Virus record (IMG/VR): IMGVR_UViG_3300045391_000992
Span: 1-64,000 of that record
Direction: 5' to 3' (one strand)
DNA from: a virus
Length of the DNA stretch: 64,000 bases
In this document: positions 1-64,000 of the stretch, piece after piece
Layout of the letters: the number at the start of each line of letters is the position of its first letter
How positions within the stretch are numbered: position 1 is the stretch's first letter
Translations under genes and position numbers: made by a program
The notes under the pieces: generated by a model
Told to the model about the DNA's origin: nothing
Databases searched by the model: none
The model's input: the letters and a program-made list of their open reading frames with translations, nothing else

Positions 1-258
1 CGAGTCGGAGCCGATGAAACGGTGCATGTAGACGTCATACCCGTAGTGCTCATAATCGTCCCACGTCGCAGGGAGAATACGGATCACGTTCTCCCCGTTC
101 TGCGGCCGCCACATATCGATCCCCGACTTGACCGGGGAATCGAAATTGCCGCCGCGTTGATCTGCGCGCTTCTTCACGTCCTCAGCCGAACGCTTGCGAT
201 ACTTGAAGCCTGAGCTTCCGCCCTTGGCCTTGTTCTTCTTGCCTACTCTGGCAATCAT
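1..258 (-). CDS. ssDNA-binding protein, T4 gp32-like (first 86 codons only; gene runs off the left edge)
   Basis: Minus-strand ATG at 256-258, in an ATGA overlap with the upstream small ORF. My translation MIARVGKKNKAKGG..GENVIRILPATWDDYEHYGYDVYMHRF resembles the gp32 core (..VIRFLP..H..). Lies among replication genes. Confidence 0.4.
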   Translation of the reverse strand, partial: MIARVGKKNKAKGGSSGFKYRKRSAEDVKKRADQRGGNFDSPVKSGIDMWRPQNGENVIRILPATWDDYEHYGYDVYMHRFIGSDS

Positions 259-407
259 GACAGCTGCTCTCCTCTTGTAATGTCAGCCATGGTTTCATGG
301 AAATGGCGACGACGCGCAGCGAAGAACGCTGCGATCAGCAATCGACCCGTTGCATAGATGACTAGCGCCGTCGCCAGTAACGCAATGATATAGTCACCCA
401 AACTCAT
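255..407 (-). CDS. small hydrophobic protein (50 aa)
   Basis: ATG at 405-407 directly follows the stop of 408-950. MSLGDYIIALLATALVIYATGRLLIAAFFAARRRHF.. gives one TM helix plus a basic anchor. Below the ORF-track size cutoff. Confidence 0.3.
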   Translation of the reverse strand: MSLGDYIIALLATALVIYATGRLLIAAFFAARRRHFHETMADITRGEQLS

Positions 408-950
408 TCAGTCCTCCTTTTCCCTGCGCTTGCGTTCGGCCTGCATGGCCTCACGACCGCTCGCGCCTTTCCGATCCCGGGCGTCGCGCGCTGCGCCCGA
501 GTTTGACGTGAAGTAACCACCCGTCCACAGGGTCGTCAGGTCCTGCAGCGCGTACCGGCGCTGATGGAACGAGTCCTTGAGTGCCGTGAGACGGGCCACA
601 TTCAATTCGTATGCCCGATGCTTGCGGAGCGCGGCCTTGTAAGACGCGTCCTGCTTGATCTCGTTCTTGATTGCGGTTTCCGTGGGCTTCTTGTCGTCGT
701 CCGCGTGGAGCTCGCGCACTTGGGTGTCGAGCTCGGCGCTGATGTCCGCAACGTCGTCCTTGGCCTGATCGCGAAGCGAGATCTCGAGGGCGAGACGTTC
801 GCCGATCTCCTGATAGATCTGCGGCTGTTCCAGCCACATGTCGTCCATGGCATGCTTGTCAATCTGGAGCTTGCCGCGGTATTCGTTGTAGAACGCATCG
901 ATCGACGGCGCGTCGTCATCGTCATCGAGTTTGGCACGTTTCTTGACCAC
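408..950 (-). CDS. hypothetical protein, possibly a UvsY-like recombination mediator
   Basis: 180-aa ORF, helical and charged. The C-terminal segment SFHQRRYALQDLTTLW and the position beside the gp32-like gene recall UvsY. Functional call is weak. Confidence 0.45.
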   Translation of the reverse strand: MVKKRAKLDDDDDAPSIDAFYNEYRGKLQIDKHAMDDMWLEQPQIYQEIGERLALEISLRDQAKDDVADISAELDTQVRELHADDDKKPTETAIKNEIKQDASYKAALRKHRAYELNVARLTALKDSFHQRRYALQDLTTLWTGGYFTSNSGAARDARDRKGASGREAMQAERKRREKED

Positions 951-985
951 CTTGACCTCCTTTTATGGTGTACCCTTATACATAC

Positions 986-1921
986 TCACCCGGCGAACAT
1001 CGTTCGCCCGATCGAAAGCAGAAAGGGCGCTGCTCCCTCGCTTTGATTGTACGGCGTGCTCCACGCCTCGAGTATCTCGAGTGCGCGCGTGGCCGCGTCG
1101 TCGTTCTTGGCTCCTTTCAACACTGAGCCCATGTAGTTGCAAACGATGATGCGGCGACCCTCATAGTTGCGGTCGTCCTCGGGGAACTTGTCAACGATCG
1201 CCATTGCCTTGACCCACGAACCAGGCTTGAGAAGGAACTGGCAGAGCTCACGGATCGGGTCGCTCTCGAGCACAGCTTGCAACGCCTTCGCAGCTTCCTT
1301 GCGATTGGTGCAGTGCTCAGCCGCCGCGAGGTTGACGAGCACCTGACGTGCGGAGCCATAGGCTTCATTGATGATGACGGACTTGACTCCATCATCGAGT
1401 TCGATCTGCTCCTTCTCGCACACCCGATTGATGATGCGCTCGAGCTCGCGGTCGGACAAGCTCTTGAGATCGACGCGCACACAACGCGTCATGATCGTCT
1501 TCGGCACCTTGGCTGGGTTCGTCGTGCAGAAAAACCAATAGGCCTTCTCGCCCGGTTCCTCGATTGTTTTGAGCAGGGTGTCCCACGCCTTCTGGCTGAG
1601 GCCGTGGCACTCGTCAATGATGATGGCGCGCTTGTCCCCGCCGCCGATCGGTCGAAAGGACATGACCTCTTGCAGTTTGCGCGTTTCGTCGGCGCCGGAG
1701 TTCGTCGCAGCGTCAACATCCACGACGTCTGCAGGGTCACAGCCAACGTGTTTTGCGACGATGCGCGCCAGCGTCGTCTTGCCGCAGCCGGACGGGCCCA
1801 CGAATATAAACGTGTGCGACGTGCCCTTGTCGAGCACGCTCTGTAACTTCTTCAGTTGCTCGTCCTGACCCCTGACGGTCTTGAACGACTTCGGTCGATA
1901 CGTCTCATGATAGGCTGGCAT
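986..1921 (-). CDS. AAA+ clamp-loader ATPase (DNA pol III gamma/tau-like)
   Basis: Start moved to ATG 1919-1921 (MPAYHETYRPKSF). Walker A GPSGCGKTT, Walker B IIIDECH, sensor-1 FFCTTN, and a TRC (SRC-like) motif. Confidence 0.8.
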   Translation of the reverse strand: MPAYHETYRPKSFKTVRGQDEQLKKLQSVLDKGTSHTFIFVGPSGCGKTTLARIVAKHVGCDPADVVDVDAATNSGADETRKLQEVMSFRPIGGGDKRAIIIDECHGLSQKAWDTLLKTIEEPGEKAYWFFCTTNPAKVPKTIMTRCVRVDLKSLSDRELERIINRVCEKEQIELDDGVKSVIINEAYGSARQVLVNLAAAEHCTNRKEAAKALQAVLESDPIRELCQFLLKPGSWVKAMAIVDKFPEDDRNYEGRRIIVCNYMGSVLKGAKNDDAATRALEILEAWSTPYNQSEGAAPFLLSIGRTMFAG

Positions 1922-1928
1922 GATGTCC

Positions 1929-2225
1929 TCAGTTGTTGGCGCGGAGTTGTTTGTACTTGCGTTCGCATGCCTTCTCGGCTTCGGCTTGCGTGTCGTATTG
2001 GCGGTGCTTTTCGCCGGGTCTGGGATTCTCGCAGGGCGTTGACGAGACGGATTTGCCAGACGGGTGTCGCGGTTGATACGTCGCGGCCCATGTACCGTGC
2101 AGCGTATCGTATGACACGACGAAGTTCCAATCGCCCGCCGCACAAGCATACATGCGCATAGGCGGCGTACCCGGTAACATTTGCGCGAATAGCCGCTCGC
2201 CCGCTTCGTGTCGCCTGAACCTCAT
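1929..2225 (-). CDS. hypothetical protein (98 aa)
   Basis: ATG at 2223-2225 forms an ATGA overlap with the polymerase stop. The ORF-track start at 2240 is less likely. Confidence 0.5.
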   Translation of the reverse strand: MRFRRHEAGERLFAQMLPGTPPMRMYACAAGDWNFVVSYDTLHGTWAATYQPRHPSGKSVSSTPCENPRPGEKHRQYDTQAEAEKACERKYKQLRANN

Positions 2226-4816
2226 TTGTGCTCCCTCCAATCGTCAGTGCCCACACTCTCGAACTCGCCAGCCTTCTCACAGCTGGCCCAGTCATCGCCG
2301 ATCGCGCGCTCCACGACCAACGGTACGTTGATCCAATCGAAGCGATGCTTGAGCATCTCCGTGATGACGATCTCCGAGTTTTTCTCGACGTCCTCCGCCT
2401 TCCACAGGAATGTGAGATCGTCGTGGATCTCCATCATCGGAACGATGCCACGCTTGACGAGCGCGATATGCGCAGACAGCACGATGATTGACTCGTCGCT
2501 TTGTATCGGGCTGTTAATCAGCTGGTTATACGAAATTGGCGCTCGTCGCTTGAAGCCCGAGTGCCCGGTCACATAGCCATGCTTGTCGTAAAATGCCTTG
2601 AGGCCGATCTGCCATTTGTGAATGCCCGGGAACTGTTCGAACAAATCGTCCTGCAACTCCTGCACCACCTCGACCGGCATGGCCTTGCGCACACCGGGGA
2701 TCGCATTGACCGAGACCGTGATGCTCTTGGCTTTCGCACCGAAGAACGATGGGAACACGAACCCGTTCTTGATTGACGAGCGAACGTCCTTGAACACCTT
2801 GGGGTCATTGAACTCGGCCGGGGCCCACTTCGGCATGCGCTCCTTGAAATTATTCGACCACTCGGTGTGAATATCGTACCAGTCGAAGAACGCCTGCATG
2901 AACGCGCGGTCCTCGGACTCCATCGCGATATTGCGCGCCTGGATGCCAGCGTAATCGAACTTGACGATCTTCCGCGCCTTCTTCTTGATGATACGCCGAA
3001 TGATGTAGTTCGGACCACGCACCGGCCAATTCTGAATGTTCGGGTCCTCGGACGACGTGCGCCACGTTTCGACCTTGTATGTCGAAATGATCGGATGGAT
3101 CATCGCGTCGTCCATCAGCTGGCAGTTCTCCGTGCCCGGCGTGACGGGATCACAGTACGTGCTCAGGAGCTTGGTCGGCTTGCGCCACTTGATCAACGCC
3201 TTGCCAAATGGGTGATCGATACGCTTGAGCTGTTTCTCGTCACCCCCGACCTTGCCGTGCCCGATCATGATCAGCATTTTCTTTACGTCATGATTTGACC
3301 CGGGATTGAACTCCTTGCCGTGGGTCTTCTCGTACTTGGCCCAACACTTCAGCGCCTTGAGTTTAGCGAGCGCGTCGGCCTGTGCCTTCTCATAAGGCGT
3401 CCGCAGCTTGCGGATCTCGTTCTGATCGATCGGGATGCCGTGCATTTGCGTTCGAACGAGCGCAGGTATGCGCGCGATCTGATGGGCATAAACATCTTCG
3501 AGGCCCTGCTCAATGATCAGGGGCGCCTGACGAATGAACAACTTGCGATGGAACTTGGAGTCCATGCCATTGTACGGCAGTATCCGCTTCAACGGCTCGT
3601 CCGCCATGCGTTTGCGATCGACGTTCGAAAGCGACTTGAGGTTGATGCCGTAGTGTTGCTGCGTGAGAACCTCGAGTGCGAGCATGCCCTGTTTCTCGTT
3701 GATGATGTACGCCTGCGAGATCGAGTCGCCCCACTTGCTGTCCATCACCTCGACCCCGAACTCGACCGCAGACCACTCGAGCTCGAATGCAAGCTGGTGC
3801 GCGATCTTCACGGGGCCTTTGTGGCACAGATACTCGGTCCACATGTCGTCCAACATGTCGCGATGCTTCGGACTCCACAACGCTTCCTTATGATCGAACG
3901 GGAACGCGAGCGTGCCGCCCTTGTGCGTCACTGACGCAGTCAGGATTTTCGAGTCGTCGTTGTACGGGCGCAGCACTGACGTCTCGTAGTCAACGCCGTT
4001 GATCTTGTCGTTAACGGCGTCCTCGAGATGTCGCTCAATGCGTCGCAGGTCGGCCTTGCCGTCGCCGAATACCCACTCGACTCCTGCCATCGCGTGCTTC
4101 TCTGTGAGCACGGTCGGGGCCTTGTCGTTCTTGTTGAGCTCGCGGAAGATCGCGCGAAAATGACGCGACCACGTCACTTCGCTATCGGGATTGTGCCCGT
4201 CCCAACGTCGGTCTTTCATCACGTCATAGGGGTGTGTCATCGGGTACACCCAGAACGTGTGCTCGTCCTCACCGTCCGTGATCGTCGCGGGGAAGCGACG
4301 ACCCTGCCACAGATAGACGTGCGTTTCGTTTGCGATCCATCGCAGGGCGACCGCGCCGATCACGATGATTGCTGACGGCTTGACGCGGAGAATGTCAGCG
4401 CGCACTTGTGGCCGGCAACACTCGATCTCGATATACTCAGGAGTGCGCACGTGTTGATAAACGCGATCGTCTTGTGACCTGACGTACTCGCCCATACCCG
4501 GGTAAGTTTTTATCACGTTGCCATAACGGACCATGTCGCGCCACGGGCCCGGGACACGAGTGCGAACGTATCGCCCCGCGTCGTCGCTGAACGGCTTGCC
4601 TTGCTTGTCATCGACCTTGCTGGGGGCCGTGCCCAGAATGTAAACCTCGGCCTCTTTCGCGCCGTTCGGTTTCATCTTGGGAGTATGACAACCCGCGTTA
4701 TTCAGCGGGCACATGTTGCACCCCTGCTCGTGCAGTGTCGATAGCTGCACGCCGCGCGGGGCGCCCTTCACCCGAGCACTAGGCTCGGGCTTGTCGTCCA
4801 TGCCGAAGAAGCCCAT
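2222..4816 (-). CDS. family-A DNA polymerase with 3'-5' exonuclease domain and N-terminal family-4 UDG-like domain
   Basis: N-terminus CNMCPL..VYILGTAPS..GKPFSDDAG..HPYDV (UDG family 4 pattern). Exo I GVDYET. Pol motif A DYAGIQARN, motif B RSSIKNGFVFPSFFG, motif C EIHDDL. Confidence 0.9.
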   Translation of the reverse strand: MGFFGMDDKPEPSARVKGAPRGVQLSTLHEQGCNMCPLNNAGCHTPKMKPNGAKEAEVYILGTAPSKVDDKQGKPFSDDAGRYVRTRVPGPWRDMVRYGNVIKTYPGMGEYVRSQDDRVYQHVRTPEYIEIECCRPQVRADILRVKPSAIIVIGAVALRWIANETHVYLWQGRRFPATITDGEDEHTFWVYPMTHPYDVMKDRRWDGHNPDSEVTWSRHFRAIFRELNKNDKAPTVLTEKHAMAGVEWVFGDGKADLRRIERHLEDAVNDKINGVDYETSVLRPYNDDSKILTASVTHKGGTLAFPFDHKEALWSPKHRDMLDDMWTEYLCHKGPVKIAHQLAFELEWSAVEFGVEVMDSKWGDSISQAYIINEKQGMLALEVLTQQHYGINLKSLSNVDRKRMADEPLKRILPYNGMDSKFHRKLFIRQAPLIIEQGLEDVYAHQIARIPALVRTQMHGIPIDQNEIRKLRTPYEKAQADALAKLKALKCWAKYEKTHGKEFNPGSNHDVKKMLIMIGHGKVGGDEKQLKRIDHPFGKALIKWRKPTKLLSTYCDPVTPGTENCQLMDDAMIHPIISTYKVETWRTSSEDPNIQNWPVRGPNYIIRRIIKKKARKIVKFDYAGIQARNIAMESEDRAFMQAFFDWYDIHTEWSNNFKERMPKWAPAEFNDPKVFKDVRSSIKNGFVFPSFFGAKAKSITVSVNAIPGVRKAMPVEVVQELQDDLFEQFPGIHKWQIGLKAFYDKHGYVTGHSGFKRRAPISYNQLINSPIQSDESIIVLSAHIALVKRGIVPMMEIHDDLTFLWKAEDVEKNSEIVITEMLKHRFDWINVPLVVERAIGDDWASCEKAGEFESVGTDDWREHK

Positions 4817-5071
4817 TCAGTCTGCCTCTTTGATTGTTTGATGCAAACGCGCGATCAAGGTTTCACGAGTCTTGAATGGCGGGAACGCCATAGCAGCCAG
4901 CCGAACAACCTCGACCAAAGCGTCGCTGCCCTCGACATAGTGATGTCCCTTGCATGGACCATCTTGTTCAAGTGCATTAGGGCACGTGAACACCGGTGCT
5001 ATGACCGCGCGAAGCGCATGACATACAGCCTCAGCAACCGCCCGATTCTTATAGTACAATCGCATTATCAA
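4817..5071 (-). CDS. hypothetical protein (84 aa)
   Basis: ORF fills the gap exactly between the clamp stop and the polymerase start. Its stop abuts the polymerase ATG. Confidence 0.5.
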   Translation of the reverse strand: MIMRLYYKNRAVAEAVCHALRAVIAPVFTCPNALEQDGPCKGHHYVEGSDALVEVVRLAAMAFPPFKTRETLIARLHQTIKEAD

Positions 5072-6135
5072 TCCCCAGATACGAAGAAGGAAATCGATTG
5101 ATCGGGGTTCGAGAGGATCGCCGCCTTGTCGGTGAATGACAACGAACCGAGTTCGAGGCCCTGCAACAATCGAGCCGGCGGCACACGGATCTCAACGTCG
5201 TGATGCTTCTGCCCTGACGGCGGAGCGATCACGTCTTCGACCACGCCGCGCGACGATTTGGAGTAGAAGCGGATCTTGTTGTCGGCAATAGTCACCTTGA
5301 GCTTGGTGCTCTCGACCGCGTCGGCCGAAATGATCACGCTGCGCTCGAGCATCATCGGGAACTTCTTCGCGAACTGCTTGTCGCTCGCGTCGATCGTTGA
5401 CTTCGCCTCCTTCTTGATATCGCGAGCTTGATCGACGAAGTCGCGGTTCTTGCGATCCTGATCCTCGAGCGCGCCCCAAAGCACGACACCGTTGCACTTC
5501 GCGAGCAGTATCTTCTCGTCAATCGCGAGTTCGATTTCCGTCGCCCCCTCACTGATGCGGATCAGCTGATCGACCACGGCGGTCGGCACCACGACACGAT
5601 CCCAGCCGATCTCACGACTGAGCTTGACCTGGCAATGCGTCAACGTCAGTCGGTCATAACTGAACATGTGCAGCGTCTTGCCATCAGGTATCATGGTGAT
5701 GCCCTTGAAGGCCGACTCCGATGTCTCCGAACCGAGCGATCGTTTACACGCCTTGAGCGCGATCAGGAACTTCGGCACGTCAACAATGCCGATGCCCTCG
5801 GTCGGAAACTTGGGCATCGTGAAATTGAATTTGTCCGCGGCCATCGTCAGGAGCTTGAACTTCGAGGCCCCGGCCTTGACCGTGACGCCCTTGTCGGTCT
5901 CCTCGAATACACACTCAGGGGCCGCCGACGATGCGAGCAAGGGGAACAGCGTCGCCTGCACCGCGCCGACGAAGTCACATGGGAATGGCACGGCAAGTGC
6001 CAGCCCGCCGTTGAACGCCATCACGCGTTTGCCCGTGAACCAGAACGTCTTCATAACCTCATTGCTGTTCGTCACCGAACGCGCGGGGTCGACGTTCCGC
6101 AGGGCTTCAATCAAGATCTTCCTGTCCATATGCAT
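5068..6135 (-). CDS. sliding clamp (DnaN/beta-clamp-like)
   Basis: Start moved to ATG 6133-6135 (MHMDRKILIEAL) with AAAGGA 4 nt upstream. About 355 aa with a repeated beta-rich pattern. Sits between polymerase and clamp-loader genes. Call rests on position and pattern. Confidence 0.5.
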   Translation of the reverse strand: MHMDRKILIEALRNVDPARSVTNSNEVMKTFWFTGKRVMAFNGGLALAVPFPCDFVGAVQATLFPLLASSAAPECVFEETDKGVTVKAGASKFKLLTMAADKFNFTMPKFPTEGIGIVDVPKFLIALKACKRSLGSETSESAFKGITMIPDGKTLHMFSYDRLTLTHCQVKLSREIGWDRVVVPTAVVDQLIRISEGATEIELAIDEKILLAKCNGVVLWGALEDQDRKNRDFVDQARDIKKEAKSTIDASDKQFAKKFPMMLERSVIISADAVESTKLKVTIADNKIRFYSKSSRGVVEDVIAPPSGQKHHDVEIRVPPARLLQGLELGSLSFTDKAAILSNPDQSISFFVSGD

Positions 6136-7321
6136 TGATCCTTTCGAGTTGTTGCATGGCGCGTTTAGAAATGAAGGTGTCGTTGTCCCAGTCGACGCGG
6201 GCCGACCGTGGCTTGTAGTTGAGGTCAACGGCCCCCTGCCTCACGAATTTCTCGAGGTCGGCTTCGTCGCGATCGATGACTTCCCAGTAGGAGATCAGTC
6301 GGTTCCACGATTGGGCGTCGTTGAGTATCATGGAGAACTGGCCATTATGCATCATGGTGGCCATGATCACTCGCATATGCGGCCAGAGCTTCGGCGGCTT
6401 GAGGTTCGACATGTCCGGCAGGGGATCGAGTAGACCATTGCTCGTGTGTCGATAGTCCTCGCTGAACGGCAGTATCTTGTAGTGATCGCCGAACTCCACG
6501 AAGTATTTAAGGCAGGCTTTGCGACGTGCGGCGCTCTTGTAGCGGGCTTCCTCTTGCGTGATACCCACATGCTTAAGCCATCGCTGCACCCACGCCAGAT
6601 CCTCGGGGTTCAGGCCTTCGTACTGACGACGCGCCGATGACCAAGCCTTCTGCGTGCGGCCCGACGTGATGATCCGCATTGGCAGTTTGGAGTAGTCGGG
6701 CACGTGGTCGTGATCGATGCCGGGGACATAAATCAGACCGAACCCTGCGGCGAGCGACCATGTCGTGGAGTCGACAGTGAACCACGGGTATCGCCACAGC
6801 AAGCTGATATTCGTGATGCCAAAGCCGTGGGTCTTGACGAAGGGTCGGCCCTTACTGTCCGTGATCACAGAGAACGCGCGATCGAGCCACTCACGCTGTT
6901 CAATCGCAGTCGTGTCCTTGATCGTCGCGATCCCGACATAGGGTTCGCCGTCGCGGACATATCGCTCGAGCCAATCGAATGACTCGCCCTGATGGAAGAT
7001 CGGGATCGGTGTACAGCCTAGCGACTTGAGCGTCTGCTGATTGTCGTATGACTTCTTCGCTGACTGCTCGACCTGCTTCTGGGTTCGTTTCGAGCCGAAC
7101 ACACCCGGGATCTCGTCCATCGTCGCGTAACACTCGAGCAGGTGCTCGTGGCGTTTGATGAACTTCGCGTAGCCCTTGACGTTGAGCACGCGCTTGACCT
7201 TGTCGCGTATCGCAGGGTCGAGGTCGGGCACGTCCTTGCGCGACCACGCGCTAAACACACCGGAGTCAAGGAACAGATTGACCTTGTTCTTCGGCGGCTC
7301 CATTCGTTCGCGCTTGCTCAT
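6107..7321 (-). CDS. dpdA: DpdA-like guanine transglycosylase (TGT superfamily) for inserting 7-deazaguanine into DNA
   Basis: Start at ATG 7319-7321, in an ATGA overlap with the folE stop. FLDSGVFSAW matches the TGT DSGGFQ-type motif, and a second Asp motif is FTVDSTTW. Adjacent to folE. Confidence 0.6.
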   Translation of the reverse strand: MSKRERMEPPKNKVNLFLDSGVFSAWSRKDVPDLDPAIRDKVKRVLNVKGYAKFIKRHEHLLECYATMDEIPGVFGSKRTQKQVEQSAKKSYDNQQTLKSLGCTPIPIFHQGESFDWLERYVRDGEPYVGIATIKDTTAIEQREWLDRAFSVITDSKGRPFVKTHGFGITNISLLWRYPWFTVDSTTWSLAAGFGLIYVPGIDHDHVPDYSKLPMRIITSGRTQKAWSSARRQYEGLNPEDLAWVQRWLKHVGITQEEARYKSAARRKACLKYFVEFGDHYKILPFSEDYRHTSNGLLDPLPDMSNLKPPKLWPHMRVIMATMMHNGQFSMILNDAQSWNRLISYWEVIDRDEADLEKFVRQGAVDLNYKPRSARVDWDNDTFISKRAMQQLERINAYGQEDLD

Positions 7322-7899
7322 CCGATACCCACCCCCTTGGCTTGATCGATCATTTTGTAGAACTCCGCGCGGGCGTCGCTCTCGGTCTTGAGCTTGCCCC
7401 GCAGTGCCGCGGTCGTCGTCACAGTGCCCGGGCGATTGATGCCGCGGGACTCCATGCACATATGCCGGGCCTGCAACACGACGCCGACACCGCGCGGCTT
7501 TAGCACCTTGTCGATCGTGTCGGCGACTTGCGTCGTGATGCGCTCTTGCACGCTGAGCCGTCGCGCGAATGCATCGACCAGTCTCGGCAATTTCGAGAGA
7601 CCGACGATCTTGCCGCTAGGGATGTAGCCGACATGAGCCACGCCGAAGAACGGAGCGAGGTGGTGCTCGCACGTCGAGTAAAACGGGATCGCGCCGACGA
7701 AGACCATCTCGTCATAGGAGTCAGCACCGTCCTTGAATGTTTTGAGGAGTGCCGCGGTATCAACGCTGTACCCCGCCGTCCATTCTTGAAGGGCTGCGCA
7801 GTAACGCTTGGGCGTGTCGTGCAAGCCCTCGCGATTGGGGTCTGGCTCGACCTGCTCGATCAGGGAGCGAACAGCGTCAATCGGGTGCATTTTGGGCAT
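7318..7899 (-). CDS. folE: GTP cyclohydrolase I
   Basis: REGLHDTPKR, STCEHHLAPF, VQERIT and HMCMESRG motifs; 193 aa. Confidence 0.9.
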   Translation of the reverse strand: MPKMHPIDAVRSLIEQVEPDPNREGLHDTPKRYCAALQEWTAGYSVDTAALLKTFKDGADSYDEMVFVGAIPFYSTCEHHLAPFFGVAHVGYIPSGKIVGLSKLPRLVDAFARRLSVQERITTQVADTIDKVLKPRGVGVVLQARHMCMESRGINRPGTVTTTAALRGKLKTESDARAEFYKMIDQAKGVGIG

Positions 7900-7904
7900 G
7901 GCAT

Positions 7905-7943
7905 GCTTTCAATTAGGAGCGGTTACAGGGTGATTGCGGGGGC
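7905..7943 (-). promoter_or_regulatory. conserved 39-nt promoter-like motif, copy A (GCCCCCGCAATC-N16-TAATTGAAAGC)
   Basis: 31/39 identical to 48086-48124. Both copies follow a GC hairpin and lie just upstream of a gene start. Confidence 0.35.
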
Positions 7944-8013
7944 AGGCCCTCCCCTTGTCACGTCGCGATCGTCGCGCCGCGTTGCTGGGGCCTGTTAATG
8001 GGAAATGGGAACC

Positions 8014-8048
8014 AAGAAAAAGGGCCGGGGCTGTTGCCTCCCCGGCCC
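8014..8048 (-). terminator. rho-independent terminator
   Basis: Minus strand reads GGGCCGGGG-AGGCAACAG-CCCCGGCCC followed by TTTTTCTTGG, 24 nt after the stop of 8072-8962. Confidence 0.75.
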
Positions 8049-8071
8049 TCACCGTCATTGCACGCGATGAC

Positions 8072-8962
8072 CTAGAGGTCGATGCCCTTGAGCTTGCCAA
8101 GGTCCTTGAGCACCCTGAGCGTGTGACGGAACTCGGCGCGAACGTTCGAGACCGTGACCTTGGAGACCGGCGCCCCGCCCTTGCCCAGCTTCTTGATCAG
8201 GGCATCGACGGTGATCTCCGGGTCTTCGACGATCGCGGTCTTGATCGCGACCTTGACGCCGGACGGCTTGGCTTCGACCTTGGCGGCCTTCTTCTTGGCC
8301 GGCTTCTCGTCGTCATCGTCGTCCTCGGCCGGTTTGGCCTTCTTCTTTTTCTTGGCCGGCTTCTCGTCCTCCTCGTCTTCGTCGGCCTCGTCTTCGTCGT
8401 CATCGTCGGCGGGCTTGGCCTTTTTCTTTTTCTTGGCCGGGGCCTCGTCCTCGTCGTCGTCGTCGTCTTCGTCTGCCGCCGGCTTGGCCTTTTTCTTTTT
8501 CTTGGGGGCCTCGTCCTCGTCCTCGTCATCCTCCGACTCGTCGTCGTCATCGGCGGCGGGCTTGGCCTTTTTCTTTTTCTTGGCCGGCTTCTCCTCCTCG
8601 TCTTCCTCGTCTTCGTCGGACTCGTCGTCCTCCGACTCGTCATCCTCCGACTCGTCAGCCTCGTCCTCGTCCTCGTCCTCGGCCGGCTTGGCCTTCTTCT
8701 TCTTGGCCGGCTTCTCGTCGTCCTCGTCCTTCGGCACGGAGCCGACGTCAGGGAACTCCGGCACGCGCTTCTTGGCCTTGACCGCTTTGATCGCGGCATT
8801 GACCCAGTCCTGCGCTTCCTCGCTGAGCTTGTCCCACTGCGGGTCCTTGAAGGTGTTGACCTTCTCGACCACGGCGGTCAGGAAGTCCTGACGACCCTCG
8901 TACTCGTCGGGGTCGACCTTCGTGGCCTTGACGAACTCAGCTTGCAGTTTCGACTTTGGCAT
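8072..8962 (-). CDS. acidic/lysine-rich tandem-repeat protein with small globular N- and C-terminal domains
   Basis: AGGAG 7 nt upstream of the ATG. Central ~160 aa consists of [D/E]8-20 blocks alternating with (K)PAKKKKKAKPA. Has its own terminator. Confidence 0.8.
   Translation of the reverse strand: MPKSKLQAEFVKATKVDPDEYEGRQDFLTAVVEKVNTFKDPQWDKLSEEAQDWVNAAIKAVKAKKRVPEFPDVGSVPKDEDDEKPAKKKKAKPAEDEDEDEADESEDDESEDDESDEDEEDEEEKPAKKKKKAKPAADDDDESEDDEDEDEAPKKKKKAKPAADEDDDDDEDEAPAKKKKKAKPADDDDEDEADEDEEDEKPAKKKKKAKPAEDDDDDEKPAKKKAAKVEAKPSGVKVAIKTAIVEDPEITVDALIKKLGKGGAPVSKVTVSNVRAEFRHTLRVLKDLGKLKGIDL
8257..8740 (-). repeat. in-frame tandem coding repeats (about 6 units, variable length)
   Basis: The DNA repeats gcctt(t)ttc(t)ttttcttggc(c)gg plus GAC/GAG runs. 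Protein units are DEDEDE..PAKKKKKAKPA. Confidence 0.7.
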
Positions 8963-9007
8963 TGGTAACTCCTGTTGATGCCCTAAAGTTTATGGTCGGC
9001 GCGTTGA

Positions 9008-9460
9008 TCACAAGGGTTCAGAGTATGAGGCGCTGTTGCCCTCATGCTCTGCGACCGTAACCTTTGCGAGTCTCACACGGGGGCGGACCCCCATGTCATC
9101 GAGCACCGCGAGAGCATGTTGGAACGCGTAGTACGCGAACGCTTCCATGCCGACGCGGGGCAATAACGTGTAGTCGCAGATCCTTCTGCCTTCGATCGTC
9201 GTCAGTTGTTGGATCGCGTCAATGTCATTCTCCGCGATCATTGTCTTGTGATCGAACATATCGACAAGGAACTGTTTCAACGGCTTGAGGCCGCCGAAGT
9301 CAATCACCCAGTTATTCTTGTCGAGCGTTTCGGCCTCGAACTCGAACGTGAACGCGAGCGCGTAGCCATGCAGGAAATGACAATGCGACTCCGCACGCGG
9401 CTGGCGAAAGCACGCGGACAGACCGAGCGAGTGCGGGTAATGCTTCGTGACGTGGTACAT
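9008..9460 (-). CDS. queD: QueD-like 6-carboxytetrahydropterin synthase (PTPS fold), divergent
   Basis: SHCHFLHGY..NWVIDFGGLK..FDHK matches the PTPS/QueD pattern. It reads LHGY where I expect LHGH, and the first Zn-ligand His seems to be absent. Confidence 0.6.
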   Translation of the reverse strand: MYHVTKHYPHSLGLSACFRQPRAESHCHFLHGYALAFTFEFEAETLDKNNWVIDFGGLKPLKQFLVDMFDHKTMIAENDIDAIQQLTTIEGRRICDYTLLPRVGMEAFAYYAFQHALAVLDDMGVRPRVRLAKVTVAEHEGNSASYSEPL

Positions 9461-9536
9461 GATTGCCCCTGTGATGATTAAGCAGGCTACCGCACCCGGC
9501 GATCTCGCGATCGTCAGGTGTCGGTGGCGCTCCTAC

Positions 9537-10088
9537 TTATTCATACTGCGGGTGCAATCGTGCTCCGGCCAGATACTGCACAAGCGCAGTGTGAATGTTG
9601 CGCTTGGCGGGATCGAGGCCTGCGAAACGGCACAGGCGTTCATTCGTCGTTTCGCGGGTGTGATCAAGGCGGAGACGGTAGGGGCCGTTGCTTTCGATCA
9701 TGCGAGTCAGCACCCGCATGAGCGCAGGCGGCAACTGCTTGATGACGAACGCGAGGTCGGGGTCGGAGGTCGGGTCCTCGCCCTCGAGCATGGCTTCCAT
9801 TGACGTGTCGAGATCAGCCTCGGCGACGAGTTCGAGCCGGCTGCGCTTCTTCGATAGGTCGTGGATGTGATTGGTGAAGGCAGTTTTGAAAAGCGCCATG
9901 CGGTGCTTTTGCTCTGTCACGTTCGGGTATCGATTGCACACTCGCACCCAAATCATGAAGCCGTCCTGCATAAGGTCGGCCAAATCGATATGGCTAGAGA
10001 CTCGCCATATATTCTCGCGTGCTGTTTTGAAAATCCAACCGCGGACTCCCTGATCCAAGTTTGTTTCCCCAGACATTCCCATTCCCAT
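9537..10088 (-). CDS. sigma-70-family (ECF-like) RNA polymerase sigma factor
   Basis: Region-2-like DLMQDGFMIWVRVCNRY..FKTAFTNHIHDLSKKRSR. C-terminal region-4-like HTH LPPALMRVL..TNERLCRFAGLD. Three candidate ATGs at 10074-10088. Confidence 0.5.
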   Translation of the reverse strand: MGMGMSGETNLDQGVRGWIFKTARENIWRVSSHIDLADLMQDGFMIWVRVCNRYPNVTEQKHRMALFKTAFTNHIHDLSKKRSRLELVAEADLDTSMEAMLEGEDPTSDPDLAFVIKQLPPALMRVLTRMIESNGPYRLRLDHTRETTNERLCRFAGLDPAKRNIHTALVQYLAGARLHPQYE

Positions 10089-10261
10089 TCCAAGTAGAGG
10101 TTTCAGCTAACGCGGTGATTTACAAAGTAAGGTCGGGGCTGAAGCGACGGGGCCCCGTATTCTCCGCTGATGATTGAAGCCGGTTGGAGAGCCGGCCCCA
10201 GTATCCGCTACTGATACATTCGGTGAGAGGTCGCGAATAAAGGCACGACCCCTCGCAATCG

Positions 10262-11254
10262 TCAAGGTACTATGTCGAGCAATGATTGCTCGTCCAAAAG
10301 GCCCGGGTCTTTAATGCGATCGGGCAATGTCAAGACCCTGTGGACGAGTGTGGACATGTCGATTTGAGTTCTCAGTGCCGTGGCGAGCGTGCCGCGATCG
10401 AGCATCAGGTATCGATACTTGAACACCGAGACGAGGTCACCAGCGAGATCGATTTGCGCCTGTGACGGCGACGCCGTGAAGAAGCACGTCGCCGCGATGC
10501 CATGGGGCCGACCGAGCACGTTGACCTTGAGCGCGTCAAATGGACCTTCGCAAAAGACAAGCGTGTCAGCGTCGGCTTTGTTGGCCATCAGCTTGTCGTA
10601 GAAGAGCAGGTAATCGGAGATAGGCCCAACGGCTGGCACCTCTTCCAACTCGGGGTCGTAACTAAGAGTCTTGTATCGGAGTTCCACGTCCGGGTAAATC
10701 GTTCGGCCCGTGTATGTCATCAGCTTCCCCTCGAATTTGACGGGGAAGATAATACGGCCTTTGAACTTGCCGACTGTCGCATAGCGCAGCCCGTAGCGTC
10801 GCGTCATGCGATCGATGTCCCGGGGTGTGAAGCCACGCCCCAACAGATACTGCTCATATCGTCGCGAGCTCGGCTTGCGCGTTCCGAACGATTTGAATTC
10901 CTCGGGCAGGGTGACCTGCCGTTGAACAGGGGCCTGCTGCGGAGCAATGAGGCCACGAACCGCCCCTAGGAAATCGTCGGGCAGAAACACGCCCTCCCCG
11001 ACGATCGCCTGTGCTCGCTCCCTTGAACAGGCTATCAGCGCTTGCACAAGGTAGACTGGGCTCTTGCCGGAGTGGTTGTCGTTGCGCCAGCAATTCCAGC
11101 CACCATGCTTAAGGTTGATGGACATATGCTGTGACGGATCTTGCGACCCGCAGAAGGGGCACTTCACCGCGACGTGGCCCCGGGACACGTTCGGTCCCGA
11201 GGTCGCGTAGTGGATATGGTGCGAGTCGAGGAACTGCACCCAGTTAAAGGCCAT
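10262..11254 (-). CDS. DNA primase (zinc finger + TOPRIM)
   Basis: CPFCGS..WNCWRNDNHSG zinc finger and TOPRIM LVFCEGPFDALK. Start moved to ATG 11252-11254 (MAFNW), preceded by GAGGAC. Confidence 0.75.
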   Translation of the reverse strand: MAFNWVQFLDSHHIHYATSGPNVSRGHVAVKCPFCGSQDPSQHMSINLKHGGWNCWRNDNHSGKSPVYLVQALIACSRERAQAIVGEGVFLPDDFLGAVRGLIAPQQAPVQRQVTLPEEFKSFGTRKPSSRRYEQYLLGRGFTPRDIDRMTRRYGLRYATVGKFKGRIIFPVKFEGKLMTYTGRTIYPDVELRYKTLSYDPELEEVPAVGPISDYLLFYDKLMANKADADTLVFCEGPFDALKVNVLGRPHGIAATCFFTASPSQAQIDLAGDLVSVFKYRYLMLDRGTLATALRTQIDMSTLVHRVLTLPDRIKDPGLLDEQSLLDIVP

Positions 11255-11401
11255 CGTCGTCCTCGTCCTCGTCATCAACCGGCGACGGCTTTTTACGAAG
11301 CACGAGTTTCTTTTTCGCCGGGGTCTCTTCTTCCACCGCCTTGCGTGGCTTGTCGCACTTCATGCGACTCGCGATAGCAGCGTAGTCAAATATGATCGCG
11401 G

Positions 11402-12199
11402 TCATGCCACACCCCCGATCATTGGCTTAGGCTCAGCACCGATCTGCGTGTCAAGCGACACATGCTTACCGGCGCGGTCACCGTCAAGCGCGCCTTCGTG
11501 CGACGTGTGCTTGCCCTTGTTCGGCCTGACCATGAGGTCAGCGTGGTTCTTCGACATGTAGTCGCTTACCTCCGCGCTCAGCTTGGTGTACAGGGCAGGC
11601 ACGTTCGATTTGACGAGCAGACCCACCGGCGTTGACGTTTGATCGTGGTAACGCTCCCAGAGACGGTTCTTGATCCGCACAGCACAGCCATATCGGAACG
11701 CATGCTCATATGCCTGCGCCGTGACGACCTCGCCTTCCACGCGAACCCGCGCGCCGTTCTTCTTGACCCACACTCGGCGCCCCTCCTTTGCGAGGCGTTC
11801 GACCGTGTCGACCAGGTACACAAACATCTCCTTGGCCACCACGACGTTGTGTGGCAGGCCGATGAAGTTATGCTTGTCGCCGCGAATGTAAGGCCGCTTG
11901 CGTTGCGGGGCCTCAAACCGCACGTGCTGCCAGTAGTAGTCGCAGAAGTACAATCGCGCACAAGCCAGCGCGAGATCGCGTCGCCAAGGGTTTGAACTCG
12001 AGGTCAGCAGATCGCCGTCCTCGATTACCTTACCCGTCGAGTCACGTTGCTCAACGTCATCAATCGATAGATTGAATTGCAGGAGTAGCTCCTGCACCTT
12101 GTTCGCAGCAATCGCTGACTCATTCTCGTTCGCGTTGCCCCGCGACATTGCGAGGAGTGCGCGAATACGTTTCAGTGTTGCTTCACTCAGATCCGCCAT
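11402..12199 (-). CDS. DUF2786-family phage protein
   Basis: N-terminus LKRIRALLAMSRGNANENESAIAANKVQELLLQF is the typical DUF2786 helix pair. Start at MADLSEA. Confidence 0.55.
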   Translation of the reverse strand: MADLSEATLKRIRALLAMSRGNANENESAIAANKVQELLLQFNLSIDDVEQRDSTGKVIEDGDLLTSSSNPWRRDLALACARLYFCDYYWQHVRFEAPQRKRPYIRGDKHNFIGLPHNVVVAKEMFVYLVDTVERLAKEGRRVWVKKNGARVRVEGEVVTAQAYEHAFRYGCAVRIKNRLWERYHDQTSTPVGLLVKSNVPALYTKLSAEVSDYMSKNHADLMVRPNKGKHTSHEGALDGDRAGKHVSLDTQIGAEPKPMIGGVA

Positions 12200-12444
12200 T
12201 TGTCGATACTCCAACTCTGATCATACGCTTTATCTACTGACTCGTTGACGGCCTCGGCAGTGCCGGGGACGGAGTAATCGGGGACCCAATTGCCGGACGG
12301 CGATCGCTTGTAGGCGACCCCGTTGATCGTACAATGAGTCATAACGTCGGGAGGGGTCTCACGCCCCGGCCGCCCATCACAATCCAATGGGCAGGTCGGC
12401 CACGTGCAGTGATGACCCCCGCGGTAGCAGGGGATCACACTCAT
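12187..12444 (-). CDS. hypothetical Cys-rich protein (85 aa)
   Basis: ATGA overlap with the upstream stop at 12441-12444. Confidence 0.5.
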   Translation of the reverse strand: MSVIPCYRGGHHCTWPTCPLDCDGRPGRETPPDVMTHCTINGVAYKRSPSGNWVPDYSVPGTAEAVNESVDKAYDQSWSIDKWRI

Positions 12445-13403
12445 TTCTTCGCGCTCTCCAATGCAATGTGCAGAGCGCGACGTTTGATATTGGCTTGGTT
12501 ACCCAGCCACGCGTTCTTCAAAGCAGTGTCGCGCGAGCGACCCTGCTCGTGATCGACGACATAGGTCACCGCGTTGACGGCGCCCCACCACGTTCCCTTT
12601 GCAGACGGGAGCATTGCCCCCGGTGCGTGCTCCAGTGCCGCCTTGTATTTCGGCAGGGCCGCAGGAGTGCGCGCGGCGTCGGGGCTCTTCTTGAGCACGT
12701 CAAGGAAGAACTTCTCGGTTTGCTCCTTGGTGATCTTCGCTTTCGCGAGCACCGCGGCCGCTTCCTTGAACTCTCCCGCCTGTTGCGTGATCAGGCCCAG
12801 CACCCGTTTGGCCTCTTCCTTCTCGACCTCGAAGTTCTTGGTGTGCGGCATGCGGAATGCATTACCACGCCCCTTGAGGTTCGCGCCGAGCGCCATGCTC
12901 AACGTATTCCAGCACACGACCCGAACGTTCGTATACTGCATGATCAGGGCCTTGCCGTGTTCGAACGGGCTGCACAACAGAAGGTAGTTGCGCATTTCGT
13001 CCTTCTTGCCCGTGCCGATCGCGAAGTCCTGACCGACGACGCGAGCCAAGGCCCACACATACTTGCCTTCCCAGAGCGAGCCGGCCGTCTCCATTTGCAT
13101 CTTCGCCGCAGCGACGAAGTCGTGGAAGAATTCGAAGACCTGCTTCGTCTGCACCGGCTTGTAGACCGAGCCGACGATGGACAACAGCTTGTCGTCGCTG
13201 TCCCGCACGAGCGCGAACTTGTTCTTGATCGCGATCTGCTTCTTCTGCTCGTCAGTGAAGTAGACCTGACGCTTCGACACGGTGTAGACTTGACCGGCCT
13301 CCTTCCGCATTTGCTCGGCGCTGAGCTTGTGCGAAACGGGGTTGCCAAGACCATGCCACGGAACCTGTCCGGCGTAGGCCATCTTCTCAACTGCACTAGT
13401 CAT
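12441..13403 (-). CDS. DUF932-family phage/plasmid protein
   Basis: MAYAGQVPWHGLG..ALVRDSD..LSIVGSVYKPVQ.. pattern. Start set to ATG 13401-13403 from the conserved GGAG-N7-ATG spacing of repeat R1. Confidence 0.55.
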   Translation of the reverse strand: MTSAVEKMAYAGQVPWHGLGNPVSHKLSAEQMRKEAGQVYTVSKRQVYFTDEQKKQIAIKNKFALVRDSDDKLLSIVGSVYKPVQTKQVFEFFHDFVAAAKMQMETAGSLWEGKYVWALARVVGQDFAIGTGKKDEMRNYLLLCSPFEHGKALIMQYTNVRVVCWNTLSMALGANLKGRGNAFRMPHTKNFEVEKEEAKRVLGLITQQAGEFKEAAAVLAKAKITKEQTEKFFLDVLKKSPDAARTPAALPKYKAALEHAPGAMLPSAKGTWWGAVNAVTYVVDHEQGRSRDTALKNAWLGNQANIKRRALHIALESAKK

Positions 13404-13482
13404 TTCCATACTCCATTTGGTTTGTCATCATCAGTGCAGGAGTAACCAGCTCCTGCAGACGGGCTTGGTAGCCCGTTTCGAC
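13404..13482 (-). repeat. structured intergenic element R1 (two hairpins + TGATGATGACA + SD)
   Basis: GTCGAAAC / ACGGGC-TACCAA-GCCCGT / GTCTG / TGCAGGAG-CTGGTTA-CTCCTGCA / CTGATGATGACAAACCAAATGGAG. Confidence 0.85.
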
Positions 13483-13913
13483 TATTCGTGCATTGCGTTT
13501 ATGCGCCGCGCTTCTTTGATGCGACGTTCGATCGATCGCTTTAAGACTCCGGGGTCGGAGTCAGGCATCAGGTTCAGGCTCTTGCCGTTGAGATAGGCCT
13601 CATAGGGTTGTCGCAAGCCTGGTCGCCTGACGGAGTAACGTCCGACCTTGTCAACATCGGTGTGCCACACGCTGCCCGTCTTGTCCCATCGCACGATCAC
13701 GGGGTCGGGTTCACATGAGCCGATGTTCTCGGTCGGGCCCAAGGGCCGTTCACCGTCAAGATACCTGTTCTCGATATCGATCAGCATATTGACGAGATCA
13801 CCCGCGCGACCCAAAGTTGCCGTGCTGCTGGCCTTGATCAGGTCAACGACCTCGATCGACAATTTGCGCAACTCATTGAATTGCTCGACCGTGATCGATA
13901 CTGCTTTCGTCAT
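13482..13913 (-). CDS. hypothetical protein (143 aa)
   Basis: Preceded by R2 with GGAG-N7-ATG. The stop TAG overlaps the first base of R1. Confidence 0.65.
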   Translation of the reverse strand: MTKAVSITVEQFNELRKLSIEVVDLIKASSTATLGRAGDLVNMLIDIENRYLDGERPLGPTENIGSCEPDPVIVRWDKTGSVWHTDVDKVGRYSVRRPGLRQPYEAYLNGKSLNLMPDSDPGVLKRSIERRIKEARRINAMHE

Positions 13914-13997
13914 GTTCGTTCTCCATTTGGCTTGTCATCATCAGTGACGCGGGAGCCACCCAACGTCAGACGGGAGCACGCGTGCTCCCGTTTCGAC
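13914..13997 (-). repeat. structured intergenic element R2
   Basis: Same architecture as R1. Hairpin 1 is ACGGGAGCAC/GTGCTCCCGT. Confidence 0.85.
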
Positions 13998-14005
13998 CGC
14001 AGAGA

Positions 14006-14194
14006 CTAATCGTCGTCGATTGGTTCATCGGCGTCGTAGTTCGCCTTCGTCAGAACCTCGGGACGATACGTCGCCATCTTCGCGTCGTGGCATGTTGGGC
14101 AGGTACGACACAAGGGGATGCCCCTTGCGTCGCTCTGCCAGGTCGAGGCCAAGCCCGAGCCACATGGGCAGGGCCTCGAGTCGTAGCGGCCCAT
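14006..14194 (-). CDS. small zinc-binding protein with SEC-C-like CPCGSG motif (62 aa)
   Basis: Start moved to MGRYDSRPCPCGSG. Also carries CRTCPTCH. Confidence 0.45.
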   Translation of the reverse strand: MGRYDSRPCPCGSGLASTWQSDARGIPLCRTCPTCHDAKMATYRPEVLTKANYDADEPIDDD

Positions 14195-14195
14195 A

Positions 14196-14564
14196 TTAAG
14201 CCGCCTCTTGCTTGCGCGGGTCAAGCTCCAAACCGATCTCCCACTTCTTGATAAGCTTGTCCATCAGCTTGTCGTATTGACGGTCGAGCCACGCCTGTTC
14301 CTCGGGCGTCGGCTTGATACCGACATGTGACCACTTCTTGACCACGTTGCCGATCGTCGTCAGCACCTGCGGGAACGTCATGCGTCCCTTACCTTCATGC
14401 AGCACGGTGACTGTGTCATCGACCATGGCGCCCACGATCACGAGTCGGGTCTTTTTGTCCTGACCCCATGACGTGACGATAATCAACTCACACTCCCCGT
14501 CATTGCCGGGCAGGTGGAGAGAGTAGCCATTGTCGCGCAGATGCTTCGCTTTGAACTTGATCAT
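14196..14564 (-). CDS. hypothetical protein (122 aa)
   Basis: Start moved to MIKFKAKHL (ATG 14562-14564), which follows the conserved AAGGAACGAAC of R3. Confidence 0.6.
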   Translation of the reverse strand: MIKFKAKHLRDNGYSLHLPGNDGECELIIVTSWGQDKKTRLVIVGAMVDDTVTVLHEGKGRMTFPQVLTTIGNVVKKWSHVGIKPTPEEQAWLDRQYDKLMDKLIKKWEIGLELDPRKQEAA

Positions 14565-14648
14565 GTTCGTTCCTTCTTTCACTTTGGTTTGTCATCATCA
14601 GTGCAGGAGTAACCACCTACCTGCAGACGGCCCGTAGGCCGTTTCGAC
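14565..14648 (-). repeat. structured intergenic element R3
   Basis: Hairpin 1 is ACGGCC-TACG-GGCCGT. Hairpin 2 is TGCAGG..CCTGCA. Confidence 0.85.
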
Positions 14649-14782
14649 TAAAAGAACTGCACGTAATCGCCATCAGTGAGGAAGCGGTACATTGCGTTGT
14701 GCTCCTCAGTGTAATGAAGGACGCGCGTCAACGGCTCGCCATCACCCCACCTGCGAAAATAAACTATGATAACCGTGGGCAT
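14648..14782 (-). CDS. hypothetical small protein (44 aa)
   Basis: MPTVIIVYFRRWGDGEPL.. The ATG overlaps the upstream stop by 1 nt. The stop TAG overlaps the first base of R3. Confidence 0.35.
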   Translation of the reverse strand: MPTVIIVYFRRWGDGEPLTRVLHYTEEHNAMYRFLTDGDYVQFF

Positions 14783-15387
14783 CACAGCTTCTCCCGTTTG
14801 GACTTCGCCTTCGGCGCGGCCTTGGGGATCGCGACGAGAAAGCGATTGATCACACATTCTTCCTGCGGACCCTTGGGCCGCTCCTTGACGTATCGAATGA
14901 TACATTGCTCGGGCCCAGCCTCGATTACCTTGGCCGCGCTGTTCGCAATGAATGCATCGTGGACGAGATCGCCCTTGCTGAACGTCGGGGGCGGTCCCCC
15001 GGGCTTGTAGTGCGAGGGCACGACGGCGAAACGGCCATCGGACTCGATCACGTGGAATGCATGTGACCGCATGCCGGTGCGGGTGCACATTGCTTCGTGC
15101 GCCCGATCGGCCGCGGCCCGTGACGTATACTTGAATGGATACTGTTCGTCGTCGGGTGTGACGACGCGCGTTTTGGTTTCAGGCTTGGGGGCCTTATCCT
15201 TGTTGGGCTTCGTCGTGCCCTTGAGCCACATGCTCGACCACGATCGAACTGTGCCTTCCTTGATGCCGACATCCTTCCGAGCCGCATACTTAAACGCGGC
15301 CTTTAAGCCCGCGTCGCCTCCGCCAGCCTTGCGGAACACGTCGTAGATCGCAGCCTTGCGGCTGCCTTCCTTGTATGGGTTACTCAC
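14782..15387 (-). CDS. hypothetical protein; N-terminal domain paralogous to the plus-strand H1-like protein; C-terminus KSKREKL
   Basis: Probable GTG start at 15385-15387, preceded by GAAAGG. NPYKEGSRKAAIYDVF..GTVRSWSSMW aligns with HQYKD..KVHEVF..STARTWCSSW of 19921-20217. Confidence 0.5.
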   Translation of the reverse strand: MSNPYKEGSRKAAIYDVFRKAGGGDAGLKAAFKYAARKDVGIKEGTVRSWSSMWLKGTTKPNKDKAPKPETKTRVVTPDDEQYPFKYTSRAAADRAHEAMCTRTGMRSHAFHVIESDGRFAVVPSHYKPGGPPPTFSKGDLVHDAFIANSAAKVIEAGPEQCIIRYVKERPKGPQEECVINRFLVAIPKAAPKAKSKREKL

Positions 15388-15388
15388 T

Positions 15389-15838
15389 TCAAAGCCTTTC
15401 ACGTTTACGCGACAGTCGCTCACGCGTTCGTCGCTTGGGTGTGCGCATTGTGTTGATGAAAGGAGCGAGGGGTTGGTTGTGAACGCCAATACCCCTGCAC
15501 CATGCATCGAGTAGTGATTGTGCGGCGTCCGCTGTTGCGTCATTGACGGGGACCCATTTGCGATCCTCGTTTTGATACGATCGACGCGGGAGTATCAGAG
15601 TCCCGCTCGTCGCAGACGCGCAATACATGATCGGACGCTGCTGCTGGTTGAACATGTGAATGAACACCGCGAGTGCCTGCGGGTACGTTCGATAGACTAG
15701 AGTGCTATTGAACTCCCCGACACGCGTCCCGACGGTGCACACAGTGAACGTGCCGCCCTTCTGGGCCGCATTGAACACCCGACGCTGATACTCCGCGTCA
15801 GATATCAAGCCGTCATCGTCAAACCAGCTATTGTGCAT
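15389..15838 (-). CDS. hypothetical protein ending RKRERL (149 aa)
   Basis: The ORF-track N-terminal extension looks non-coding. Start at MHNSWFDDDG (or at M 15856). No clear SD. Confidence 0.45.
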   Translation of the reverse strand: MHNSWFDDDGLISDAEYQRRVFNAAQKGGTFTVCTVGTRVGEFNSTLVYRTYPQALAVFIHMFNQQQRPIMYCASATSGTLILPRRSYQNEDRKWVPVNDATADAAQSLLDAWCRGIGVHNQPLAPFINTMRTPKRRTRERLSRKRERL

Positions 15839-16148
15839 ATCGCAACAAACGAGCATCGGCGTCTTGCATTTGCTCGATGTCCTCGGCCTCCTTCTCGTCA
15901 AGATAAGTGTGAACCCACTCGACGGGCACGGAGTAGATACAATTGCCCGTGTCGTCAAAGCCCTTGCTGCGTCCGTCGCCGACTTGCACGACGCCCGGGT
16001 ATTGCTCCATCGAGTAGCAGGCTGGGATGAACACATACTTGCCGACGTGCAGCAAGATATGGAACGGCCCGCCCTCCCAGATCCAACCGTGATCGGGGTG
16101 TTTGATCGCGACGAAGCAATGCACATTGGCATTATATTCGTTGGTCAT
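15828..16148 (-). CDS. hypothetical protein (106 aa)
   Basis: Start at ATG 16146-16148 (MTNEYNANVH), immediately after the R4 SD. Confidence 0.6.
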   Translation of the reverse strand: MTNEYNANVHCFVAIKHPDHGWIWEGGPFHILLHVGKYVFIPACYSMEQYPGVVQVGDGRSKGFDDTGNCIYSVPVEWVHTYLDEKEAEDIEQMQDADARLLRYAQ

Positions 16149-16224
16149 GTTTCGTCTCCATTGGCTTGTCATCATCAGTGTGCCGAGAGCCACTCGACAC
16201 AGACGGCCCGTAGGCCGTTTCGAC
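16149..16224 (-). repeat. structured intergenic element R4
   Basis: Hairpin 1 is ACGGCC-TACG-GGCCGT. Hairpin 2 is TGTGTCGAG..CTCGGCACA, containing one G-U pair. Confidence 0.85.
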
Positions 16225-16225
16225 T

Positions 16226-16456
16226 TTATTGGAACGCTTGATCAATTATGAACGCACCGGCAGGGAGTCGCTTGCGGCGTGCCCATTTGAGATAGGCCGC
16301 CCGGGCTTGCTCTTCCGTTGCGTGCTTGCCCTTGATCGGCCAATGGCCTTCATTGGGGATGTATATCGACCACTCACGGGGTTTTGGTTTGGCCATCGTC
16401 CCGGGGTGGTAGCCTGCGAGCTTGCGACGATTGCGGAGTATCTCTGCATTACGCAT
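16226..16456 (-). CDS. hypothetical basic protein (76 aa)
   Basis: Start at MRNAEILRNRRK. Overlaps the upstream stop by 8 nt. Confidence 0.45.
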   Translation of the reverse strand: MRNAEILRNRRKLAGYHPGTMAKPKPREWSIYIPNEGHWPIKGKHATEEQARAAYLKWARRKRLPAGAFIIDQAFQ

Positions 16457-16661
16457 TGTTGAGCTCCTCGCACTTCGCCGCGATTGCAGCAACCGACGCC
16501 TCGGTCGCGATCACCTTGAGCTTCGTGCCCTTGACGAAAGAGCCTGACTCTTTCATGTCGCGCATCTCTTGCTCGGCGACCTCACGATCGTAGTCCCCGA
16601 ATTGCGGGGCCCACGTCGAGTTGGGCAGCTTCTCAATCACGCTGTAGTATTTGCGTGTCAT
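16449..16661 (-). CDS. hypothetical protein (70 aa)
   Basis: Start at MTRKYYSVIEK, directly after the R5 SD. Confidence 0.55.
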   Translation of the reverse strand: MTRKYYSVIEKLPNSTWAPQFGDYDREVAEQEMRDMKESGSFVKGTKLKVIATEASVAAIAAKCEELNNA

Positions 16662-16739
16662 GTTCGTTCTCCATTTGTGACCTGTCATCATCAGCGCAAC
16701 GGGGTCAATCGTTGCAGACGGCCCGTAGGCCGTTTCGAC
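16662..16739 (-). repeat. structured intergenic element R5
   Basis: Hairpin 1 is ACGGCC-TACG-GGCCGT. Hairpin 2 is GCAACG..CGTTGC. Confidence 0.85.
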
Positions 16740-17152
16740 TATTCCTTCCAACCACGCACCCAAATGCAAAACTTGCCGCGATTAAGCTGCACAGCGCCCA
16801 TGTCGTCGCCGTCGCCAATCGTGAAAAGGTAGCCTTCGCAGGGGAGCCCGTCTTGCTCCCAACGCGTGAACTCCTCGAGACAGTCGGTGTAGTCGCCGAG
16901 CTTGTCGAGCGTGAGCACGTCGGGCACCTTGATCGAAAGCTCGAAGCGAATGCCCTTCGTGGCTTCCATCAATTCGACGAACTCGACATTGAGCTCAGCA
17001 GGGTTGTCCTCGCCGAGCACGCCCTTGACGATCGGAAAGAACTCATGCTCGATGAACCGGCGTATACGTTGCACCTGATCAAGAGCTTGCTTCATTTGAT
17101 CGCCAATCGGGATCACCTTCATATTGCCCGAGAGCTTCAAAACGTCAGTCAT
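16739..17152 (-). CDS. hypothetical protein (137 aa)
   Basis: Start follows the R6 SD. The stop TAG overlaps the first base of R5. Confidence 0.65.
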   Translation of the reverse strand: MTDVLKLSGNMKVIPIGDQMKQALDQVQRIRRFIEHEFFPIVKGVLGEDNPAELNVEFVELMEATKGIRFELSIKVPDVLTLDKLGDYTDCLEEFTRWEQDGLPCEGYLFTIGDGDDMGAVQLNRGKFCIWVRGWKE

Positions 17153-17233
17153 GTTTCATCTCCATTTGGTTTGTCATCATCAGTGACGCGGGGACCACCC
17201 AACGTCAGACGGGCTTTAGGAGCCCGTTTCGAC
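17153..17233 (-). repeat. structured intergenic element R6
   Basis: Hairpin 1 is ACGGGC-TCCTAAA-GCCCGT. Hairpin 2 is TGACG..CGTCA. Confidence 0.85.
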
Positions 17234-17395
17234 AATCTCTTGCTTCAAGATCTCCGACGGCACGTCGCCATGGGCAACCTGACGTTGCGCAATCTGCCAC
17301 GCGATGAAGTTCGCGTACTTCGTGCGACGTTCGCGCGGGCCGCCGTGAAGCTTGATCACCGACGCGTCGATCTTCGCAATTGAATTATCACACAT
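17216..17395 (-). CDS. hypothetical protein (59 aa) whose stop lies in the loop of R6 hairpin 1
   Basis: My translation MCDNSIAKIDASVIKLHGGPRERRTKYANFIAWQIAQRQVAHGDVPSEILKQEIVETGS. ATG at 17393-17395 follows the R7 SD. Below the ORF-track cutoff. Confidence 0.45.
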   Translation of the reverse strand: MCDNSIAKIDASVIKLHGGPRERRTKYANFIAWQIAQRQVAHGDVPSEILKQEIVETGS

Positions 17396-17475
17396 GTTCG
17401 TTCTCCATTGTTGGGCTTGTCATCATCAGTGACGCGAGAGCCATTCGCGTCAGACGGGCCGTGGCCCGTTTCGAC
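17396..17475 (-). repeat. structured intergenic element R7
   Basis: Hairpin 1 is ACGGGCC-AC-GGCCCGT. Hairpin 2 is TGACGCGA..TCGCGTCA. Confidence 0.85.
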
Positions 17476-17478
17476 TCT

Positions 17479-17682
17479 TTATGATTGTGCAGCGATTATG
17501 TCATTGATCACGAAGCCGTCCGCGATCACAGCCACACGATAGTGAGTGTAGGTGTCGGTCTCGACAGTGAACAACACAACCTGGTTAGCTCCGTGTGCCA
17601 TCATTTCCTCAACAGTCAATGCCCCCGCATTATGTCGCCTTTGCAAAAGATTAGCGATTGCTCCGAGGTCAAGCTCGCTCAT
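17479..17682 (-). CDS. hypothetical protein (67 aa), first gene of the small-gene operon
   Basis: Preceded by the degenerate element R8 (..CTGATGATGACAGCCACGGAGTAATCGAACATG). Confidence 0.55.
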   Translation of the reverse strand: MSELDLGAIANLLQRRHNAGALTVEEMMAHGANQVVLFTVETDTYTHYRVAVIADGFVINDIIAAQS

Positions 17683-17787
17683 GTTCGATTACTCCGTGGC
17701 TGTCATCATCAGTCGCATGCCGCCACACATGCGAGACCAATCACCCGTTGTCATTACGATGCCGACGCGTCAGTGGTTGGTTTCGAT
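17683..17787 (-). repeat. degenerate first copy (R8) of the structured element
   Basis: Retains ATCGAAAC, a CGCATG..CATGCG hairpin, CTGATGATGACA and GGAG-N7-ATG. The hairpin-1 region is expanded and diverged. Confidence 0.6.
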
Positions 17788-18020
17788 ATGGAGGGAAACA
17801 AACATGGATCAGGGAGTGTCGCGGAGATCGCGTGTGGACCGCGAGCTCGGCGTTTACCTCGACTGCCCACGTCATTTGCGACGCGCGAGGTCTCTGCCTG
17901 ATCAGCCATGCACGTCGTCTCGACGTTCACTAGAGGGGCTGCAACCGGGTCGTTGGGTCGGTCCCCTTAATCGATCGTCGGGGGCCTTGGGGCCACATGC
18001 GAGCGTCGATTACAGGGCCT

Positions 18021-18048
18021 ATTATAAACCCCTTGTTTTATAGGTCAA
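18021..18048 (-). promoter_or_regulatory. near-consensus sigma-70 promoter facing the small-gene operon
   Basis: Minus strand reads TTGACC-N16-TATAAT, in the AT-rich part of a 480-bp gap. Confidence 0.65.
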
Positions 18049-18086
18049 ACCCAATCGGCAGTGTCTCAAGCCCTATAAAACAAGGG
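18030..18086. promoter_or_regulatory. 15-bp perfect inverted repeat overlapping the promoter (candidate operator)
   Basis: CCCTTGTTTTATAGG (18030-18044) and CCTATAAAACAAGGG (18072-18086), separated by a 27-nt spacer. Confidence 0.55.
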
Positions 18087-18160
18087 CTTTCAAGCCATGT
18101 CCCCGTTATCCACACTCCCGAAATCGTTAAAATTGTATCATTTCCAGGAAATCCGAATTT

Positions 18161-19774
18161 TCAGGCCGCGAGACGCTCCCGTCGTCGTCGCGTTCGGAAC
18201 ACGGCCTCGGCCCCAGTGTTGAGTATGGCCTTCCACAGACTGCGCCCCTCAGCGTGAAAGCGCAGAATGCTTTCATCGACCGTGCCGCGAACGATCAGGT
18301 CATAGAGTATGACGGTGCGATGCAGCGAGTACTGGCGATCGAAACGCTTCTCGGTTTGTTTGCGCAGTATGGCCCCGACCGGCGACTCGTAGTAGATACC
18401 GTACTTCGCATTCTGCAAATTCAAACCGTACCCGCCCGCAGAATTTGACAACACGAGCGCTTGCACCTTGGGGTCATGTTTGAACGCGTGGCGTGCTGCG
18501 TCGCTCTTCTTCGTCGTGCCGTTGATCGCGACGTGACCGATGCCCAACTCCTTGAGCTTGGCGCATATAACGCGCGACGAATGCTGGAACTCGTGGAACA
18601 CGATGAACTTGTGTTCGGGCTTGAATGTCTGAACGAGCGACTCGAGGAGATCGAGCTTGGGGTTTGTTTCGAACTCGAACTTCACGCGGTCGCCTGTCTC
18701 GTCATCCTTGAAGCCGATGAAGCCGGAACTGATTTGACGCAATCGCAGGAACGCGTTCTTCAGAGCTTGGAAGTCGCCCTTGGCCTGCTTCATTGCTTCC
18801 TTTGCGCGCTCGATGTATTGATCGGCATTCTCAGGGAGTACGGCCTCCTTCTTCAATCGGGTCAAGTGTGGCATCACGGTTTCGTCGGCGGGGTACGCGA
18901 TCGATATGTTATCGAGTCGCGCGCTGATCGCGCGCTTGCCCGCCTTCGTCAGCTTATATTCCTTGCCGCCCCAGTACAATTCCTTCTCCTCAAAGAAGGC
19001 CGCACGAAACAGGCCGAGCGTTTCGCCGAGTGTCTCGCCACGATCGACAAGGAAGGCTTGGGCCCACACGTCTTCCACGTCACGCCCGAACGGGGTGGCC
19101 GTCAGTATGAAGAAGCAGTTCGCGCTCTTACTCAATTGATTGCAAAGACGCCACGGGAGCGCAGCCTTGTTTTTGACGTAGGTCGACTCGTCAAGGTACA
19201 CGCCGTCGAACCGTTTCATGAGTTCGCGGATCTTGCGCTTGTTCGGGACAAGCCTGTTGATCTCCACACTCTTGCCCTTGCGTTTGCGCTTGACCTTCTT
19301 GAGGTCGCAGCACATGCGCACGAAGCCCATATAGGTTTCCACGAACGCGTCGGCTTCGGTGTTGTCCTTGAGCGCCTGCCACTTCGACTCCGTACTGCCG
19401 TGCAACACCACGCATTGCATCGATGGCGTATGCTTCTGGAAGCCCTCTTCCAGCCACTCCCATTTGTTGATCTTGTTCGGGACGAGGATCAGGTTGCATT
19501 TTGTATCACCCGCGCGCTTGAAATACTTCATGAGCGAGAGTGACAGGAACGTCTTGCCCGTGCCGGTCTCGTTGAAGTATGCGAACCGACGCTTACGGGC
19601 CCCGATCACGAAGCAGACACGTTGGTCCGATCGGAGCTTGTTCCATATGGGCGGGCGACATTCGAGTTTCCGCATCCGACTATCAATGTCGTCCTCGGAT
19701 AGGTTTTTCCACAGGGAGTAATCGCGGTGGGGCCTCGCATGAAAAGCCTTTACTGCGCGGGGGGATAGGTTCAT
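18161..19774 (-). CDS. SNF2/DEAD-like superfamily-2 helicase
   Basis: GTGKT (motif I), YLDESTY (motif II), ILTATPF (motif III), LSNSAGGYGLNLQ (motif V), QTEKRFDRQ (motif VI). Confidence 0.8.
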   Translation of the reverse strand: MNLSPRAVKAFHARPHRDYSLWKNLSEDDIDSRMRKLECRPPIWNKLRSDQRVCFVIGARKRRFAYFNETGTGKTFLSLSLMKYFKRAGDTKCNLILVPNKINKWEWLEEGFQKHTPSMQCVVLHGSTESKWQALKDNTEADAFVETYMGFVRMCCDLKKVKRKRKGKSVEINRLVPNKRKIRELMKRFDGVYLDESTYVKNKAALPWRLCNQLSKSANCFFILTATPFGRDVEDVWAQAFLVDRGETLGETLGLFRAAFFEEKELYWGGKEYKLTKAGKRAISARLDNISIAYPADETVMPHLTRLKKEAVLPENADQYIERAKEAMKQAKGDFQALKNAFLRLRQISSGFIGFKDDETGDRVKFEFETNPKLDLLESLVQTFKPEHKFIVFHEFQHSSRVICAKLKELGIGHVAINGTTKKSDAARHAFKHDPKVQALVLSNSAGGYGLNLQNAKYGIYYESPVGAILRKQTEKRFDRQYSLHRTVILYDLIVRGTVDESILRFHAEGRSLWKAILNTGAEAVFRTRRRRERLAA

Positions 19775-19840
19775 TGGCTTGTCAGTTCCTGTATCTCAAA
19801 CCCGTTAATCGGAGGCCCTTTGACGATCATACTATGGGGA

Positions 19841-19870
19841 TTGTGCGCGCGGCGGAGTTGGCCCTATAAT
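19841..19870 (+). promoter_or_regulatory. candidate sigma-70 promoter for the lone plus-strand gene
   Basis: TTGTGC-N18-TATAAT. The -10 is perfect and the -35 is weak. Confidence 0.4.
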
Positions 19871-19877
19871 GCCCCGG

Positions 19878-19891
19878 CCGCAATATTGCGG
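19878..19891. promoter_or_regulatory. 14-bp perfect palindrome (candidate operator)
   Basis: CCGCAATATTGCGG begins 8 nt after the TATAAT box. Confidence 0.45.
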
Positions 19892-19920
19892 TTTGTTCAA
19901 CTCAGAGTAAGGTGGTTATC

Positions 19921-20217
19921 ATGTCACATCAGTATAAGGATCATCGTCCCGATTCCGCCAAGGGCAAGGTCCACGAAGTGTTCGATACGAAGGGCAAGGA
20001 CGCCGCGATCAAGAAAGCGGTCGCGCTCGATATCGCGGAGTCGACGGCCCGCACGTGGTGCTCGTCGTGGAAGAACGGCGGCAAGGCCAAGAAGGCGAAG
20101 GCTGCGAAAGCTGCTCCTGCAAAGAAGCCGGCTGCGAAGAAGGCGGCTGCGAAGAAGGCCCCCGCGAAGAAGGCGAAGGCCAAGCGCGAGTCGCTCGAGG
20201 CCTCAGCGGCAGCCTGA
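19921..20217 (+). CDS. histone H1-like Lys/Ala/Pro-rich DNA-binding protein (98 aa)
   Basis: AAGGTGG 6 nt upstream of ATG 19921. Tail is KAKKAKAAKAAPAKKPAAKKAAAKKAPAKKAKAKRESLE. Followed by a strong terminator. Confidence 0.7.
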   Translation: MSHQYKDHRPDSAKGKVHEVFDTKGKDAAIKKAVALDIAESTARTWCSSWKNGGKAKKAKAAKAAPAKKPAAKKAAAKKAPAKKAKAKRESLEASAAA

Positions 20218-20247
20218 TCGTCAACGCGGCTACTTCAACTACAAACA

Positions 20248-20273
20248 CCCGGGGGTGCGGCCCCCGGGTTTTT
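20248..20273. terminator. bidirectional rho-independent terminator between convergent genes
   Basis: CCCGGGGG-TGCGG-CCCCCGGG, followed by TTTTTATTT on the plus strand and TGTTTGT on the minus strand. Confidence 0.8.
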
Positions 20274-20279
20274 ATTTGC

Positions 20280-20480
20280 CTAATCGTCATCGTCAAATAA
20301 ATCGAGACGTTCACGCTTGCGCTTGCGTGGCGGCTCAGGCTCGGGCAATCGCTCCCTGATGCGCCCGGGCGGGTCAGGGTGATATCGCAGAGGGAACACC
20401 CAACCGCACGGGCATACGCCCGGGTGCTTGGGGCTATAAGTCTTGTCGGGGAAGCCACACCAGAGCCTATTCGTCATCAT
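20280..20480 (-). CDS. hypothetical protein (66 aa) with RKRKRERL..DDDD tail
   Basis: Start at MMTNRLWCGF, overlapping the helicase stop. Confidence 0.45.
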   Translation of the reverse strand: MMTNRLWCGFPDKTYSPKHPGVCPCGWVFPLRYHPDPPGRIRERLPEPEPPRKRKRERLDLFDDDD

Positions 20481-21903
20481 CGTCGTCCCCTGCTTCGTCC
20501 TCTGTGCCCGCAAAGTCTTCGAATGCCTGCTTATACTCGCGATGCATGTACATTGAGTCGAGTGCGAATTGCCCGACCGCGTAGGCTTGGGTGACGACGA
20601 TTTGAAAACGATCCTTGTCTGATCGGTTCTTGCTGACGAACATGCGGCCCAGCCCGTGCTCGAACTCGAGGTCGGTGCAAGAGTACGTCACGACCGCGTC
20701 GCACGTGCCCATGATCGACCAGTCTTCCGCAAGGTGCACCCCCTTGGCCATCACTGCGAGCTCGCCAGCCTTTGACAATTGATGGGCCGTCACACCCGCG
20801 GCGTTGCGTTCGATCATGAGACCGCGCAGATCCTCGCAGTTCATGCTCATGCTGCCGCGAACGTTCTTGATGTCTTTCTTCAACAGGCCGAGGTAGTCGA
20901 CTATGATCACGTCGGGCACGAAGCCCTCGGTCTGCTCGAGCATGTCAAGGTATGCGCGAATGTGACTGACCGTCCACTCGTTCGGCTTGAAGCGTTTGAC
21001 GACAAGGTTCTCAGACTTCTTGCCGAATGACACCATGTGCTGTTCGAGTTCGAGGCTGGCCAAATCGTCCTCGAGCGAGAACATCGGCTTGTAGTCGCTG
21101 CGGCTCAGACCCGTGAACTCCTCGAGATCGCGTTCAAACTCCGTGATCTCGACTGGCTCGCGACGCTTCGACACGCTGAAGATCGACTGGTAATAGCGAC
21201 CAATCACCTCCTCTTCATCGATTTCCCCCGACAAGTGCGCGACCTTCTTGCGGTCCATCAGCGCGTGCTTGCCGATGTTCACAAGGAACCACGTCTTGCC
21301 ACGACCCGCGGCGCCACCGAACAGCATGAGCTTGCCGCGGGCGGGTACAAAGTGTCGCCTGTCGAGCTCAGCGACTCCCGTGCGGAACTCCGCCTGCAAT
21401 TGTTGGAGTCGTGCGAGGACAGGGGCGATCTCGTTCAGTCGCATGCCCGGTTGGAAATCGATCTCGCGCGTTCGCAGGAGTTTGTCCCATAGCTCCTCGA
21501 TCTCAGGCAGAGCCATTTGCTGGATGTTGTTGATCTTCTCTGCCGACTCGACGATCGCGCTTTTAAAACGCTGCACGCGGTGTAGGTCACGGAGTTGATC
21601 CATGACGTACTTGGTATTGAGGTTGTCGGACAGCGCGATCATGTTTCGCAGGAGTCTGCGGATCGTGTTGCCACGTCGATTGTGCTTGTCCTCGAGAATG
21701 TCGCCGAACATGTCGGCGGTGTGATCGCCCGGGGCCGCACCATACTTGCGCCAATAGTCGACGGCGCGTTCCGCAATCATACGGTAGTCGCCTTCAAGCA
21801 ACTGCACGTTGAGCATATTCGAAACGACCTTACCCTGCTCGTTGTTGTAACAGAGCAGGGTGATGACGTTCTCCTGTAGCGCGTGGTTCATCGTGTCGGT
21901 CAT
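20467..21903 (-). CDS. DnaB-like replicative helicase
   Basis: Start at MTDTMNHAL (ATG 21901-21903). DnaB-type N-terminal domain, Walker A GGAAGRGKT, and RecA-like C-terminal domain. Confidence 0.7.
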   Translation of the reverse strand: MTDTMNHALQENVITLLCYNNEQGKVVSNMLNVQLLEGDYRMIAERAVDYWRKYGAAPGDHTADMFGDILEDKHNRRGNTIRRLLRNMIALSDNLNTKYVMDQLRDLHRVQRFKSAIVESAEKINNIQQMALPEIEELWDKLLRTREIDFQPGMRLNEIAPVLARLQQLQAEFRTGVAELDRRHFVPARGKLMLFGGAAGRGKTWFLVNIGKHALMDRKKVAHLSGEIDEEEVIGRYYQSIFSVSKRREPVEITEFERDLEEFTGLSRSDYKPMFSLEDDLASLELEQHMVSFGKKSENLVVKRFKPNEWTVSHIRAYLDMLEQTEGFVPDVIIVDYLGLLKKDIKNVRGSMSMNCEDLRGLMIERNAAGVTAHQLSKAGELAVMAKGVHLAEDWSIMGTCDAVVTYSCTDLEFEHGLGRMFVSKNRSDKDRFQIVVTQAYAVGQFALDSMYMHREYKQAFEDFAGTEDEAGDDDDDE

Positions 21904-22154
21904 CACTTCCACTCCAGCGCTTTGATTTCTGCGCTCGTGTAGAGCTTGAGATTTGTCATCTTGCCCCCGGGTCGCATGTCGATTATTTCGACGCGCGACA
22001 CCTCGCCCCGATCGATGCGAGCCGCCCACGCCAGCGTCTCCGTTTGCGCAGACGATATGCCGCGGTGCGACGTTTCAACGAGCATCACGCCGAACGGCGC
22101 TTTACCCGGGTGCTTCGAGCCTGCGAAGCCTCGTACCCGAAAATCCCAATTCAT
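21903..22154 (-). CDS. hypothetical protein (83 aa)
   Basis: Start at MNWDFRVRG, in an ATGA overlap with the queE stop. Confidence 0.5.
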   Translation of the reverse strand: MNWDFRVRGFAGSKHPGKAPFGVMLVETSHRGISSAQTETLAWAARIDRGEVSRVEIIDMRPGGKMTNLKLYTSAEIKALEWK

Positions 22155-22867
22155 GGCACATCCACCAGCTTGTGCACCTGCAGCGAAAGGCGATACCCGT
22201 GCTCGAGGCACAGGTCGCGCGCCCACTCCCTGTTGCGCTGATTGGGGCCATACTCCTGCTCATCCATCGGGCTGATCCAAATCTGCACGACCGGATGTTT
22301 GGGATAGAACACGACGGAGTCCCGACCCTGATGCTGCGTTGACTTCGTCGGCATGCCCCATTTATCGCCCTCGCCATGCCTGACGACGTATTTCCACGCG
22401 CCGACGAGTCGCTCCAAGTAGGGATGAACCTTCGGCGTCTTGGGACTGCACACGATCAGGTTGCCCGCGATCGTGCGCAACGGATCGAATACAGTGTGCA
22501 GTTCGGGCAGCGTGACGGTGCCCGCAGTTTCGATCGAGCACGAGATACCGAACTCGTTCATGCGTCGCACGAAAGGCACAATGTTCTGCAGGAGCGGTTC
22601 GCCGCCCGTGATCACGACGAGCGAACATTGCTTCCGTCGCGCTATCACGAGCACGTCGTCGACCAAGGCGTGGAGCTCGATCTCCTCGCCCGTCTCAAAC
22701 TCCGTATCACAGAAGTAGCAGCGCAGGTTACACTTCGCGAGGCGCACGAATATGGCGGGGCGGCCGGAGTCCGGTCCCTCCCCCTGCAGTGTGTAGAACA
22801 CTTCGTTCACCAGCAGGTGTGTCCCGCTCTCGTTGAACGATCCGCTCACCTTGTTCTGACCGAACAT
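22151..22867 (-). CDS. queE: 7-carboxy-7-deazaguanine synthase (radical SAM)
   Basis: FYTLQGEGPDSGRPAIFVRLAKCNLRCYFCDT and ITGGEPLL. Start at ATG 22865-22867, with AAGGAAG 6 nt upstream. Confidence 0.85.
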   Translation of the reverse strand: MFGQNKVSGSFNESGTHLLVNEVFYTLQGEGPDSGRPAIFVRLAKCNLRCYFCDTEFETGEEIELHALVDDVLVIARRKQCSLVVITGGEPLLQNIVPFVRRMNEFGISCSIETAGTVTLPELHTVFDPLRTIAGNLIVCSPKTPKVHPYLERLVGAWKYVVRHGEGDKWGMPTKSTQHQGRDSVVFYPKHPVVQIWISPMDEQEYGPNQRNREWARDLCLEHGYRLSLQVHKLVDVP

Positions 22868-23351
22868 GTTTGTCTTCCTTTCTGATGATAAGTTTGAGTA
22901 AGCCATTAGCGGCGTACCCGGGGAACTCCCGATTGATCAGCCCGGGAATGCGGTGTAGCTCGTTCATGAATGACATGTAAGACGGAGCCACCCGCCGCAT
23001 CATCATGTCACGCTCGAGCAGGACCAGCCCGACCTTGAACAGGGCGCGCTGGGCAGTCTTTGAACCGACCTGTGAGATGTAGGCTCTCACACGTGGCAGT
23101 TTGTTTTTGAATGAGTCGTATTGTCGCGCGTGCATAAGGTCGGTAGTGGGGACCGGACGACCCCCTCTATCGCGCCCATGCTCCGCGATCATAACTAACT
23201 CTTCTGGTGCATCAGGGAATGCTACCGCACGATCGGCGCTGCCCGGGCCCAGTTGCAGGAGAACGGTTATGTGGTTCCGTAACTCCTGCAACTCTTGTGA
23301 CGTGAGCCCTTTGGTCGCGCGGATCGCTTTTGCGAGACTGTCTGTCGTCAT
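22728..23351 (-). CDS. hypothetical protein (207 aa); last ~46 codons overlap queE out of frame
   Basis: ORF track. The C-terminal tail is R/P-rich. Confidence 0.5.
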   Translation of the reverse strand: MTTDSLAKAIRATKGLTSQELQELRNHITVLLQLGPGSADRAVAFPDAPEELVMIAEHGRDRGGRPVPTTDLMHARQYDSFKNKLPRVRAYISQVGSKTAQRALFKVGLVLLERDMMMRRVAPSYMSFMNELHRIPGLINREFPGYAANGLLKLIIRKEDKHVRSEQGERIVQRERDTPAGERSVLHTAGGGTGLRPPRHIRAPREV

Positions 23352-23382
23352 GTAACGACATACTGCCCCGCATAGCAGTGTC

Positions 23383-23925
23383 TCAGGCGTCGGGCAGTTC
23401 CACGCCGATCAGCGTGCCTTGATCGTCGATATACACGCCCTTTGGCAATGCGTGGCCGCGCGATCGGAGCGTGACGGCAGACAGGTGTTTGTCGAAGTAC
23501 GGGATGTCCTTCACACCCAACCGAACCATGTGCATCACATTGTTAATTGCGAGCGTATTGTCCCAGCCGCCGGGCGGAGGCGCGAGGCCCCACCGAAGGC
23601 TGAACTTCTTCCACAACGATTGATCGTTGATTGCCATCAGGGCCTCGAAGCGATCGGCATCATATTGCTCGCGACGTTCGACCGCGAGCTGCTGCGCGAT
23701 CGGGGGCGGGGCCACGGGCTTGCCTTGGGCGTCGAGCACAATCGATTTGAGATGCCCGCGACCGGGGACCTGCGCCGGCGTGCGCAGACGTTCGATCTCG
23801 GCCGCAAGCTCCGCAAGCATGACAGCCATCTTCGTGATATCGTCGACTGCAATGTCGGCCACCTTCTTGCCGTGCAGTGCAGCGGTGAATGTTTTGATCT
23901 CGTCAAATCGATTAGCGGTCAGCAT
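23383..23925 (-). CDS. hypothetical protein (180 aa)
   Basis: ORF track. Overlaps the upstream stop by 14 nt. Confidence 0.55.
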   Translation of the reverse strand: MLTANRFDEIKTFTAALHGKKVADIAVDDITKMAVMLAELAAEIERLRTPAQVPGRGHLKSIVLDAQGKPVAPPPIAQQLAVERREQYDADRFEALMAINDQSLWKKFSLRWGLAPPPGGWDNTLAINNVMHMVRLGVKDIPYFDKHLSAVTLRSRGHALPKGVYIDDQGTLIGVELPDA

Positions 23926-24628
23926 TTACGAACTCCTCGAGCAAGACCGAGTGTGGCTTGCGGTTGTCGGGTTGAATGAATTGCCAGTCCGGCCCTGATG
24001 ACGGGTCGAAGTTTAGATCGCTCTGCTCGAGCGCCTCCGCAACGTCGACCCATATCGGGTGATGATGGTTCGCGCGGGTCCACACTTTCGCGTTGTGAGT
24101 GACGAAAGCCCGGAACAGCCGCAACAGGTGCTCAACACTCCTTTGATCGACGGGCAGCAACGGGGGCACGGGAGCGGTTTGGGGTTCGGGGCGTCGTTGT
24201 GCAGGGGGCGTCACTCCCGCGCTCTGTTGCCCGCTCCCTGCTGACTGAGGCCCCTTGCGATCGGACCACATTTTGAGCACGTCGGACACCCGACGAATGT
24301 GCCACGTGTCATCGTCATCGGCGAATGCCGCTTCAACGTCGCGCTTGCGCGCGAAGTGCAGGGCGTCCCCGATGGAGTCAGTCCAGAAGTAGCCCTCCTC
24401 GTTGATCGCGCGTGCTTTCGAGTCGTCACCGTTCATGGCGACCCAGCCGTCAGGCGTGCTATCGAATAGTTCGAGCACGAAGTGCGCAGCGCGGAGCAGC
24501 TGGGCCTGCTCCTGCGATTTGAGTCGGCCCCACCTGAGATCCTGCAGTTCGCGCAGTTTGTCGGGCCCGATATGTTTGACTTCATTCGGGCCCACGATGG
24601 TCTTGGCGATTTGGTTAAGCGTCGGCAT
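23912..24628 (-). CDS. hypothetical protein (238 aa)
   Basis: ORF track. The start abuts the upstream stop. Confidence 0.55.
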   Translation of the reverse strand: MPTLNQIAKTIVGPNEVKHIGPDKLRELQDLRWGRLKSQEQAQLLRAAHFVLELFDSTPDGWVAMNGDDSKARAINEEGYFWTDSIGDALHFARKRDVEAAFADDDDTWHIRRVSDVLKMWSDRKGPQSAGSGQQSAGVTPPAQRRPEPQTAPVPPLLPVDQRSVEHLLRLFRAFVTHNAKVWTRANHHHPIWVDVAEALEQSDLNFDPSSGPDWQFIQPDNRKPHSVLLEEFVNADR

Positions 24629-25396
24629 TTATGCGTTCTCCTCTTCTTCAATATCAATTTCGTAGTTATGTTCCTTTAACCACATCCTGAGTCCTTGGCG
24701 CAAAACTTCGTGCATAGTCAGATGCTGATCAAATGCAGCTTGCCGCAACACGCGGTGTAGGTCTTCGCTGATTATAAAATTCACCGTCCGCATTTGTTTT
24801 CGATACGACGGTTCAAGCGTGATGCCGACGCCCCCTTTCGGTGTCTTATCAATAGCTGCTTGCGCTTGTGCAAGACGTTCACGCTCCGCTGCCTCGGCTA
24901 TATTTCTTTCACGCTGGGCCAACACGTCAGGGGTGTTGTCAAAGAAATTGCCTAGCGAACCCGTCAGAGGACGGTTCTCCATCGTATCTTCAAAATCTTT
25001 CTTCGACACCTGTGACAGTTTGATCAATTCCAAGATCCGCATGTCACTCATTCCTGCCGTAGCCTTCTCGTCGAACGATTTTCTAATTCGCTCAACTTTC
25101 CTTTTGGTTGTTATTCCATAGTGCTCTTGCCCAGCACTCTTATATTTTTCTGGCTTGAGGCCCTTGAGCGCATTTGCAAATAGTTCAGAGATGCGCCGCC
25201 AAGCCCGGAGCCTGATCTCAATAAACTTTCGTTCGGTCTCCTCGTCCTTGATTTGTTTATAGTACGCCGTCAATGCGATTGACTTGTCCACAATGTCGGA
25301 GCATAGATCGACCGTGTGACACTTATCGATAGCCGCGGCCATGGCGTTATACAAAACCAACGCCTTATTAACCGTTGTAGGCACCACCATATGCAA
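24629..25396 (-). CDS. DNA-binding protein with C-terminal ribbon-helix-helix domain
   Basis: C-terminus RTVNFIISEDLHRVLRQAAFDQHLTMHEVLRQGL has the RHH pattern. Visibly AT-richer than the flanks. Confidence 0.5.
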   Translation of the reverse strand: MHMVVPTTVNKALVLYNAMAAAIDKCHTVDLCSDIVDKSIALTAYYKQIKDEETERKFIEIRLRAWRRISELFANALKGLKPEKYKSAGQEHYGITTKRKVERIRKSFDEKATAGMSDMRILELIKLSQVSKKDFEDTMENRPLTGSLGNFFDNTPDVLAQRERNIAEAAERERLAQAQAAIDKTPKGGVGITLEPSYRKQMRTVNFIISEDLHRVLRQAAFDQHLTMHEVLRQGLRMWLKEHNYEIDIEEEENA

Positions 25397-25456
25397 TACT
25401 CCTGAAAAGGTTCGAGGCCCGCGACCACCACGGGCCCCGCGTCACACAATCATACT

Positions 25457-25999
25457 TCACACTCGACGCGTGCCGTTCCCGATCAAGCCGGCCAGCGCTG
25501 AGAGCTCCTGCCGATCGGCCTCAGCGACGAAAGGCCCCATAGGCAATCGAGGGTCGCGGCTCGCAAGCGTCGTGTCGATCACCGGGGGACTTGTCGGAAG
25601 TTTGGATGGTCCCATTTCATTCCGGGGTCTGGGAGCAGTCTGATCTTGATCGTCCTCGTCTCGTTGAAGTGACCTCCGTTCGTCGGGAGCCTGTTCCTCG
25701 GTCACCTGCTCCTGCCCGCGCTGCTTCATGGCGCGTTCGACCGCGCGCTCGCGCGTCATCACGTTGAGCGACTCGACCATGCCCGCGGCGACCTGACGAA
25801 TGATCGTCTCCATCGTCGTCGCCTTGACAAGGTTATCCCGCGATTGCCCCGCAAGCATCGCGTTCTCGATCTGCAAACGCGATCGATCGGCGCTGACGAT
25901 TGCAAGCTGGCGGTGCAGCTGCTCGTTCTCGTTTCGCAGAATCTCCACCTCAGTTTCGAGCTGGGCGACCTCATTCGCAGTGCGTTGTCCATTAGCCAT
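25457..25999 (-). CDS. coiled-coil protein (180 aa)
   Basis: Heptad-like N-terminus EVAQLETEVEILRNENEQLHRQL. Confidence 0.5.
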   Translation of the reverse strand: MANGQRTANEVAQLETEVEILRNENEQLHRQLAIVSADRSRLQIENAMLAGQSRDNLVKATTMETIIRQVAAGMVESLNVMTRERAVERAMKQRGQEQVTEEQAPDERRSLQRDEDDQDQTAPRPRNEMGPSKLPTSPPVIDTTLASRDPRLPMGPFVAEADRQELSALAGLIGNGTRRV

Positions 26000-26501
26000 T
26001 GTCGTTCTCCATTGCTAGTTTGATACCGTCGAGACGGGCTTTGCCCGCCATTCGATCGCAGTACTCGTTCCACACATGGCCGGCATGACCCTTGACGTGT
26101 TGGAACTTCAAACTCTTGCATCGTTCAGCGTGACGGTGCAGGAGTAACCAAATCTCCTTGTTAGGAGCATCGATCAGGCCATCGGCGAGTTGGTGTCGGA
26201 ACTGCGACTCCATCCCGTTGATGACATACATGGAGTCGGTGTGTACCACGATGGAATAAGACCGCAGGCCGAAATCCTTGACGTAGCGCAGGGCATTGAG
26301 CACAGCCATGAGCTCCATCGTTTGGTTCGTCTGCGGGGGTTCGCAATGCCCTGACCGATACACATTCGACTCGTTGCCCTCGGGGTCTGACAGCACGATG
26401 AATGCCCAGCCCCCGTGAGTCCTCTTCTTGGAGCGATGCCACGCACAAGACCCATCCGTGTAGATGTGGATCGGCGGCTTGTCAGCGTTGCGTCGGCTCA
26501 T
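25992..26501 (-). CDS. rnhA: ribonuclease HI
   Basis: IYTDGSC, ELMAVLNAL, VHTDSMYV and HVKGHAGHVWNEYCD motifs. Start in an ATGA overlap at 26498-26501. Confidence 0.85.
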   Translation of the reverse strand: MSRRNADKPPIHIYTDGSCAWHRSKKRTHGGWAFIVLSDPEGNESNVYRSGHCEPPQTNQTMELMAVLNALRYVKDFGLRSYSIVVHTDSMYVINGMESQFRHQLADGLIDAPNKEIWLLLHRHAERCKSLKFQHVKGHAGHVWNEYCDRMAGKARLDGIKLAMENDNG

Positions 26502-26680
26502 TTCTTGCCTCGCTTGAGATGCAGGAAGTTCGGGCAAGACTCCTTGCTCCTGTCCGAGCATGGCTTGATGTAGAAGTGTTTGCAGAACGTGCACTGCTTC
26601 GCCTGCGACACGACCTGACCATATTGACGATCAGGTTCGGCAGGTTCCTCGAGTCGTTCGCGTTTGACGGACTTTTTCAT
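26498..26680 (-). CDS. small Cys-rich (zinc-finger-like) protein (60 aa)
   Basis: MKKSVKRERLEEP..CTFCKHFYIKPCSDRSKESCPNF. Start in an ATGA overlap. Confidence 0.45.
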   Translation of the reverse strand: MKKSVKRERLEEPAEPDRQYGQVVSQAKQCTFCKHFYIKPCSDRSKESCPNFLHLKRGKK

Positions 26681-27039
26681 TGCTCCGGCAACTCCGCCCA
26701 CGCGATCGGATCGGGGATGTAATGTGGGGCCGCGCCGTCACGCGTGATGAACTGCAACTCGTCAATCACCCTGTTGGCGCGCCAAATGATCACGGAGTAT
26801 CTCCCTTCCGGGCTGTCATAAAGGCCGAGGAAGGGTTTGCTATGTGAAGGGAAGTTCGTGTCGTATGTGTATCGATAGGGTGTCACGTCACGCTTGCGCC
26901 CGACCGGCACGTTCACGAAGCCATGCCCGTCACCGTATATGTCACGTCGATTGGTCATCATAATCTCCATTGCGATTTTGAGGGCAGCGAGGAGTCCAAG
27001 GCCGTCAACAATGAGAATGAACTCCTCGGTCTTGATCAT
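26677..27039 (-). CDS. hypothetical protein (120 aa)
   Basis: ATGA overlap with the upstream stop. Confidence 0.55.
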   Translation of the reverse strand: MIKTEEFILIVDGLGLLAALKIAMEIMMTNRRDIYGDGHGFVNVPVGRKRDVTPYRYTYDTNFPSHSKPFLGLYDSPEGRYSVIIWRANRVIDELQFITRDGAAPHYIPDPIAWAELPEQ

Positions 27040-27593
27040 CCGAACATCCCCGGGAACTCGACTCCGTCCAACTCACTCTCGATTTCTTCGAGTGCGTTTG
27101 TGAGCTCATTGGCAACGTTCTGCTTGCTCTCGTCCCATTGCAGGACCTTCTTCTCCTCATTGAGTGCGTCAATGATGATCTGCAAACGACCCTGCACATG
27201 GCTGAGTCGTTGCGATCGTGAGAAGCCCCTGCGACGCGGGGTCGGGTCTTGGATCGTGACCTTGACCTCGTTGATAAACGACATGGTCTCGGGCGTCACA
27301 GGGTCGTTGCCGGCCTGCTCCTCGAGTGTGTCGGCCGCCTGCTCGATCTCAGAGTGCTTGTCACCGCCTTGCTGATTCTCGGGCATGTTATCGGCCCAAT
27401 CGCGCATCTCCTGAGCAAGCTCCTCGATATCGGCCATGCACTCACCGATCGCGTCAAGCACGCCGACTTGACGCGGCGCCGGGGGCGCGGCCCTTGGGGT
27501 TCGCTTTCGTCGCGCGGGCGGCTTGCCCTTTGCTGGTCGGTGTCGAATGTTCCCGACCTTCTTTTTGAACGTGCTTCGTTTTGTCTTTGCCAT
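27036..27593 (-). CDS. hypothetical acidic protein with basic N-terminus (185 aa)
   Basis: Start at ATG 27591-27593, with AAGGAG 7 nt upstream. Confidence 0.55.
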   Translation of the reverse strand: MAKTKRSTFKKKVGNIRHRPAKGKPPARRKRTPRAAPPAPRQVGVLDAIGECMADIEELAQEMRDWADNMPENQQGGDKHSEIEQAADTLEEQAGNDPVTPETMSFINEVKVTIQDPTPRRRGFSRSQRLSHVQGRLQIIIDALNEEKKVLQWDESKQNVANELTNALEEIESELDGVEFPGMFG

Positions 27594-27849
27594 TTGGTAA
27601 CTCCTTAATCGCAGCACCCACGCTGCATTCGATATGTGCGTTTCGAATGGTCCACTTACTGCGTTGCAGCGATGACCACCACCGTTGCGCGTCGTCGTCG
27701 TTGAGCAGGATGCCTCCGCGCATATCAACATACTCGCTCAGCGCCCTGTTGATTGACGACGCAACAAAGACGGGAAGGCCCCGCGGATCGCACAACGCGA
27801 ACCGCAGGACCTTTGACGAGTACGTGTTGAGACGCTCCCTAGCCGCCAT
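27454..27849 (-). CDS. hypothetical protein (131 aa); 3' end overlaps the next gene by 140 nt
   Basis: ORF track. The start overlaps the XRE-regulator stop. Confidence 0.4.
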   Translation of the reverse strand: MAARERLNTYSSKVLRFALCDPRGLPVFVASSINRALSEYVDMRGGILLNDDDAQRWWSSLQRSKWTIRNAHIECSVGAAIKELPNGKDKTKHVQKEGREHSTPTSKGQAARATKANPKGRAPGAASSRRA

Positions 27850-28225
27850 GCGCCGTCATTGACTCGAGGAGTCCCACGACGCGGTACCGGGTCTCCATGT
27901 CCGCAATCTTGTGGAACGCGACGAGCAGGCGCTGGCTGGGCCGATCGGTGAACAGCGACAACATCTTCGTTTGCTCGCCCGAGTTCTCGCCCGTGAAGTA
28001 CGACATCTCGGTATTGTCGAGCGCCTTTGCAATTTGCGCGAGACGTGGGACCGACACGCGGTTGACGCCCTTCTCGTACTTCTGCACCTGTTGAAACGAC
28101 ACACCGATATGTTCGCCGAGTTCGGCCTGCGACATGCTGATCTCGATGCGGCGCGCGCGGATCTTGTCGCCCAGTTCCTTGTCGGCCTTCGTTGCGGAAC
28201 GTTGTTTAATCTTCTTGGCTTTCAT
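27839..28225 (-). CDS. XRE-family helix-turn-helix transcriptional regulator
   Basis: LGDKIRARRIEISMSQAELGEHIGVSFQQVQKYEKGVNRVS is a classic Cro/CI-type HTH. Confidence 0.85.
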   Translation of the reverse strand: MKAKKIKQRSATKADKELGDKIRARRIEISMSQAELGEHIGVSFQQVQKYEKGVNRVSVPRLAQIAKALDNTEMSYFTGENSGEQTKMLSLFTDRPSQRLLVAFHKIADMETRYRVVGLLESMTAHGG

Positions 28226-28240
28226 AATAGATACTCCTGT

Positions 28241-28444
28241 TTACTTGTTGGGGTTCATCTTGTTCAGTAGGTCGCGTGACACGGCGGCGCCCTGATTAAA
28301 ATCGGGGTGCAGTCGTGCCCTCTTCTCGATGGCGTCGGCGACACGTCGAAACATGTCGCGGTGGCTTGTGGTATCGCTGAAGCCACCACAGGCCTCATTG
28401 ATCGCTTCTGCGATCTCCTGCAGCACGTTCATTCGATGCTCCAC
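28241..28444 (-). CDS. hypothetical protein (67 aa)
   Basis: ORF track. Confidence 0.45.
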   Translation of the reverse strand: MEHRMNVLQEIAEAINEACGGFSDTTSHRDMFRRVADAIEKRARLHPDFNQGAAVSRDLLNKMNPNK

Positions 28445-28683
28445 TTCATTCTTGCAATGCTCCCGCCCGGCATGTGGCCGGTCAGGATCAACCCTTTTAT
28501 GGACCCCAGTTTGCGATCCCTCTTGAGATTATCGATGACCTCTTGAAGGGAGCGCGGCGTCGTGAGCGTCCAATATTCTCCCGTGTCCTGCTGCAGAACG
28601 AGATAAAGAGGATGCTCTTCAACGACGCAAAAAATCTTTTTCACGCCGTCGAAGAATTCGCGATAGTGGAGTTGTGGGTGCAT
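28429..28683 (-). CDS. hypothetical protein (84 aa)
   Basis: ORF track. Confidence 0.45.
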   Translation of the reverse strand: MHPQLHYREFFDGVKKIFCVVEEHPLYLVLQQDTGEYWTLTTPRSLQEVIDNLKRDRKLGSIKGLILTGHMPGGSIARMKWSIE

Positions 28684-28686
28684 CGA

Positions 28687-29067
28687 TCAGGCCACTCCCT
28701 TGACGAGACGGAGCTTGGTCTTCTTGACCCGTTTCTTCTTGGGCGGCGACTCCTTCGCCATACGGGCCCGCTCGGCCTTGATGTACAGCTTGGCGTCGAT
28801 CAGTTGCGTCTCGAGATCGAACTTGTTGGTCGTGCGCTGCCACTTGCGCTCGAACCCGAGTGCGGTCGCGATCGACATGACGGTCGCGTTCTGCGGCCGC
28901 TTCGTGTCGCCGTACAGGATGCCGTAAACGGTCCCATATGCGAGCGTGGAGAGTTGGGCAATACGGCCAATGTGGGCCTTGCCCTTCAAGCCCGACTCGT
29001 CGACCATCATCATGATCTCGTCGTTGACGGGGTCCTTGTTCGTGAAACGGTAGGTACGTGACTTCAT
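28687..29067 (-). CDS. putative DNA-binding protein (126 aa)
   Basis: Start moved to MKSRTYRF (ATG 29065-29067). IGRIAQLSTLAYGTVYGILYG looks HTH-like, with a basic tail. Confidence 0.45.
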   Translation of the reverse strand: MKSRTYRFTNKDPVNDEIMMMVDESGLKGKAHIGRIAQLSTLAYGTVYGILYGDTKRPQNATVMSIATALGFERKWQRTTNKFDLETQLIDAKLYIKAERARMAKESPPKKKRVKKTKLRLVKGVA

Positions 29068-29081
29068 GGTGTGTTGCCCCC

Positions 29082-29477
29082 TCAGAGCGTGCAGTGTTCT
29101 TGTGCGAATTTGCGGCCGGCTGCAGTAATGCGGTAACCACCGCCCGCAGCAGCCACGACGACCTTGTCCTTCTTCAACCGATCGAGAAGGGAGCCGACGT
29201 GCGGCGAACGCCCTGCGGCGACCATCGCGTCGGAGATCATTTTGGTCGTCATCGTCGCGCCGTGCGCAAGCAATGCGTTGAGCACGATGCACTTGCCCGA
29301 TGACCCCTCGGTGTCCTTACCCCGAACCCGGGTCTTGGTTTCGGGCTTCGCGTGGCCGTTGACGCGAACGGCTGGCAGTATCTCCGCGCCGTCGATCGTG
29401 CGCATGAGATTCCAGAAGCGTCCCCATGCCTCTTCCGGCACGCGGAACGATCCCGTTATGTCAGTCTGTTTTGGCAT
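29082..29477 (-). CDS. putative winged-helix DNA-binding protein (131 aa)
   Basis: AAGGAG 8 nt upstream. C-terminal half IVLNALLAHGATMTTKMISDAMV..LLDRLKKDKVV looks MarR-like. Confidence 0.5.
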   Translation of the reverse strand: MPKQTDITGSFRVPEEAWGRFWNLMRTIDGAEILPAVRVNGHAKPETKTRVRGKDTEGSSGKCIVLNALLAHGATMTTKMISDAMVAAGRSPHVGSLLDRLKKDKVVVAAAGGGYRITAAGRKFAQEHCTL

Positions 29478-29521
29478 TCGTCAGTCTCCTTTGCTTCCCA
29501 GTGTCTATTACTGGGTTTGGC

Positions 29522-29550
29522 ATTATAGCGTGCAAAGGAGCGTGACGCAA
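29522..29550 (-). promoter_or_regulatory. candidate sigma-70 promoter for the regulator block
   Basis: Minus strand reads TTGCGT-N17-TATAAT, 45 nt upstream of ATG 29477. Confidence 0.5.
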
Positions 29551-29610
29551 TCACACTACAATCCCCGCGATATTCGCATGTCCTATGGCAGTGTGAGTTC
29601 TCACACCTTA

Positions 29611-29988
29611 CTAACACAATTGCGGATGTTTCAGACGCAGTGTCTCGAATACTCGAGTCTTGCGTCCCTTGAATGTGGAGAAAGGCACGTCGCAATCAAG
29701 CTTGAGTCTGATCACGGGCAGCTTGAGTCTGCGCTCACACTCGCGCAAATGATGCTCGCATATCAATTCATGCTCGGGGAGCTTGAGGTATTGCTTGATC
29801 GCAAGGTCTATCGTGAATTTGCGAACCTTGCGTTTATCACGCTTGCGCTGCGCGCTTGCGTAGCCTTTGCGACGTTTCGTTTTATGTCGCGGAGCTTGAT
29901 CGGGATAGCTCAACGCTTTCGAGTAGGGTTTGCGCACAAGCTTCTTATTCACACCCCATGCCGCGTACTTTCTCAACGTATACTTCAT
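29611..29988 (-). CDS. highly basic hypothetical protein (125 aa), AT-richer gene
   Basis: AAGGAG 8 nt upstream. K/R-rich with a CEHHLRECE motif. Confidence 0.5.
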   Translation of the reverse strand: MKYTLRKYAAWGVNKKLVRKPYSKALSYPDQAPRHKTKRRKGYASAQRKRDKRKVRKFTIDLAIKQYLKLPEHELICEHHLRECERRLKLPVIRLKLDCDVPFSTFKGRKTRVFETLRLKHPQLC

Positions 29989-30031
29989 TTCTCACACTCC
30001 TTACTATTTACCCAGATCCTAGGTGCAACAT

Positions 30032-30073
30032 CTCCACAACACAGCAGTCACTCAGTGTGAAAGTGTTGTGGAG
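30032..30073. promoter_or_regulatory. 11-bp perfect inverted repeat in the leader of 29611-29988
   Basis: CTCCACAACAC-N20-GTGTTGTGGAG, with a nested CACTCAGTG. Confidence 0.5.
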
Positions 30074-30560
30074 CTTTTACCCGTCACCTTTTGGTTGGGT
30101 CTGATTTTTCTAGATGCCATAGGCTTGCAGATCTGCCTATGTCGCTTTTGGCATTATCTCCATTGTAGCGACTTGATCGTTTGATCATTTGCGTCGGACC
30201 CAATTTGATACTGGTGAGCTCATAAAGTCCAGACGGTCAGAGTAAACTGACATAGTTTGCGTTGGTCAACGCATTTGAGGTTTACCAGCGACCGTTTGGC
30301 TAACGGCTGTGAAACTGACCTCACCCGACAGACGGGATGACCTATGGTGTTGCGTGATGGGATCGGGGATGTGCGGATTTGCAATGTTGATCACGTCGCG
30401 CATTGACACATACTGCACGACATTTTCACACTCGTTAGGGCCTCGAGCAACAGGGGGTCATGCGGGGGGCCCGTGTTCGGGGGCGTCGATCGCCCCGCGC
30501 GCTCTGTATCCGCGTTTATTTGAATGTGTGCCGCCCTCGGGCACGGGGGCGAGCAGGCCC

Positions 30561-30594
30561 CAAAACAGCGAAGGCGGAGGCTTTCGCCCCCGCC
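30561..30594 (-). terminator. possible rho-independent terminator after the late operon
   Basis: Minus strand reads GGCGGGGGC-GAAA-GCCTCCGCC, then TTCGCTGTTTTGG. There is a 7-nt gap before the T-run. Confidence 0.4.
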
Positions 30595-30682
30595 CTCACC
30601 TCGGCCCACACTCCCGCGCCAGAGACTGCGGCCGATATACGCGCTCACACGTGGCGGTGGTCAGACCACGGGGCGCGAACTC

Positions 30683-31102
30683 TTAGGTGTCGGAACCAAT
30701 GTTGAACGTGATCCCGCCCGATTGGAATTTGACGGACGAGTTGACGAGCACTGACACCGTGCCGCCGCTAACGACTTTCGACGCGTACAGGTTGCCCGAA
30801 CCCGGGGTCGCGTTGTCGTAAAGGGCGACGTGAGTAAACGTCGCAGCGCCCTCGGCATTGCCGAAGTCAACGGCGATGTCTGAGGTCAACAAGTGTGACG
30901 CGCCCGACGCGATGTCTGCGAACGTCACTTCCTGACGCGGAGCGCCGCTGTTGATCGTCGCGCCGACCTCGGTACCCGACGTCTTCGGGTTCCCGTTGAA
31001 AAGCGCAATGTAGAGATTGGTCGGGCGCGACGGCATGTCGGCTTGATTGTTGAGCCACCGGCAAATCTTGTTGCCGAAGTATGGAGACAGGTCAGAGCTC
31101 AT
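30683..31102 (-). CDS. virion/fibre-associated protein (139 aa), same size class as 59106-59525
   Basis: LYIALFNGNP..GTEV..RQEVTFA..VALYD pattern, common in small phage fibre-associated proteins. Confidence 0.45.
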   Translation of the reverse strand: MSSDLSPYFGNKICRWLNNQADMPSRPTNLYIALFNGNPKTSGTEVGATINSGAPRQEVTFADIASGASHLLTSDIAVDFGNAEGAATFTHVALYDNATPGSGNLYASKVVSGGTVSVLVNSSVKFQSGGITFNIGSDT

Positions 31103-31592
31103 CTATGTAGATCCTGATCAGGAGTGAAAGGAACGAGGGCATCGCGCAGAACAGCAACGCCCCGATAGCGGAGTATACCCACACCTTGCTTTTCCATTCG
31201 GGCGGTGTGAATATGTAGATCGCCCTTAGCAGGCCAAGATTGAGCGCGATGCCTGCCAGCAGATATCCGTATGACGTAATCAAACTATGGTTCACGTTGA
31301 AGAAGACGCCGACGTCGCCGTGGGCCTTACCCATTTGGTAAAGCACCCACACGGCGCCCGATCGATAAGTCTCGGCGGCGAACACCCACCACAACGCGCA
31401 AGCCGTCTGCACACCCGGACCCTTGGTCCACGATCGTCCGCGCGGTCTCTCGATCTGCGAGTACCAATCGAGGGCAGTGTCCCACATGAAGATTGATATC
31501 ATGCAGGTCAGGGTCAGGCAGAGAATCATTGAAGAGCCATTGATCCATTCGCGGATCAACGCTTGGTGCTGCACTACAATATCAATCATCAC
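31092..31592 (-). CDS. integral membrane protein (about 4-5 TM)
   Basis: Multiple hydrophobic helices. Adjacent to the lysis genes. Confidence 0.5.
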   Translation of the reverse strand: MMIDIVVQHQALIREWINGSSMILCLTLTCMISIFMWDTALDWYSQIERPRGRSWTKGPGVQTACALWWVFAAETYRSGAVWVLYQMGKAHGDVGVFFNVNHSLITSYGYLLAGIALNLGLLRAIYIFTPPEWKSKVWVYSAIGALLFCAMPSFLSLLIRIYIDEL

Positions 31593-31833
31593 GTCTCCTC
31601 ACCAAGTACCGTTCGAACTGTTCGAACGAGGTAGTGCGCTTCTGCGCTATTTTGATTGAGTCGCGCAATTTTCTGTTGGTGGAAAGACGCTTTCCGATTG
31701 CTTCATGCAATCGGTCAATCATGTTTTCGTGGTCGCGCGCTTGGTTCTCGATCTCCGCATTGATCACGTCGTCCTCCGTGAACGGTTGGATGAGCCCCCA
31801 TCGCCTGAATAATTTTTCGATACGCTCGATCAT
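31582..31833 (-). CDS. hypothetical protein (83 aa)
   Basis: Start at MIERIEKLF, in an ATGA overlap at 31830-31833. Confidence 0.5.
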   Translation of the reverse strand: MIERIEKLFRRWGLIQPFTEDDVINAEIENQARDHENMIDRLHEAIGKRLSTNRKLRDSIKIAQKRTTSFEQFERYLVRRRDD

Positions 31834-32444
31834 ACGGTCTTGGGCCTCCGCTTCCCGCGGTTGACTACTCTGACATTTCCCAGTGCCGCGCGGATCGCCG
31901 ACAGGCTCTGCTCGCCTTGCTCCCTTAGCGCTTTGATTTGCGCGTCTGAGCACTCGCGAAGAACCTTCCGCAACTCTTCGCCCTGCGCATTCATGGTTGC
32001 GCGGACGTCTTGGACGTGACCTTGCGCGATCGTGCGGTTCTCCGTGACGATCGTGGTCAGCTGCCGTATCGCGTCGGCCATGGCGGTGACGGCCATTGCC
32101 GAAGCGTCGTTGTGATCCTTGATGTTCTCATACTGAGCAAGGATCGTGACCTTGAGGAGTTCGAACGCATGGGCCTGCTGAGCGATCAGCTTGGCCTGCT
32201 CCTCGGTCAGTTCGTTGCGCTCCTCCGTCACCTTGAGCATATCACGCAAGACGCCCGCGGTGTCGGATAGCGTTTTGTTGAGTGTGTCACGTTCGGCGAG
32301 TCGGTAGCCATACACCTTGTCCGCCTTGTTCTGAAGCGACTTGATATAGGCAACGAGTCCCGCGCAGACCATGAACTCCATGAAGATCACGACACCCGGG
32401 AAACCCATGTCCCCGAGTATCTTCGTGACCCACTCCGGCAACAT
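31830..32444 (-). CDS. N-terminal TM + coiled-coil protein (i-spanin-like)
   Basis: TM segment FPGVVIFMEFMVCAGLVAYI followed by a long helical region. Confidence 0.5.
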   Translation of the reverse strand: MLPEWVTKILGDMGFPGVVIFMEFMVCAGLVAYIKSLQNKADKVYGYRLAERDTLNKTLSDTAGVLRDMLKVTEERNELTEEQAKLIAQQAHAFELLKVTILAQYENIKDHNDASAMAVTAMADAIRQLTTIVTENRTIAQGHVQDVRATMNAQGEELRKVLRECSDAQIKALREQGEQSLSAIRAALGNVRVVNRGKRRPKTV

Positions 32445-32674
32445 TAGAAGAACCTACCCTTCGGTTTGAACGCGGGGCAATGAAGGCTGGCCCCGTATTC
32501 GTCATGCTTGAGAATCTGCCGGGCCGTGCCGTCTGTGAGCTTGTCGTCCTTGCTCACGGTAATCGGCCCCCAGCCCGTGCAGACGCTACCAGCGCAGCCG
32601 GCCAAGCTAATCGCGCTGCCAACGATCACGCAGATCCTTGTCGACCTGCGAATTGCTTTTGTTATCGACGTCAC
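32444..32674 (-). CDS. small lipoprotein (o-spanin-like), partly embedded in the holin-like gene
   Basis: GTG at 32672-32674, preceded by GAGGTGG. Signal peptide with lipobox ISLAGC. Confidence 0.5.
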   Translation of the reverse strand: MTSITKAIRRSTRICVIVGSAISLAGCAGSVCTGWGPITVSKDDKLTDGTARQILKHDEYGASLHCPAFKPKGRFF

Positions 32675-32951
32675 GATCCACCTCGTTTCGTTTCTGCAAT
32701 GCCTGCGCATTGCGTCGGCGCTCTTCATCTTCCGCATTTGCGCGGCCGCGGTACCGCCCACCCATGAACGCGAGGAACACACCCCCGATAAAGATCAGCG
32801 TCACCTTTAGCCACTTGGGCAACGCATTCCAAATCGGTATCAGGATGGGAGAGAAGAAGTACAGGAGCGCACCGATAGGGATGCCGATGATCAGAACCCA
32901 ACCCCAGATCGGGATATGATCAATGATCGCGTTCCAAATCATGTCAGCCAT
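32607..32951 (-). CDS. holin-like protein (3 TM + charged C-terminus)
   Basis: Three hydrophobic helices followed by RGRANAEDEERRRNAQALQKRNE. Confidence 0.55.
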   Translation of the reverse strand: MADMIWNAIIDHIPIWGWVLIIGIPIGALLYFFSPILIPIWNALPKWLKVTLIFIGGVFLAFMGGRYRGRANAEDEERRRNAQALQKRNEVDRDVDNKSNSQVDKDLRDRWQRD

Positions 32952-32969
32952 GGCGCGCTCCTTTAATAT

Positions 32970-33998
32970 TTAAGCCGCCCGCTTGTCAGCGGGAACAGGG
33001 CTCGGGGGATTGACACGGACTTCCGTGTCACCGTTCGTTCGGCCGGAGGCGGTGACGACGCCCACGGCGATATTGCCAGTCTCCGAACCCCGCGCATTGG
33101 GGTCTTCGTACTGGGCCTTGACCTCATCCGGCACCACGTTGTTGTCGTTGGCGCCGATCGGAATACCGAGACCGAGATCGTCGGACAGGGTCTTGTTGCG
33201 ATTGCGCGCCCAATAGGCATACGCAAAGCCGAACGCAGTCGCGAGGCCGCCGAGTACGAGCAAGCCGACCAAGACCTGATCGACGAAGTGAGACGAGCCC
33301 TGCAACGGGGACAGCGTCTGCTGCGCGGTGGTGAGCGCGGTCGTGATCGTGCCACCAGCTGCGGTTGCGTCTGCGGGAGCCGTCGAGACGAGCGGCTTCG
33401 CATCCACGATCGTCGCCTTCTTGTTCATGTTGGATTCCCACACGACCGCGGGACCAATTGAACCCATCGCCCACGCCTGACCAATCCTCTTGAGCTGGTT
33501 CACCCTCGAGATCCAGCCCTTGCCGAAGTGCCAGAACGTCTTCAACGCCCGCAGGAACGCTTCGCGGAACTGCAGGATCTTGGCGATCAACACGTCATGA
33601 TCAGGGTAGTCGAGTGTGGCTTGCATCGTCACATTGCCCAACACACCGTCAGGTGAAAGGCCGAGTGCGCGTTGCAGCCACTTGACCGATTGACCCGGAC
33701 CCGAATTGATCGCGCCATCGCCGAGAACGATATCGACGCCGGGCGGCAATTCGTTGAACCTGATCTTCTGGCCGTAGCCTTCCCAATAGATCTCGTCGCG
33801 CTCGGTGTCTTCCATGAGAAAAACGTCGCGAGCCGGCAAGCCTTTGCGCTTGCGGTAGGCGGCGTATTCACGCTGAATGATGCCTTGGTTCGTGCGGCCG
33901 CCTGGATCGATCGGATCATCGTCCTTGCCGCCCTCGAACTTCAGGTAGACTTTCATGGCGTCGTGCCATGAATGCTCTTTCCCAGTTGTAGGGTCCAT
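32970..33998 (-). CDS. GH108-type muramidase with PG_binding_3-like domain and C-terminal TM segment (endolysin)
   Basis: FEGGKDDDPIDPGGRTNQGI (GH108 motif), LGLSPDGVLGNVT, and TM segment VLVGLLVLGGLATAFGFAYAYW. Start at ATG 33996-33998 with an AGGAAGG SD. Confidence 0.75.
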   Translation of the reverse strand: MDPTTGKEHSWHDAMKVYLKFEGGKDDDPIDPGGRTNQGIIQREYAAYRKRKGLPARDVFLMEDTERDEIYWEGYGQKIRFNELPPGVDIVLGDGAINSGPGQSVKWLQRALGLSPDGVLGNVTMQATLDYPDHDVLIAKILQFREAFLRALKTFWHFGKGWISRVNQLKRIGQAWAMGSIGPAVVWESNMNKKATIVDAKPLVSTAPADATAAGGTITTALTTAQQTLSPLQGSSHFVDQVLVGLLVLGGLATAFGFAYAYWARNRNKTLSDDLGLGIPIGANDNNVVPDEVKAQYEDPNARGSETGNIAVGVVTASGRTNGDTEVRVNPPSPVPADKRAA

Positions 33999-34000
33999 AT

Positions 34001-35740
34001 TTACCTTCCTGTTGAAACGACCACAGTCTGCACCACCACCGATGGGTACAGATCTGACCACGTGTCGAACTGCCCTTCGTCAGTGAAGGCAACAGTCAAC
34101 AGCGGGTTCGGTGTGTTGGTCGGAGTCAGAGTGCCGAAGCCATCGTCCGAACCATCAGAGAACTTGACGACATAGGGGTCGCCGGGCGGCCCGATCGTGA
34201 CGGTCGCCGGCACGCCATCGGTGTCGTCGGAGAATGCGATAACGAGGGGAGGCGCAAGGCCCGAGGTATCGAATAGATCAAACTGGATTTGCACGAGCGA
34301 TCGGCCACCGAATGCAGGCCCCGAGTCGAGAACCATGCGCCAATGCGGCGCACCATCGGTGGGCATTCCGGGCAGGAAGAACCCGCCGGACTGTGGCGCG
34401 ATCATGTACATACATTGATCGCGGAAGAACCATGGGTCGCCGACCGACGTCCACGGGCCCGACGACGAGTCCGCGTACTCCCAATGCCACGTGCCGTAGT
34501 GATCGGGCAGGCCCCCGGTGTAAGTCTCCTTCGTATTGTTGAAGTTCACGAACAGAAGATGGTTCGGCATCACGGGACGCGGGAAATCGAATTGGAACCA
34601 CGCTCCCGCCGTGCTCACCGGGTTATCAGTATTCGACGCGGCGCCGATCGTTGCGATCTTCTTGCCCGTCGACCCATGCCACAGGCCATCAAACAAAGCT
34701 TGCTGCGGCGTATCGTGCGAGCTATCAGGAGCCACGCTGCCCCAATCAGACGACATGCTGAACGCAACACGTCGCTCGGGAGCTGCCGAAGGCCTGCGGT
34801 CGCCGCCATCAAGATTGGAGTGCGCGACCTTGAGCCAGATCTCATTCGAGAAACGCGCGTTCGTTCGAGTGCCCGCGAGGTACACGAATTCCCAGTGACG
34901 ATACTGCACATACTGGCGCGGCTCGAATGTGTATTCGGTCTTGTAGTAGGTGAAGCTGACAGACGAGTCAAGCGTCTCTTGCGTGTTGTTAAAGCCGTCA
35001 AATCCCGCGGTGTAGGGCTCCGGCGCTATCGCACCGGGGATACCACCAAACATCGACCACATGCCATTGTAGTCTTGCAGTTGCGCGCCGCCGCCCAGCT
35101 GGAAGCCCCGAATATCGATCAGGTCTTCTGTCTCAAACCAGAGCGCGGCCCCATGATTGTCGCCTGAGGTCGCAGGCCCGTCGCCAAGACCCACGCCATA
35201 GTCGTTGTTGAAACCATCAGCCATTGGCCCGAACACTGCGGACCACCCATACGCCCCCGAATCCGTGATCAGGCCCGAGGCCGCACGATCGCCTCGACCC
35301 CAAATCGAGTCATAGTCGACGCTCTGGTAAACCTTCGTCGCGACTTGCGACGTGTAGAATTCATAAATCGCGCCGCCGTCGATCGGCTTGGTAGTCGGCA
35401 CTCCCTCGAGTGCAAGCGATGCGGTGATCGTGAGCGTCTGGCCCGGGATCGGCGTGAAGATGTCGGTCGTGATCGTGACCGTTGAGCCAGTCGCGTTGCC
35501 ATCGATCGCAGGAGCACCCGCGATCAGACTCGTGGTGACGGTGACTGTATCGCCGCTGGCATTGCCGGGGATCGAAGCATCGGCGACCGTGCGCAGCACT
35601 TCGACCGCGAGCTCGGTCGCTCGAACGCTCGTCGTGCCGCCAGCATGCAGAACCTCGGCCCCCACCTCGGTGGTGCGGACCGATGCCGCACCGTTGCTGA
35701 GGACTTCAACTGCGAGTTCGGTGACTTGGTTCTGTGCCAT
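34001..35740 (-). CDS. tail fibre / receptor-binding-like protein (579 aa)
   Basis: The N-terminus carries the 22-aa GxTVTVTTSLIAG repeat shared with 56446-57588. Lies in the tail-tip module. Confidence 0.55.
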   Translation of the reverse strand: MAQNQVTELAVEVLSNGAASVRTTEVGAEVLHAGGTTSVRATELAVEVLRTVADASIPGNASGDTVTVTTSLIAGAPAIDGNATGSTVTITTDIFTPIPGQTLTITASLALEGVPTTKPIDGGAIYEFYTSQVATKVYQSVDYDSIWGRGDRAASGLITDSGAYGWSAVFGPMADGFNNDYGVGLGDGPATSGDNHGAALWFETEDLIDIRGFQLGGGAQLQDYNGMWSMFGGIPGAIAPEPYTAGFDGFNNTQETLDSSVSFTYYKTEYTFEPRQYVQYRHWEFVYLAGTRTNARFSNEIWLKVAHSNLDGGDRRPSAAPERRVAFSMSSDWGSVAPDSSHDTPQQALFDGLWHGSTGKKIATIGAASNTDNPVSTAGAWFQFDFPRPVMPNHLLFVNFNNTKETYTGGLPDHYGTWHWEYADSSSGPWTSVGDPWFFRDQCMYMIAPQSGGFFLPGMPTDGAPHWRMVLDSGPAFGGRSLVQIQFDLFDTSGLAPPLVIAFSDDTDGVPATVTIGPPGDPYVVKFSDGSDDGFGTLTPTNTPNPLLTVAFTDEGQFDTWSDLYPSVVVQTVVVSTGR

Positions 35741-35744
35741 GTTA

Positions 35745-36758
35745 CTAGCTGACTACCTCATAACCCAGCTGCATTGCGTTCACATTCGACGCTGTGAACG
35801 CCGCCGACGTATCGGGGTTCGTTTCGTAGATGTCGTTCCACAGGCCATAGGTCGACGCCATGCTGCGCGTCGTGCCGTTCGTCGTCGTCGAACCATTCTT
35901 CATGTTGACGCGGGCGGTGCGGGTCGTCGCGTCGTCCTTGCGCGCGACGAACACGGTCTGCACTGCCTTGATCGACGATGGCGTGCTCGAGAGGTCCGCG
36001 AGATCGAACAGATCCTTATGACCGACCGTCGCGTCAGCGTTGTAGCTGGTATCGTCGTCAAAGGTCGTATTGTTCACACGGCTGTAGTTGTTCGCACCGC
36101 TGTTCGGCGTCCAATCCTTCTGAGCGGTGTCGGCAGTCGGGCGGAGCGTTTCGATCTTGCACTCGCCCAACTTGGTGTTGGTGTTGACGATATAGAAGTC
36201 GTCGATCCAACGGTTACCCGAGGATGCAGCCTCGGTCGTAATGGCGATGTTATCGATGCTCGAGGCGCCGGTGTTCGTGCTCGAAGCATTCGCGACGAGC
36301 GCTCCGTTCAAGTAAACGTTGACGGAGCCGCCCGATCCGGTCGCTCGCACAAGCTCGACTTCGATGTAATTCCACGCGCCGGCCACGATCGCACCATTGG
36401 ACGACGAGCAGACGTTGTTGGTCGTGAAGTCGCCACGTCCGAACTTCAACGCGCCATTCTGGTCTACACCCAGCTTGCAAATTTCGGTCGAGCCATTGCG
36501 AAACGTCATCATGGCCTTACCGGTCGAGTAGTTGCTGTTGACGTTCTGCTGCTGATAGGCAAAGCCGATCGCGATGCTGTCAATAGCAGTGAACGTCGGC
36601 GTAGTCATCGGGTTAGCATTGGAGTCGGCCTTCCACGACTGCCCGCTGAACCGCCCGGTGTCCACGTTGTTCGGCGAACCGGGAGTGCCGCCGTAGCCTT
36701 TGCGCGCGACGGTCGATTGTGTATACATATCGAAACCGTCCATAAAGATGATAGCCAT
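35745..36758 (-). CDS. tail-associated protein with LamG/concanavalin-like features
   Basis: MAIIFMDGFD.. N-terminus and ..VNVYLNGALVA..IDDFYI pattern. Confidence 0.45.
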   Translation of the reverse strand: MAIIFMDGFDMYTQSTVARKGYGGTPGSPNNVDTGRFSGQSWKADSNANPMTTPTFTAIDSIAIGFAYQQQNVNSNYSTGKAMMTFRNGSTEICKLGVDQNGALKFGRGDFTTNNVCSSSNGAIVAGAWNYIEVELVRATGSGGSVNVYLNGALVANASSTNTGASSIDNIAITTEAASSGNRWIDDFYIVNTNTKLGECKIETLRPTADTAQKDWTPNSGANNYSRVNNTTFDDDTSYNADATVGHKDLFDLADLSSTPSSIKAVQTVFVARKDDATTRTARVNMKNGSTTTNGTTRSMASTYGLWNDIYETNPDTSAAFTASNVNAMQLGYEVVS

Positions 36759-36767
36759 TTGATCTCC

Positions 36768-37889
36768 TCAGGTCCAAGAGAAACGAACGCGGCCGGGTGC
36801 GCCCCGACCGTCGCCGTCAGTCGACACGCCACCCGCGCCGACATGATAAGCAATGAAGTCGCCCGGCTCAGCGTCTCCTGAACCACGCGTGATCTCGTGT
36901 CGGGCATAGCCACCCGAGCCGCCACCCGGGCACTTGAAGAAGTAGGGACCACCGACTGGCGCCCAGAAGGAGTGTCCGCTACCGCCAGCCCCGGGCGATT
37001 GCCCAGCCTTGCCATAGTAGAAGTTCTGGCCGGGATAGGCCGCAGCTACTGAAACTCCCTCACCCCCGAGGCCCCCGTTCGGGGCGTCGCCCCCTGCCCC
37101 GCTAGAGCCCACCGCGCCGGTGTTATTAGACGGCACAGAGCCGGCCCCGCCCGTGACGTTGCTTACATTCGCCCCCGACGCCGTGCCGCCTGTGCCGGCG
37201 CCCGTTAGAGTGTTCGGCGCTGTGGCAGTTGCCTTGACTCCCCCGTTAGCCGTGATCAGGAACGGGACCACGTCGCGCGCTGCGGTCGTCGCGCCTCCGT
37301 TCTGGGCTTTCGAGGAGATGCCGCCCGACGCACCGCCGCCCCACGTTTCGATTATGAGCTTGGTCGAGTAGTTCACGACCTGCCATGCACCCTCGCCGTC
37401 GTCATAGGTAACGGAGTTTGCAGGCCCGGGCGTCGGAGCCACGACCGAAGGGTCAGACGATCGCTGCAGGAAGCGCAGGAAGCGCTTGCGGATATCGGCG
37501 TCGCGCATCACGGGCACGACGAGAAAGCCATTGCTGCACATCTCCGCGCCCGAATACTGCCCGAGCAGTATGTCGCTTGACTGCAACGTGTCGGCCGGCG
37601 ACGTCGCGCCGACGTCCGAACCGATCAGGATCGACGGGCCAAGCGTGAGCATGGTTTGGGTTTTGAACAGGAACTGCGGCACGCGTTGTGCCTCACCCAA
37701 ATCGAACTCGAGGGCGGGGAACGATGCGCCCACATTGAGAGTGACCTTGTCCGACAAAAAGAACTGGGCCGAGTATGCAGCGAAGTCTGTGGCGAGCGGC
37801 CGCCAATACGTGACGAGATCGCCGTCGACCATGTTGGCGACAACACCCGACGCAGTAGCGAAGCCAAACTGTTTGGCTGTGATCGTCAT
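36768..37889 (-). CDS. tail fibre-like protein with glycine-rich C-terminal domain
   Basis: WGGGASGG..GAGGDAPNGGLGGEG..PGAGGSGH..GGGSGGY glycine-rich motifs. Confidence 0.55.
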   Translation of the reverse strand: MTITAKQFGFATASGVVANMVDGDLVTYWRPLATDFAAYSAQFFLSDKVTLNVGASFPALEFDLGEAQRVPQFLFKTQTMLTLGPSILIGSDVGATSPADTLQSSDILLGQYSGAEMCSNGFLVVPVMRDADIRKRFLRFLQRSSDPSVVAPTPGPANSVTYDDGEGAWQVVNYSTKLIIETWGGGASGGISSKAQNGGATTAARDVVPFLITANGGVKATATAPNTLTGAGTGGTASGANVSNVTGGAGSVPSNNTGAVGSSGAGGDAPNGGLGGEGVSVAAAYPGQNFYYGKAGQSPGAGGSGHSFWAPVGGPYFFKCPGGGSGGYARHEITRGSGDAEPGDFIAYHVGAGGVSTDGDGRGAPGRVRFSWT

Positions 37890-38704
37890 CAGAACGTCCT
37901 GACTAGCTTGAAGCTTACCGAGAGCTCGCGCGCATCGGTGTCAACGCCTGCGGTTGGCTTCAAGACCGTCAAGCGATCGCCGATCGCGAACGATGCGTCC
38001 GCAGCGAGCGTGAATGTGCCCGTGTTCGATCCGGCGACGAAGTCCACGGTGCCGATGTCCGTTCCGTTCTTCTGGATCTTCATCGACATGCTGGACGCGG
38101 GATCGGTCTTGAGGAACGCTTCCGAGCCTGGCAGCGTCGCAGGAGCACTCACGGGGTGCACGAAAACATGCCCGAACATTGCGGAGCCATCGTCCACGCC
38201 GATGCCGGGGCGCCCGGGGAAGAAGAAGCCCACGTCGTAGATGTAGTCTTGCTCGCCATACACGATCTGGTATAGCGGCTGGCCGAACGTCGGAGAGCCC
38301 GAGTCCTCGTCCACGGCATCGGGATCGAACGTCGCAGGCGCGGACGGCGTGGTGTGCGCGATCAGCACGCGATATAACCCGAAGCCCGGCGAGTTGATCA
38401 GGTCAAGCGGCGCCAACGGCATGTCGTTGACCCATGTGCCCTGATCATGGAACGTTGCGATCGGCAGGGTATACGGGCCATGATGCGACCCGTCAGTCAT
38501 GTTGATCTGGAACTGCGAGCCGATAATGGTGAAGCCGGAAATCGATACGGCTTCCGGCGGATCGTTCTCGAGGGCTTGAATGCGAGTGAGGAATGCCCAC
38601 TTGTTCTCATCCTCTTGAAGCGCCGTGATGTTGCCACCCGTGCCAGAGCCACCACCTGCGCCCCAGCGAGTGTTGTCTGTAGTCCTGAAAACAATGCCGT
38701 CCAT
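37889..38704 (-). CDS. tail-tip/baseplate-associated hypothetical protein (271 aa)
   Basis: ORF track. 1-nt overlaps with neighbours. Call is position-based. Confidence 0.5.
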   Translation of the reverse strand: MDGIVFRTTDNTRWGAGGGSGTGGNITALQEDENKWAFLTRIQALENDPPEAVSISGFTIIGSQFQINMTDGSHHGPYTLPIATFHDQGTWVNDMPLAPLDLINSPGFGLYRVLIAHTTPSAPATFDPDAVDEDSGSPTFGQPLYQIVYGEQDYIYDVGFFFPGRPGIGVDDGSAMFGHVFVHPVSAPATLPGSEAFLKTDPASSMSMKIQKNGTDIGTVDFVAGSNTGTFTLAADASFAIGDRLTVLKPTAGVDTDARELSVSFKLVRTF

Positions 38705-38717
38705 AGTCTGTGACCCC

Positions 38718-39113
38718 TTATGGCGACGGCACGTTGCTCTTCCGGATGTTGCCGGTCGAGATCACTTCCGTGTCGTCAGTGTTGGTGTTGGTGGCGAACC
38801 GCAGTGTGATGCGATCCTTGCCGATCTTGTTGCGCGCCTGGTACTCCGTCATCTGCTCGGTATCGACGAACTGCGAGTGATCGTCGGGGTTGAACACGCG
38901 CACCACGTCATAGGTGCGCGACTCCTCCCACTTGGGCTGCGGCAGCTCGACCTGCGACGACGCATTGGAACTGAACACGCTGTCTCCAGAACTGCCCCAG
39001 ACGATCGGGTCATTGACGACGATCTTGGGTGTGGCAAAGATCTGCGTCGGCACGCCCGGCCTGATTTGCGGAGCTTGTGAAGGCCGGACGACGAACTCGA
39101 GGTGATTAGGCAT
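38718..39113 (-). CDS. tail-tip hypothetical protein (131 aa)
   Basis: ORF track. Call is position-based. Confidence 0.5.
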   Translation of the reverse strand: MPNHLEFVVRPSQAPQIRPGVPTQIFATPKIVVNDPIVWGSSGDSVFSSNASSQVELPQPKWEESRTYDVVRVFNPDDHSQFVDTEQMTEYQARNKIGKDRITLRFATNTNTDDTEVISTGNIRKSNVPSP

Positions 39114-40950
39114 TGGATGGCGCCTCCAAATTGATCTGCTGCGGAATGACGAGATCGGACACCGAGACCACGACCTCGTCTTGGAAGGGACCGCCTTCCA
39201 TGGGGATCATTTTGAAACTGAACTGCGTCGGAGCATTGGACAACACGCTCGAGATCGCGGCCTGATCAGTGAGCGGGCCTGCGCTTGCAGCGAGTATCAG
39301 ACCACGCTGGGTGTCAGAGTCGTTGATGATTGAAGCAGCCATCACCGCGTTGCCGACGTTGAGGCCACGCGCGAAGTCCACACCATCGTCAAACTGCGAT
39401 GGCACGGGGATCGTCCACGCGATGTCCTCGGTATCGGTAACGACGATCTGGTTCTCGTACTGCTGGTAGTCGTCGATATAGCCCTCGTCCCAAATGGTCG
39501 GAGTGCCCGGCGATGCAGTGTAGGAGCCGCCATATCCGACTGACGACGCGATAGTGATGGTGCCAGTCGCTTCACCGTCGTCACCATTGACCGAAAGCTT
39601 GGCGCCAATGATCTTGCCATTGGCCTGACCCCCGGGCAAACGATGGTCGTGTAACAGCCCGTTCTTGCGCAGGTTGTTCAGACGGAGCGCGTCGCGGAAG
39701 CCCATTTTGAATGACGTCTCGACTGCGCGCGACTTCGCAATGAGGTGCGCGCGAGCGACTAACAGGCCGTACTGGATCGAGAGCAGGCCCCGTTCAGTGT
39801 GCGTATAGTTGCGCAGGCGCACGTCGCCAAGCGGGATAGACCCATCCTCGGTCGGATCGGATACCTTGTTCGCGTTCAGCGTCAGCGCCAAGGACTCGTC
39901 ATCACCAGGCAGCGTGACAATCGATTGCTGATCGCTGCGGAGCGTGAACGTCACGATCTGAGCAAACTCGCGACCCGCAGTGTATGAGACCGAGAGCGAC
40001 GGCACGCCATAACCAATCGGAGCCGCTACGATCTCGAATTGGAAATTGAAGCCCGCGGTCTCGCCCGAGTGATATTCGCCCGTGGCCTTCAAGGGGAACA
40101 CGACTGAGCCTTCCGGAAGGATCGGTACCGATCCATTCCAATAGAAGATATCGGGCAGCTTCATGGTGCCTTGCTCGCCCGACAGATCGACAAGCTGGCC
40201 ACCCGTGACATCCCAGCCTGATCCGAAACCATCGCCTGACTTGGGCCACGACGAGATCAGACCGGGCAGCGTGAATGACGAGAGCAAGTAGCCATTCGTG
40301 AGCCTGCGGAAGATTCCCGTGAGGTCTAGGCCGCCCGCATCCGACTGCGTCCACGGGATGGTCATCGTCATCGTGACGGCCCGTAGCGGCGTCGAGTTTA
40401 ACGTGACTTGCATATCGTCGTAGAAGTGCTCGTCCTCGGTGACCTCCTCGACCCCGTCCTCGCCGACCAGAATGTCGGAGGCGGTGACGACCAAAGTCAC
40501 GGGATCGATATGCCACAGGCGCGAATAAGCTTCGAGCACCACGTCCGGATCGCCCCATGAGTCGGGACTAACAAAAATGGAGTCGTAATAGGGCAGCACC
40601 TTGAGCGACTCAGCGAGCGTTGTCTTCTGCGCGACGAAGTCAGACGGCCGCGCGGTGAAGCTCAGGGTGACCAGCGTGTCGAAGATGTTGGTCGGCACGC
40701 CGACAAGCCGACCACGGAAGATCGGTGTGATGCCCGAGTCGTTACCGTAAGACAGGATCGCCCAGACCTTGCGGCCCGTGTTGAGCAAGCCGATCCGCGG
40801 GTTCTTGATCACGACGGTGAGCGCAGCGAAGTCGCCTTCCGAGTGCTCAAAATCGAACGAGAAGACGTCCTCATCCTCGCGATTGTGGATCGCGGGATTG
40901 AACGTCTCCCCATCATTCACCCATGCGAAGTAGATACGATCGTGCGCCAT
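39106..40950 (-). CDS. large tail-tip/hub protein (614 aa)
   Basis: Second gene after the tape measure. Call rests on size and position. Confidence 0.5.
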   Translation of the reverse strand: MAHDRIYFAWVNDGETFNPAIHNREDEDVFSFDFEHSEGDFAALTVVIKNPRIGLLNTGRKVWAILSYGNDSGITPIFRGRLVGVPTNIFDTLVTLSFTARPSDFVAQKTTLAESLKVLPYYDSIFVSPDSWGDPDVVLEAYSRLWHIDPVTLVVTASDILVGEDGVEEVTEDEHFYDDMQVTLNSTPLRAVTMTMTIPWTQSDAGGLDLTGIFRRLTNGYLLSSFTLPGLISSWPKSGDGFGSGWDVTGGQLVDLSGEQGTMKLPDIFYWNGSVPILPEGSVVFPLKATGEYHSGETAGFNFQFEIVAAPIGYGVPSLSVSYTAGREFAQIVTFTLRSDQQSIVTLPGDDESLALTLNANKVSDPTEDGSIPLGDVRLRNYTHTERGLLSIQYGLLVARAHLIAKSRAVETSFKMGFRDALRLNNLRKNGLLHDHRLPGGQANGKIIGAKLSVNGDDGEATGTITIASSVGYGGSYTASPGTPTIWDEGYIDDYQQYENQIVVTDTEDIAWTIPVPSQFDDGVDFARGLNVGNAVMAASIINDSDTQRGLILAASAGPLTDQAAISSVLSNAPTQFSFKMIPMEGGPFQDEVVVSVSDLVIPQQINLEAPSNA

Positions 40951-41432
40951 TATGACGGAACCTCGATTTCCTCAACGTCCATTGTCCAATTGCAAGCGGC
41001 ATCGTACTCGTCGGTATCGGTTGATAGCGTCAGGATCTTGCACGTCAGACGCGGGCGATAAACCGCGTGCGCTCCTTCCATGCGCCATGACCCGGGCACC
41101 GCAGGTCGCTGCTGCGTCTCGCCCTCATCCGGCGTATATGAGAGCTCGGCAATGCAATCGATCACGACGGTCAGGCCGGGCCACTTCCCGTCAAAGTTCG
41201 GCGGGCGTTGGTCGGAGCAAGAGATCGTGCTCTTGTAGACCTTGAAGCCCGAGAACGAAATGTCCTTGAGCTTGCCGTTGCATGTGCGTTTGAGGTTGGT
41301 GGCCTGATCGATCGCGGTCAGCGTCTGCTTCGCGCCGCGGCACGAATATGGCGGAACCCCGACTCCCACCATGCGGAGCACGGTGAAGGAGTTCGGGGCA
41401 ATGGGATCGTCGTGACTTGCATCAACGGGCAT
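40950..41432 (-). CDS. distal-tail-like protein (160 aa)
   Basis: Immediately downstream of the tape measure, with 1-nt overlaps. Confidence 0.45.
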   Translation of the reverse strand: MPVDASHDDPIAPNSFTVLRMVGVGVPPYSCRGAKQTLTAIDQATNLKRTCNGKLKDISFSGFKVYKSTISCSDQRPPNFDGKWPGLTVVIDCIAELSYTPDEGETQQRPAVPGSWRMEGAHAVYRPRLTCKILTLSTDTDEYDAACNWTMDVEEIEVPS

Positions 41433-43792
41433 CAGTTACGTCCTTTTCCAACCCAAGCCGGTTTCCGGCCTGCAGATCGATTACCCTTCGCGACTGCGAA
41501 CTTGGTCAGACGCTCGCCCACATCCTCAGGAGCAAGCAGCCCCGAGAACTGTTCGCCGAACAATGTCAGACTCAAAGGCCGCAGGGCGGGCGGTGTTGCG
41601 ATCTCACCACCGCTTGCGTAACCCAATCGCGGCACGACCGATGCCATGCTCGAGGAGATCAGGCCCCCGATGTTGAATTTCGGCACGCGGAGCGTGCCGT
41701 TGTTGATCGCGTGGAGCATGCCGAGACCGTACTTGGCGACCGACTTGGCCTTGACCATGAACTCGCCAGCCGACGCCCAGATCGGGATCGAGTCTGACGT
41801 GCCGGTACCCGGACCTCGAATGTGCCCACCGCCCGCGAAGCCCTGCGCTCCTTGGAGCTCGCCACCCCCAAGCGCTGACGACACGAGCGATGCAATCGCG
41901 TTGAGCAGGTCAAGGATCGGCTGGAGCTTGGCCTTTGCGTCGGCCAATAGGCCCGCGAAGAAGCCTTTGACCGTATCGATCGCGCCCGAGATCGCAGTCG
42001 TAATACGCGTGCCGAGGTCGACGAAGAACTGGCTGACCTTGTCGACCAAGCCCTTGAAGAAATCGACGATCGAGTTCCATGTGTCGGTGACGAACTTGAC
42101 CGTCGCCGTCACCCCGTCCATCACGAACTGCCACGCCGCTGTGAATATACCACCGATCTGCGTACCCAGATCAGTGAAAGTTTGGATCAGCAGGGTCCAG
42201 GCATCGGAGACCGCCTGTGCGATATTGACTGCGCCCTGCCCCAACTGCTTGAAGAAATTGACCACGCCAATGATCGCAGCCTGCGCCCGCGCAAGGAACG
42301 CGTTCCAATCAACCTTCGATAGCAAGAAGATCAGAGCGGCAGTGACCGCGGCGATCGCGATTGCAGCAGCGCCGAATGAGATGCCGAACGCGGCCGCAAC
42401 GACCTCGGCCAAGGTGATGAAGATCGGGATGCCCGATCGCGCGATTGACAGGAACGTTTTGAGGATGCCGCCCGTGGACGTCAGCGCCGAACCAAATCGA
42501 ATGAGGCCAGTGACTGCGGCGCCACGCCCGAACAATACGCCGAGCGACCCACCAACCGCTTCGATCACACCGCCGACCGCGGCCCATGACGCCTTGAAGA
42601 TGCCGAGCAGGGAGATCATTAGGCGGATCGATCCCGTCATCTGCGCGAACAGAACGAGCACGACGGCGCCGCCTGCGGAGATGTTCGTTCCGAATACGCT
42701 ATTGATGACCGTCGCAAGGCCGCTGAAGAAGTTCCCGATCTTCTCGAGCGCAGGGAACAGCTTGTTATTGAAGAAGTCGAGAATGCCCGGGGCGCCGTCA
42801 ATCAGCGCGTTGAAAATCGATCCGAACAGCGTTGCAAGCTTTACCGCGAACGTCTGCAGCGCGGGGCCTTGCGTCTTGACCAGATTGTCGATCTTCGACG
42901 CGGCATCATTGAAAAACTTTTGGATGTTGCCGAAGTTCTTGGTGATCGTCGCATCGATCAGGTCGAAGACCTTGGCGACTGACGGGCCCAGAGTCTGCAC
43001 GAAGGCCACACGAACCTGCTCGACCGAGCGCCCGAACGCAGTCAGCGACGTCAGGAGCGGGCCGCCGAACTTGTCAATCAGTTCATTGAAAGCCTTCTGA
43101 TCCGCGACCTGCTTCTGCAAGCGCTCGTTCGCGAGCCGGACACGCTCCTGAGCATTCGCGACCTCATTGGCGACGACCTGCTGCTCGCGATATGCGTTAT
43201 TGCTATCGATAATGCCCTGCTGATACTGCTCGAGCGTGATCTTGCCCTGAGCGTATTCGGTCAGTAGCTTGCGTTGATCGGCCGCGAGATTGATCGCGGC
43301 GACCTGACCCTCGAGCATGCGGTCATTGGCTTGGGTCTGGGCCTTGGCGTTGTCCTCGAGTGCGGTGCTCTGCCCGTCGACCGACTTCGCGATATTGCGC
43401 GCAGCGATCGCGAGACCCGCGCCAGCCGCAGCTGCAGCAGCACCCGCGGTCGCCATGCGGGCCGTGAAGCGTCCGACTGCTGTGATGAGGGCCGGGAACT
43501 TGCTCGTGACGTTCGAGATCGCAGACTGAACGTCGCCGAGCGTGGAGCCGAATTCCTTGAGTCGACTCTGGAATCCGGACGGGACAACGTTGTTGAGGCC
43601 CTGTCCGGCCTTGGCGCCCGCTGCCTGGATCTGTGTCGCGGAGGCTGCGACTCCTGCAGCAGCTCCTGCGGCAGCCTTGTCGATCTTCTCGAAAGCTGCG
43701 GCGCCCTTCTGTGCGAAGGTATCAAGCTTCGCGTTTGCTTCCTCTGTCCCTTCAATGCGGACATTGGAAACGAGATCGTCTTCATTTGCCAC
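41432..43792 (-). CDS. tail tape measure protein
   Basis: 786 aa, helical and Ala/Gly-rich with hydrophobic stretches. C-terminal GGHIRGPGTGTSDSIPIWASAGEFMV motif. Confidence 0.85.
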   Translation of the reverse strand: MANEDDLVSNVRIEGTEEANAKLDTFAQKGAAAFEKIDKAAAGAAAGVAASATQIQAAGAKAGQGLNNVVPSGFQSRLKEFGSTLGDVQSAISNVTSKFPALITAVGRFTARMATAGAAAAAAGAGLAIAARNIAKSVDGQSTALEDNAKAQTQANDRMLEGQVAAINLAADQRKLLTEYAQGKITLEQYQQGIIDSNNAYREQQVVANEVANAQERVRLANERLQKQVADQKAFNELIDKFGGPLLTSLTAFGRSVEQVRVAFVQTLGPSVAKVFDLIDATITKNFGNIQKFFNDAASKIDNLVKTQGPALQTFAVKLATLFGSIFNALIDGAPGILDFFNNKLFPALEKIGNFFSGLATVINSVFGTNISAGGAVVLVLFAQMTGSIRLMISLLGIFKASWAAVGGVIEAVGGSLGVLFGRGAAVTGLIRFGSALTSTGGILKTFLSIARSGIPIFITLAEVVAAAFGISFGAAAIAIAAVTAALIFLLSKVDWNAFLARAQAAIIGVVNFFKQLGQGAVNIAQAVSDAWTLLIQTFTDLGTQIGGIFTAAWQFVMDGVTATVKFVTDTWNSIVDFFKGLVDKVSQFFVDLGTRITTAISGAIDTVKGFFAGLLADAKAKLQPILDLLNAIASLVSSALGGGELQGAQGFAGGGHIRGPGTGTSDSIPIWASAGEFMVKAKSVAKYGLGMLHAINNGTLRVPKFNIGGLISSSMASVVPRLGYASGGEIATPPALRPLSLTLFGEQFSGLLAPEDVGERLTKFAVAKGNRSAGRKPAWVGKGRN

Positions 43793-44336
43793 TGCGTCGT
43801 GCCTCTCGGTAGAATTGCTGCATTTGGCCTGCTACCTGCCTGACGATCGCGCGCAGTGACCACTTCTTGGGAATGCGGACGAAGGTCTTGCCGAAATACT
43901 GGGGACCCGTGTCGTCGAGCAGGAGCGGGGCCTTGCCCGGGCGCTCCACACGAAACAACGGTTTGGGATATTCACGTGCTCGAACGTTGAGCGACCCTGC
44001 CGTCGCAAACGACAAGGGAATCCAGAGCATGGGCTTGCCGCGGATCGTGCGGCCTTCTTCGAACACCTTCCAATAGGGCACCGCGTGGGTCACGCGAATG
44101 TTGATCGCACCACCCGACGCAAACGAGAGCTTGGCTTGGAAGCCTTCTTGCCAACGTGCGGAACCGAAGTTGCCGCCGGCCCTGATGTTCTCACGTCCTC
44201 GAGTTTCGATCTCAGACGCTGCACGTCGGGCGGCGGCAAGCTGCGCTTGCTGTATGTCCTTCGAGAACTTCTGGACGCGCGTTTTGAATTGCGCGCCCAG
44301 CTTGTCCCCGTTCTCATATTTGAAGGTGACGGTCAT
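43782..44336 (-). CDS. HK97 gp10-like virion protein
   Basis: ..VTHAVPYWKVFEEGRTIRGKPMLWIP resembles the gp10-family YA..VE.G......PF motif. Confidence 0.45.
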   Translation of the reverse strand: MTVTFKYENGDKLGAQFKTRVQKFSKDIQQAQLAAARRAASEIETRGRENIRAGGNFGSARWQEGFQAKLSFASGGAINIRVTHAVPYWKVFEEGRTIRGKPMLWIPLSFATAGSLNVRAREYPKPLFRVERPGKAPLLLDDTGPQYFGKTFVRIPKKWSLRAIVRQVAGQMQQFYREARRSGK

Positions 44337-44940
44337 TGCCCCTGTTCCCGCAGCTTCTTTGCGAGACCGCGATACCCTTTCTTGTCGGCGTGGTATGCGG
44401 CTCGCATGAGACCTAACTGCGAGTCATCGTGATTGAGCTGATCGCGTCCGATCAGTTCGCACCACGCAGCGAGTTGTCTGGGAGTTGAGTTCCAGCAGTC
44501 TCGCTCGCTTCGTCCTGCTCGGACGTTTGTGAGGATTGCGCGGGCGATTTCGTAGCCTGATCCCATCCACGCACGCCGGCCGAGTCCAGCGCTGCGTTGA
44601 CCCCGTCGAGAAAAGACTTGACGCCTTTTGGGAATGTCAGTTCCATCAGCTTCGAGAGAATCTCATACTGCTCGCCGACGCCGAGAGTCATCGCGACCTT
44701 GATCGTCGCATCGTCGCCTTCCTTGCCGGTGCCTGCCGCGATGATCATAGCGACCGCAAGGGGGAATTGAGAGATCAGCATTTGGAGGTCCGCTTCCCGC
44801 TGAGCGAGAATTTTGCGGACCTCCGGGAATGCTGTGAGGATGCCAACGATATGACTTGCCGTCAGGCCGTTGAGCTCCACAGACTGACCACGCACTTCGA
44901 CCGATCCGACGGAAGGGCCGATGTCTACCAATGATACCAT
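44333..44940 (-). CDS. tail assembly chaperone G-T-like fusion produced by -1 frameshift
   Basis: The -1 frame is open from the slippery site through ORF 44333-44566. The T-frame stop forms an ATGA overlap with the next gene. Confidence 0.5.
44452..44940 (-). CDS. tail assembly chaperone (G-like, 0-frame product)
   Basis: Located between the tube and tape measure genes. Acidic C-terminus. Confidence 0.6.
   Translation of the reverse strand: MVSLVDIGPSVGSVEVRGQSVELNGLTASHIVGILTAFPEVRKILAQREADLQMLISQFPLAVAMIIAAGTGKEGDDATIKVAMTLGVGEQYEILSKLMELTFPKGVKSFLDGVNAALDSAGVRGWDQATKSPAQSSQTSEQDEASETAGTQLPDNSLRGAN
44626..44632 (-). other. candidate -1 slippery heptamer C_CCA_AAA
   Basis: 0-frame reads TTC CCA AAA GGC. 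I translated the -1 frame from here to the ATG at 44566 and found no stops. Confidence 0.5.
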
Positions 44941-44983
44941 AGTCTATTTCCTTAAGTTGGCGCGTTGTTGAAGTGGTCGTGTA

Positions 44984-45535
44984 TTACGAACCGACCACCA
45001 TGTTCGTGAACTTGGCAAGGCCGAACTTGCCGGAGTTCGGTCCCGACGTCGCCGCCAGCACGTCGGCAGTGACCTCCATGTCGTTGAACTCGTCGGAAAT
45101 CATGCCGAGGTCGCCGGTGGGCGTGAACGAGACGTTGTAGAGGTCGACGGTGATCTTCGGACCAACGTCGTTGGTGCCGACGAACCGCAACGCTCCAGTG
45201 ATGGACGAGTTCGCGAAGATCTCGACCTCGGGGCCGCCGACCGCGGCCTCGTCCACGTCGCCGTAGACCATGAGGGCGAAGTTCGCCGGCGTCCATTCCT
45301 GCATTGTGATCTTGCATTCACACTTCTGCTCGATCACGATCACGAGATCCTTCTTCTTCGTGCCCTCACGGGACGAGAAGTGCTCGAGCGTGTCGACCGA
45401 AGGCGTGATCACCATCGCGGACACGTTACCGAGATCGCGATATTCGGAGTCGCCGTCCTTCAAGAAGGAGACGATCCCCTTGCCGACTTGCAGGTTCTTG
45501 ACGTTCGGCGAGATCGTGGTGGGTGTGGTGGGCAT
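44984..45535 (-). CDS. major tail tube protein
   Basis: 183 aa and beta-rich. Lies directly upstream of the chaperone pair. Confidence 0.6.
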   Translation of the reverse strand: MPTTPTTISPNVKNLQVGKGIVSFLKDGDSEYRDLGNVSAMVITPSVDTLEHFSSREGTKKKDLVIVIEQKCECKITMQEWTPANFALMVYGDVDEAAVGGPEVEIFANSSITGALRFVGTNDVGPKITVDLYNVSFTPTGDLGMISDEFNDMEVTADVLAATSGPNSGKFGLAKFTNMVVGS

Positions 45536-45547
45536 TGTAGTCCTTCC

Positions 45548-46012
45548 TTAGGTGGGAATAAACGGGTAGTTCATGACGAAGTCCAGTCGCATCTGACCTG
45601 ACATTGCGGACCCGGACTTCAGATCGGTCTCGCAACCGTAGTACACAAGGGTACCATTCGAGCCGAGAAGACCAGCCAGTGTCTCGTCGGCCCAAAGCTT
45701 TTCGAAGAACGCGATGCGGAACGCGTTGAGTTGTGTTCCGGTCTCCTCGGTATTCGGTCGGGCCTCCTTTAGCAGAATGTAAACCTCAGGGCGGCACGAT
45801 ATGATCTGCGGAGCCAGCAGCGCCTGCCTGCCCTTGATACGGTTCGTGTCGACCGATAGGCGCGGGATCTCGTCGCCGTCGAGCAATACCATGGCCGGAC
45901 GTTTGTCAGTCGTCAGCATGCCCATGTTGCGTCTCGTCGTCTCGATCCCGGGCACCGTGCCCATGATCGTGAACACTCGAGCGAGAATGTTCTCGCGCTT
46001 ATCGTCGGACAT
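45548..46012 (-). CDS. tail terminator / neck protein (position-based)
   Basis: 154 aa, directly upstream of the tube gene. Confidence 0.4.
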   Translation of the reverse strand: MSDDKRENILARVFTIMGTVPGIETTRRNMGMLTTDKRPAMVLLDGDEIPRLSVDTNRIKGRQALLAPQIISCRPEVYILLKEARPNTEETGTQLNAFRIAFFEKLWADETLAGLLGSNGTLVYYGCETDLKSGSAMSGQMRLDFVMNYPFIPT

Positions 46013-46298
46013 TGGACCACTCCTTTTGAAGCTTCGCCGCGGCCGACGATCGCTTCTTCGTTTTGCGAGCAGGCTTGGGCTCGGACTTGATTGCAGGGGT
46101 CGCCGTCGACTTGGGCGTTTCGACGTTCACGACCGGCGCGTCCTGCTTAGGCACGTTAATGATGGGCGCGTCCACGGCCGGGCATGATAGCTCGACCTTG
46201 GGCGCAGGCACGACGACCGATGTCTCGTGACGATAAACGAGGCCGCCCATTGCCGCCGCGCAAAGGAACAGGCCCACTCCGATAAACCAGTTACCCAA
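45999..46298 (-). CDS. small membrane-anchored protein (about 99 aa), start uncertain
   Basis: Possible TTG start at 46296-46298 after GGAGGG. TM segment WFIGVGLFLCAAAMGGLVY. Confidence 0.3.
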   Translation of the reverse strand: MGNWFIGVGLFLCAAAMGGLVYRHETSVVVPAPKVELSCPAVDAPIINVPKQDAPVVNVETPKSTATPAIKSEPKPARKTKKRSSAAAKLQKEWSNVRR

Positions 46299-47337
46299 TT
46301 GCTGGCCCTCCGCCGCCTGCTGCACCCGTGATCTCGACCTGAGGTGCGGTCTTGCCCGCGCCAAAAGTGATCTTCACGTCAGCGGAGACGACGCCGGTGA
46401 CGTTATCATTCGAGTAACCTGTCTGCGGCCACGGCGTCCAATCGGGCACGTGGTACTCGGCGGGTGTCGTCGTACCCGCCGCAGTGTCCTTAAGCGGGTA
46501 GTCCCTGCGCTCGTCAGCTTTGGGCCCGCCTTGATTGGCAGGCGTCAACCGCGACTTGTACGCTGCACCCTCGACCTTCCACTTCAGGGTACCGTTGCCC
46601 GGCGTCGTCGGGCCCCCGATCGTGAACGTAAAGGTCGCGGGCTTCTTACCCGTCTGCGGATTCTTCGGCAGCGACGCGTACAGCTTGCCGAGGTTGAGCA
46701 GTATCACGGTCGCGTCGTCGGCCTGATACCCAGTCGCAGGAGCACCCGGCTCCACATGATAGGTCCAGCCCCCGCTCGCAGCCATCGAGAAGAAGGTCGG
46801 CGATGGAATCTCCACAGTCTGGAAAGTATTCGTGAAGATGCCCACGCCAACGAGGTTCGGGTCCTGCCCATCGAGCAGGCCGAAAGGCGGGGTCTTGAAG
46901 AACGTCAATGCCTGATCGCGTGTCCACACTGGGGTCAATCGCGCAGTGACGACGTGGTCATAGATCTCGTTCCAGTTCGCGGTGTCGACTATGAACACGT
47001 CGATACCCGGGGTCGTCACGGTCTTCTGATCGTGCGCAGGCCTCACGGGCAACCACCATCGATACTTCGCGAGCATCTTGTCGCTAACAGGATTGACGAT
47101 CGGCACAGACCCGGGCGTCGCACTCGGGTCAACACCATCGGTGCTCCCTGCGGTTGACCAGTCAGGCGATCCCCAACCGGACGGCAGGCCAGTCGCCTGC
47201 GCCTTGGCCGCAGGTGGAGCCGCGTTGCCGGTCCAATGCTGCGACACCCGCAGGAACACCAAGCCCCCGACGCTCGGGAAGCTGATCTTCTTGATGACAT
47301 TATTGAAGACCTGTCGCGGACCCGGCTGACCAACCAC
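46291..47337 (-). CDS. virion-associated hypothetical protein (348 aa)
   Basis: GTG start directly after the upstream TAA. Lies in the neck module. Confidence 0.5.
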   Translation of the reverse strand: MVGQPGPRQVFNNVIKKISFPSVGGLVFLRVSQHWTGNAAPPAAKAQATGLPSGWGSPDWSTAGSTDGVDPSATPGSVPIVNPVSDKMLAKYRWWLPVRPAHDQKTVTTPGIDVFIVDTANWNEIYDHVVTARLTPVWTRDQALTFFKTPPFGLLDGQDPNLVGVGIFTNTFQTVEIPSPTFFSMAASGGWTYHVEPGAPATGYQADDATVILLNLGKLYASLPKNPQTGKKPATFTFTIGGPTTPGNGTLKWKVEGAAYKSRLTPANQGGPKADERRDYPLKDTAAGTTTPAEYHVPDWTPWPQTGYSNDNVTGVVSADVKITFGAGKTAPQVEITGAAGGGGPAIG

Positions 47338-47673
47338 TTAGGAATTGCCCCCGTCAACAAGCATGCACTCGCAGTCGTAATAAACGAACTCCCCAGCAGG
47401 GCGCGGCCCAGTGACGGGGAGTATGATGTTGAACATCTCGCCTTGGTAGGCAATCTGATCGCGCTCGTGATCAGGCTCGGGCGCCGTGAGGTCATAGGCA
47501 GACACCCGAATGCGCGACGCCTTGTCGCCAAACAGGCCACGCTCTGCGGGCTTGTACTCGATGCGTGCCATGGTGACGTCGCGCGGCGTGCCGTTGCGCA
47601 CGAGTTGGCCGACGCCACCCCAGCGCGCAATCATTTCGTGCGCGGACTTGCGCAGTTCGTCGGTGATGCTCAT
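47338..47673 (-). CDS. head-tail joining protein (position-based)
   Basis: Start at MSITDELRK, in an ATGA overlap at 47670-47673. Confidence 0.45.
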   Translation of the reverse strand: MSITDELRKSAHEMIARWGGVGQLVRNGTPRDVTMARIEYKPAERGLFGDKASRIRVSAYDLTAPEPDHERDQIAYQGEMFNIILPVTGPRPAGEFVYYDCECMLVDGGNS

Positions 47674-48059
47674 GCGACGACGACCGCCGGCTTGTTCTTG
47701 CGCAGGAGATCGAGATAGCGACGTCCGTAGAACGTCGTGCCCCACATCTCCGACTGCGAAAGCGTGCCGTTGTTCTGCACCGACCACGATCGCGCCATTC
47801 CCGAGAACGATTCCGAGGTCAGCGTTTTGATGACGCCGATTTCGCTATCGGCCTTGGACGCCGTGGCCTCGGTCGCGATCACATGAGCAGTCATGTACAT
47901 GATCGCGGGTTGGTAGTCGGCCTCAACCCAAGTATTGTCAATATTGTTCGCCATCTCCGCGAGCACGGCCTCGACCATGCTCTGGGGGTACGTGATCGCG
48001 TTATCGAATACGGGGAAGCGGGTGATGAAATCCGCATATGTGGGCGTCGTGTAGGGCAT
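47670..48059 (-). CDS. DUF4054-like head-tail connector protein
   Basis: MPYTTPTYADFITRFPVFDN.. N-terminus is typical of this family. Confidence 0.5.
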   Translation of the reverse strand: MPYTTPTYADFITRFPVFDNAITYPQSMVEAVLAEMANNIDNTWVEADYQPAIMYMTAHVIATEATASKADSEIGVIKTLTSESFSGMARSWSVQNNGTLSQSEMWGTTFYGRRYLDLLRKNKPAVVVA

Positions 48060-48085
48060 CGGGGTCCTCGTTTCAGGGGCGGCGA

Positions 48086-48124
48086 CGTTTCAATTAGGGG
48101 CGGCAACAGCGCGATTGCGGGGCC
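48086..48124 (-). promoter_or_regulatory. conserved 39-nt promoter-like motif, copy B (GGCCCCGCAATC-N16-TAATTGAAACG)
   Basis: 31/39 identical to 7905-7943. Preceded by the hairpin GGGGCCC..GGGCCCC. Confidence 0.35.
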
Positions 48125-48160
48125 CTGACGTGTTCGGGCCCCACCCGCGCGTTGCTGCGC

Positions 48161-48736
48161 TCACAGCCGCTCGCGTTTGCGGGTGCTCGGCGCTCGTTTT
48201 GCGACTGGCTTTTTCGAGGGTTTCGCGCTCTTGGCTTTCTTGGCTGGCTCGCGCGGCGCCTTGTCCTTGCGATCGGGCGACTCGATCTTCTCGGGCGGGG
48301 GCTGCTTGGGGATCTCCTGACGTGTCACAGCGTCGCCCTGCTCGTGGATCACGACCTTGGACTGCATCTGCAGGGCCTTGGCGACTTCGGTGCGTGCGAC
48401 GCCGCGCAATGTCAACCGCATGTGATCGCGCGTCGGGCGCAGCGTCACGTTCTCCGGCGTCTCCACGATCTCATTGTAGCGCTGAAGCACTTCCTCATAG
48501 GGATCTTCGGCGATGCCCTTGAGCAGAGCCATGATGGCCTCAAGACGTTCGGTCTTGCGGATCTCCTTGGGCACGACGAGTAGGGTCTCAGTCGCGATGC
48601 CCCTGCGGATCATGTGGTAGTGGACGTCGTGGATGTCACACTCTTTGAGCTCGCCGATGCCGATCGAGAAAGCAGTGTTGGAACTGTCGTTGACCACTCG
48701 GGTGTTGTCCCCGAAATTCATGATGTAAGCTTGCAT
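48161..48736 (-). CDS. hypothetical protein with Lys/Pro-rich tail ending RKRERL (191 aa)
   Basis: Start at ATG 48734-48736, with AGGAG 8-9 nt upstream. Confidence 0.55.
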   Translation of the reverse strand: MQAYIMNFGDNTRVVNDSSNTAFSIGIGELKECDIHDVHYHMIRRGIATETLLVVPKEIRKTERLEAIMALLKGIAEDPYEEVLQRYNEIVETPENVTLRPTRDHMRLTLRGVARTEVAKALQMQSKVVIHEQGDAVTRQEIPKQPPPEKIESPDRKDKAPREPAKKAKSAKPSKKPVAKRAPSTRKRERL

Positions 48737-48766
48737 GTGTTGAACTCCTGTGCTGGCGCGCACTGT

Positions 48767-48807
48767 GAAAACGATAAGAGGGGTGGGCCCTCGGGGGAGC
48801 CCACCCC
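48767..48807 (-). terminator. rho-independent terminator after the capsid gene
   Basis: Minus strand reads GGGGTGGGC..GCCCACCCC followed by TCTTATCGTTTTC. Confidence 0.6.
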
Positions 48808-48843
48808 AATCTCCCTAAAAGCCGCCGGGCAGATTGGCTGCGA

Positions 48844-49797
48844 TTAGGAGAGCTGGTCCGACGTGTAGATGCCGTCCACGTAGCGGACAGCCTTCGGACG
48901 ACGGATCTCGAGGCCGGCAACGCGGAAGATGCCGGGGATGTCGTAGATCAGCGGGCCGGTCTGCCACACGGGCAGGAACCGGTGGGTCATCGGGATGTGC
49001 ATCTTCAGCACCTGCGGATCGCGACGATATGCGATCATGCGGCCCGACCCGTTCTGACCTGCGGTCTCCAGACCACGCACACCACGGATCGTCAGCGGCT
49101 GGCCGGTGACCTGGGTGTAGACGTTCTTCGTGGTCAGGTATTCGAGCACCGACGCCGTGGTGTTCGGAATACGCTTGGTGGAGATGATCGTCAGGCAGGG
49201 GATCGGAAGCAGGATCGTGTCCGCCATCTCGACAGTCAGCGACTCGGTGTAGACGCCGGTGATGGCGTTGTTCACGTCGTCGATGATGCCGTCCGCCGAC
49301 TTCAAATTCCAGACCGTGTGGCCTGCTTCGATGCCGGCGAGCACCGCCGTGATGCCCGGGTAGTCGAGGATGCCCGACATGTTCTTCTCGGCCTTGCCGC
49401 GAAGCGCAATGTCGTCCATGAACTCCTCGTATGCACGAAGAGCCGCGGCCGCGCGATCGGGACCCAGGTTGGTACCCGGGATCATCATCGCCTGACCGAG
49501 CTCTTCCAGCGTCCATCGGTAACCGATGTCCGCCATCTCGATGCCGACCTCGTTCTTCGAACGCTCGATATCGGCGACGTGGATGTCCTTCGCGTAGTGA
49601 TGGAACCATCCAGCGCGACCGACCTTGTCGCTCGAGTAGTAGGTCACGGACTTCGCCCACTCGTTCGCAGACGTGTCCACGGGGATCAGCGCCGGGTACT
49701 GAATGTCCGGGTACTGGATCTCGTAGACCTGCTGCTCGATGTAGGCAGTCTGGCTGACAGCGAAGCCAAGGGCTTGCTGTGCGTCGACCATTCGCAT
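48844..49797 (-). CDS. major capsid protein (DUF2184/encapsulin-like class)
   Basis: 317 aa with an AGGAG SD. Follows the scaffold and decoration-like genes and is followed by a terminator. Confidence 0.7.
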   Translation of the reverse strand: MRMVDAQQALGFAVSQTAYIEQQVYEIQYPDIQYPALIPVDTSANEWAKSVTYYSSDKVGRAGWFHHYAKDIHVADIERSKNEVGIEMADIGYRWTLEELGQAMMIPGTNLGPDRAAAALRAYEEFMDDIALRGKAEKNMSGILDYPGITAVLAGIEAGHTVWNLKSADGIIDDVNNAITGVYTESLTVEMADTILLPIPCLTIISTKRIPNTTASVLEYLTTKNVYTQVTGQPLTIRGVRGLETAGQNGSGRMIAYRRDPQVLKMHIPMTHRFLPVWQTGPLIYDIPGIFRVAGLEIRRPKAVRYVDGIYTSDQLS

Positions 49798-49870
49798 CTT
49801 GTAGTCTCCTGATGCCTAGTGTCTTACGCTAGGACTTGGGGGTTTGGTTTGTGTAGTCGAGAGACTACGG

Positions 49871-50356
49871 TTAGGCCGCGCGACCACCCTGCGGGATGGA
49901 CACGATGGCACGACCGCCGACGCCGCAAGACGTCTTCCAGTACGCGCCCGGGATCGGGCCGACAGCACCCGACGCATTGTCGGAGAAGATGCCGGTCGCC
50001 GCGACGAAGTAGACCGCCGCATGTGCGGTGACTGCCTCGTTCGGCTCGACCCAGATATCGCCCGACTCCATGCAGCCGACCGAGTTCGGCGGCAGATAGT
50101 GGTCGAGGTCAGCAGACGCGACGTCGCCCCGGAGGGTGATATCGCGGATGGACACACCACGGAAGCCGGCCAGCGACCCGCCGAGGACAACGCCCTCGTC
50201 CGACAGCGTGCCCTGCGACACGGCGCGACCGAACGGAATGCCCGGCGACGCAGTCTCGCAAATGCCCGTGGTGATCCGCGCCTCGTTCACCTGACCAGCA
50301 AGGGTGCCCGGCGACGGAGGTGCCATACGCTCAGAATAGCTCGTTTGGGTGGTCAT
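49871..50356 (-). CDS. head decoration/cement-like protein (161 aa)
   Basis: Lies between scaffold and capsid genes. AGGAG SD. Gly/Ala-rich and beta-rich. Confidence 0.45.
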   Translation of the reverse strand: MTTQTSYSERMAPPSPGTLAGQVNEARITTGICETASPGIPFGRAVSQGTLSDEGVVLGGSLAGFRGVSIRDITLRGDVASADLDHYLPPNSVGCMESGDIWVEPNEAVTAHAAVYFVAATGIFSDNASGAVGPIPGAYWKTSCGVGGRAIVSIPQGGRAA

Positions 50357-50451
50357 GTTGTCTCCTGTTATGACCGGTTAGAAACTGGTACGCCTTACTC
50401 GAGGCCGCGACGTATCGCGGCCCTTATTCGTTGTCGGGGGCTCCGTTCCCG

Positions 50452-51930
50452 TTAGTTCGCCCGGCCGGCGCCCTTGTATGCGTTCTGCAGACGCTGGTCG
50501 CGCGCAGCGATCGCAGCATCGGCCTTCGCACGAGCATCGCCCGAGTCGTGGGTCGGGGTCGAGAACGCAGCGACCGTGGCCGCAAGGCCCGAGGTCTGCG
50601 CATCGGTCGGCTTGACGCCCGCGGTCAGCGTGTCGAATGACACCTTGACCTCGGCATCGCCCCAACCCTTCGCCGCATCGCCGAGCTTGGCATCGACGAC
50701 CTGGCGCATGATCTCCGTGTCGGTCTTGCTGTCCACGACGAGCTTGTCGCCGAGGATCGAGCGAGCCTTGCCGGCGATCACGGCACGATCCTTGACCAGC
50801 TGGTCGAGCTTGGCCGGCGTGATCTTGGCGTCCTCGACTTGCTTCTTCAGGGTCGCGATCTCCGCGTCCTTCGTGGCCATCTCGGTCACGTGCTTCGCAG
50901 AGTCCTCCGACATCTTCTTCTTGTTGGTCTCGTTCTCCGTGTTCGCCTTGGTGAAAGCGTCCTCAGCAGTCTTGACACGCTGGGCGGCGGTGTCGAGAGC
51001 CTTCTGGATGATCTGGGCAGCCTGATCATTCATGACTTCGACGCTGATGCCGTCAACGGACATGATCTTCGACATATTCACTTCCTTCTGGTGTTGCCCG
51101 TCAGCGACGGTGCTGGTGGTGGTCGTTTCGAGGAGCGACAGCATCGAGTCGACGGCGGCGAGAATGTCGCCATCACCCTTTGCGATCGCATTCGCCTTGC
51201 AAGCCCGGAGACCGGCAAGGGATACTACCCCGTCCGCGCTTGCGAACGGGTACTCTTTATCTGCGAGGCATCGCGGAAGCGATCCCTCGGCAAAGCCGGC
51301 ATAGTCTTTCTTGTCGACCTTGCCGTCCATGATGGCCCGCAGACCATCGGCATGCGCCGCGACGATGACCTTCTTTCCGGTGCCATCGCCGATACGCAAT
51401 TGTCCGCCACCACGTGCAGCGTCCACGACTGCAATGTGGTTGGCTCGAATGTTCTTCTGCATGGCATCGTACTGGGTGCCATCGGGTGCAGTGCCCGGGG
51501 AGAAATCGATCTCACACTCGTATCCGACTGAGAGCTCAGCCTTCCCGTCCTTGAACTTCTTGATCGTGCCGCCGTCCATGACGACCATCGGCACTCGAAT
51601 GAAGTCGCCATCGCGAACGACCTCGTCCCCGGCCTGACCCTTCGCATACTGCGACCAGTTGTCGGCCGTAACATTCACAGGCGGGTGGTCGTCAGTGATC
51701 GGCTTGTGAGGGAACGACTGCAGCGACGATGACTTGAACACCTCGTCCTGCGATCGATAAACTTTCATCACCTTCTTGGCGTCCTGCCCGGTCATGCCGA
51801 GCTCGGAGCCGTAGTAGAGTTGAATACCGGTGCGCGCGACACGGGGCATTGCCACCATGTAGCCATCAGTCGTGTACCGTACCTTGGCGGCGTCGTCGAG
51901 ATCGTATCGATCGCAAAGCAGCATTGTCAT
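50452..51930 (-). CDS. capsid scaffolding/prohead core protein (DUF2213-like)
   Basis: N-terminus VRYTTDGYMVAMPRVARTGIQLY..ELSVGY..ANHIAVV, followed by a long coiled coil. Start at ATG 51928-51930 after GGAG. Confidence 0.55.
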   Translation of the reverse strand: MTMLLCDRYDLDDAAKVRYTTDGYMVAMPRVARTGIQLYYGSELGMTGQDAKKVMKVYRSQDEVFKSSSLQSFPHKPITDDHPPVNVTADNWSQYAKGQAGDEVVRDGDFIRVPMVVMDGGTIKKFKDGKAELSVGYECEIDFSPGTAPDGTQYDAMQKNIRANHIAVVDAARGGGQLRIGDGTGKKVIVAAHADGLRAIMDGKVDKKDYAGFAEGSLPRCLADKEYPFASADGVVSLAGLRACKANAIAKGDGDILAAVDSMLSLLETTTTSTVADGQHQKEVNMSKIMSVDGISVEVMNDQAAQIIQKALDTAAQRVKTAEDAFTKANTENETNKKKMSEDSAKHVTEMATKDAEIATLKKQVEDAKITPAKLDQLVKDRAVIAGKARSILGDKLVVDSKTDTEIMRQVVDAKLGDAAKGWGDAEVKVSFDTLTAGVKPTDAQTSGLAATVAAFSTPTHDSGDARAKADAAIAARDQRLQNAYKGAGRAN

Positions 51931-52039
51931 GGTCTCCAATATCCTAACGTTGAAGCACGCGCCCAACGCGGTTTGTGTTACCCAACATAGCGGCCGCTAT
52001 GCGGGCTTTGTGAACGTCGCTAAACTTACGCCCTGCGGT

Positions 52040-52768
52040 TCATGGACGCCAGTACCTCGCGATCCATTTGGTCTGGCCCTGTGCTTCAACGTCCCACGGC
52101 TTCTGCGAGCCATGGAAGAAAATGATGCGCGTCGCCGCCCTGAGCTCGCCCATGATGCGGTTCTGCAATGGGTAGGAGCTCACGAGCGGATAACCCAAGC
52201 CGACGCTCCCCGGCCGAGTGATCAGGTGCATGGACAGCCACGCCTGATCAGAACCCTTGAACCCCGCAGCGGCTGCAACCTTGGGTGACGTGGTCGGATC
52301 GAAACCCGACCATATGTGTTGCAGCGTGCCCGCCGTAAACATTTGCAGTGAGCCATTGAACACGGTCTGTCCGTCCTGACGCCTCAAGTGCCAGCCGACA
52401 AACTCGCCCTCAGTTTTGACGAGCTCGCGCAAGTCGCCGGTGATCAAGGTATCGAGATCGATCGACATGATCCGGTCGCCCTTGTCGATCCCGATATCCT
52501 TCTGCGTGTCACGATCGTAAAGCTTCAAGCGTCGATAGCACGACGGCAGATGCTTGCCCGAGGCGTTCGGCAAATCGTTTGCGTCACGCCACAGGGGCGC
52601 AGTCTCGCACTCGTGTATGCCCTCCTGCCGATCGGTCACGCAGACGATGCGATGCGGCGTTGCCTGCAGATTGCGTCGGAGCATCAACGCCATGATGTCC
52701 ACGTACTCGGGCAGGTAGTGACGTTTGGTGCCCGGCTGCTCCCACTTCCACAACACGATCTGCAACAT
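52040..52768 (-). CDS. nucleotide-sugar-dependent glycosyltransferase-like protein
   Basis: Start at MLQIVLWKWEQPG. Also carries ..IVCVTD.. and ..IMSIDLDTLI. TGATG overlap with the GT2 stop. Confidence 0.45.
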   Translation of the reverse strand: MLQIVLWKWEQPGTKRHYLPEYVDIMALMLRRNLQATPHRIVCVTDRQEGIHECETAPLWRDANDLPNASGKHLPSCYRRLKLYDRDTQKDIGIDKGDRIMSIDLDTLITGDLRELVKTEGEFVGWHLRRQDGQTVFNGSLQMFTAGTLQHIWSGFDPTTSPKVAAAAGFKGSDQAWLSMHLITRPGSVGLGYPLVSSYPLQNRIMGELRAATRIIFFHGSQKPWDVEAQGQTKWIARYWRP

Positions 52769-53496
52769 CAGACCACCACCTGATAATACTCGAACCGAAT
52801 ATGGTTCTTGGCCTTGTAGGCCGGGCCCTTCGCCTTCGCCTCGATCTTCGGGAACTGCGATCGATGGAACGGCGACTCCTTGCGACCCCAGTCCTTGGTG
52901 TTCGCGTCGGAGATTTGATCCGAACCCCAACGCGTCAGCTTGAAGTCGTGAGTCGGCAGCTCCTTCAAGCCCGCTCTCATGCACTTGCGGAAGTTGCCAT
53001 CGGAGCCATACGCCCCCGCGAAGTCTTCGTCGTACCCGCCCATCGTCCAGAAGTCATCCTTCCGCATGATGTAGGAGTTCGCGTGCGGATGGTTCTGCTT
53101 CCCGTCCCAATCGACGCGGTCGGGCATGTAGTAACAGCCCTGCACTGCCTTGTGCGAAACGAAGTCAAGCATCTTGCCGACCTCGAGTCGCGAGAGCATG
53201 TGATCCATGTCCGTCAGGAGCGCCCACTCCGTGTTGACGTGCATCATCGCGAGGTTGCGCGCGCCGTCCTGGTTCCACGGAATGTTCGGCACGATGCGGA
53301 ACAGTCTGATCTGGAACCCGACGTTGCCATACTCCCTGATGACAGGCTCAGCCGGATTGCGCGGCGACCCATCGTCCACGACGATCGCCTGCAACACCAT
53401 ATTCTCGGCTGGCCGGAACATGCGCCATTCGTGCAGCTGCAGACGCAGCATCTTCGGGTTCTCGTAGTAGGGCATCACAATCGTTACTGGAGCCAT
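52768..53496 (-). CDS. family-2 glycosyltransferase
   Basis: VTIVMPYYEN, IVVDDGS, DGARNLA and LLTDMDH motifs. Confidence 0.8.
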   Translation of the reverse strand: MAPVTIVMPYYENPKMLRLQLHEWRMFRPAENMVLQAIVVDDGSPRNPAEPVIREYGNVGFQIRLFRIVPNIPWNQDGARNLAMMHVNTEWALLTDMDHMLSRLEVGKMLDFVSHKAVQGCYYMPDRVDWDGKQNHPHANSYIMRKDDFWTMGGYDEDFAGAYGSDGNFRKCMRAGLKELPTHDFKLTRWGSDQISDANTKDWGRKESPFHRSQFPKIEAKAKGPAYKAKNHIRFEYYQVVV

Positions 53497-53502
53497 GGCG
53501 CG

Positions 53503-54192
53503 CTATCCTTGGAAGTATCGGGTCTTGAGTTCAGGCCGGTCGGGCTTGTAGCCAAGGCTCGAATTCCCATCACCGAAAGTGTGATCGACAAGGCAGGGAA
53601 TGCGGTACATGATCTCCCGGCCTTTTGATGCGAGCACCTGAGCGACTAGGTGATCGACGTTCTTATCCCACCGTGGATCTTGCAAGTAGGCATTCAACAA
53701 ACTCGAGTGCAAGATCAGCGCTGCCCACGAGCGATGATAGACTTGGCACTGAGCTCCCCACGTGCCCCGCCCGAGGTTCAATTGATAGAAGCCCTGCACG
53801 AGCGGCAGCCCGTACTTCTTCTCGAGAACCTTGCTCACGCGGATCGGGCAATAGAGTGAGATGGCTCCGACCCTATCGTCCTTGGACCAGTGTGCAAGGT
53901 CCCACGTCAATGCCGCCGCTGCGTCGCGTGCCCATTGGATATCATCCTCGCAGATCATGATCCAATCGAACGTGGTTTGATCGAACAACTGCCGCAGCGC
54001 GTGAATGTAGTTGCGGAAGTTGCCGCGTTTGATCGCGTTTTGCTCGGTGTGAACACCGTCAGCAACGCATGCCTCGGAGCCGGGCTCCGCGAACACGACC
54101 GCAGTCTGGAAGCCCGCAGCCTTGAACGACTCGACCGAACGGACGAGCGTGGGGCGCTCACGTGGCGCCGTGATGATCCCCACTGCAATCAT
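53503..54192 (-). CDS. GT-A-fold glycosyltransferase-like protein
   Basis: Start at MIAVGIITAPRERP, in an ATGA overlap. MICEDDI is a DxD-type motif. Confidence 0.5.
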   Translation of the reverse strand: MIAVGIITAPRERPTLVRSVESFKAAGFQTAVVFAEPGSEACVADGVHTEQNAIKRGNFRNYIHALRQLFDQTTFDWIMICEDDIQWARDAAAALTWDLAHWSKDDRVGAISLYCPIRVSKVLEKKYGLPLVQGFYQLNLGRGTWGAQCQVYHRSWAALILHSSLLNAYLQDPRWDKNVDHLVAQVLASKGREIMYRIPCLVDHTFGDGNSSLGYKPDRPELKTRYFQG

Positions 54193-54857
54193 GGCAGTTG
54201 CGTCCAGCAGTACGCGACTGACATCTTGTAGTCGCGATGCGTGCTCTTGATGACGGGCCGCAGCTTGTCGCCGAAGCGTTCGTCGAATGCACGATTGACG
54301 CCCGGCCACAAGTAATCATCGCCTGCGATCACACCGCGCGGCTTCATCTTCGGCAACCACGCGTCAAGGTCGGCTTTCACTGCCTCATAAGAGTGGTCGC
54401 CGTCGAGCATCAGGAAGTCGACGGACTGGTCTGCGAACTTCGTCGCGGCCTCGACCGAAGTCATCCGCATCGGTGTGATCTGATGACGCACCGGCCGAAT
54501 GTTATCGATGAAAGTCTCGTAGACCGGCTTCTTCAAATCGGTGAAGTAGGTCGTGTCGCGCAGATCGGGGCCGCCATCGATCCACGGGTCCACGCAACAG
54601 AACTCCACGTTCATGCCCGTATTGATCAGCTCGACCGCCATCAGGGACGCCGAGCGACCAAGCCACGAACCGACTTCGACGAACACCATACCGTGCTTGG
54701 CCTTCGCAGCCATCGCAGTGTAGAGATCGCCGAACGATGCCCACCCGGGCAGACTCTCATAGAAATGTTTCACTGGCGCGTTTCCGTTAGCATACCCCAG
54801 ATTGACGATGCCACGAGTCGGGGCTTGCTCGTGCCAATCACGACGACAACGATCCAA
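54189..54857 (-). CDS. class I SAM-dependent methyltransferase (Methyltransf_24-like)
   Basis: FVEVGSWLGRSA (motif I) and DFLMLDGDHSYE. Confidence 0.7.
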   Translation of the reverse strand: MDRCRRDWHEQAPTRGIVNLGYANGNAPVKHFYESLPGWASFGDLYTAMAAKAKHGMVFVEVGSWLGRSASLMAVELINTGMNVEFCCVDPWIDGGPDLRDTTYFTDLKKPVYETFIDNIRPVRHQITPMRMTSVEAATKFADQSVDFLMLDGDHSYEAVKADLDAWLPKMKPRGVIAGDDYLWPGVNRAFDERFGDKLRPVIKSTHRDYKMSVAYCWTQLP

Positions 54858-54864
54858 CGCTGCT

Positions 54865-56028
54865 TCACGCGTCTTCGAGAGATCGAAGCGCTGCGCGGGT
54901 ATCCCTCGCGAAACGAGCGTCGTCCGCAGGAACGAACACGCAACGACAGTGTGGGTGCGCGGGTATCAAGGAGCGCGCAGTGTCGATGCTGTATGGTCCC
55001 TCCTCGGAGATCGCTTCGCAGACTGGGCATACGTCGTCATCTCCTGCGGTACGCACATTGACATTCTCGCCGAGTCGACGAGCAACGTTGAGTTCAGCAG
55101 CTCGAATACGTCCAATGGTTCGAGCGGAAGGGGTCTGCTTACGTGATACCCGGGACCCCGGACCTGTTCTGCGCGCATCCTTAGTCTTCTTCGAAGTCGC
55201 CTTCTGCGGTTTCGCCTGCGCATCTGTGACCACCTTTGCCTGCGCTCGCGACTCAGGGAGCAGCCCCACACTCTTGAGGCCTGAGGCCTCGTAGATGTCG
55301 AGTGAGGCCTCGGCGTGTGCTCTGATCACGAGCAGTTCAATCATCGCATTGGCCCGGACCACCCCGACCTTCTCGATGATGTTCAGTATCTGCCGCGTGA
55401 TCTGCATGGGCTTCGACCCATTGAGCAAACCATTCGACACGGCGCGAACGGCCTGCTGACTGACGGCTTCTATGATCCCCTCGAGTTCGACACGCGCCAG
55501 CGATTGCAGTGCCGCTTCACGATGCCCCGACAAGGGGTTGGTGACTTGGGTCTTGGCCTGCGCCTGCCCGAACTTCACACCGGCACCATAGGCTTCGTTC
55601 AAGAAAGGTCGCATGAACGACCCATCCTTCTGCAGCACTGCGTTCTGCAATGCCATGTCGAACCAACGCTGGAACACGTCGATCTTCGAACCGGCGCCCG
55701 TGATGGTAGGCGAGTTCAGGTTTGTCAGGCCGCCATTCTTGATCGACAGAAGGTCTTGTTTGTTGACCATCTGTTTCGTGAGCTCGCGCAATTGGTTCCA
55801 GCGTTGACGCAACGCCATGCGGAACTTCGAGCGGAGCTTGCCCGTGTTCGTCGGGTCGACGAGCACGACGCGTTTGGCATCGTTCGCCTGACAACACGCG
55901 CAGCGCGCGGAGTCGGTGAACGTGTGGCCGTGATACTTCAACATGAACTGACGCCTGTTCTCGTTCGCCGTCTTCAGCCGAAGACGAGCTTGAGGTACAA
56001 AGAAGCGGCCGCCGTGCCCAGCAACCAT
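54865..56028 (-). CDS. head morphogenesis protein (SPP1 gp7 / Mu F-like)
   Basis: C-terminus VCPVCEAISEEGPYSIDTARSLIPAHPHCRCVFVP. Start at ATG 56026-56028 after GGGGAG. Confidence 0.75.
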   Translation of the reverse strand: MVAGHGGRFFVPQARLRLKTANENRRQFMLKYHGHTFTDSARCACCQANDAKRVVLVDPTNTGKLRSKFRMALRQRWNQLRELTKQMVNKQDLLSIKNGGLTNLNSPTITGAGSKIDVFQRWFDMALQNAVLQKDGSFMRPFLNEAYGAGVKFGQAQAKTQVTNPLSGHREAALQSLARVELEGIIEAVSQQAVRAVSNGLLNGSKPMQITRQILNIIEKVGVVRANAMIELLVIRAHAEASLDIYEASGLKSVGLLPESRAQAKVVTDAQAKPQKATSKKTKDARRTGPGSRVSRKQTPSARTIGRIRAAELNVARRLGENVNVRTAGDDDVCPVCEAISEEGPYSIDTARSLIPAHPHCRCVFVPADDARFARDTRAALRSLEDA

Positions 56029-56143
56029 CGCCACTCCCCGGTAACGAGAGCGGTAAGCAACGTGATCGGTATCGCCGCAATCGAGACGATCATCAGCAGC
56101 GTGAAAAACGCCGTCAGCGCCTGATCGGCGGGTGACCCCTGCT

Positions 56144-56446
56144 TCACTTGCATGGCTGCGCCTTGCCCAAGTCATATGCCTCGCGCATCGCATCGTACCG
56201 CGCGGAGCCTTGACACATCTGCTTCCATCGACGCTCATAGTATTGGTCGCCAAACTTCTCGTCACTCGGCTCGAACCGATCGCAATGTGACTTGCCACAC
56301 TTGATCAGGTTTGGCAGAGCTAGGTCTGCGCCATGAGCTTGAACGTAGAACATCAAACTCACGAACGCGACCAAGACCCCGAACATGGCGAATATGCGCC
56401 CGCCGCGCGGCCCCGCCTGGTTTGCGTTATAAGTGTCGAGTAGCAT
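56144..56446 (-). CDS. small membrane-anchored Cys-containing protein (100 aa)
   Basis: TM segment IFAMFGVLVAFVSLMFYV. 1-nt overlap with the upstream stop. Confidence 0.5.
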   Translation of the reverse strand: MLLDTYNANQAGPRGGRIFAMFGVLVAFVSLMFYVQAHGADLALPNLIKCGKSHCDRFEPSDEKFGDQYYERRWKQMCQGSARYDAMREAYDLGKAQPCK

Positions 56447-57588
56447 CAGATGAGCTCCAGCATAACGAGTGTGTTCTCATATGCAGTCCGATCAATCTGC
56501 TTGATCGACTGCGGTTCGATTTGTTGCACGTCGTCACGACGCACGATTATTTCAGGCTCAGGCTTCACAGCCTCGGGCACAATCGAGGGCGGGTCCCATG
56601 TCAGCGCGGGAGCCACGACCTCAGGCACTTGCTCGAACGCGTGTGGTGTCAGATCAGCAAGCGGTTCGGTTTTGATGACACCCGACGCACCGCCCGACAC
56701 GATGCCGACTGCAATCGTGACGACCTGACCCTGCGCTACAGCATCACGCCCCTTGCGATAACCAACGCCAACACCCGCAACGCGACGCGCAACGATCTCA
56801 CCAGTCGCCTTGCCTGCGATGACAGACCACGTCCCCGTGATCGTGTCGCCGTTTGCAGTCGCGTCTCCTGCCTCGCCACCCGTCGCCGTGCCTGCTTCAA
56901 TCGACAAGCCGACTTCGATCGTCTCGCCCTCGACCGTTGCTCCTGCAGTCGCGGTGCCTGCGATCAGACTGGAGTCGACCGCGATCGTGTCGCCTTGCGG
57001 GTTTGCATCACCCGTTGCAACGCCTTCGAGAACCTCGAGCACAGTGGCGAGTACATCGCCCCCTACATTCGCGTCGCCTGAGGCCTGCCCGTCAATGACG
57101 GCGACTGTGCTCGTGAGGACGGCCCCGTTCGCGGCCCCGTCCCCGATCGCGCCCCCTGCGACGATCGACGTGGCAGTCGTAAGCACTGCCCCCGCGATCG
57201 ACGCGCCACCCGTTGCGGCCCCTGTTGCGATCGACGTCGCAACAGTAAGGGTCGCTCCGCTTGCATTCGCAGCGCCCGATGCTGACCCCGCGATAATCGA
57301 GGTCGCGTCCGTGATCGTCGTACCCGACGCATTGGCGGCGCCTGATGCAGCGCCCGCGGCCAGCGACGTTGTGACTACGTTGGTCGTCCCGCTGACGTTC
57401 GCCGTGCCAGTCGCAGCGCCCGCGATCACGGAGCTTGCAACCGTGAGGGTCGCGCCCGGTTCGGTGATCGCGGTCGTCCCTGCGATCAGGGACGCAGTGA
57501 CTGTGAGTGTTACGCCCGACGCATTGCCGTTGACCTCAGCGAACGTGCCAAGCGGTATTACGCCAAGCGATTCTCCGCCTAGTATCAC
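56446..57588 (-). CDS. fibre-like protein built from about eleven 22-aa repeats
   Basis: Probable GTG start. Repeat units read G-x-T-L-T-V-x-S-S-(L/V)-I-A-G-x-A-x-G-x-A-N-x-S. Confidence 0.55.
   Translation of the reverse strand: MILGGESLGVIPLGTFAEVNGNASGVTLTVTASLIAGTTAITEPGATLTVASSVIAGAATGTANVSGTTNVVTTSLAAGAASGAANASGTTITDATSIIAGSASGAANASGATLTVATSIATGAATGGASIAGAVLTTATSIVAGGAIGDGAANGAVLTSTVAVIDGQASGDANVGGDVLATVLEVLEGVATGDANPQGDTIAVDSSLIAGTATAGATVEGETIEVGLSIEAGTATGGEAGDATANGDTITGTWSVIAGKATGEIVARRVAGVGVGYRKGRDAVAQGQVVTIAVGIVSGGASGVIKTEPLADLTPHAFEQVPEVVAPALTWDPPSIVPEAVKPEPEIIVRRDDVQQIEPQSIKQIDRTAYENTLVMLELI
56809..57519 (-). repeat. 66-nt in-frame tandem repeats (about 11 units, diverged)
   Basis: Periodic protein units, for example GATLTVASSVIAGAATGTANVS and GTTITDATSIIAGSASGAANAS. 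Confidence 0.7.
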
Positions 57589-57658
57589 GGCTTGGACTTC
57601 TTCGGCGGCTCGGCCTTCGGATCGGCCGGCGGGGTCGACGCCATGATGACTGCAGCGC

Positions 57659-59104
57659 TCATGTCAGGTTCGTTCCGTTGATGATCCATTCGGTCGTCGT
57701 GATCTTGATCGCCGTCGCGATACCGTTCGCCGTCAGTGTTCTGCTGCCGGTCGTGCCAGCGCCAGCCAAGCGCATTGTGTCGCTCGTGATAGCGATCGTG
57801 AGTGTCCCTGCTCCATTCTGATTGACAAACGTCAGCGTCGTTCCGACTGGGTGTGAGACGTTCGCGTTGCTGTCAATCGTGAACGTGCGGGCGGTAGTGT
57901 CCGCAGACGGGTGAAGCAGCGTACCATTCGCATCGACCGCCCGCGTCGTGTAGTCCGCAGACTTACTGGCAAACGGCATCGGTGCCGTGATCGTGTTCCA
58001 CACGCCGTCGCCGCTTATCGTGCCGTCAACGCTTCCGGTAAACGGCCGGTAGCCGGTCGTGCTTGCGCGAATAAAGGCATTGTCCGCGACGCTGAAGTGC
58101 TTTCCGGTGAACGAACCAGAAGTCGTCAGACCGGTGAGGTCCATCCGCCCATGACCCTGCGCCAACACGAACGCGCTGGAGAAAGTCGGTGTCCCGGTCA
58201 CTGTGATGGCGCCGACCGCTGACGGCAGATCGAGCGACGCAGTGTTGATCAGGCCACTGGTGTCTACGACGAGATGGAACGCCGCGCCGCCGATGATCTG
58301 GTTCGTACCGTACGGCTCGACTGTGCCGCCGTTCGCGGCGACGACGTGCAGAACAGGAGCCACGTCAAATACGATATTGGTGTACTGCAAACGCCCCGGC
58401 GAGCGAGACGCGATATGGAACCCGCTCGTCGTCGTCTTGGTCTTCATATCCTTGATGCGAACGATGCCAGTGAGTACGCCATATGACGCGTCCCAAATGT
58501 TCGCACCAGTCACGTTGAAGAACACGTTCGCCGGTGTGGACGAGTTGCCCTGAAAGACAATGACGCCGCCACCGATCCACGTTTTGATCTGCGTGCCACC
58601 AGTGTATGTGCCGTCAGCAATCTGCACCGTTACCGTGAAGCCCGCGACGTCGAGCGTGGCGGCGATGGTGTCCATTGCCTTCTGCGTCGTGAGAAACGCG
58701 CCACCGCTCGCGTTGGTCAGGCCGTTGTTACTATCGCTGCCATCGGTACGAACGTAGTAAGTTCGATCGGCCGTCAGCTTCTCGCGCATCCGCATGTCCT
58801 CGGCGAGGAGGATCACGCCGACAACAGGCGCCGCAGTGAAGTTGATCTTCGACGTGGTGCCCGACGAATTGTAGAGCACGGTCGTTCGGGTCAGTGTGCT
58901 GGACGCCGAGGTCCACGTGCCGACGCCGATCTCCCACTGAGTTCTGTCCGCACTCTCGGCGCGATAGGAGAACTGTTGACCAGTAACGCCCCCGGCCGCC
59001 GCGACAGACTGATAGCCGGTCGAGACGGTCGAGACGACGAAGTCGCCAGTTCCCGAGGACGCGGCCTGAAACTTGACCGCGTCGAGTTGGACAGAGACCG
59101 TCAT
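57659..59104 (-). CDS. tailspike/fibre with pectate-lyase-like beta-helix signature
   Basis: DRTYYVRTDGSDSNNGLTNASGGAFLTTQKAMD is a typical beta-helix N-cap motif. Ser/Thr/Gly-rich and beta-rich. Confidence 0.55.
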   Translation of the reverse strand: MTVSVQLDAVKFQAASSGTGDFVVSTVSTGYQSVAAAGGVTGQQFSYRAESADRTQWEIGVGTWTSASSTLTRTTVLYNSSGTTSKINFTAAPVVGVILLAEDMRMREKLTADRTYYVRTDGSDSNNGLTNASGGAFLTTQKAMDTIAATLDVAGFTVTVQIADGTYTGGTQIKTWIGGGVIVFQGNSSTPANVFFNVTGANIWDASYGVLTGIVRIKDMKTKTTTSGFHIASRSPGRLQYTNIVFDVAPVLHVVAANGGTVEPYGTNQIIGGAAFHLVVDTSGLINTASLDLPSAVGAITVTGTPTFSSAFVLAQGHGRMDLTGLTTSGSFTGKHFSVADNAFIRASTTGYRPFTGSVDGTISGDGVWNTITAPMPFASKSADYTTRAVDANGTLLHPSADTTARTFTIDSNANVSHPVGTTLTFVNQNGAGTLTIAITSDTMRLAGAGTTGSRTLTANGIATAIKITTTEWIINGTNLT

Positions 59105-59105
59105 A

Positions 59106-59525
59106 TCAGTTCTGGAACCGCAGGGTCGAGGCGGTCAGGGCGAAGGTGCCAGCGCTCGAGGAAATGTCCGAACCGAAGTCGATGTAAGCGACCAGTTCGT
59201 CGGCCGAGCTCGCACCGCCACGCGACTTGTAGTAGACGGCGCCGCGCGCAGTGATGGTCGAGGTCGGCCACGACACAGCGCCCAGTGTGATCTCGATGCG
59301 GTCGTTTGTCGTGTCGATCGCGTTGACTGTGAACGTCGCAGCCGCGCCCCCGGCCGTGTAGCCTGTGCCGGACACCTCGTTGGTGACGTCGTTGCGGAAG
59401 TCGTCGGTGTCCTTGTTCGGGGTATATGACGACGTAACGAGCATGCACTTGAAGGTGTCGCTGTCAAAGTCGATATTGCCCTTGACCTGGTTCCAGATCG
59501 CGTTGTTGTAGATGATCGACGCCAT
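59106..59525 (-). CDS. small virion protein (139 aa)
   Basis: Same length and general pattern as 30683-31102. Lies directly after the portal gene. Confidence 0.45.
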   Translation of the reverse strand: MASIIYNNAIWNQVKGNIDFDSDTFKCMLVTSSYTPNKDTDDFRNDVTNEVSGTGYTAGGAAATFTVNAIDTTNDRIEITLGAVSWPTSTITARGAVYYKSRGGASSADELVAYIDFGSDISSSAGTFALTASTLRFQN

Positions 59526-59530
59526 TGGTA

Positions 59531-61777
59531 TTAATCCTCAGCTGGGGTTTCAGTGATAGTCTTGACACGACCATGCTCGTCGTGCTCGACCTGCTTCGTG
59601 ACCTTGCCGCTCTTCACATGGACATCCACGTGAACGACTGGGGCCGGAACGACAATCGGAGCCGGCGGTGTGGTAACTACGTCAGTCGCTAGCTCCTTCG
59701 GCGCGTTGAAGAAGCCATCATCGGGCTTGATCTCCTCGAACTCCTCGGGTCCGAGCATGATCGGTCCGGTGTAGGCCGGGAGCGTCAAGGGATTGATCGC
59801 ACCCGCGTCGGCCGAGATCGACACGTGCGGTGTGTAGTCGTCATAGTCCCAAGTGCCGCCCGTGCGGTCGAGGATCGAGCAGTGCCGCCACGACAGGTCG
59901 GAGTTCGCGAACGCGAGCACCAGATACTTGCCGAACTGTTCGTTGACGCGCGGACCACCAGCCTTGACCGTGAGGTTGCCGTTCTGGTCGTTGCCCCAAG
60001 TGTCTTCGCCAACCTTGAGCCAATCGACCGGGGTCTTCGAATAACACACCGTCACATGCATGTCGGCGCCCATGACGTTCTGCACACCCGCGTCCTTGTA
60101 GAACTTTGCAATGTCGCGCCAGTTCAGCACGGGGCGGTTGATGTACAGTGTCCGCGGCGTGCTCGCGTCGATCAGCTGTGCGTCGCGAATACGGGTCGCC
60201 ATGGCTTCGATCGCAGCATCCTGCCCCACTACCTTCTTCTTGGGAGGCGGCACGGACTTGCTGGGAGACGGCACAGGCGGTTCGTTCGCGTTCGCCGGGG
60301 CAGGAGGCGCATTCGGATCGGGAATTGCTCGTGCCATCGCCTCGGGATCGTTCGGATCGGGAGCCTGCCCGGTCTGCGGATCGATCATGGGCGTCGCCGC
60401 AGGAGCAGCAGGCGTCTCACGCTCATTGATGTCCGTACCGTACTCTTCAATGATCTGCTCGATGCCCGGGTAGAAGCCAGACTCGATCAGCTGGTTCTCG
60501 CGTGCCTTCTGCAGAACCATCGGGTCCATGAGGCCAGCAGTGACGTCGGCAGTCATAACGTTTGCCTGCTGCACGGCGATAGCGGCCTTGGCGGCATCGT
60601 CCATCTGCCATAGCGGGTTCCAATTGTAGAACATGCCATCGGGCGCTTTGCCGAAGGCCGAGATCTGGAGCAGTGTGTCGAGCGGGGAGATCGTCGGTGC
60701 GATCTCGATCTTCTGCTCGGTGCTGACGCGGTCGTAGTAATTGCGGGTATCGGAGTCACCGGTCGCATTCATGCCCTTGGGCGCCTGACCAAGGAAGCGT
60801 GTCGCGGGAATGTCGGCCGCGCCGCACACTACAAGGAAGAACTCCTGCATCACCTCGGGCATGCCGGTGAAGATCTGATTGACGCGCGTCCATTCCTCTT
60901 CCTTGTCGATCAACAGCACGCTGTAAATCGACTTCATCACACCCGCCATGGCGAAGCGAGTCTTCAGTCGGTTCTCGTACTCGGTGCTGCTGATGCGCTC
61001 GGAGAGTTCGGGGATCTTGACGATATCGACCTTGGCTTCTTGAATGAGCGAGGTCATCGACTGCATGACGGTGCCGGTCGCGATCACGGCATCAGCGACG
61101 ATCTGCAACACCGAGTCACCCCAGCCCATCGACTGATTGATGTCCGGAACCTCGGCCCCGACGAAGCGGCAGATGCGCGATGGGTGAATACGAACCACGG
61201 TCTGCCCCGGCACCGAACGATCGTAGTATGAGGGGGTGCCGAAGTAGGGCGACGTGATGTCCCAATCGATTTGACCGGCGCTGATCTCGTAGCGATTGAC
61301 GACATGCACGAACTTGAGACAGCCTTCACCGAGCTTGTCCATGTCGAGCGGCTCTTCCGGCTTGCCCTGATCAACGCCGAGCACGAGCGCAGCGCCTCCG
61401 TACAGACGGGCACGCTGCAGGACCGACATGACCTTGCGCTGAATGCCCAGCGACTCCTCGAGATCTGAGATCTTCGCGATGTCCTCGGAGTCGGCCTGCC
61501 ATGTGCGCCACTCGCGTGTCGCGTCGAATGACGGGATGTCGATCACCTTACGGCTGATCCAGTCACCGCGGTATGCGGCCTCGGCCTGCGCTCGATCGAG
61601 CGCATTGAACGCAAACTGCGTCGCGATCGACTTGTCCTTGCCCGTGCCCATACCCGTCACGAGATTGACGAGCGAGTCTTGCGCGCGGAACAACGGATGC
61701 ACGTTGCCACCACTGACCCGCTGAACCGCAGGAGCTGCGGGCTTCGTGTCCGCAGTCCGCTTTGCCGTCTTGCCCAT
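59531..61777 (-). CDS. portal protein (DUF1073 type) fused to a C-terminal 2H-phosphoesterase-like domain
   Basis: Portal body with LVTGMGTGKDK. Pro/Ala linker at aa ~455-520. C-terminal domain with HVTV and HVSI motifs 77 aa apart. Confidence 0.75.
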   Translation of the reverse strand: MGKTAKRTADTKPAAPAVQRVSGGNVHPLFRAQDSLVNLVTGMGTGKDKSIATQFAFNALDRAQAEAAYRGDWISRKVIDIPSFDATREWRTWQADSEDIAKISDLEESLGIQRKVMSVLQRARLYGGAALVLGVDQGKPEEPLDMDKLGEGCLKFVHVVNRYEISAGQIDWDITSPYFGTPSYYDRSVPGQTVVRIHPSRICRFVGAEVPDINQSMGWGDSVLQIVADAVIATGTVMQSMTSLIQEAKVDIVKIPELSERISSTEYENRLKTRFAMAGVMKSIYSVLLIDKEEEWTRVNQIFTGMPEVMQEFFLVVCGAADIPATRFLGQAPKGMNATGDSDTRNYYDRVSTEQKIEIAPTISPLDTLLQISAFGKAPDGMFYNWNPLWQMDDAAKAAIAVQQANVMTADVTAGLMDPMVLQKARENQLIESGFYPGIEQIIEEYGTDINERETPAAPAATPMIDPQTGQAPDPNDPEAMARAIPDPNAPPAPANANEPPVPSPSKSVPPPKKKVVGQDAAIEAMATRIRDAQLIDASTPRTLYINRPVLNWRDIAKFYKDAGVQNVMGADMHVTVCYSKTPVDWLKVGEDTWGNDQNGNLTVKAGGPRVNEQFGKYLVLAFANSDLSWRHCSILDRTGGTWDYDDYTPHVSISADAGAINPLTLPAYTGPIMLGPEEFEEIKPDDGFFNAPKELATDVVTTPPAPIVVPAPVVHVDVHVKSGKVTKQVEHDEHGRVKTITETPAED

Positions 61778-63271
61778 TTAGAGTGCTCCTACCCAGCCCA
61801 TGCTGGCGTCATATTTGTAAGTCTTGGCGACACACTTCGCGAACGCACCGGCGGTGCTGTCCACCTGATCCTTGTACTTGCCGTTCGGCCAGACTTCATG
61901 CTCGTCAATGAAGTCCTGAGTCCACGGCGCAGCTAGCACGATCACGTGACCAGCCTGTTGCTGCGCGGCGTAGGGCTCGGCCCTGATCTCCTTCGACCCC
62001 GTGACCTTGTCGGCCTTGGCGGGGAAGCCAGCGAGCATCGCGATCGAACGTTCCGCAGACTCCTTACCACCGGAGCCGGGTTCCTGCTCGAGCCAGATCT
62101 CAACACGGCCCCAATCGGCTTGATCGTTCTTCGCGGTCTGCAGAATGGCCTGCTCACGCTCGAGGCTCGACCACTGACCGCGCGTGATGTTCGCCACGAA
62201 GAACGTGCCATTCTTCAGCCAGAGCATGAGCGTGCCCGACGTGTAGGCGCCACCACCTGCAGTGCCGGCCTTGTCCCAGTAACGAACCGCCTTCTTGACT
62301 TCCTCGCGAGTCGGCAGCACGTCCGATCGCTTGAACTTCACGACCGGGAACATGCCCCCGCCCGACACGACCGGCATCTGTTGATACAGCGATGCCCACG
62401 ACGACGCAGTGTATGATTCCTTGCGTTCCATCAAGAAGTCATACGACTTGTACTCAGGGAACAATGGCTCGTCCACGTCGCGAGGATCGATCGCGTCGTT
62501 CTTCCAGCCCTCGGGCGTGTCGCAGTATAGCGCAGGGAACTTCAGCACCCGGGTGTTCGGGAACTTCTGCAACCAGCGTCCGGCCGGGTCGTCAACATGC
62601 CAACGCGTCAGCGTCATGATGAACCCAGCATCGTCAGTGAAGCGGCTGAGGAAGTCGTCCATCAGCCAGTTCCACGTCTTGTCGCGCACCACCTTGGACT
62701 GCGCTTCTTCACGGCCCTTGATCGGATCGTCCACGACACCGAGGCCGGCCGTCTTACCAGTAACCTGTCCGCGAACGGTCGTGTTCCTGAAGTAGCCCCT
62801 GTGCCCCGGGAACTCAATGAAGCTCGAGTTCTTCGCATACTCGGTCTCGTGATCGAACGCCATGCGCATGTCGGGGAATACACGCCCGAACTTCTCGCGG
62901 TCACCCCATATACGCTGCAGGCTCGAGTTCGCGACGTCGCCAAGGTCGTTCGAGAACGAACCGTAGATCGTCTTCAGCGACGGGCGACGCCCCATTGCCC
63001 ATGCCATCGCATCGATCAGGCCGCGCGACTTACCATGCTGCGGCGGCGCTTCAATCACAAGCTTGGGCCGCTGCCCCTGCTCCATGCGCTGGAAGAAGTC
63101 TTGAAACTCCTGCGACATGTAGGCGACCCACCACCCCTTGACGATAGTCGGATCGATGTACTGCCGAAAGGCCCAGAGCGATTGACGCGCTTCATAGGCC
63201 CAGTAATCTTCCATCAGGTCGAGATCTTCCTCGCTGATGGGTGTGAATTCTTTCGCCTTGCGGTGCTTCAT
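61778..63271 (-). CDS. terL: terminase large subunit
   Basis: Start at MKHRKAKEF, in an ATGA overlap. Walker A-like PPQHGKS, LGVVDDP, and nuclease-domain YWDKAGTAGGGAYTSG. Confidence 0.8.
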   Translation of the reverse strand: MKHRKAKEFTPISEEDLDLMEDYWAYEARQSLWAFRQYIDPTIVKGWWVAYMSQEFQDFFQRMEQGQRPKLVIEAPPQHGKSRGLIDAMAWAMGRRPSLKTIYGSFSNDLGDVANSSLQRIWGDREKFGRVFPDMRMAFDHETEYAKNSSFIEFPGHRGYFRNTTVRGQVTGKTAGLGVVDDPIKGREEAQSKVVRDKTWNWLMDDFLSRFTDDAGFIMTLTRWHVDDPAGRWLQKFPNTRVLKFPALYCDTPEGWKNDAIDPRDVDEPLFPEYKSYDFLMERKESYTASSWASLYQQMPVVSGGGMFPVVKFKRSDVLPTREEVKKAVRYWDKAGTAGGGAYTSGTLMLWLKNGTFFVANITRGQWSSLEREQAILQTAKNDQADWGRVEIWLEQEPGSGGKESAERSIAMLAGFPAKADKVTGSKEIRAEPYAAQQQAGHVIVLAAPWTQDFIDEHEVWPNGKYKDQVDSTAGAFAKCVAKTYKYDASMGWVGAL

Positions 63272-63471
63272 GCGTCGCCCCGATTGACCCGAGCATACAG
63301 CTGCTCGAGGGTTTCGTTTTCGTCGTGGGCCAGAACGCAATCGTCGCACGGCTTAGCAGACGTGCGATACTTGTTGCGCGTGCATCCCTTGCCCACACCA
63401 CGACATGCCCATAGCTTGAGCTTGCCATCCGTGTCGCGGTACAAGATCGTTTGAATGTTCAGTGTGGTCAT
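63268..63471 (-). CDS. small Cys-containing protein (67 aa)
   Basis: ORF track. Coupled to terL. Confidence 0.45.
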   Translation of the reverse strand: MTTLNIQTILYRDTDGKLKLWACRGVGKGCTRNKYRTSAKPCDDCVLAHDENETLEQLYARVNRGDA

Positions 63472-63527
63472 GTGGAACAGGCCGAGGCGGTTAGACCCCG
63501 GCCTCCCATTCCAACCAGGCGCTTCGA

Positions 63528-63941
63528 TCAGGACGCCGGCTCGACCGGAGTGCCGGCAGTCACCGCATCGGCGACGGTCTGGGCATTCGAGGTCTCGGTC
63601 GCCAGGATCGAGTCGATCGTGTCCGACAGCTTCTGCAAGGCCGCCGGATCGTTCTGCGACTGCAGGTCCTTGATCTGCTGCTGCAGCGCCGCCAGCACGT
63701 CGTTCTGATGGAGCACCACGGTCTTGACGCTGTTGGCAACGTCGGTATCGGCCTGCACCTTCTGCAGGGTGGTATCGGCTTTCGCTTGGAGGTCAGCAAC
63801 GTTCATGGCTATCACACTTTCTCTGTTCAACACTTGAGCCAACATTGTTTCGATGTTGTCGAGTCGATCGAGAACATCACCGACCCAGCCTGGCTCTTCG
63901 CTGGGTTGATTTACGAAATGGACGAATATGTCGAGACGCAT
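63528..63941 (-). CDS. coiled-coil hypothetical protein (137 aa)
   Basis: AAAGGAAA upstream of the ATG. Heptad-like LQAKADTTLQKVQ..LQQQIKDLQ. Confidence 0.5.
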   Translation of the reverse strand: MRLDIFVHFVNQPSEEPGWVGDVLDRLDNIETMLAQVLNRESVIAMNVADLQAKADTTLQKVQADTDVANSVKTVVLHQNDVLAALQQQIKDLQSQNDPAALQKLSDTIDSILATETSNAQTVADAVTAGTPVEPAS

Positions 63942-64000
63942 GTTACGGTTTCCTTTCGTTATTACGCGCTGACCACGTATCGAACCAACGCTTGCGCGCT

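Follow-up and report, generated by a model that had tools for sequence, protein, structure and literature searches.

The window analysed here, 64,000 nt of viral DNA, is a 64-kb slice of a larger phage genome: a 75,814-bp contig records the window's own proteins, and 11.8 kb of it lie beyond the window. The genome is that of a lytic-type phage of about 76 kb with all genes on one strand, and dpdA, folE, queD and queE are found on the minus strand throughout. The dpdA gene (6107-7321, 404 aa) is predicted to encode a DNA guanine transglycosylase of the 9g type (DpdA1-like), with a C-terminal extension of approximately 120 aa (roughly residues 285-404). The neighbouring folE gene (7318-7899) encodes GTP cyclohydrolase I (PF01227, 5.4e-68; TIGR00063, 206.8 bits against a cutoff of 181.6). 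The start and stop codons of the two genes overlap in an ATGA, which was read directly (...ggtatcggATGAgcaag), and dpdA is predicted to be translationally coupled to folE through this overlap.

A spacer of 172 nt separates folE from a repeat-protein gene and contains a terminator-like hairpin on the minus strand (8010-8042), with an 11-bp stem including 9 G-C pairs, followed by UUUUUCUU (RNA fold -24.6 kcal/mol, z = -2.6). By synteny, relatives such as Edwardsiella phage vB_EpM_ZHS (OM621816; hereafter ZHS) carry queC at this place. The repeat-protein gene (8072-8962, minus strand, 296 aa; phrog_38529, 1.4e-07) encodes a protein whose N-terminal domain is conserved and which carries KPAKKKKKAKPA/acidic tandem repeats, with periods of 78 and 150 nt (TRF); the gene is kept at the same position in a close relative (contig L028). 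The N-terminal likeness of its product to ZHS_68 was seen by eye, from the translations, and tblastn returned a C-terminal match alone, which was weak (E 0.03). We regard the protein as a probable homologue of ZHS_68 that stands outside the preQ0 pathway.

On the far side of the repeat-protein gene lies queD (9008-9460, minus strand), encoding a 6-carboxytetrahydropterin synthase homologue (PF01242, 4.5e-16, above the gathering score; phrog_2389, 1.5e-36). The fourth gene, queE (22151-22867, minus strand), is located directly upstream of two helicase genes, DnaB-like (20467-22029) and SNF2 (18161-19774). It encodes a radical-SAM 7-carboxy-7-deazaguanine synthase (phrog_2076, 6.1e-43) with the radical-SAM motif CNLRCYFC, a CxxxCxxC arrangement, and shares 43% identity with ZHS QueE. 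The NCBIfam QueE models matched at 1e-23, but below the equivalog cutoffs (83 versus 240). An earlier sequence-only reading had proposed this arrangement, including the ATGA overlap, the intervening repeat-protein gene and the position of queE near the helicases, and each of these assignments was confirmed.

The same reading had called the product of 6107-7321 a DpdA-like transglycosylase, and this identification was upheld by homology. The protein matched phrog_887 ('queuine tRNA-ribosyltransferase') over residues 14-285 at 2.3e-38 (PHROGs), and tblastn aligned it, without recourse to profile methods, to the DpdA proteins of ZHS (35% identity, 2e-43), Enterobacteria phage 9g (2e-21) and Pseudomonas phage Iggy (2e-23). 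The motifs FLDSG and VDSTTW and residue H165 were invariant across 80 homologues, as were D19 and D184, the conserved Asp residues of the FLDSG and (V/C)DS(S/T)xW motifs; by analogy with TGT, these Asp residues are likely to be catalytic. H165, within KTHGFG, aligns to H196 of the 9g enzyme (KVHGFG), a His that is missing from DpdA2 (PMC6884629). The AF2 model (pLDDT 94.7) is consistent with a TGT-like TIM-barrel fold carrying the conserved Asp residues. Foldseek matches to PDB were weak TIM-barrel or TGT structures, none at or below 1e-3 (TGT 7owz, probability 0.87, E 0.09), and the DpdA alignment profile had no match among PDB sequences at E <= 1. Support at the level of the fold came from Foldseek against BFVD, whose best matches were phage queuosine tRNA-ribosyltransferases and phage DpdAs (1.6e-15 to 1e-7). 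The protein has no hit among Pfam or NCBIfam models. From its homology to the experimentally characterized 9g and Iggy enzymes, the diagnostic His and the fold, we assign the protein to the 9g-type (DpdA1) phage DpdAs, with a predicted activity of exchanging guanine for preQ0 in DNA.

Could these genes instead stimulate the host's metabolism of queuosine, tRNA or pterins, leaving the phage DNA unmodified? FolE and QueD-type enzymes do feed pterin pathways as well, and the activity of this DpdA clade is a prediction. However, the transglycosylase groups with phage DpdAs and not with tRNA TGTs: PF01702 did not match it, and its BFVD matches are phage DpdAs. In addition, dpdA is embedded with folE on one side and the replication genes on the other; the arrangement is the same in 9g and Iggy, both of which have chemically modified DNA (PMC6884629, PMC10484667). 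We therefore consider a purely metabolic role very unlikely.

Canonical QueD proteins carry a CxxxHGH signature and three His zinc ligands, which in Escherichia coli are H16, H31 and H33. In the window QueD the motif reads CHFLHGY, with Phe at the H16 equivalent and Tyr at the H33 equivalent, so that two of the three zinc-ligand His residues are missing, and TIGR03367 gave 38 bits where its cutoff is 89. The protein keeps the FDH motif, the catalytic Cys and the C-terminal Glu (EH). The sequence-only reading had remarked on LHGY and on the loss of the first zinc-ligand His; both observations are correct, but they are the signature of a large clade and do not represent an anomaly, as HCxxxHGY was the norm in all 120 QueD homologues retrieved. 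The same type of QueD occurs in phages Iggy (50% identity to the window protein), phiST, ACP17 and ZHS, and a literature search for a QueD 'HGY' variant returned nothing relevant. The 7-deazaguanine DNA of Iggy (PMC10484667) and of phiST (PMC10516641) has been chemically proven. Because the variant is fixed among the homologues and present in phages with proven deazaguanine DNA, we propose that HCxxxHGY proteins constitute a distinct subtype that is predicted to work like QueD. This subtype is at odds with the textbook CxxxHGH signature, though common in many DpdA phages.

The remaining pathway enzyme, QueC, was absent from the 64-kb window by every approach used: tblastn, a motif scan, Pfam and PHROGs searches of the 73 ORFs, and a 120-sequence QueC HMM run in six frames. 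A single SGGxDS match near 24537 was rejected, as it falls in an out-of-frame 80-aa segment inside other genes with no QueC similarity. The genome was followed rightwards through the public contig L015, which overlaps the window at 63028-64000 with 1 mismatch in 973 nt (blastn, 99.9% identity) and covers 4696 nt beyond it. L015 carries queC on the minus strand at 1301-2023, equivalent to window positions 66674-67396 and thus ~2.7 kb past the right edge. The encoded protein (240 aa) contains an SGGLDS PP-loop and a CGKCMTC (CxxCxxC) motif, matches PF06508 alone, with no Gat domain, and scored 149.9 bits against TIGR00364 (6.6e-44), 0.4 bit short of the equivalog cutoff of 150.3.

This sequence overlap ties queC physically to the window, the stretch from the window edge to queC proper being spanned by one contig, L015. 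A second contig, L016, shows 100% identity over 1294 nt and matches L015 to within 340 nt of queC. A search of metagenome contigs for related loci with QueC returned nothing beyond a 4.2-kb JGI contig that was already known. Independently, JGI contig L027 carries the order NusG-59aa-91aa-QueC, and three further relatives (L033, L034 and L035) show SbcD-SbcC-(NusG in L033)-QueC-...-GcrA-TerL-portal(Acb1), in agreement with the right end of the window. In related phages, queC is flanked by a NusG-like gene on one side and by GcrA-like and terminase genes on the other. By synteny, the remaining ~5 kb of the 75.8-kb genome probably runs from RecA to SbcC.

The absence of QueC from the window, which the sequence-only reading had reported correctly, is thus a window-boundary effect and not an oddity of the phage. 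Of the explanations that reading offered, a queC outside the window proved to be right, and borrowing of the host QueC became unnecessary. It had also anticipated that a normal queC just outside the window would remove the novelty and leave the system standing, and both consequences follow. More generally, a gene missing from a fixed window need not be missing from the genome.

[quoted passage not shown] There is precedent for a pathway that ends at CDG, since phages lacking QueC make dDG via DpdL and DpdA3 (PMC10516641), and FolE, QueE and the HGY-type QueD are common to those phages and to the window. A phage truly without QueC, in which DpdA inserts CDG or decarboxylated 7-deazaguanine (dDG) as in phiST, is nevertheless extremely unlikely here and effectively refuted, by the queC gene on a contig 99.9% identical to the window and by its retention at the same locus in relatives. 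The partner enzymes are missing too: neither LxxxHRHxF nor the shorter HRHxF motif occurred in any frame, the QueD HMM found one T-fold ORF and no second T-fold protein, and ACP17 gp125 (DpdL) and gp123 (DpdA3) were unmatched. ACP17 gp125 was recognized as DpdL by its LGSPHRHLF motif, and the window has nothing similar. Furthermore, the window DpdA is of the 9g type and not DpdA3. With QueC present and no DpdL-type CDG decarboxylase found, the earlier suggestion of a stop at the carboxy stage is not sustained.

All five gene products of a phage DpdA and preQ0-pathway set are thus identified: FolE, QueD, QueE and DpdA in the window and QueC ~2.7 kb beyond its edge, in a layout conserved in relatives. 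This supports the core of the earlier reading, a gene set for 7-deazaguanine DNA modification. From gene content, we consider it probable that this complete preQ0 gene set and its 9g-type DpdA yield dPreQ0 DNA. By analogy with the established pathway, which would supply the enzymatic activities, the final base and the protective role alike, FolE would convert GTP to H2NTP, the HCxxxHGY-type QueD would form CPH4, QueE would produce CDG, and QueC would convert CDG via ADG to preQ0. After replication, DpdA would replace guanine with preQ0 within particular sequence motifs, and the resulting dPreQ0-containing DNA would be expected to resist host restriction enzymes. No result here supports the functional link of the SNF2 helicase and the polymerase UDG-like domain to the modified DNA that the sequence-only reading had suggested.

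The same five functions are found in the preQ0 and DpdA systems of the Queuovirinae type, in Escherichia phage CAjan and in Iggy, which have dPreQ0 DNA. The window phage and the Queuovirinae have in common the core order queD-folE-dpdA-sliding clamp-DNA polymerase and a plain QueC with no amidotransferase domain, and Iggy QueD shares HCxxxHGY with the window protein. The order in Iggy, and likewise in 9g, is queE-queC-queD-folE-dpdA-clamp-pol, whereas the window reads queD-X-folE-dpdA-clamp-pol, with queE 13 kb upstream beside the helicases and queC relocated to the distal end of the replication/recombination module, beside the NusG-like gene. The Queuovirinae gene layout is bidirectional (PMC10484667), unlike the single coding strand of the window phage. 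The DpdA proteins are ~30% identical, and the window enzyme lacks the N-terminal extension of Iggy and 9g DpdA, having the C-terminal ~120 aa instead.

Phage 9g, which makes dG+, offers a direct BLAST match to its DpdA1, the aligned His (His196 to H165) and the same dpdA-clamp-pol order. It differs in having a 471-aa Gat-QueC fusion and a canonical CxxxHGH QueD, where the window phage has a Gat-less QueC and the HGY type. None of the features expected of a dG+ (archaeosine) system, a Gat-QueC fusion, ArcS or QueF-L, was found in the window ORFs or L015 genes, QueC being a 240-aa protein with PF06508 only.

The plain QueC, together with the lack of QueF, ArcS and DpdL in the window and its L015 extension, leads us to predict dPreQ0 under published schemes (PMC6884629, PMC10516641), and dPreQ0 DNA is the most likely product. 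Phages whose gene sets look identical have yielded different or mixed bases (PMC6884629), and a complete pathway that delivers another base (dADG, dG+ or dPreQ1), through a QueC that stops at ADG or an unrecognized tailoring enzyme, is a possibility to which we give a minor but appreciable share. Campylobacter phages make dADG with a QueC-like enzyme (PMC10516641). In a sister lineage, represented by a contig with protein P0017 (DpdA 54% identical), a GATase/Asn-synthase gene lies between queC and folE, so the clade does diversify the final step. A further modifying enzyme may also sit in the ~5-kb RecA-SbcC stretch or among the many hypothetical proteins. Against such a product, no Gat/GATase, QueF, ArcS or DpdC-like family was detected in the 73 ORFs of the window or in the genes of L015, and QueC retains its full PP-loop and Cys motif.

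Among cultured phages, ZHS comes closest for the module and gives the best DpdA match (identities: DpdA 35%, FolE 56%, QueE 43%, QueD 41%). A megablast search of window positions 6000-9500 against phages gave no match, indicating that there is no close cultured relative. Both phages have the repeat-protein gene (ZHS_68 in ZHS) upstream, and the clamp and UDG-PolA downstream. In ZHS, queC is flanked directly by the repeat-protein gene and folE; at that position the window has only the spacer with the hairpin. ZHS DpdA is also shorter, at 266 aa, without the C-terminal extension.

This extension is the sole mildly new trait of the system. It is kept in some 90 metagenomic homologues, falls outside every curated model and is always accompanied by the HCxxxHGY QueD subtype. 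We speculate that the 'long' DpdA of ~400 aa might form a functionally distinct subgroup, set apart from the 9g, CAjan and Iggy enzymes by targeting a new DNA motif, by reaching a higher level of replacement or by using another deazaguanine substrate, and that the HGY-type QueD could have rebuilt its metal site, with the conserved His10 and His26 replacing the canonical ligands; we think this proposal unlikely.

The system belongs, as a member with scattered gene order, to the known phage preQ0 and DpdA kind, and would extend the known 7-deazaguanine DNA modifiers by a clade of uncultured phages of 75-80 kb. Its organization demonstrates that the module can be split and spread over the replication region, so that scans expecting a contiguous queE-C-D-folE-dpdA cluster under-call the clade. 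The GcrA-like gene, together with best matches to Rhizobium phages, suggests alphaproteobacterial hosts for these phages.

By the GC3 profile, the minus strand carries all credible genes of the window, and a 7-deazaguanine DNA-modification gene set lies among them. The DNA guanine transglycosylase gene dpdA (6107-7321, 404 aa) was recognized from phrog_887 and from tblastn matches to phage DpdAs, and folE (7318-7899) from matches to PF01227 (5e-68) and, above the cutoff of that model, to TIGR00063. A queD-like gene of the PTPS/QueD family is located at 9008-9460 (PF01242, 4.5e-16; phrog_2389, 1.5e-36), and a queE-type radical-SAM gene carrying a CNLRCYFC motif at 22151-22867 (phrog_2076, 6e-43), directly upstream of both the DnaB-like and the SNF2 helicase genes. 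The stop codon of folE and the start of dpdA share an ATGA overlap, and a gene for a 296 aa protein with KPAKKKKKAKPA/acidic tandem repeats (8072-8962) separates the queD-like gene from folE. All five genes are on the minus strand. The positions of the four pathway genes, the folE–dpdA coupling and the intervening repeat-protein gene had been described in a sequence-only reading, and all of these stand, with the family assignments now supported by profile matches.

The repeat protein resembles ZHS_68 of Edwardsiella phage vB_EpM_ZHS (OM621816; ZHS) and is the first of two proteins with long tandem repeats, in which acidic runs alternate with K/R-rich PAKKKK or PRKKKRKP units. In the second, which continues beyond the window's left edge (1312-2472 of the public contig L012), the repeats form a C-terminal tail; the product, which has a CPACAEQK cysteine motif, is read from its sequence as a putative gp32-like SSB.

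DpdA had no Pfam or NCBIfam match, and was assigned through phrog_887 'queuine tRNA-ribosyltransferase' (2.3e-38, residues 14-285). Using tblastn, it matched 179 phage records, including ZHS (35 %, 2e-43) and phage 9g (2e-21), and a local search matched phage Iggy at 2e-23. Metagenomes contained approximately 90 full-length homologues of 370-435 aa, all unannotated, and contigs of 70-80 kb carried several of them. In an 80-sequence alignment, a small number of residues were invariant, among them D19 (FLDSG), H165 (KTHGFG) and D184 (VDSTTW); H165 aligns with His196 of 9g DpdA, the residue that tells 9g-type DpdA from DpdA2 (PMC6884629). Foldseek searches with an AlphaFold model (pLDDT 94.7, pTM 0.90) returned phage 'queuosine tRNA-ribosyltransferases' from BFVD, such as that of Dinoroseobacter phage R5C (3e-14), with further matches in Arthrobacter phages, Mycobacterium phages and Vibrio phage nt-1, while the PDB yielded only weak TIM-barrel matches, eukaryotic TGT being the most probable. 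Compared with the ZHS, 9g and Iggy enzymes, the window DpdA has an additional conserved, well-folded C-terminal extension of ~120 aa, the only feature of the system that we judge to be new, and mildly so.

The QueD-like protein reads ...SACFRQPRAESHCHFLHGY..., with Phe and Tyr at the positions of H16 and H33 of Escherichia coli QueD. The reported HGY motif and missing first zinc-ligand histidine are thus real, but are not peculiar to this phage, as HCxxxHGY was present in 120/120 QueD homologues returned, down to ~50 % identity. The same motif occurs in QueD of Iggy, Cellulophaga phage phiST, Acidovorax phage ACP17 and ZHS, whereas 9g QueD has the canonical CxxxHGH; Iggy DNA has been shown to contain dPreQ0 (PMC10484667), and phiST has dDG (PMC10516641). 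The window QueD keeps the catalytic Cys, the FDH motif and the C-terminal EH. Residues H10 and H26, each at least 95 % conserved within the clade, may rebuild the metal site.

The sequence-only reading had found no QueC in the 64 kb, and every search of the window agreed. No match was obtained with QueC of ZHS or Iggy as tblastn queries, the single SGGxDS match fell in an out-of-frame 80-aa segment, and no QueC family was listed when 40 early and 33 late window ORFs were scanned against Pfam and PHROGs. A 120-sequence QueC HMM, run with all filters off against segments of at least 30 aa in all six frames (positive control 2e-111), gave a best E-value of 0.09. This marginal match, a small Cys-rich ORF (14006-14224, minus strand; CPCGSG...CRTCPTC), is not a QueC and probably scored through its cysteine motif.

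The window is, however, only part of the genome, since its own DpdA and QueD are carried on a record of 75 814 bp. A look-up with the gene at 63528-63941, the rightmost one that is complete in the window, retrieved a Logan contig of 5669 bp, L015, which has a single mismatch to window positions 63028-64000 (973 nt) and extends 4696 nt past the edge. L015 encodes a 240 aa QueC on the minus strand (1301-2023, equivalent to window positions 66674-67396), with a precomputed PF06508 match, a TIGR00364 match of 6.6e-44 (149.9 bits; cutoff 150.3), an SGGLDS PP-loop and a CGKCMTC cysteine motif. A second contig, L016, is 100 % identical to the window across 1294 nt and supports the intervening genes to 340 nt from queC. 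Independently, JGI contig L027 encodes SbcC-like and NusG-like proteins, proteins of 59 and 91 aa, and QueC. Relatives with QueC 62-71 % identical share the layout SbcD, SbcC, (NusG), QueC, small genes, GcrA-like, TerL and portal-Acb1, and the window itself has exactly the last two at its right end. The suggestion that queC lay outside the window was therefore correct, and the finding of a normal queC just past its edge, an outcome that had been named in advance, removes the novelty but leaves the system standing.

Also to the right of the window, L015 encodes a NusG/RfaH-like antiterminator homologue just upstream of queC (2-406; TIGR01955, 1.5e-18) and a GcrA-like regulator upstream of the terminase genes (3658-4455; PF07750). 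The latter hints at an alphaproteobacterial host.

Phages with FolE, QueD, QueE and DpdA3 but without QueC make dDG, and carry DpdL, a QueD paralogue with the motif LxxxHRHxF (Cui et al. 2023, PMC10516641). We reject this chemistry for the window phage because QueC is present. ACP17 gp125 was assigned as DpdL from its LGSPHRHLF motif; the window contained no similar ORF, no such motif and no second T-fold protein, and had no match to ACP17 gp123, by our own assignment a DpdA3-size hypothetical protein adjoining DpdL.

The core order queD-X-folE-dpdA-clamp-UDG/PolA matches that of Iggy, 9g and ZHS. ZHS has queC between its repeat-protein homologue and folE, whereas the window phage and L028, a relative with 88 % identity, have at this position just a spacer of 172 nt that contains a terminator-like hairpin, indicating that queC occupies a different locus in this lineage and was not lost. 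In a sister metagenomic lineage, represented by the P0017-carrying contig of JGI 3300043313 (DpdA 54 % identical), folE and the long dpdA are directly preceded by queC and a GATase/Asn-synthase gene, whose 438-aa product combines GATase_6/7 and Asn_synthase. The final base of that lineage may accordingly be an amidated derivative, for instance one resembling dG+.

The sequence comparisons demonstrate the make-up of the gene set, its link to queC and its conservation in relatives. The best-supported reading is that a complete phage-encoded preQ0 pathway would supply a 9g-type DpdA, which would swap a fraction of genomic G for dPreQ0 after replication, and that the dPreQ0 DNA would serve as an anti-restriction measure; by analogy with published systems, we infer these enzyme activities, the final base and its protective role. 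The sequence-only reading also proposed that the SNF2 helicase and the UDG-like polymerase domain may be tied to the modified DNA, a conjecture to which the analysis lent no support.

Other features of the phage were observed, all on the minus strand unless stated. The 748 aa portal protein (59531-61777; PF06381 at aa 64-408) has a C-terminal domain of the anti-CBASS phosphodiesterase Acb1 (PF23474, 1.2e-28, aa 542-686), a fusion also seen in relatives L034 and L035. A family-2 glycosyltransferase (52768-53496; PF00535, 2.6e-10) and a Methyltransf_24 SAM methyltransferase (54189-54857; PF13578, 3.8e-20) are encoded among head/morphogenesis genes, and no link of either to the deazaguanine pathway was found. 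The family-A DNA polymerase (2222-4816) combines an N-terminal UDG-superfamily domain (PF03167, 2.4e-14) with a 3'-5' exonuclease domain, and two relatives, L028 and L030, share this fusion. A lysine-rich ORF of 101 aa (19912-20217), located between the SNF2 and DnaB-like helicase genes, is the sole plus-strand ORF with a gene-like GC3 (0.78), although its status as a true gene is uncertain. Finally, neither strand shows a convincing ORF over ~1.2 kb at 29480-30680. This stretch, a possible regulatory or origin region, separates the early genes from a cluster at 30683-34061 whose Pfam/PHROGs matches include endolysin- and spanin-type families.

Follow-up and report, generated by a model that had tools for sequence, protein, structure and literature searches.

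What is the element that recurs between the small genes of this phage operon, and what does it do there? The window analysed here is 64,000 nt long (positions 1 to 64,000 of the IMG/VR virus record IMGVR_UViG_3300045391_000992), and a first-pass annotation had marked in it eight minus-strand copies of a two-hairpin element without counterpart in the late region, taking it to be new.

The element belongs to a known ribozyme family

All eight copies lie on the minus strand, from 17788 to 13416, and span 4.4 kb. RF02276 (Hammerhead_II, Rfam) matches each of them, seven at or above the gathering score of 37 bits and one, HH7, below it at 32.9 bits (E = 8e-4). The motif CTGATGATGACA has exactly eight exact matches in the window, on the minus strand only, between 13423 and 17712, against a chance expectation of 0.55, and eight matches were reached in none of 100 shuffles. 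Moreover, GTCGAAACGG is exact in seven of the eight copies, the first carrying AUCGAAACC instead. The motif count, the Rfam scan, and a covariance model of our own thus bear out the number of copies, and neither a permissive Rfam scan nor our model finds a ninth in the 64 kb, so the statement that nothing similar occurs in the late region holds. The catalytic core is complete in 8/8 copies: C3-A9 reads CUGAUGA, and G12A13A14, A15.1-U16.1, and C17 are likewise in place. The elements are therefore members of a known RNA family and not a new element, and hammerheads clustered in phage operons were already published in 2011 (PMC3088659). We consider it highly probable (about 0.85) that all copies are self-cleaving ribozymes of the type II hammerhead class and that they cut the operon RNA; what family they belong to, how they are built, and where they sit is shown, whereas actual cutting and its physiological purpose are inferred. 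Against this reading stand an extra U in every copy, the short stem II, enlarged stem III, and unfavourable fold of HH1, and the sub-threshold score of HH7.

Structure and covariation of the eight hammerheads

Every part of the element has a place in the hammerhead. The GUC-GAAA block comprises the stem II 3' strand and G12-A14; the first hairpin corresponds to stem III, with A15.1-U16.1 as its closing pair and the cleavage-site C17 next; the second hairpin corresponds to stem I; CUGAUGA makes up core positions C3-A9; and (U)GAC is the stem II 5' strand. UGAUGAUGA, previously read as a triple stop, is really the invariant catalytic core with one additional U and the first bases of stem II, and not a purpose-built stop signal. 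The TGGYT motif noted in the second hairpin's loop is present, but its role had been missed: UGGYU in loop I forms a pseudoknot with AACCA/AGCCA directly 3' of the GAC strand of stem II, as is typical of type II hammerheads. Stem III has 5-9 bp (parser count, closing A-U included), stem I has the 6-9 bp originally given, and a UACG loop does occur in three copies (HH4, HH5, and HH6). The copies share with type II hammerheads CUGAUGA, GAA, A15.1-U16.1, and the GUC cleavage triplet (RF02276; PMC3088659), as well as the pseudoknot that loop I makes with the 3' tail, their UGG loop and GCCA tail fitting the Rfam consensus. They differ from that family by an additional U between A9 and G10.1, found in 8/8 copies, and by a 34-nt insertion in stem III of HH1. 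Unless the extra U is treated as a bulge, the core-adjacent pair becomes a U-C mismatch, and the Rfam alignment of the eight copies handles 'UG' as an insertion. Most elements of the phage arrays that we collected have this additional base (52 of 72 by-catch elements; C in three, A in one).

Covariation backs all four helices, with 95-96% of cells paired versus 24-55% in slid controls. Among 16 copies, from the window and the related contig L119, 96.3% of cells are paired (29-50% with slid partners) and both sides have changed in 14 of 22 pairs; among 134 distinct subfamily members, 95.2% are paired (24-55% slid) and 17 of 22 pairs show compensatory changes. The pseudoknot helix is 88.6% paired in these 134 members, though not encoded in the model, and loop I forms at least five Watson-Crick pairs with its own tail in 82/165 elements, compared with about 12/165 when tails are swapped. 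Stem G-U pairs are compatible with minus-strand RNA only, and compensatory stem changes stand beside invariant flanks, upholding the original view of a selected coding-strand RNA structure. The minimum-energy fold is the three-way junction in HH2, HH3, HH5, and HH8, and likewise in HH6 with the stem I register shifted (z from -1.95 to -3.7). In HH1, the hammerhead fold is neither thermodynamically favoured nor of minimum energy (z = +0.9).

In the T7 early region, polycistronic phage RNA is cut at intercistronic hairpins by a host protein enzyme, RNase III, acting on long imperfect double-stranded RNA, and the upstream mRNAs keep a protective 3' hairpin. The window elements are also intercistronic, and their hairpins keep their shape but not their sequence across copies, which would suit either cleavage by RNase III or RNase E of the host or recognition by an RNA-binding regulator or antiterminator of the phage. 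We disfavour these readings, which seem very improbable. RNase III substrates have about 20 bp, whereas the stems here have just 5-9 bp; such models leave the pseudoknot and the closing helix of 3 bp without a role; and the invariant single-stranded blocks coincide exactly with the hammerhead core, which makes the RNA itself the agent and removes any need for the protein binding suggested earlier. The idea that these are sites where a polycistronic RNA is cut was essentially correct, but RNase III or RNase E was the wrong agent. Unlike the T7 products, the ends are predicted to be 5'-OH and 2',3'-cyclic phosphate.

Register of the ribozymes within the operon

The promoter, ribozymes, and gene cassettes are arranged as follows, in the direction of transcription.

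18021-18048, minus strand: sigma-70-like promoter, TTGACC-16 nt-TATAAT, 11 of 12 hexamer positions matching
17694-17788, minus strand: HH1, type II, in the 5' leader; 43.4 bits; predicted cut 17735/17734, after C17
17479-17682, minus strand: cassette A, 67-aa ORF without a family match
17410-17476, minus strand: HH2; 41.2 bits; predicted cut 17453/17452
17216-17395, minus strand: cassette B, 59-aa ORF
17165-17234, minus strand: HH3; 43.1 bits, z = -3.6; predicted cut 17208/17207
16739-17152, minus strand: cassette C, 137-aa ORF; HH4 begins at the G of its TAG stop
16676-16740, minus strand: HH4; 38.4 bits; predicted cut 16717/16716; pseudoknot UGACC/GGUCA
16226-16661, minus strand: cassette D-E, overlapping 70- and 76-aa ORFs with no ribozyme between
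16160-16225, minus strand: HH5; 40.5 bits; predicted cut 16202/16201; pseudoknot UGGCU/AGCCA
14648-16148, minus strand: cassette F-G-H-I, four overlapping or abutting ORFs (106, 149, 201, and 44 aa)
14583-14649, minus strand: HH6; 43.7 bits; predicted cut 14626/14625
14006-14564, minus strand: cassette J-K, two ORFs (122 and 62 aa)
13925-13998, minus strand: HH7; 32.9 bits (Rfam), 73.8 bits (subfamily model); predicted cut 13969/13968
13482-13913, minus strand: cassette L, 143-aa ORF; G of its TAG stop is common to HH8
13416-13483, minus strand: HH8; 44.8 bits, z = -3.7; predicted cut 13458/13457; precedes the DUF932 gene
12441-13403, minus strand: DUF932 gene (PF06067, E = 2e-45)

The promoter precedes HH1 by about 235 nt and lies within a 19-nt inverted repeat; both of its hexamers are invariant in L119, and the operon transcript likely starts here. 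HH1 is divergent, with its stem III insertion and a stem II of just 2 bp (AUC/GAC, A-C mismatch); its L119 orthologue preserves stems I and III by compensatory changes. HH7 has a long stem III (9 bp) and all core positions intact.

Across the family, the upstream ORF stops -12 to +3 nt from the ribozyme start in 71% of 214 distinct elements, versus 8% of random positions, and an ORF-opening ATG follows 10-35 nt past stem II in 79%, versus 14% at random; an SD-like motif is present in 150 of 182 elements. The G of TAG was said to be shared with GUC in four copies, but this is so in three (HH4, HH6, and HH8). None of the copies coincides with a minus-strand terminator-like site (hairpin followed by a T-run) between 11500 and 20500, and no promoter consensus recurs in the elements, in agreement with their earlier dismissal as terminators or promoters.

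Hammerheads are found elsewhere in retrozymes, satellites, and repeats (PMC6765202), and Perreault et al. note that circular or spliced products are formally possible (PMC3088659). The copies could be repeats that are decayed or selfish, for example mobile elements that carry a ribozyme or sources of circular RNA, and that contribute nothing to expression of the operon. This too is very improbable: every catalytic nucleotide is intact in 8/8 copies, orthologous copies retain pairing through compensatory changes, the elements lie on the coding strand only and in precise register to stop codons, Shine-Dalgarno motifs, and start codons, and by the account of Perreault et al. circular or spliced products were sought and none found (PMC3088659).

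The same register would allow regulated instead of constitutive cleavage: stem II and the pseudoknot might be kept from folding while a ribosome terminates at the stop codon next to them or a 30S subunit occupies the nearby Shine-Dalgarno motif, so that processing would reflect whether the neighbouring genes are being translated. The stop codon overlaps the stem II 3' strand or lies a few nucleotides from it, and the pseudoknot strand of the window copies ends about 2-3 nt before the Shine-Dalgarno motif. The 59-aa ORF ends, as first noted, in the first hairpin's loop, its TAA (17218-17216) lying inside the HH3 stem III loop 8 nt upstream of the cut site, and a secondary peak across the family has ORFs ending 16-21 nt into the ribozyme. 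We find such regulation unlikely. The case for it is one of geometry, and compact phage genomes are tightly packed throughout; in addition, pseudoknotted type II hammerheads are described as fast in vitro (PMC3088659) and may cut before ribosomes come.

Proposed transcript cutting and cassette turnover

Constitutive or not, cutting would begin with a minus-strand operon RNA, probably from the promoter at 18048-18021 and possibly also from helicase-gene read-through. Each ribozyme would fold during transcription, with stems III and I as hairpins and a 2-3 bp stem II closing the junction. Loop I would pair with the 3' tail in a 4-5 bp pseudoknot that docks stem I onto stem II, and the RNA would cut itself after C17 of the GUC triplet. 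A transcript of about 5.5 kb would give nine pieces: leader, A, B, C, D-E, F-G-H-I, J-K, L, and DUF932 plus downstream genes. Applying established hammerhead chemistry to this layout, we expect every upstream piece to retain its stop codon and to have the stem III hairpin, bearing a 2',3'-cyclic phosphate, as its 3' end. Every downstream piece should begin with the stem I hairpin, to which the 5'-OH is directly attached, and the Shine-Dalgarno context after it should be the same in each. The products should part at once, since just the 2-3 bp stem II bridges them.

Most likely, the eight ribozymes cut a long phage transcript into single-gene or few-gene mRNAs. The resulting ends are likely poor substrates for exonucleases and 5'-monophosphate-dependent RNases, and the likely benefit is stability and translation of each cassette independent of its neighbours; the mRNA-stabilising role once suggested would plausibly be a consequence of cleavage. 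RiboJ, an insulator that Lou and co-workers reportedly engineered in 2012 from a plant satellite RNA hammerhead, is said to sit just upstream of a ribosome binding site (RBS), where upstream context is removed and a 5' hairpin left. The window elements likewise place a self-cleaving hammerhead immediately upstream of the RBS and may be a natural counterpart of such insulators.

The prophage hammerhead clusters exemplified by Perreault et al. (2011; PMC3088659), in C. scindens, A. caulinodans, and a trio around ardA in A. tumefaciens, flank single genes or short gene blocks and are proposed to turn long phage transcripts into gene-length or operon-length mRNAs. These examples were shown to cleave. 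Transcribed in vitro as RNAs of ~2 kb, clustered phage hammerheads cut themselves, and once cloned the A. tumefaciens trio did so in vivo as well (PMC3088659). Like these clusters, the window has multiple ribozymes around genes of variable identity in a phage operon. However, the tested arrays described there have three ribozymes, compared with eight in 4.4 kb here and 10-14 in relatives, and the window array occupies a conserved locus (SNF2 helicase to DUF932) in an uncultured phage lineage. In D. vulgaris, three type II hammerheads that neighbour phage-like genes, including two ~300 nt apart, cleave in vivo, as seen by capture of 2',3'-cyclic-phosphate and 5'-OH ends with cyPhyRNA-seq (PMC8782182); they share type and setting with the window copies but occupy chromosomal or prophage-like loci with one to two ribozymes each, in contrast to a long array. 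A 2019 review regards the purpose of hammerhead cleavage in phage operons as still undefined (PMC6765202).

IMG/VR relatives have a common layout of DnaB, SNF2 helicase, hammerhead array, and DUF932, the latter being the first gene past the array and kept in all related arrays. The array stays at this locus down to ~45-50% protein identity, with 10-14 ribozymes and largely different small genes. L119 has 10 ribozymes there, between genes 77-88% identical to those of the window. It is possible, though clearly less probable than transcript cutting, that the hammerhead-plus-RBS repeats serve mainly or additionally as portable recombination homology. Cassettes of small accessory genes, bounded by ribozymes, would thereby be acquired, lost, and reordered, with ribozyme activity keeping new arrangements expressible; this is compatible with transcript cutting. 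The copies are direct repeats of ~65-91% identity over ~66 nt, and their stem III and stem I types assort independently. Cassettes are only partly shared with L119 and differently ordered: L comes before G-H there and after J-K in the window, and B, free-standing in the window, lies within the D' block of L119. Homology breakpoints fall at ribozymes or gene ends, and more distant relatives retain the array but have few small genes in common. Against this, many phages without such repeats also shuffle hypervariable accessory-gene regions, and no recombination junction was caught within a ribozyme. Moreover, conservation of every catalytic nucleotide together with pseudoknot covariation indicates selection on catalysis, beyond mere sequence identity.

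The PeSL (promoter-early stem-loop) cassettes of T4-type phages, reportedly described by Arbiol and colleagues in 2010, are said to combine a promoter with a terminator-like stem-loop acting on transcription, and to bracket small variable early genes whose modular shuffling they were proposed to mediate. The window elements are similarly repeated regulatory modules around small variable genes, but would act on RNA and lack a recurring promoter consensus. For the cassette-shuffling linker role that had also been suggested, comparison with the related phage contig offers circumstantial support.

Family identity and catalytic core

By family, structure and placement, the eight similar elements on the minus strand between 17788 and 13404 are type II hammerhead ribozymes (Rfam Hammerhead_II, RF02276), called here HH1 to HH8 in transcript order. 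Scanned with Rfam at the gathering threshold (37 bits), the window gave seven matches, all to RF02276, at 38.4-44.8 bits. The eighth copy, HH7 (13925-13998), scored below threshold in a permissive scan (32.9 bits, E = 8e-4), and its core is complete. Run over the whole window, the permissive scan found no family besides the eight hammerheads. A P24 match in a region-only Rfam scan was discarded as chance level (20.9 bits; gathering score, 100).

The first-pass annotation, made from sequence alone, had described two hairpins with conserved flanks, and its anatomy maps one to one onto hammerhead parts:

Parts of the element as first described and their hammerhead equivalents
GUC: 3' strand of stem II
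GAA: G12-A14
"Hairpin 1": stem III, closing pair A15.1-U16.1
C after CCGU: C17, the cleavage site
"Hairpin 2": stem I
CUGAUGA: C3-A9
(U)GAC: 5' strand of stem II

The core strand C3 U4 G5 A6 N7 G8 A9 reads exactly CUGAUGA in all eight copies, which also share the GAA of G12 A13 A14, the A15.1-U16.1 pair closing stem III and C17 in a GUC cleavage triplet (the hammerhead requirement being N-U-H). Loops cap stems I and III while stem II is open, which is the type II topology. Stem II has 2 bp in HH1 and 3 bp in the other copies, lengths that agree with those given by Perreault et al. (PMC3088659), in whose set it frequently has just two base pairs. UGAUGAUGA, earlier read as three consecutive stop codons, consists of the core followed by an extra U and the beginning of stem II. 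The element is not new either: the annotation had named a match to a described RNA family as grounds for giving up novelty, and RF02276 is such a family.

The count of eight on the coding strand held up by pattern count, direct repeats, Rfam scan and covariance model. CTGATGATGACA occurs exactly 8 times in the 64-kb window, always on the minus strand (13423-17712), against a chance expectation of 0.55, and none of the shuffles reached 8; GTCGAAACGG is exact in 7/8 copies. A direct-repeat finder grouped the copies as families D4-D8 at 65-91% identity, and neither the permissive Rfam scan nor a subfamily covariance model detected a ninth copy anywhere in the window. HH1 is divergent, starting with AUC rather than GUC and carrying a 34-nt insertion in hairpin 1.

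Predicted cleavage sites
17735 / 17734, minus strand: HH1
17453 / 17452, minus strand: HH2
17208 / 17207, minus strand: HH3
16717 / 16716, minus strand: HH4
16202 / 16201, minus strand: HH5
14626 / 14625, minus strand: HH6
13969 / 13968, minus strand: HH7
13458 / 13457, minus strand: HH8

Helices, pseudoknot and an extra base

Alignment A1 comprises sixteen copies, drawn from the window and a close relative. Across its four helices, pseudoknot included, 96.3% of cells are paired, and sliding the partners by 1-3 columns lowers this to 29-50%. Changes on both sides are seen in 14/22 pairs, and the covariation score was reached by 0/500 shuffles. A subfamily covariance model built from A1 with nested helices only gave 199 matches in a search of 100 loci, and among 134 distinct sequences 95.2% of cells are paired (24-55% in slid controls), with compensatory changes in 17/22 pairs. 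The earlier suggestion of an RNA structure under compensatory change is thus borne out in both sets. Moreover, the G-U pairs in the stems are compatible with coding-strand RNA only.

The UGGYU of the hairpin-2 loop, which is loop I, pairs with AACCA, AGCCA, GGUCA or GCCAC located 3' of GAC. This pseudoknot helix (helix 4) is 92% paired in A1, with three compensatory pairs, and 88.6% paired in the 134 distinct sequences, with four of five pairs compensatory, in matches to a model that does not encode the pseudoknot. An alignment-free comparison gave the same pairing: loop I forms at least 5 Watson-Crick pairs with its own 3' tail in 82/165 non-redundant elements, compared to about 12/165 when tails are swapped between elements. 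A pseudoknot between loop I and the 3' tail is a type II hallmark and is required for fast cleavage (Perreault et al. 2011, PMC3088659).

Thermodynamic folding gives a three-way junction as the minimum-energy structure of HH2, HH3, HH5 and HH8, and of HH6 with a shifted stem I register (z-scores of these five, -1.95 to -3.7). HH4 and HH7 form stem III as expected, and nested-only folding sacrifices stem II or stem I to pseudoknot pairing. In HH1, thermodynamics does not favour the hammerhead fold (z = +0.9); nevertheless, compensatory changes preserve stems I and III in its orthologue at L119, a related phage contig locus.

All eight copies carry an extra U between A9 and G10.1. The core-adjacent pair G10.1-C11.1 forms only when that U is bulged out, an unbulged reading leaving a U-C mismatch, and the Rfam alignment handles "UG" as an insertion. 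A Watson-Crick N10.1-N11.1 pair next to the core was a filter used by Perreault et al. Among those elements of the collected phage arrays that the search pattern had not selected, the extra base is U in 52 of 72, C in 3 and A in 1, and is absent from 15. The extra base is evidently tolerated by the ribozyme, judging from its being the majority state in the phage subfamily. A phrase search of the literature for an extra base between A9 and G10.1 returned no match. The CChMVd hammerhead may have an extra A at this position.

Operon layout and relatives

Terminase, portal and replication genes mark the window as all or a large part of a tailed phage genome. Every identified gene lies on the minus strand: large terminase, a portal with a C-terminal Acb1 domain, a DnaB-like helicase, an SNF2 helicase, a DUF932 protein and a family A DNA polymerase with a UDG-superfamily domain. 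The array sits between two of these genes and downstream of a promoter-like site:

Landmarks of the array
19774-18161, minus strand: SNF2 helicase gene, upstream border
18048-18021, minus strand: sigma-70-like promoter TTGACC-16-TATAAT, from a consensus scan
13403-12441, minus strand: DUF932 gene, downstream border

With the small ORFs lettered A to L, the ribozyme-bounded cassettes are the leader, A, B, C, D-E, F-G-H-I, J-K, L, and DUF932 with its downstream genes. As in the clusters of Perreault et al. (2011), several same-strand ribozymes border individual genes or short runs of genes in a phage operon. The stop codon of each upstream ORF lies 5' of the predicted cut, and this holds even for a 59-aa ORF with its TAA in the loop of HH3 stem III. 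Three copies (HH4, HH6 and HH8), one fewer than first described, share their first G with a TAG stop. Scans of ten of the small proteins against Pfam and PHROG gave no Pfam match and no meaningful PHROG match, and link the genes to neither an anti-defence nor another role.

Both promoter hexamers are invariant in L119, and a terminator scan found no minus-strand terminator-like site from the helicase gene to HH1. The promoter-like site lies within a 19-nt inverted repeat (arms 18026-18044 and 18072-18090, 27-nt spacer). The arms are swapped in L119 (~9730-9800), which reads CCCTATAAAACAAGGG...CCTTGTTTTATAGGG compared to CCCTTGTTTTATAGGG...CCTATAAAACAAGGGG in the window, with the spacer not inverted; the exchange keeps the hairpin potential, and the repeat could be an operator or a DNA/RNA hairpin. 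From the putative transcription start to the HH1 cut runs a leader of ~280 nt (17735-18013, minus strand) with no Rfam match in the permissive scan. In alignment A2 (leader, HH1 and helicase gene end; mean column identity 83%), the leader has a 35-nt indel, and because this is not a multiple of three the leader is probably non-coding. Cleavage at HH1 would release it as a separate RNA. Farther upstream, the interval separating the DnaB-like helicase gene from the SNF2 helicase gene contains a strong GC-rich hairpin of 9-10 bp (20247-20269). It is followed by a T-run when read on the plus strand and by a weak T-run on the minus strand, and may be a terminator or attenuator upstream of the helicase.

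As promoters, the elements fail for want of a recurring promoter in the copies, a single chance-level promoter-like match falling inside the array; as intrinsic terminators, they fail since none of the minus-strand terminator-like sites falls at a ribozyme. The first-pass annotation had likewise set both roles aside, in agreement with the consensus scan. The copies also differ from PeSL-type promoter/terminator cassettes, having neither a U-run terminator nor a recurring sigma-70 promoter.

The closest relative, IMGVR_UViG_3300043313_000271, has an SNF2 helicase 86-88% identical to that of the window and ten hammerheads at the corresponding locus. Three more distant contigs listed with the DnaB, SNF2, array and DUF932 layout carry 10-14 ribozymes by simple parser counts:

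Ribozymes in the more distant contigs
3300019889_000009: 12 ribozymes
3300050821_005831: 14 ribozymes, placed by a 46% identical DUF932 match and a 45-residue helicase fragment at the locus edge
3300046517_000866: 10 ribozymes, no DUF932 match in the fetched part of the contig

Full-length SNF2 helicase matches in distant relatives are 48-60% identical. Eight ribozymes are therefore not exceptional for this lineage. The arrays at L060 and L112 (IMGVR_UViG_3300050821_005831, ~24.7-37.5 kb) and at L018 and L065 (IMGVR_UViG_3300019889_000009) span ~7-10 kb, larger than that of the window, and in some of their copies C replaces the extra U that follows A9, or occupies the variable core position N7. 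The exact subtype pattern GTCGAAAC...GTCTG...CTGATGATGAC was found in at least 118 stretches of IMG/VR and in 24 stretches of species-representative bacterial genomes from many phyla.

Among cultured phages, the best helicase match is 32% identical (Vibrio and Edwardsiella phages), and the replication modules of these phages hold no convincing hammerhead (best, 16.5 bits). A megablast of 20 kb against GenBank phages gave no match, and a BLAST of one ribozyme against them gave one weak match, the query being too short and variable. The search for close cultured relatives thus yielded no phage that could serve as a tractable model.

Placement is precise across 214 distinct elements. The upstream ORF stops -12 to +3 nt from the ribozyme in 71% (8% at random positions), and an ORF-opening ATG lies 10-35 nt past stem II in 79% (14% at random; median 21 nt), with a Shine-Dalgarno-like motif between stem II and the ATG in 150/182. 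Selfish or decayed repeats, another way to account for such copies, are disfavored by this precise intercistronic placement together with the complete cores and compensatory changes.

Proposed transcript processing and possible cassette exchange

Co-transcriptional self-cleavage at the eight predicted sites would yield nine RNAs. Hammerheads cut after C17 by internal transesterification, which leaves 2',3'-cyclic-phosphate and 5'-OH ends. With the stems arranged as in type II, each hairpin would stay whole on one product, and since only the 2-3 bp of stem II would bridge the products, they should dissociate at once. The upstream mRNA would then end in the stem III hairpin and cyclic phosphate, and the stem I hairpin, bearing the 5'-OH, would open the downstream mRNA ahead of a Shine-Dalgarno context that is near-identical among copies (AAUGGAGAACGAACAUG in several). 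Such ends may resist exonucleases and 5'-monophosphate-dependent decay, and the stability and translation of each cassette would be uncoupled from those of its neighbors.

Cleavage itself has precedents: clustered phage hammerheads cleave in ~2-kb transcripts in vitro, an A. tumefaciens trio also in vivo (PMC3088659), and three type II hammerheads near phage-like genes of D. vulgaris cleave in vivo (PMC8782182). Processing of long phage transcripts was proposed by Perreault et al. (2011, PMC3088659), who had already described the type II family, its pseudoknot and phage operons in which multiple hammerheads border one gene or a short block of genes. A 2019 review called the role of bacterial and phage hammerheads undefined, with additional work needed (PMC6765202). 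To this our locus adds quantitative placement rules, a common extra-U variant and a large, clean example from uncultured phages, in whose lineage the array has stayed in one place despite turnover of the genes within it.

The first-pass annotation had listed processing by RNase III or RNase E, and protein binding, among the possible roles. Both are disfavored: the conserved blocks are the single-stranded catalytic core, and the stems are short (5-9 bp). An RNase III site of the T7 early type is an extended dsRNA hairpin of ~20 bp with an internal loop, which is its sole conserved feature, in contrast to the short stems and conserved single-stranded blocks of the window copies. Within self-cleavage, ribosome competition could make the reaction sensitive to translation, as the tight packing of stop codon, ribozyme and Shine-Dalgarno motif suggests on geometric grounds.

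The repeats might also serve as recombination linkers for cassette shuffling, an earlier idea compatible with ribozyme function. Its support is circumstantial and comes from L119, which has ten ribozymes at the corresponding site and flanking genes 77-88% identical to those of the window: cassettes are partly shared and their order is different. The L cassette is ribozyme-bounded in both, following J-K in the window and preceding G-H in L119; B is free-standing in the window and inside the D' block in L119. Homology breakpoints between the two fall at ribozymes or gene ends, and copies combine stem I types with stem III types independently. Window and L119 were also compared for a tendency of stem I type to stay with the gene downstream and of stem III type to stay with the gene upstream; the L cassette alone showed a suggestive resemblance, and no rule emerged for the cassettes in general.

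Combining self-cleavage with exchange, the hammerhead, pseudoknot and ribosome-binding site could form a natural "plug-and-play" cassette junction, insulator and recombination junction at once, a tentative proposal that we rate as unlikely. If it were true, self-cleavage would insulate the mRNA of each accessory gene, giving it standard hairpins at both its 5' and 3' ends and the same kind of ribosome-binding context, and the ~85-nt repeats would provide homology for exchange, duplication and loss of cassettes. This would explain the persistence of the array at one locus, with 8-14 ribozymes, despite gene turnover.

With relatives carrying 10-14 ribozymes and different genes, the eight-ribozyme operon is an unusually clean natural system for studying the purpose of phage hammerheads. 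It could show whether self-cleavage sets mRNA stability, translation or stoichiometry, and whether the repeats drive cassette exchange. For annotation, a supposed new element is replaced by precise predicted cleavage sites.

Three further features lie outside the array. At its C terminus the portal (59531-61777, minus strand; PF06381, E = 2e-99) carries an Acb1 anti-CBASS domain (PF23474, residues 542-686, E = 1e-28), so that a virion protein would bear an anti-defence enzyme domain. The family A DNA polymerase (2222-4816, minus strand) has an N-terminal uracil-DNA glycosylase superfamily domain (PF03167, E = 2e-14). Dense, imperfect, GC-rich tandem repeats with 3-nt periodicity (8261-8744; families D1-D3) lie inside an ORF at 8072-8962 (minus strand) and probably encode a low-complexity tract of charged residues.

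Follow-up and report, generated by a model that had tools for sequence, protein, structure and literature searches.

A glycosyltransferase and methyltransferase cassette within the head genes of an environmental siphovirus is a candidate system for virion-protein O-glycosylation

The stretch of DNA analyzed here (the window) comprises 64 kb of a 75.8-kb phage genome; about 11.8 kb of that genome lie outside it. A megablast search of 14 kb against GenBank phages retrieved no near-identical phage. Four minus-strand open reading frames (ORFs) in the order MT-P2-GT2-P4 were found between a MuF-like head-morphogenesis gene (54865 to 56028; phrog_758, E = 2.2e-11), which forms the upstream border, and a head-maturation protease gene (50452 to 51930; DUF2213, PF09979, E = 1.2e-56), which forms the downstream border; both border genes are also on the minus strand. 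The products are a predicted SAM-dependent methyltransferase (MT; 54189 to 54857), a putative soluble GT-A glycosyltransferase of the GT25/GT13 type (P2; 53503 to 54192), a GT2-family glycosyltransferase of the inverting type with a GT-A fold (GT2; 52768 to 53496), and a putative GT8-like, retaining-type GT-A glycosyltransferase (P4; 52040 to 52768). None of the four enzymes contains a predicted transmembrane segment. A first-pass annotation had described four tightly coupled genes between a MuF-like gene and a scaffold gene; the coordinates and both start/stop overlaps were confirmed, and all of the motifs that it quoted were found in the translations. The "scaffold" gene turned out to encode the DUF2213 protease, of which the C-terminal part is indeed scaffold-like (phrog_530, E = 1e-87). 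The MuF-like gene also matched other head-morphogenesis families, and its open frame runs on to 56298.

The genes of the cassette are closely spaced. The MT stop and P2 start codons overlap in ATGA (54189 to 54192), 6 nt separate the P2 stop (TAG, 53503 to 53505) from the GT2 start (ATG, 53494 to 53496), and the GT2 stop and P4 start codons overlap in TGATG (52766 to 52770). The P4 stop codon is located at 52040 to 52042, and the ATG of the protease gene (51930) follows 109 nt further on, with a GGAG ribosome-binding site in front of it. A palindrome of 16 nt in the P4-protease interval occurs once in the window. Directly after the major capsid gene (48844 to 49797, minus strand; PF09950, E = 2e-73), a terminator-like hairpin was identified on the same strand (48780 to 48807; 11-bp stem with 9 G-C pairs and a T-rich tail), at which the transcript containing the cassette probably ends. 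Since no terminator-like site was found on the coding strand from the MuF-like gene to the capsid gene and a strong hairpin follows the latter, we infer that the cassette is co-transcribed with the head genes.

The assignments of MT and GT2 were supported by family profiles. MT, annotated before as Methyltransf_24-like, matched PF13578 with an E value of 3.8e-20 and belongs to the TylF-like sugar O-methyltransferase superfamily. Its start had been placed at 54857 (TTG, 222 aa); GTG 54773 (194 aa) is probably the correct start, because gene callers give 194 aa on other contigs (194 to 196 aa for the homologues as called). Within a phage collection, MT matched cyanophage and cluster K mycobacteriophage methyltransferases without an obvious link to glycosylation. 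The enzyme previously regarded as a canonical GT2 matched PF00535 (Glycos_transf_2; E = 2.6e-10) with 40.9 bits at a cutoff of 23.3 and carries the motifs VVDDGS and TDMDH, which together place it in CAZy family GT2.

P2 could be classified only by its predicted structure and by profile comparison. It showed no match to Pfam (E ≤ 0.01), including the GT25 family PF01755, or to NCBIfam or PDB sequences. The AF2 model was a confident GT-A fold (pLDDT 92), as the first-pass annotation had suspected from the motifs. The nearest structures in Foldseek were the GT13 enzymes GnT-I and POMGnT1, while COLGALT1 (GT25) ranked 32nd, and a fold search of BFVD returned generic GT-A matches only. The CEDD motif and H204 were invariant among the P2 proteins. 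Metagenomic homologues numbered 124, many of them on phage contigs of 70 to 80 kb, and some carry the JGI name [quoted passage not shown] A tblastn search of 50,697 phage records gave no match to P2. The P2 family profile, however, aligned with the eight-member family of Corndog gp38 and Che8 gp110 (hhalign, 96.1%, E = 3.2e-9, 146 columns; controls, 0.1% and 1.4%). The catalytic motifs were in register, and LGxxN, EDD, SLY, and LVDH are common to both families. P2 is thus homologous to these enzymes at the profile level; because BLAST-level similarity is absent, the homology is remote. Corndog gp38 itself lies just over the PF01755 cutoff (24.5 bits versus 24).

P4, described before as a fourth transferase-like protein, matched phrog_1962 (E = 5e-12) and no Pfam (E ≤ 0.01), NCBIfam, or PDB sequence. 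Its AF2 model also showed a confident GT-A fold (pLDDT 90), with the GT8 enzymes LgtC, glycogenin, and GlyE as the nearest structures in Foldseek and LgtC as the best of them. Of these, glycogenin and GlyE use proteins or glycoproteins as substrates. P4 shares with GT8 enzymes the predicted GT-A fold, a DxD motif (D104-x-D106, invariant), and the C-terminal H-G-x-x-K-P-W motif; in the P4 version, F-F-H-G-x-x-K-P-W, residues G220, K223, P224, and W225 are invariant and F217, F218, and H219 are nearly so. However, PF01501 was not matched, the TM-scores were only about 0.55 to 0.61, and the identity was about 14%. On the basis of the model, P4 is therefore classed as GT8-like and not as a demonstrated GT8 member. 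We retrieved 223 metagenomic homologues, many on phage contigs of 70 to 80 kb. Among 185,579 species genomes, P4 occurred in 3 contigs of metagenome-assembled genomes (MAGs) only, and it was practically absent from prophages as well. Judged from these genomes, P4 is a phage-restricted family.

To our knowledge, glycosylation of phage particles has been demonstrated for mycobacteriophages only, and in 2023 Freeman reportedly found little evidence of it in the wider phage population. [quoted passage not shown] The virions of Che8, Corndog, and Myrna are glycosylated, and gp110 and gp38 have been described as essential for capsid glycosylation (PMC12363180; PMC11600133). The glycans are located at the C termini of the capsid and tail-tube subunits (PMC12619734). 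Family searches identified Corndog gp35 as a Methyltransf_24/TylF protein (PF13578, 1.8e-9; TylF, 7.6e-13), gp37 as GT2-like, and gp38 as GT25-like. MT thus belongs to the same Pfam family as the sugar O-methyltransferase of Corndog, although the MT family profile gave no specific alignment with gp35. The GT2 family profile matched Corndog gp37 (95.3%) and Che8 gp109 (95.6%); the match to gp37 may be generic to the GT2 family. Both the capsid protein and the major tail protein are Ser terminated in Corndog, as they are in the window.

The similarity to Corndog is visible by profiles only (95% for gp37 and GT2, 96% for gp38 and P2), and several differences were noted. The Corndog order is MT-gp36-gp37-gp38, compared to MT-P2-GT2-P4 in the window; gp36 has no counterpart in the window, and P4 has none in Corndog or Che8. 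The window head is also of another kind: it combines MuF and a cement protein with a capsid of the PF09950 family and a protease of the DUF2213 family. Its host is probably Gram negative, whereas that of Corndog is a mycobacterium, and glycosylation has been demonstrated for Corndog while it is predicted from the genes for the window phage. In Che8, a cluster F mycobacteriophage, the block gp108 to gp110 includes homologs of GT2 (gp109) and P2 (the GT25-like gp110), but it is located at the right genome end, outside the head operon, and lacks a methyltransferase and a P4-like enzyme. The P2-like enzyme has been described as essential in the mycobacteriophages, whereas P2 is dispensable across the relatives of the window phage; therefore, the division of labor may differ. 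Novel aspects are the kind of phage, the kind of host that it probably infects, and P4 as a GT8-like core enzyme.

The comparison of synteny in relatives, proposed in the first-pass annotation, supported a stable position of the cassette. Of 28 related loci, 25 had the end of P4 at most 123 nt from the protease gene. In addition, Tetraselmis viridis virus S20 and loci L076 and L040, which are HK97-type siphoviruses unrelated to this phage, carry homologues of P4 and GT2 together with methyltransferases in the interval from the capsid gene to the head-tail connector genes. As P4 is kept at the protease gene in relatives and homologues occur in structural modules elsewhere, the cassette is not a sporadic insert. 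The S20 cluster, embedded between capsid and head-closure genes, encodes homologs of P4 (37% identity) and GT2 (gp44, 36% identity) plus a methyltransferase; it is larger, however, with nine genes that include GT-D and sialyltransferase-like enzymes, and belongs to another phage lineage. In L040, a collagen-like or fiber-like protein precedes the glyco cluster. The pre-protease slot of L136 is occupied by a nonhomologous GT9-like gene and two FkbM methyltransferases, and the MuF-to-protease gap of the relatives Erebus and RHph_N17 is filled by unrelated cargo genes. A nested hierarchy (P4 < GT2 < MT < P2), which would have implied a fixed order of action, was undercut by further searches: an ATP-grasp-like gene is present in loci scored as containing P4 only, some of which also have a divergent Methyltransf_24 gene, and some GT2-P4 loci possess additional P4 paralogues and MT-like genes. 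P4 survives as the sole constant cassette member across the related loci. The phage clade probably infects Gram-negative hosts.

The C-terminal tails of two structural proteins were found to be associated with P4. The window capsid protein ends in a tail of 7 residues, YTSDQLS (48847 to 48867), after …DGI, and the major tail (tube) protein (44984 to 45535, minus strand; phrog_807, E = 8.4e-34) ends in …FTNMVVGS; both are candidate glycan acceptors. In a P4-selected search, all 18 distinct complete P4-positive capsids, as well as that of the window, carried a tail of 5 to 8 residues containing Ser, Thr, or Tyr after a conserved …RYxDGI end. The tail was missing from all eight isolated P4-negative relatives. 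A capsid-selected set, in which P4 status was assigned by HMM, comprised 10 P4-positive loci with a tail and none without, compared to 12 tailed and 21 tailless P4-negative loci (Fisher p = 5e-4, kinship ignored). Simple inheritance of the capsid tail within a single clade of P4-positive phages may account for this pattern. The 12 tailed P4-negative relatives carry tails rich in S, T, G, and P (SGVGSP, TDGTTP, and similar); profiles for P4, P2, GT2, and MT had no hit up to 7 kb from their capsid genes, and the pre-protease slot contained no glycosyltransferase in 11 of the 12.

The complete major tail proteins of P4-positive loci all ended in Ser, with a variable tail of 3 to 9 residues, except for that of L034, which has a long extension ending in …VDVTT. 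Those of Che8 and Corndog end in …DGS and …GDS, and their capsid proteins are Ser terminated too. A terminal Ser as a universal mark of P4-bearing phages fails in the unrelated siphovirus lineages, where …GSPA or …GSTT terminates the capsid tails and …LP the major tail proteins. An association of Glu-ended capsid tails with a RimK/LysX-like ATP-grasp gene was tested and not found. Tyr occurred near the capsid tail end in 8 of 10 cassettes without P2 and in 0 of 10 full cassettes, a difference confounded by phylogeny.

We consider it probable, although by no means certain, that the four genes constitute a cassette for O-glycosylation of virion proteins with the C-terminal tails of the capsid and major tail proteins as acceptors. 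The decoration of virion proteins with a methylated glycan, as first suggested, is the best-supported reading because the cassette has a conserved place in head modules and because P2 and GT2 are remotely homologous to the Corndog and Che8 enzymes; the evidence is circumstantial. The placement among virion structural genes is seen in the MuF-protease position, the stop/start overlaps, and the lack of a terminator before the capsid gene. The four enzymes would be soluble and cytoplasmic, would be made late, alongside the head proteins, and would use host nucleotide sugars and SAM. P4, as the constant, GT8-like, retaining enzyme, would probably prime the glycan on the exposed tails of the capsid (…DGI-YTSDQLS) and the major tail protein (…FTN-MVVGS); the inverting GT-A enzymes GT2 and P2 would then extend or branch it, and the Methyltransf_24 enzyme would cap a sugar hydroxyl. 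The product of this presumed order of action would be a short, O-linked, partly O-methylated glycan that coats the particle surface, with shielding, stability, or adhesion as possible benefits.

The enzyme folds do not discriminate between targets, because LPS/LOS outer-core synthesis also typically employs GT8, GT25, GT2, and Methyltransf_24 enzymes. An alternative in which the enzymes work at the inner membrane face of the host was weighed; their substrates would be lipid-linked intermediates of LPS, LOS, or EPS, or else host glycoproteins (such as pilin or flagellin), and the surface of the infected cell would be altered, for example so as to block adsorption of progeny or competitor phages. 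LgtC as the best structural match of P4, the GR25 LPS-biosynthesis names of P2 homologues, and the unrelated cargo in the MuF-to-protease gap of Erebus and RHph_N17 are all compatible with it. Nevertheless, we regard this explanation as unlikely. The cassette comprises no flippase, polymerase, acyltransferase, or membrane protein, and its enzymes lack transmembrane segments; P4 is practically absent from cellular genomes and prophages and is protease adjacent across the whole clade; homologous cassettes lie inside structural modules of unrelated phages; and the association with capsid and tail C termini would be left unexplained. Moreover, a Pfam search of the minus-strand ORFs of at least 220 aa in the window and of the head-module genes revealed no integrase.

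It is less likely again that another phage protein is glycosylated, or that the glycan serves another purpose, and that the capsid and tail tubes are not targets. Candidates would be the cement protein, the scaffold/protease, and p481 and p380, which are encoded nearby, between portal and MuF. Of these two, p481 looks fiber-like, p380 consists of A/G/T/S-rich repeats and has four NxS sequons, and the collagen-like or fiber-like protein of L040 fits this idea. However, N-glycosyltransferases are not known among GT-A enzymes of these types, most relatives with a full cassette lack a detectable p481 homologue, a p380 homologue was detected in no related locus, and the capsid and tail C-terminal tails are the only structural features that track P4. 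Sugar addition to DNA bases, also raised in the first-pass annotation, appears very improbable. To escape restriction, sugars, later methylated, would be attached before packaging to bases of the phage DNA that carry a hydroxyl or hydroxymethyl group, and DNA-glycosylating glycosyltransferases of phages are well known (PMC13326640; Pyle 2024 as cited in PMC12619734). The cassette lies near packaging genes, the PHROGs label of the best MT match is "DNA methyltransferase," and other products of the window include a radical SAM protein and a PolA that contains a UDG-family domain. The known pathways, though, require a thymidylate synthase homologue or a TET/5mYOX dioxygenase for the acceptor hydroxyl (PMC13326640), and the minus-strand ORFs of at least 220 aa in the window gave no thymidylate synthase-like or TET-like Pfam match, which disfavors glycosylation of bases. 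In addition, MT belongs to the Methyltransf_24/TylF family of small-molecule and sugar O-methyltransferases and not to a DNA methyltransferase family, and the homology to the protein glycosylation enzymes of Corndog and Che8 would remain without an explanation.

If virion-protein glycosylation is correct, a large clade of environmental siphoviruses of about 75 kb and several unrelated siphovirus lineages would have glycan-coated virions and would employ a new core enzyme, P4, for this purpose. More tentatively, P4 might found a phage-restricted family of GT8-like protein O-glycosyltransferases that prime capsid and tail-tube C-terminal glycans in several unrelated environmental tailed-phage lineages and act with interchangeable partners (GT2, GT25-like, GT-D, and GT9 enzymes, methyltransferases, and RimK/LysX-like ATP-grasp ligases). 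Virion glycosylation would then be a widespread modular phage trait well beyond Actinobacteria. Proteomics and cryo-EM of such phages would have to allow for the modification, and the small soluble enzymes and short acceptor tags would be usable to glyco-engineer phage particles. Surface traits of phages, such as stability, adhesion, and recognition by hosts, grazers, or antibodies, might become predictable from sequence.

The four genes MT, P2, GT2 and P4 (52040-54857) form part of a tailed phage's late (structural) module, in which every gene is on the minus strand. In transcription order, the module contains the terminase large subunit, the portal (59531-61777; PF06381, E = 1.6e-99), four poorly characterized genes (56144-59525), the MuF-like gene (54865-56028), the cassette, a gene for a DUF2213 head protease/scaffold (50452-51930), a cement protein (49871-50356), the PF09950 major capsid protein (48844-49797), and connector and tail genes, among them those for the major tail protein (44984-45535) and the tape measure. 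This order confirmed the first-pass annotation's observation that the genes lie between the MuF-like and scaffold genes; the latter (50452-51930) was reassigned as a combined protease/scaffold. The tight coupling that it had described was also recovered from the open reading frames. MT and P2 (53503-54192) share an ATGA overlap (54189-54192), P2 and GT2 (52768-53496) are separated by 6 nt, and GT2 and P4 (52040-52768) share a TGATG overlap (52766-52770). The proposed TTG start of MT at 54857 was revised. GTG at 54773 (194 amino acids) is more likely, since proteins of 194 amino acids are called on other contigs with an identical neighboring gene and homologs have 195 to 196 residues. No terminator-like hairpin was found on the coding strand from the MuF-like to the capsid gene in the window sequence, and a strong hairpin of this kind is located just past the capsid gene (48780-48807). 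Given this distribution, it is reasonable to assume that the cassette is cotranscribed with the head genes. P4 and the protease gene are separated by 109 nt that include a perfect 16-nt palindrome, CATAGCGGCCGCTATG (51986-52001); it occurs once in the window, and no T-run follows it.

A megablast search with 14 kb retrieved no near-identical phage from GenBank. Capsids with approximately 50% identity are found in Aminobacter phage Erebus, Rhizobium phages RHEph04-06 and RHph_N17, and Pseudanabaena phage Pam3, and relatives of the capsid number more than 570 in IMG/VR. The endolysin combines GH108 with a peptidoglycan-binding domain, and the G+C content is about 59%. The host is likely Gram negative, with Rhizobiales-like bacteria of soil or freshwater as candidates. 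The window was taken from a 75.8-kb contig. No Pfam match to an integrase was obtained among all minus-strand window ORFs of at least 220 amino acids and the head-module genes. Genes for PolA, for DnaB-like and SNF2 helicases and for a clamp-loader-like protein are present. The DNA polymerase A gene (2222-4816, minus strand) encodes a UDG-superfamily domain at its N terminus, and a radical SAM protein of 251 amino acids (22151-22906, minus strand) has neighbors without a family match; either might play a part in DNA metabolism or modification. The portal protein is fused at its C terminus to an Acb1 anti-CBASS phosphodiesterase domain (PF23474, E = 1.2e-28, residues 542 to 686, about 59720-60154, minus strand), an arrangement that is also found in the related loci L003 and L004. 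In Erebus and RHph_N17, the MuF gene directly follows the portal, whereas four minus-strand genes lie between the two here: p139 (59106-59525; phrog_644, with 75 to 82% identity in relatives, which is about capsid-level conservation), the fibre-like p481 (57659-59104; no family match), p380 (56446-57588; four NxS sequons and about twelve repeats of 22 residues that are rich in A/G/T/S) and p100 (56144-56446; one predicted membrane helix).

MT matches Methyltransf_24 (Pfam, E = 3.8e-20); the Methyltransf_24/TylF superfamily includes sugar O-methyltransferases. GT2 is a canonical GT2 enzyme (PF00535, 2.6e-10). P2 and P4, which had been described as GT-A-like and transferase-like, respectively, showed no sequence match in Pfam, NCBIfam or PDB. 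AF2 models built from alignments of 37 (P2) and 35 (P4) homologs had pLDDT values of 92 and 90. The P2 model displays a GT-A fold that is nearest to the GT13 enzymes GnT-I/POMGnT1 and to mimivirus R655 (TM about 0.6), and C81-E82-D83-D84 and H204 are invariant in the homolog alignment. The P4 model also adopts a GT-A fold, for which LgtC, glycogenin and GlyE of family GT8 are the closest structures. Its alignment contains an invariant DxD (D104 and D106) and a GT8-type C-terminal motif, FFHGxxKPW, with G220, K223, P224 and W225 fully conserved and F217, F218 and H219 almost so. None of the four enzymes contains a hydrophobic segment that could form a membrane helix, and all appear to be soluble and cytoplasmic.

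In published work, virion proteins of the mycobacteriophages Che8, Corndog and Myrna were shown to be glycosylated, with Che8 gp110 and Corndog gp38 described as the essential enzymes (PMC12363180; PMC11600133), and the glycan is placed at the C termini of capsid and tail-tube subunits (PMC12619734). Between its portal and protease genes, Corndog encodes an O-methyltransferase and three glycosyltransferases (PMC4351075). Given this precedent, the earlier statement that such an arrangement was not known in a head operon was too strong. The window cassette likewise comprises one methyltransferase plus three glycosyltransferases and occupies the same slot. By family, MT corresponds to the Corndog O-methyltransferase gp35, which matches Methyltransf_24 and the macrocin O-methyltransferase family TylF in Pfam; GT2 resembles gp37 (GT2-like, PF10111); and P2 resembles gp38 (GT25, a marginal Pfam match). 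A comparison of the P2 profile with that of eight gp38/gp110 relatives gave a probability of 96.1% (E = 3.2e-9, 146 columns), with the LGxxN, (C/L)EDD, SLY and (C/S)LVDH motifs in register; the controls, P4 against the gp38 family and P2 against P4, reached 0.1% and 1.4%. The GT2 profile matched Corndog gp37 (95.3%) and Che8 gp109 (95.6%), which may partly reflect generic GT2 similarity. P4 is without a counterpart in mycobacteriophages, as is Corndog gp36 in the window.

Metagenomic homologs of P2 (n = 124) and P4 (n = 223) were obtained, many on contigs of 70 to 80 kb. The synteny comparison suggested by the first-pass annotation covered 28 loci of the window's clade in which both P4 and the protease gene are present; P4 immediately precedes the protease in each, with a gap of at most 123 nt in 25 of them. 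Four partner sets were observed: MT-P2-GT2-P4 as in the window; MT-GT2-P4; GT2-P4, at times with extra P4 paralogs and MT-like genes; and P4 accompanied by an ATP-grasp-like gene and, in some loci, by a divergent Methyltransf_24. As the partner genes vary between loci, P4 is the constant member. The cassette is conserved in the clade and is no sporadic moron. The MuF-to-protease slot is plastic, being filled by unrelated small genes in Erebus and RHph_N17, yet it is occupied by P4 within this clade. A pattern search of 185,579 species-representative genomes detected relatives of P4 on no more than three MAG contigs, including a 75,335-nt phage contig; at the sensitivity of this search, the family is phage restricted.

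The ATP-grasp-like family (about 300 residues; L017:9080-9988, L007:9081-10004, L019:8123-9157, L025:7814-8713 and others in alignment A5) is encoded beside P4 in roughly half of the relatives that carry P4, among them the unrelated L030, L031 and L033. It is absent from the window and was found in no locus lacking P4. Its similarity to RimK/LysX-type enzymes is weak (below the Pfam threshold; PDB profile matches to ArgX, LysX and RimK at E = 0.04 to 0.8). RimK and LysX enzymes work on the C termini of proteins. The pre-protease region also gathers further enzymatic cargo, as shown by an ADP-ribosyltransferase toxin-like domain protein in one relative (L125:1113-1856) and a NUDIX hydrolase in another (L121:3936-4478).

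True P4 homologs (33 to 40% identity) and GT2 homologs recur within the structural modules of unrelated siphoviruses of the HK97 type. In Tetraselmis viridis virus S20 (NC_020840, 4125-9708), a nine-gene cluster between the capsid and head-closure genes includes GT-D, sialyltransferase-like, MT, GT2-homologous and P4-homologous genes; this record is attributed to an algal host, and its genes are those of an HK97-type siphophage. The order in L076 is portal, protease, capsid, further genes, P4, adaptor, head closure, terminator and major tail. In L040, it is capsid, portal, fibre-like protein, sialyltransferase-like, P4, MT, MT, P4 paralog, GT2 and adaptor. L136, a capsid relative of the window phage without P4, has two FkbM methyltransferases and a nonhomologous GT9-like gene (354-3724) immediately before its DUF2213 protease; its capsid ends in SEPPASDSAS.

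Among PF09950 capsids of eight isolated P4-negative relatives, seven stop at a conserved ...RYxDG(I/V/Y) or a divergent equivalent, and one ends in ...DGALAAA. The window's capsid (YTSDQLS) and all 18 distinct complete P4-positive sequences from the P4-selected search extend 5 to 8 residues further, include Ser, Thr or Tyr, and usually end in Ser (LTVDQLS, LTSDELS, WTVDQAS, TGDNPS, SGDEPS, LNYVS, SDYAS, LDTAYE, LAAPSDSE, MDANYE). In a second set of IMG/VR loci, picked by capsid similarity alone and then screened with HMMs of all four cassette families, a tail was present in 10 of 10 P4-positive and 12 of 33 P4-negative loci (Fisher p = 5e-4, not corrected for phylogeny). In the window, the major tail protein terminates in ...FTNMVVGS; its homologs in P4-positive loci bear variable tails of 3 to 9 residues, and all complete ones end in Ser except that of L034, which has a long extension ending in ...VDVTT. 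Ser-terminal capsid and major tail proteins are likewise found in Che8 (...NKTGS and ...YSDGS) and Corndog (...PLVGS and ...IKGDS). This shared pattern is the strongest specific support for the capsid and tail-tube C termini as candidate acceptors. However, the 12 tailed P4-negative relatives (L121, L122, L125, L126, L145, L158 and others) have short S/G/T/P-rich tails such as SGVGSP, SGPGSP and TDGTTP; the 7 kb around their capsid genes on either side gave no match to the four cassette profiles, and, L136 apart, no glycosyltransferase was found in the pre-protease slot (Pfam sampling in four). These capsids count against a simple rule that a tail means glycosylation. Terminal Ser is also not universal among the unrelated P4-bearing siphoviruses.

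The enzyme families would fit a remodeling of host LPS or EPS by the cassette; however, such a role would explain neither the conserved placement in the structural module, nor the phage-restricted distribution of P4, nor the acceptor-tail pattern, and the cassette has no membrane components. Glycosylation of DNA requires an enzyme that makes a hydroxylated base (PMC13326640), and no thymidylate-synthase-like or TET-like protein was detected among ORFs of at least 220 amino acids in the window, which spans all but 11.8 kb of the genome. Other candidate targets, the virion proteins p380 and p481, do not co-occur with the cassette in relatives: p481-like genes were detectable in only a few related loci and p380 homologs in none. 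A methylated glycan on virion proteins, as first proposed from the sequence, is the best explanation of placement, remote homology and acceptor tails, and we consider this prediction moderately probable.

Judged from these comparisons, the cassette would be a distant counterpart of the Corndog/Che8 virion glycosylation system in another phage architecture and probably another type of host. It is centered on a new GT8-like enzyme family and appears to be widespread in uncultured phages.
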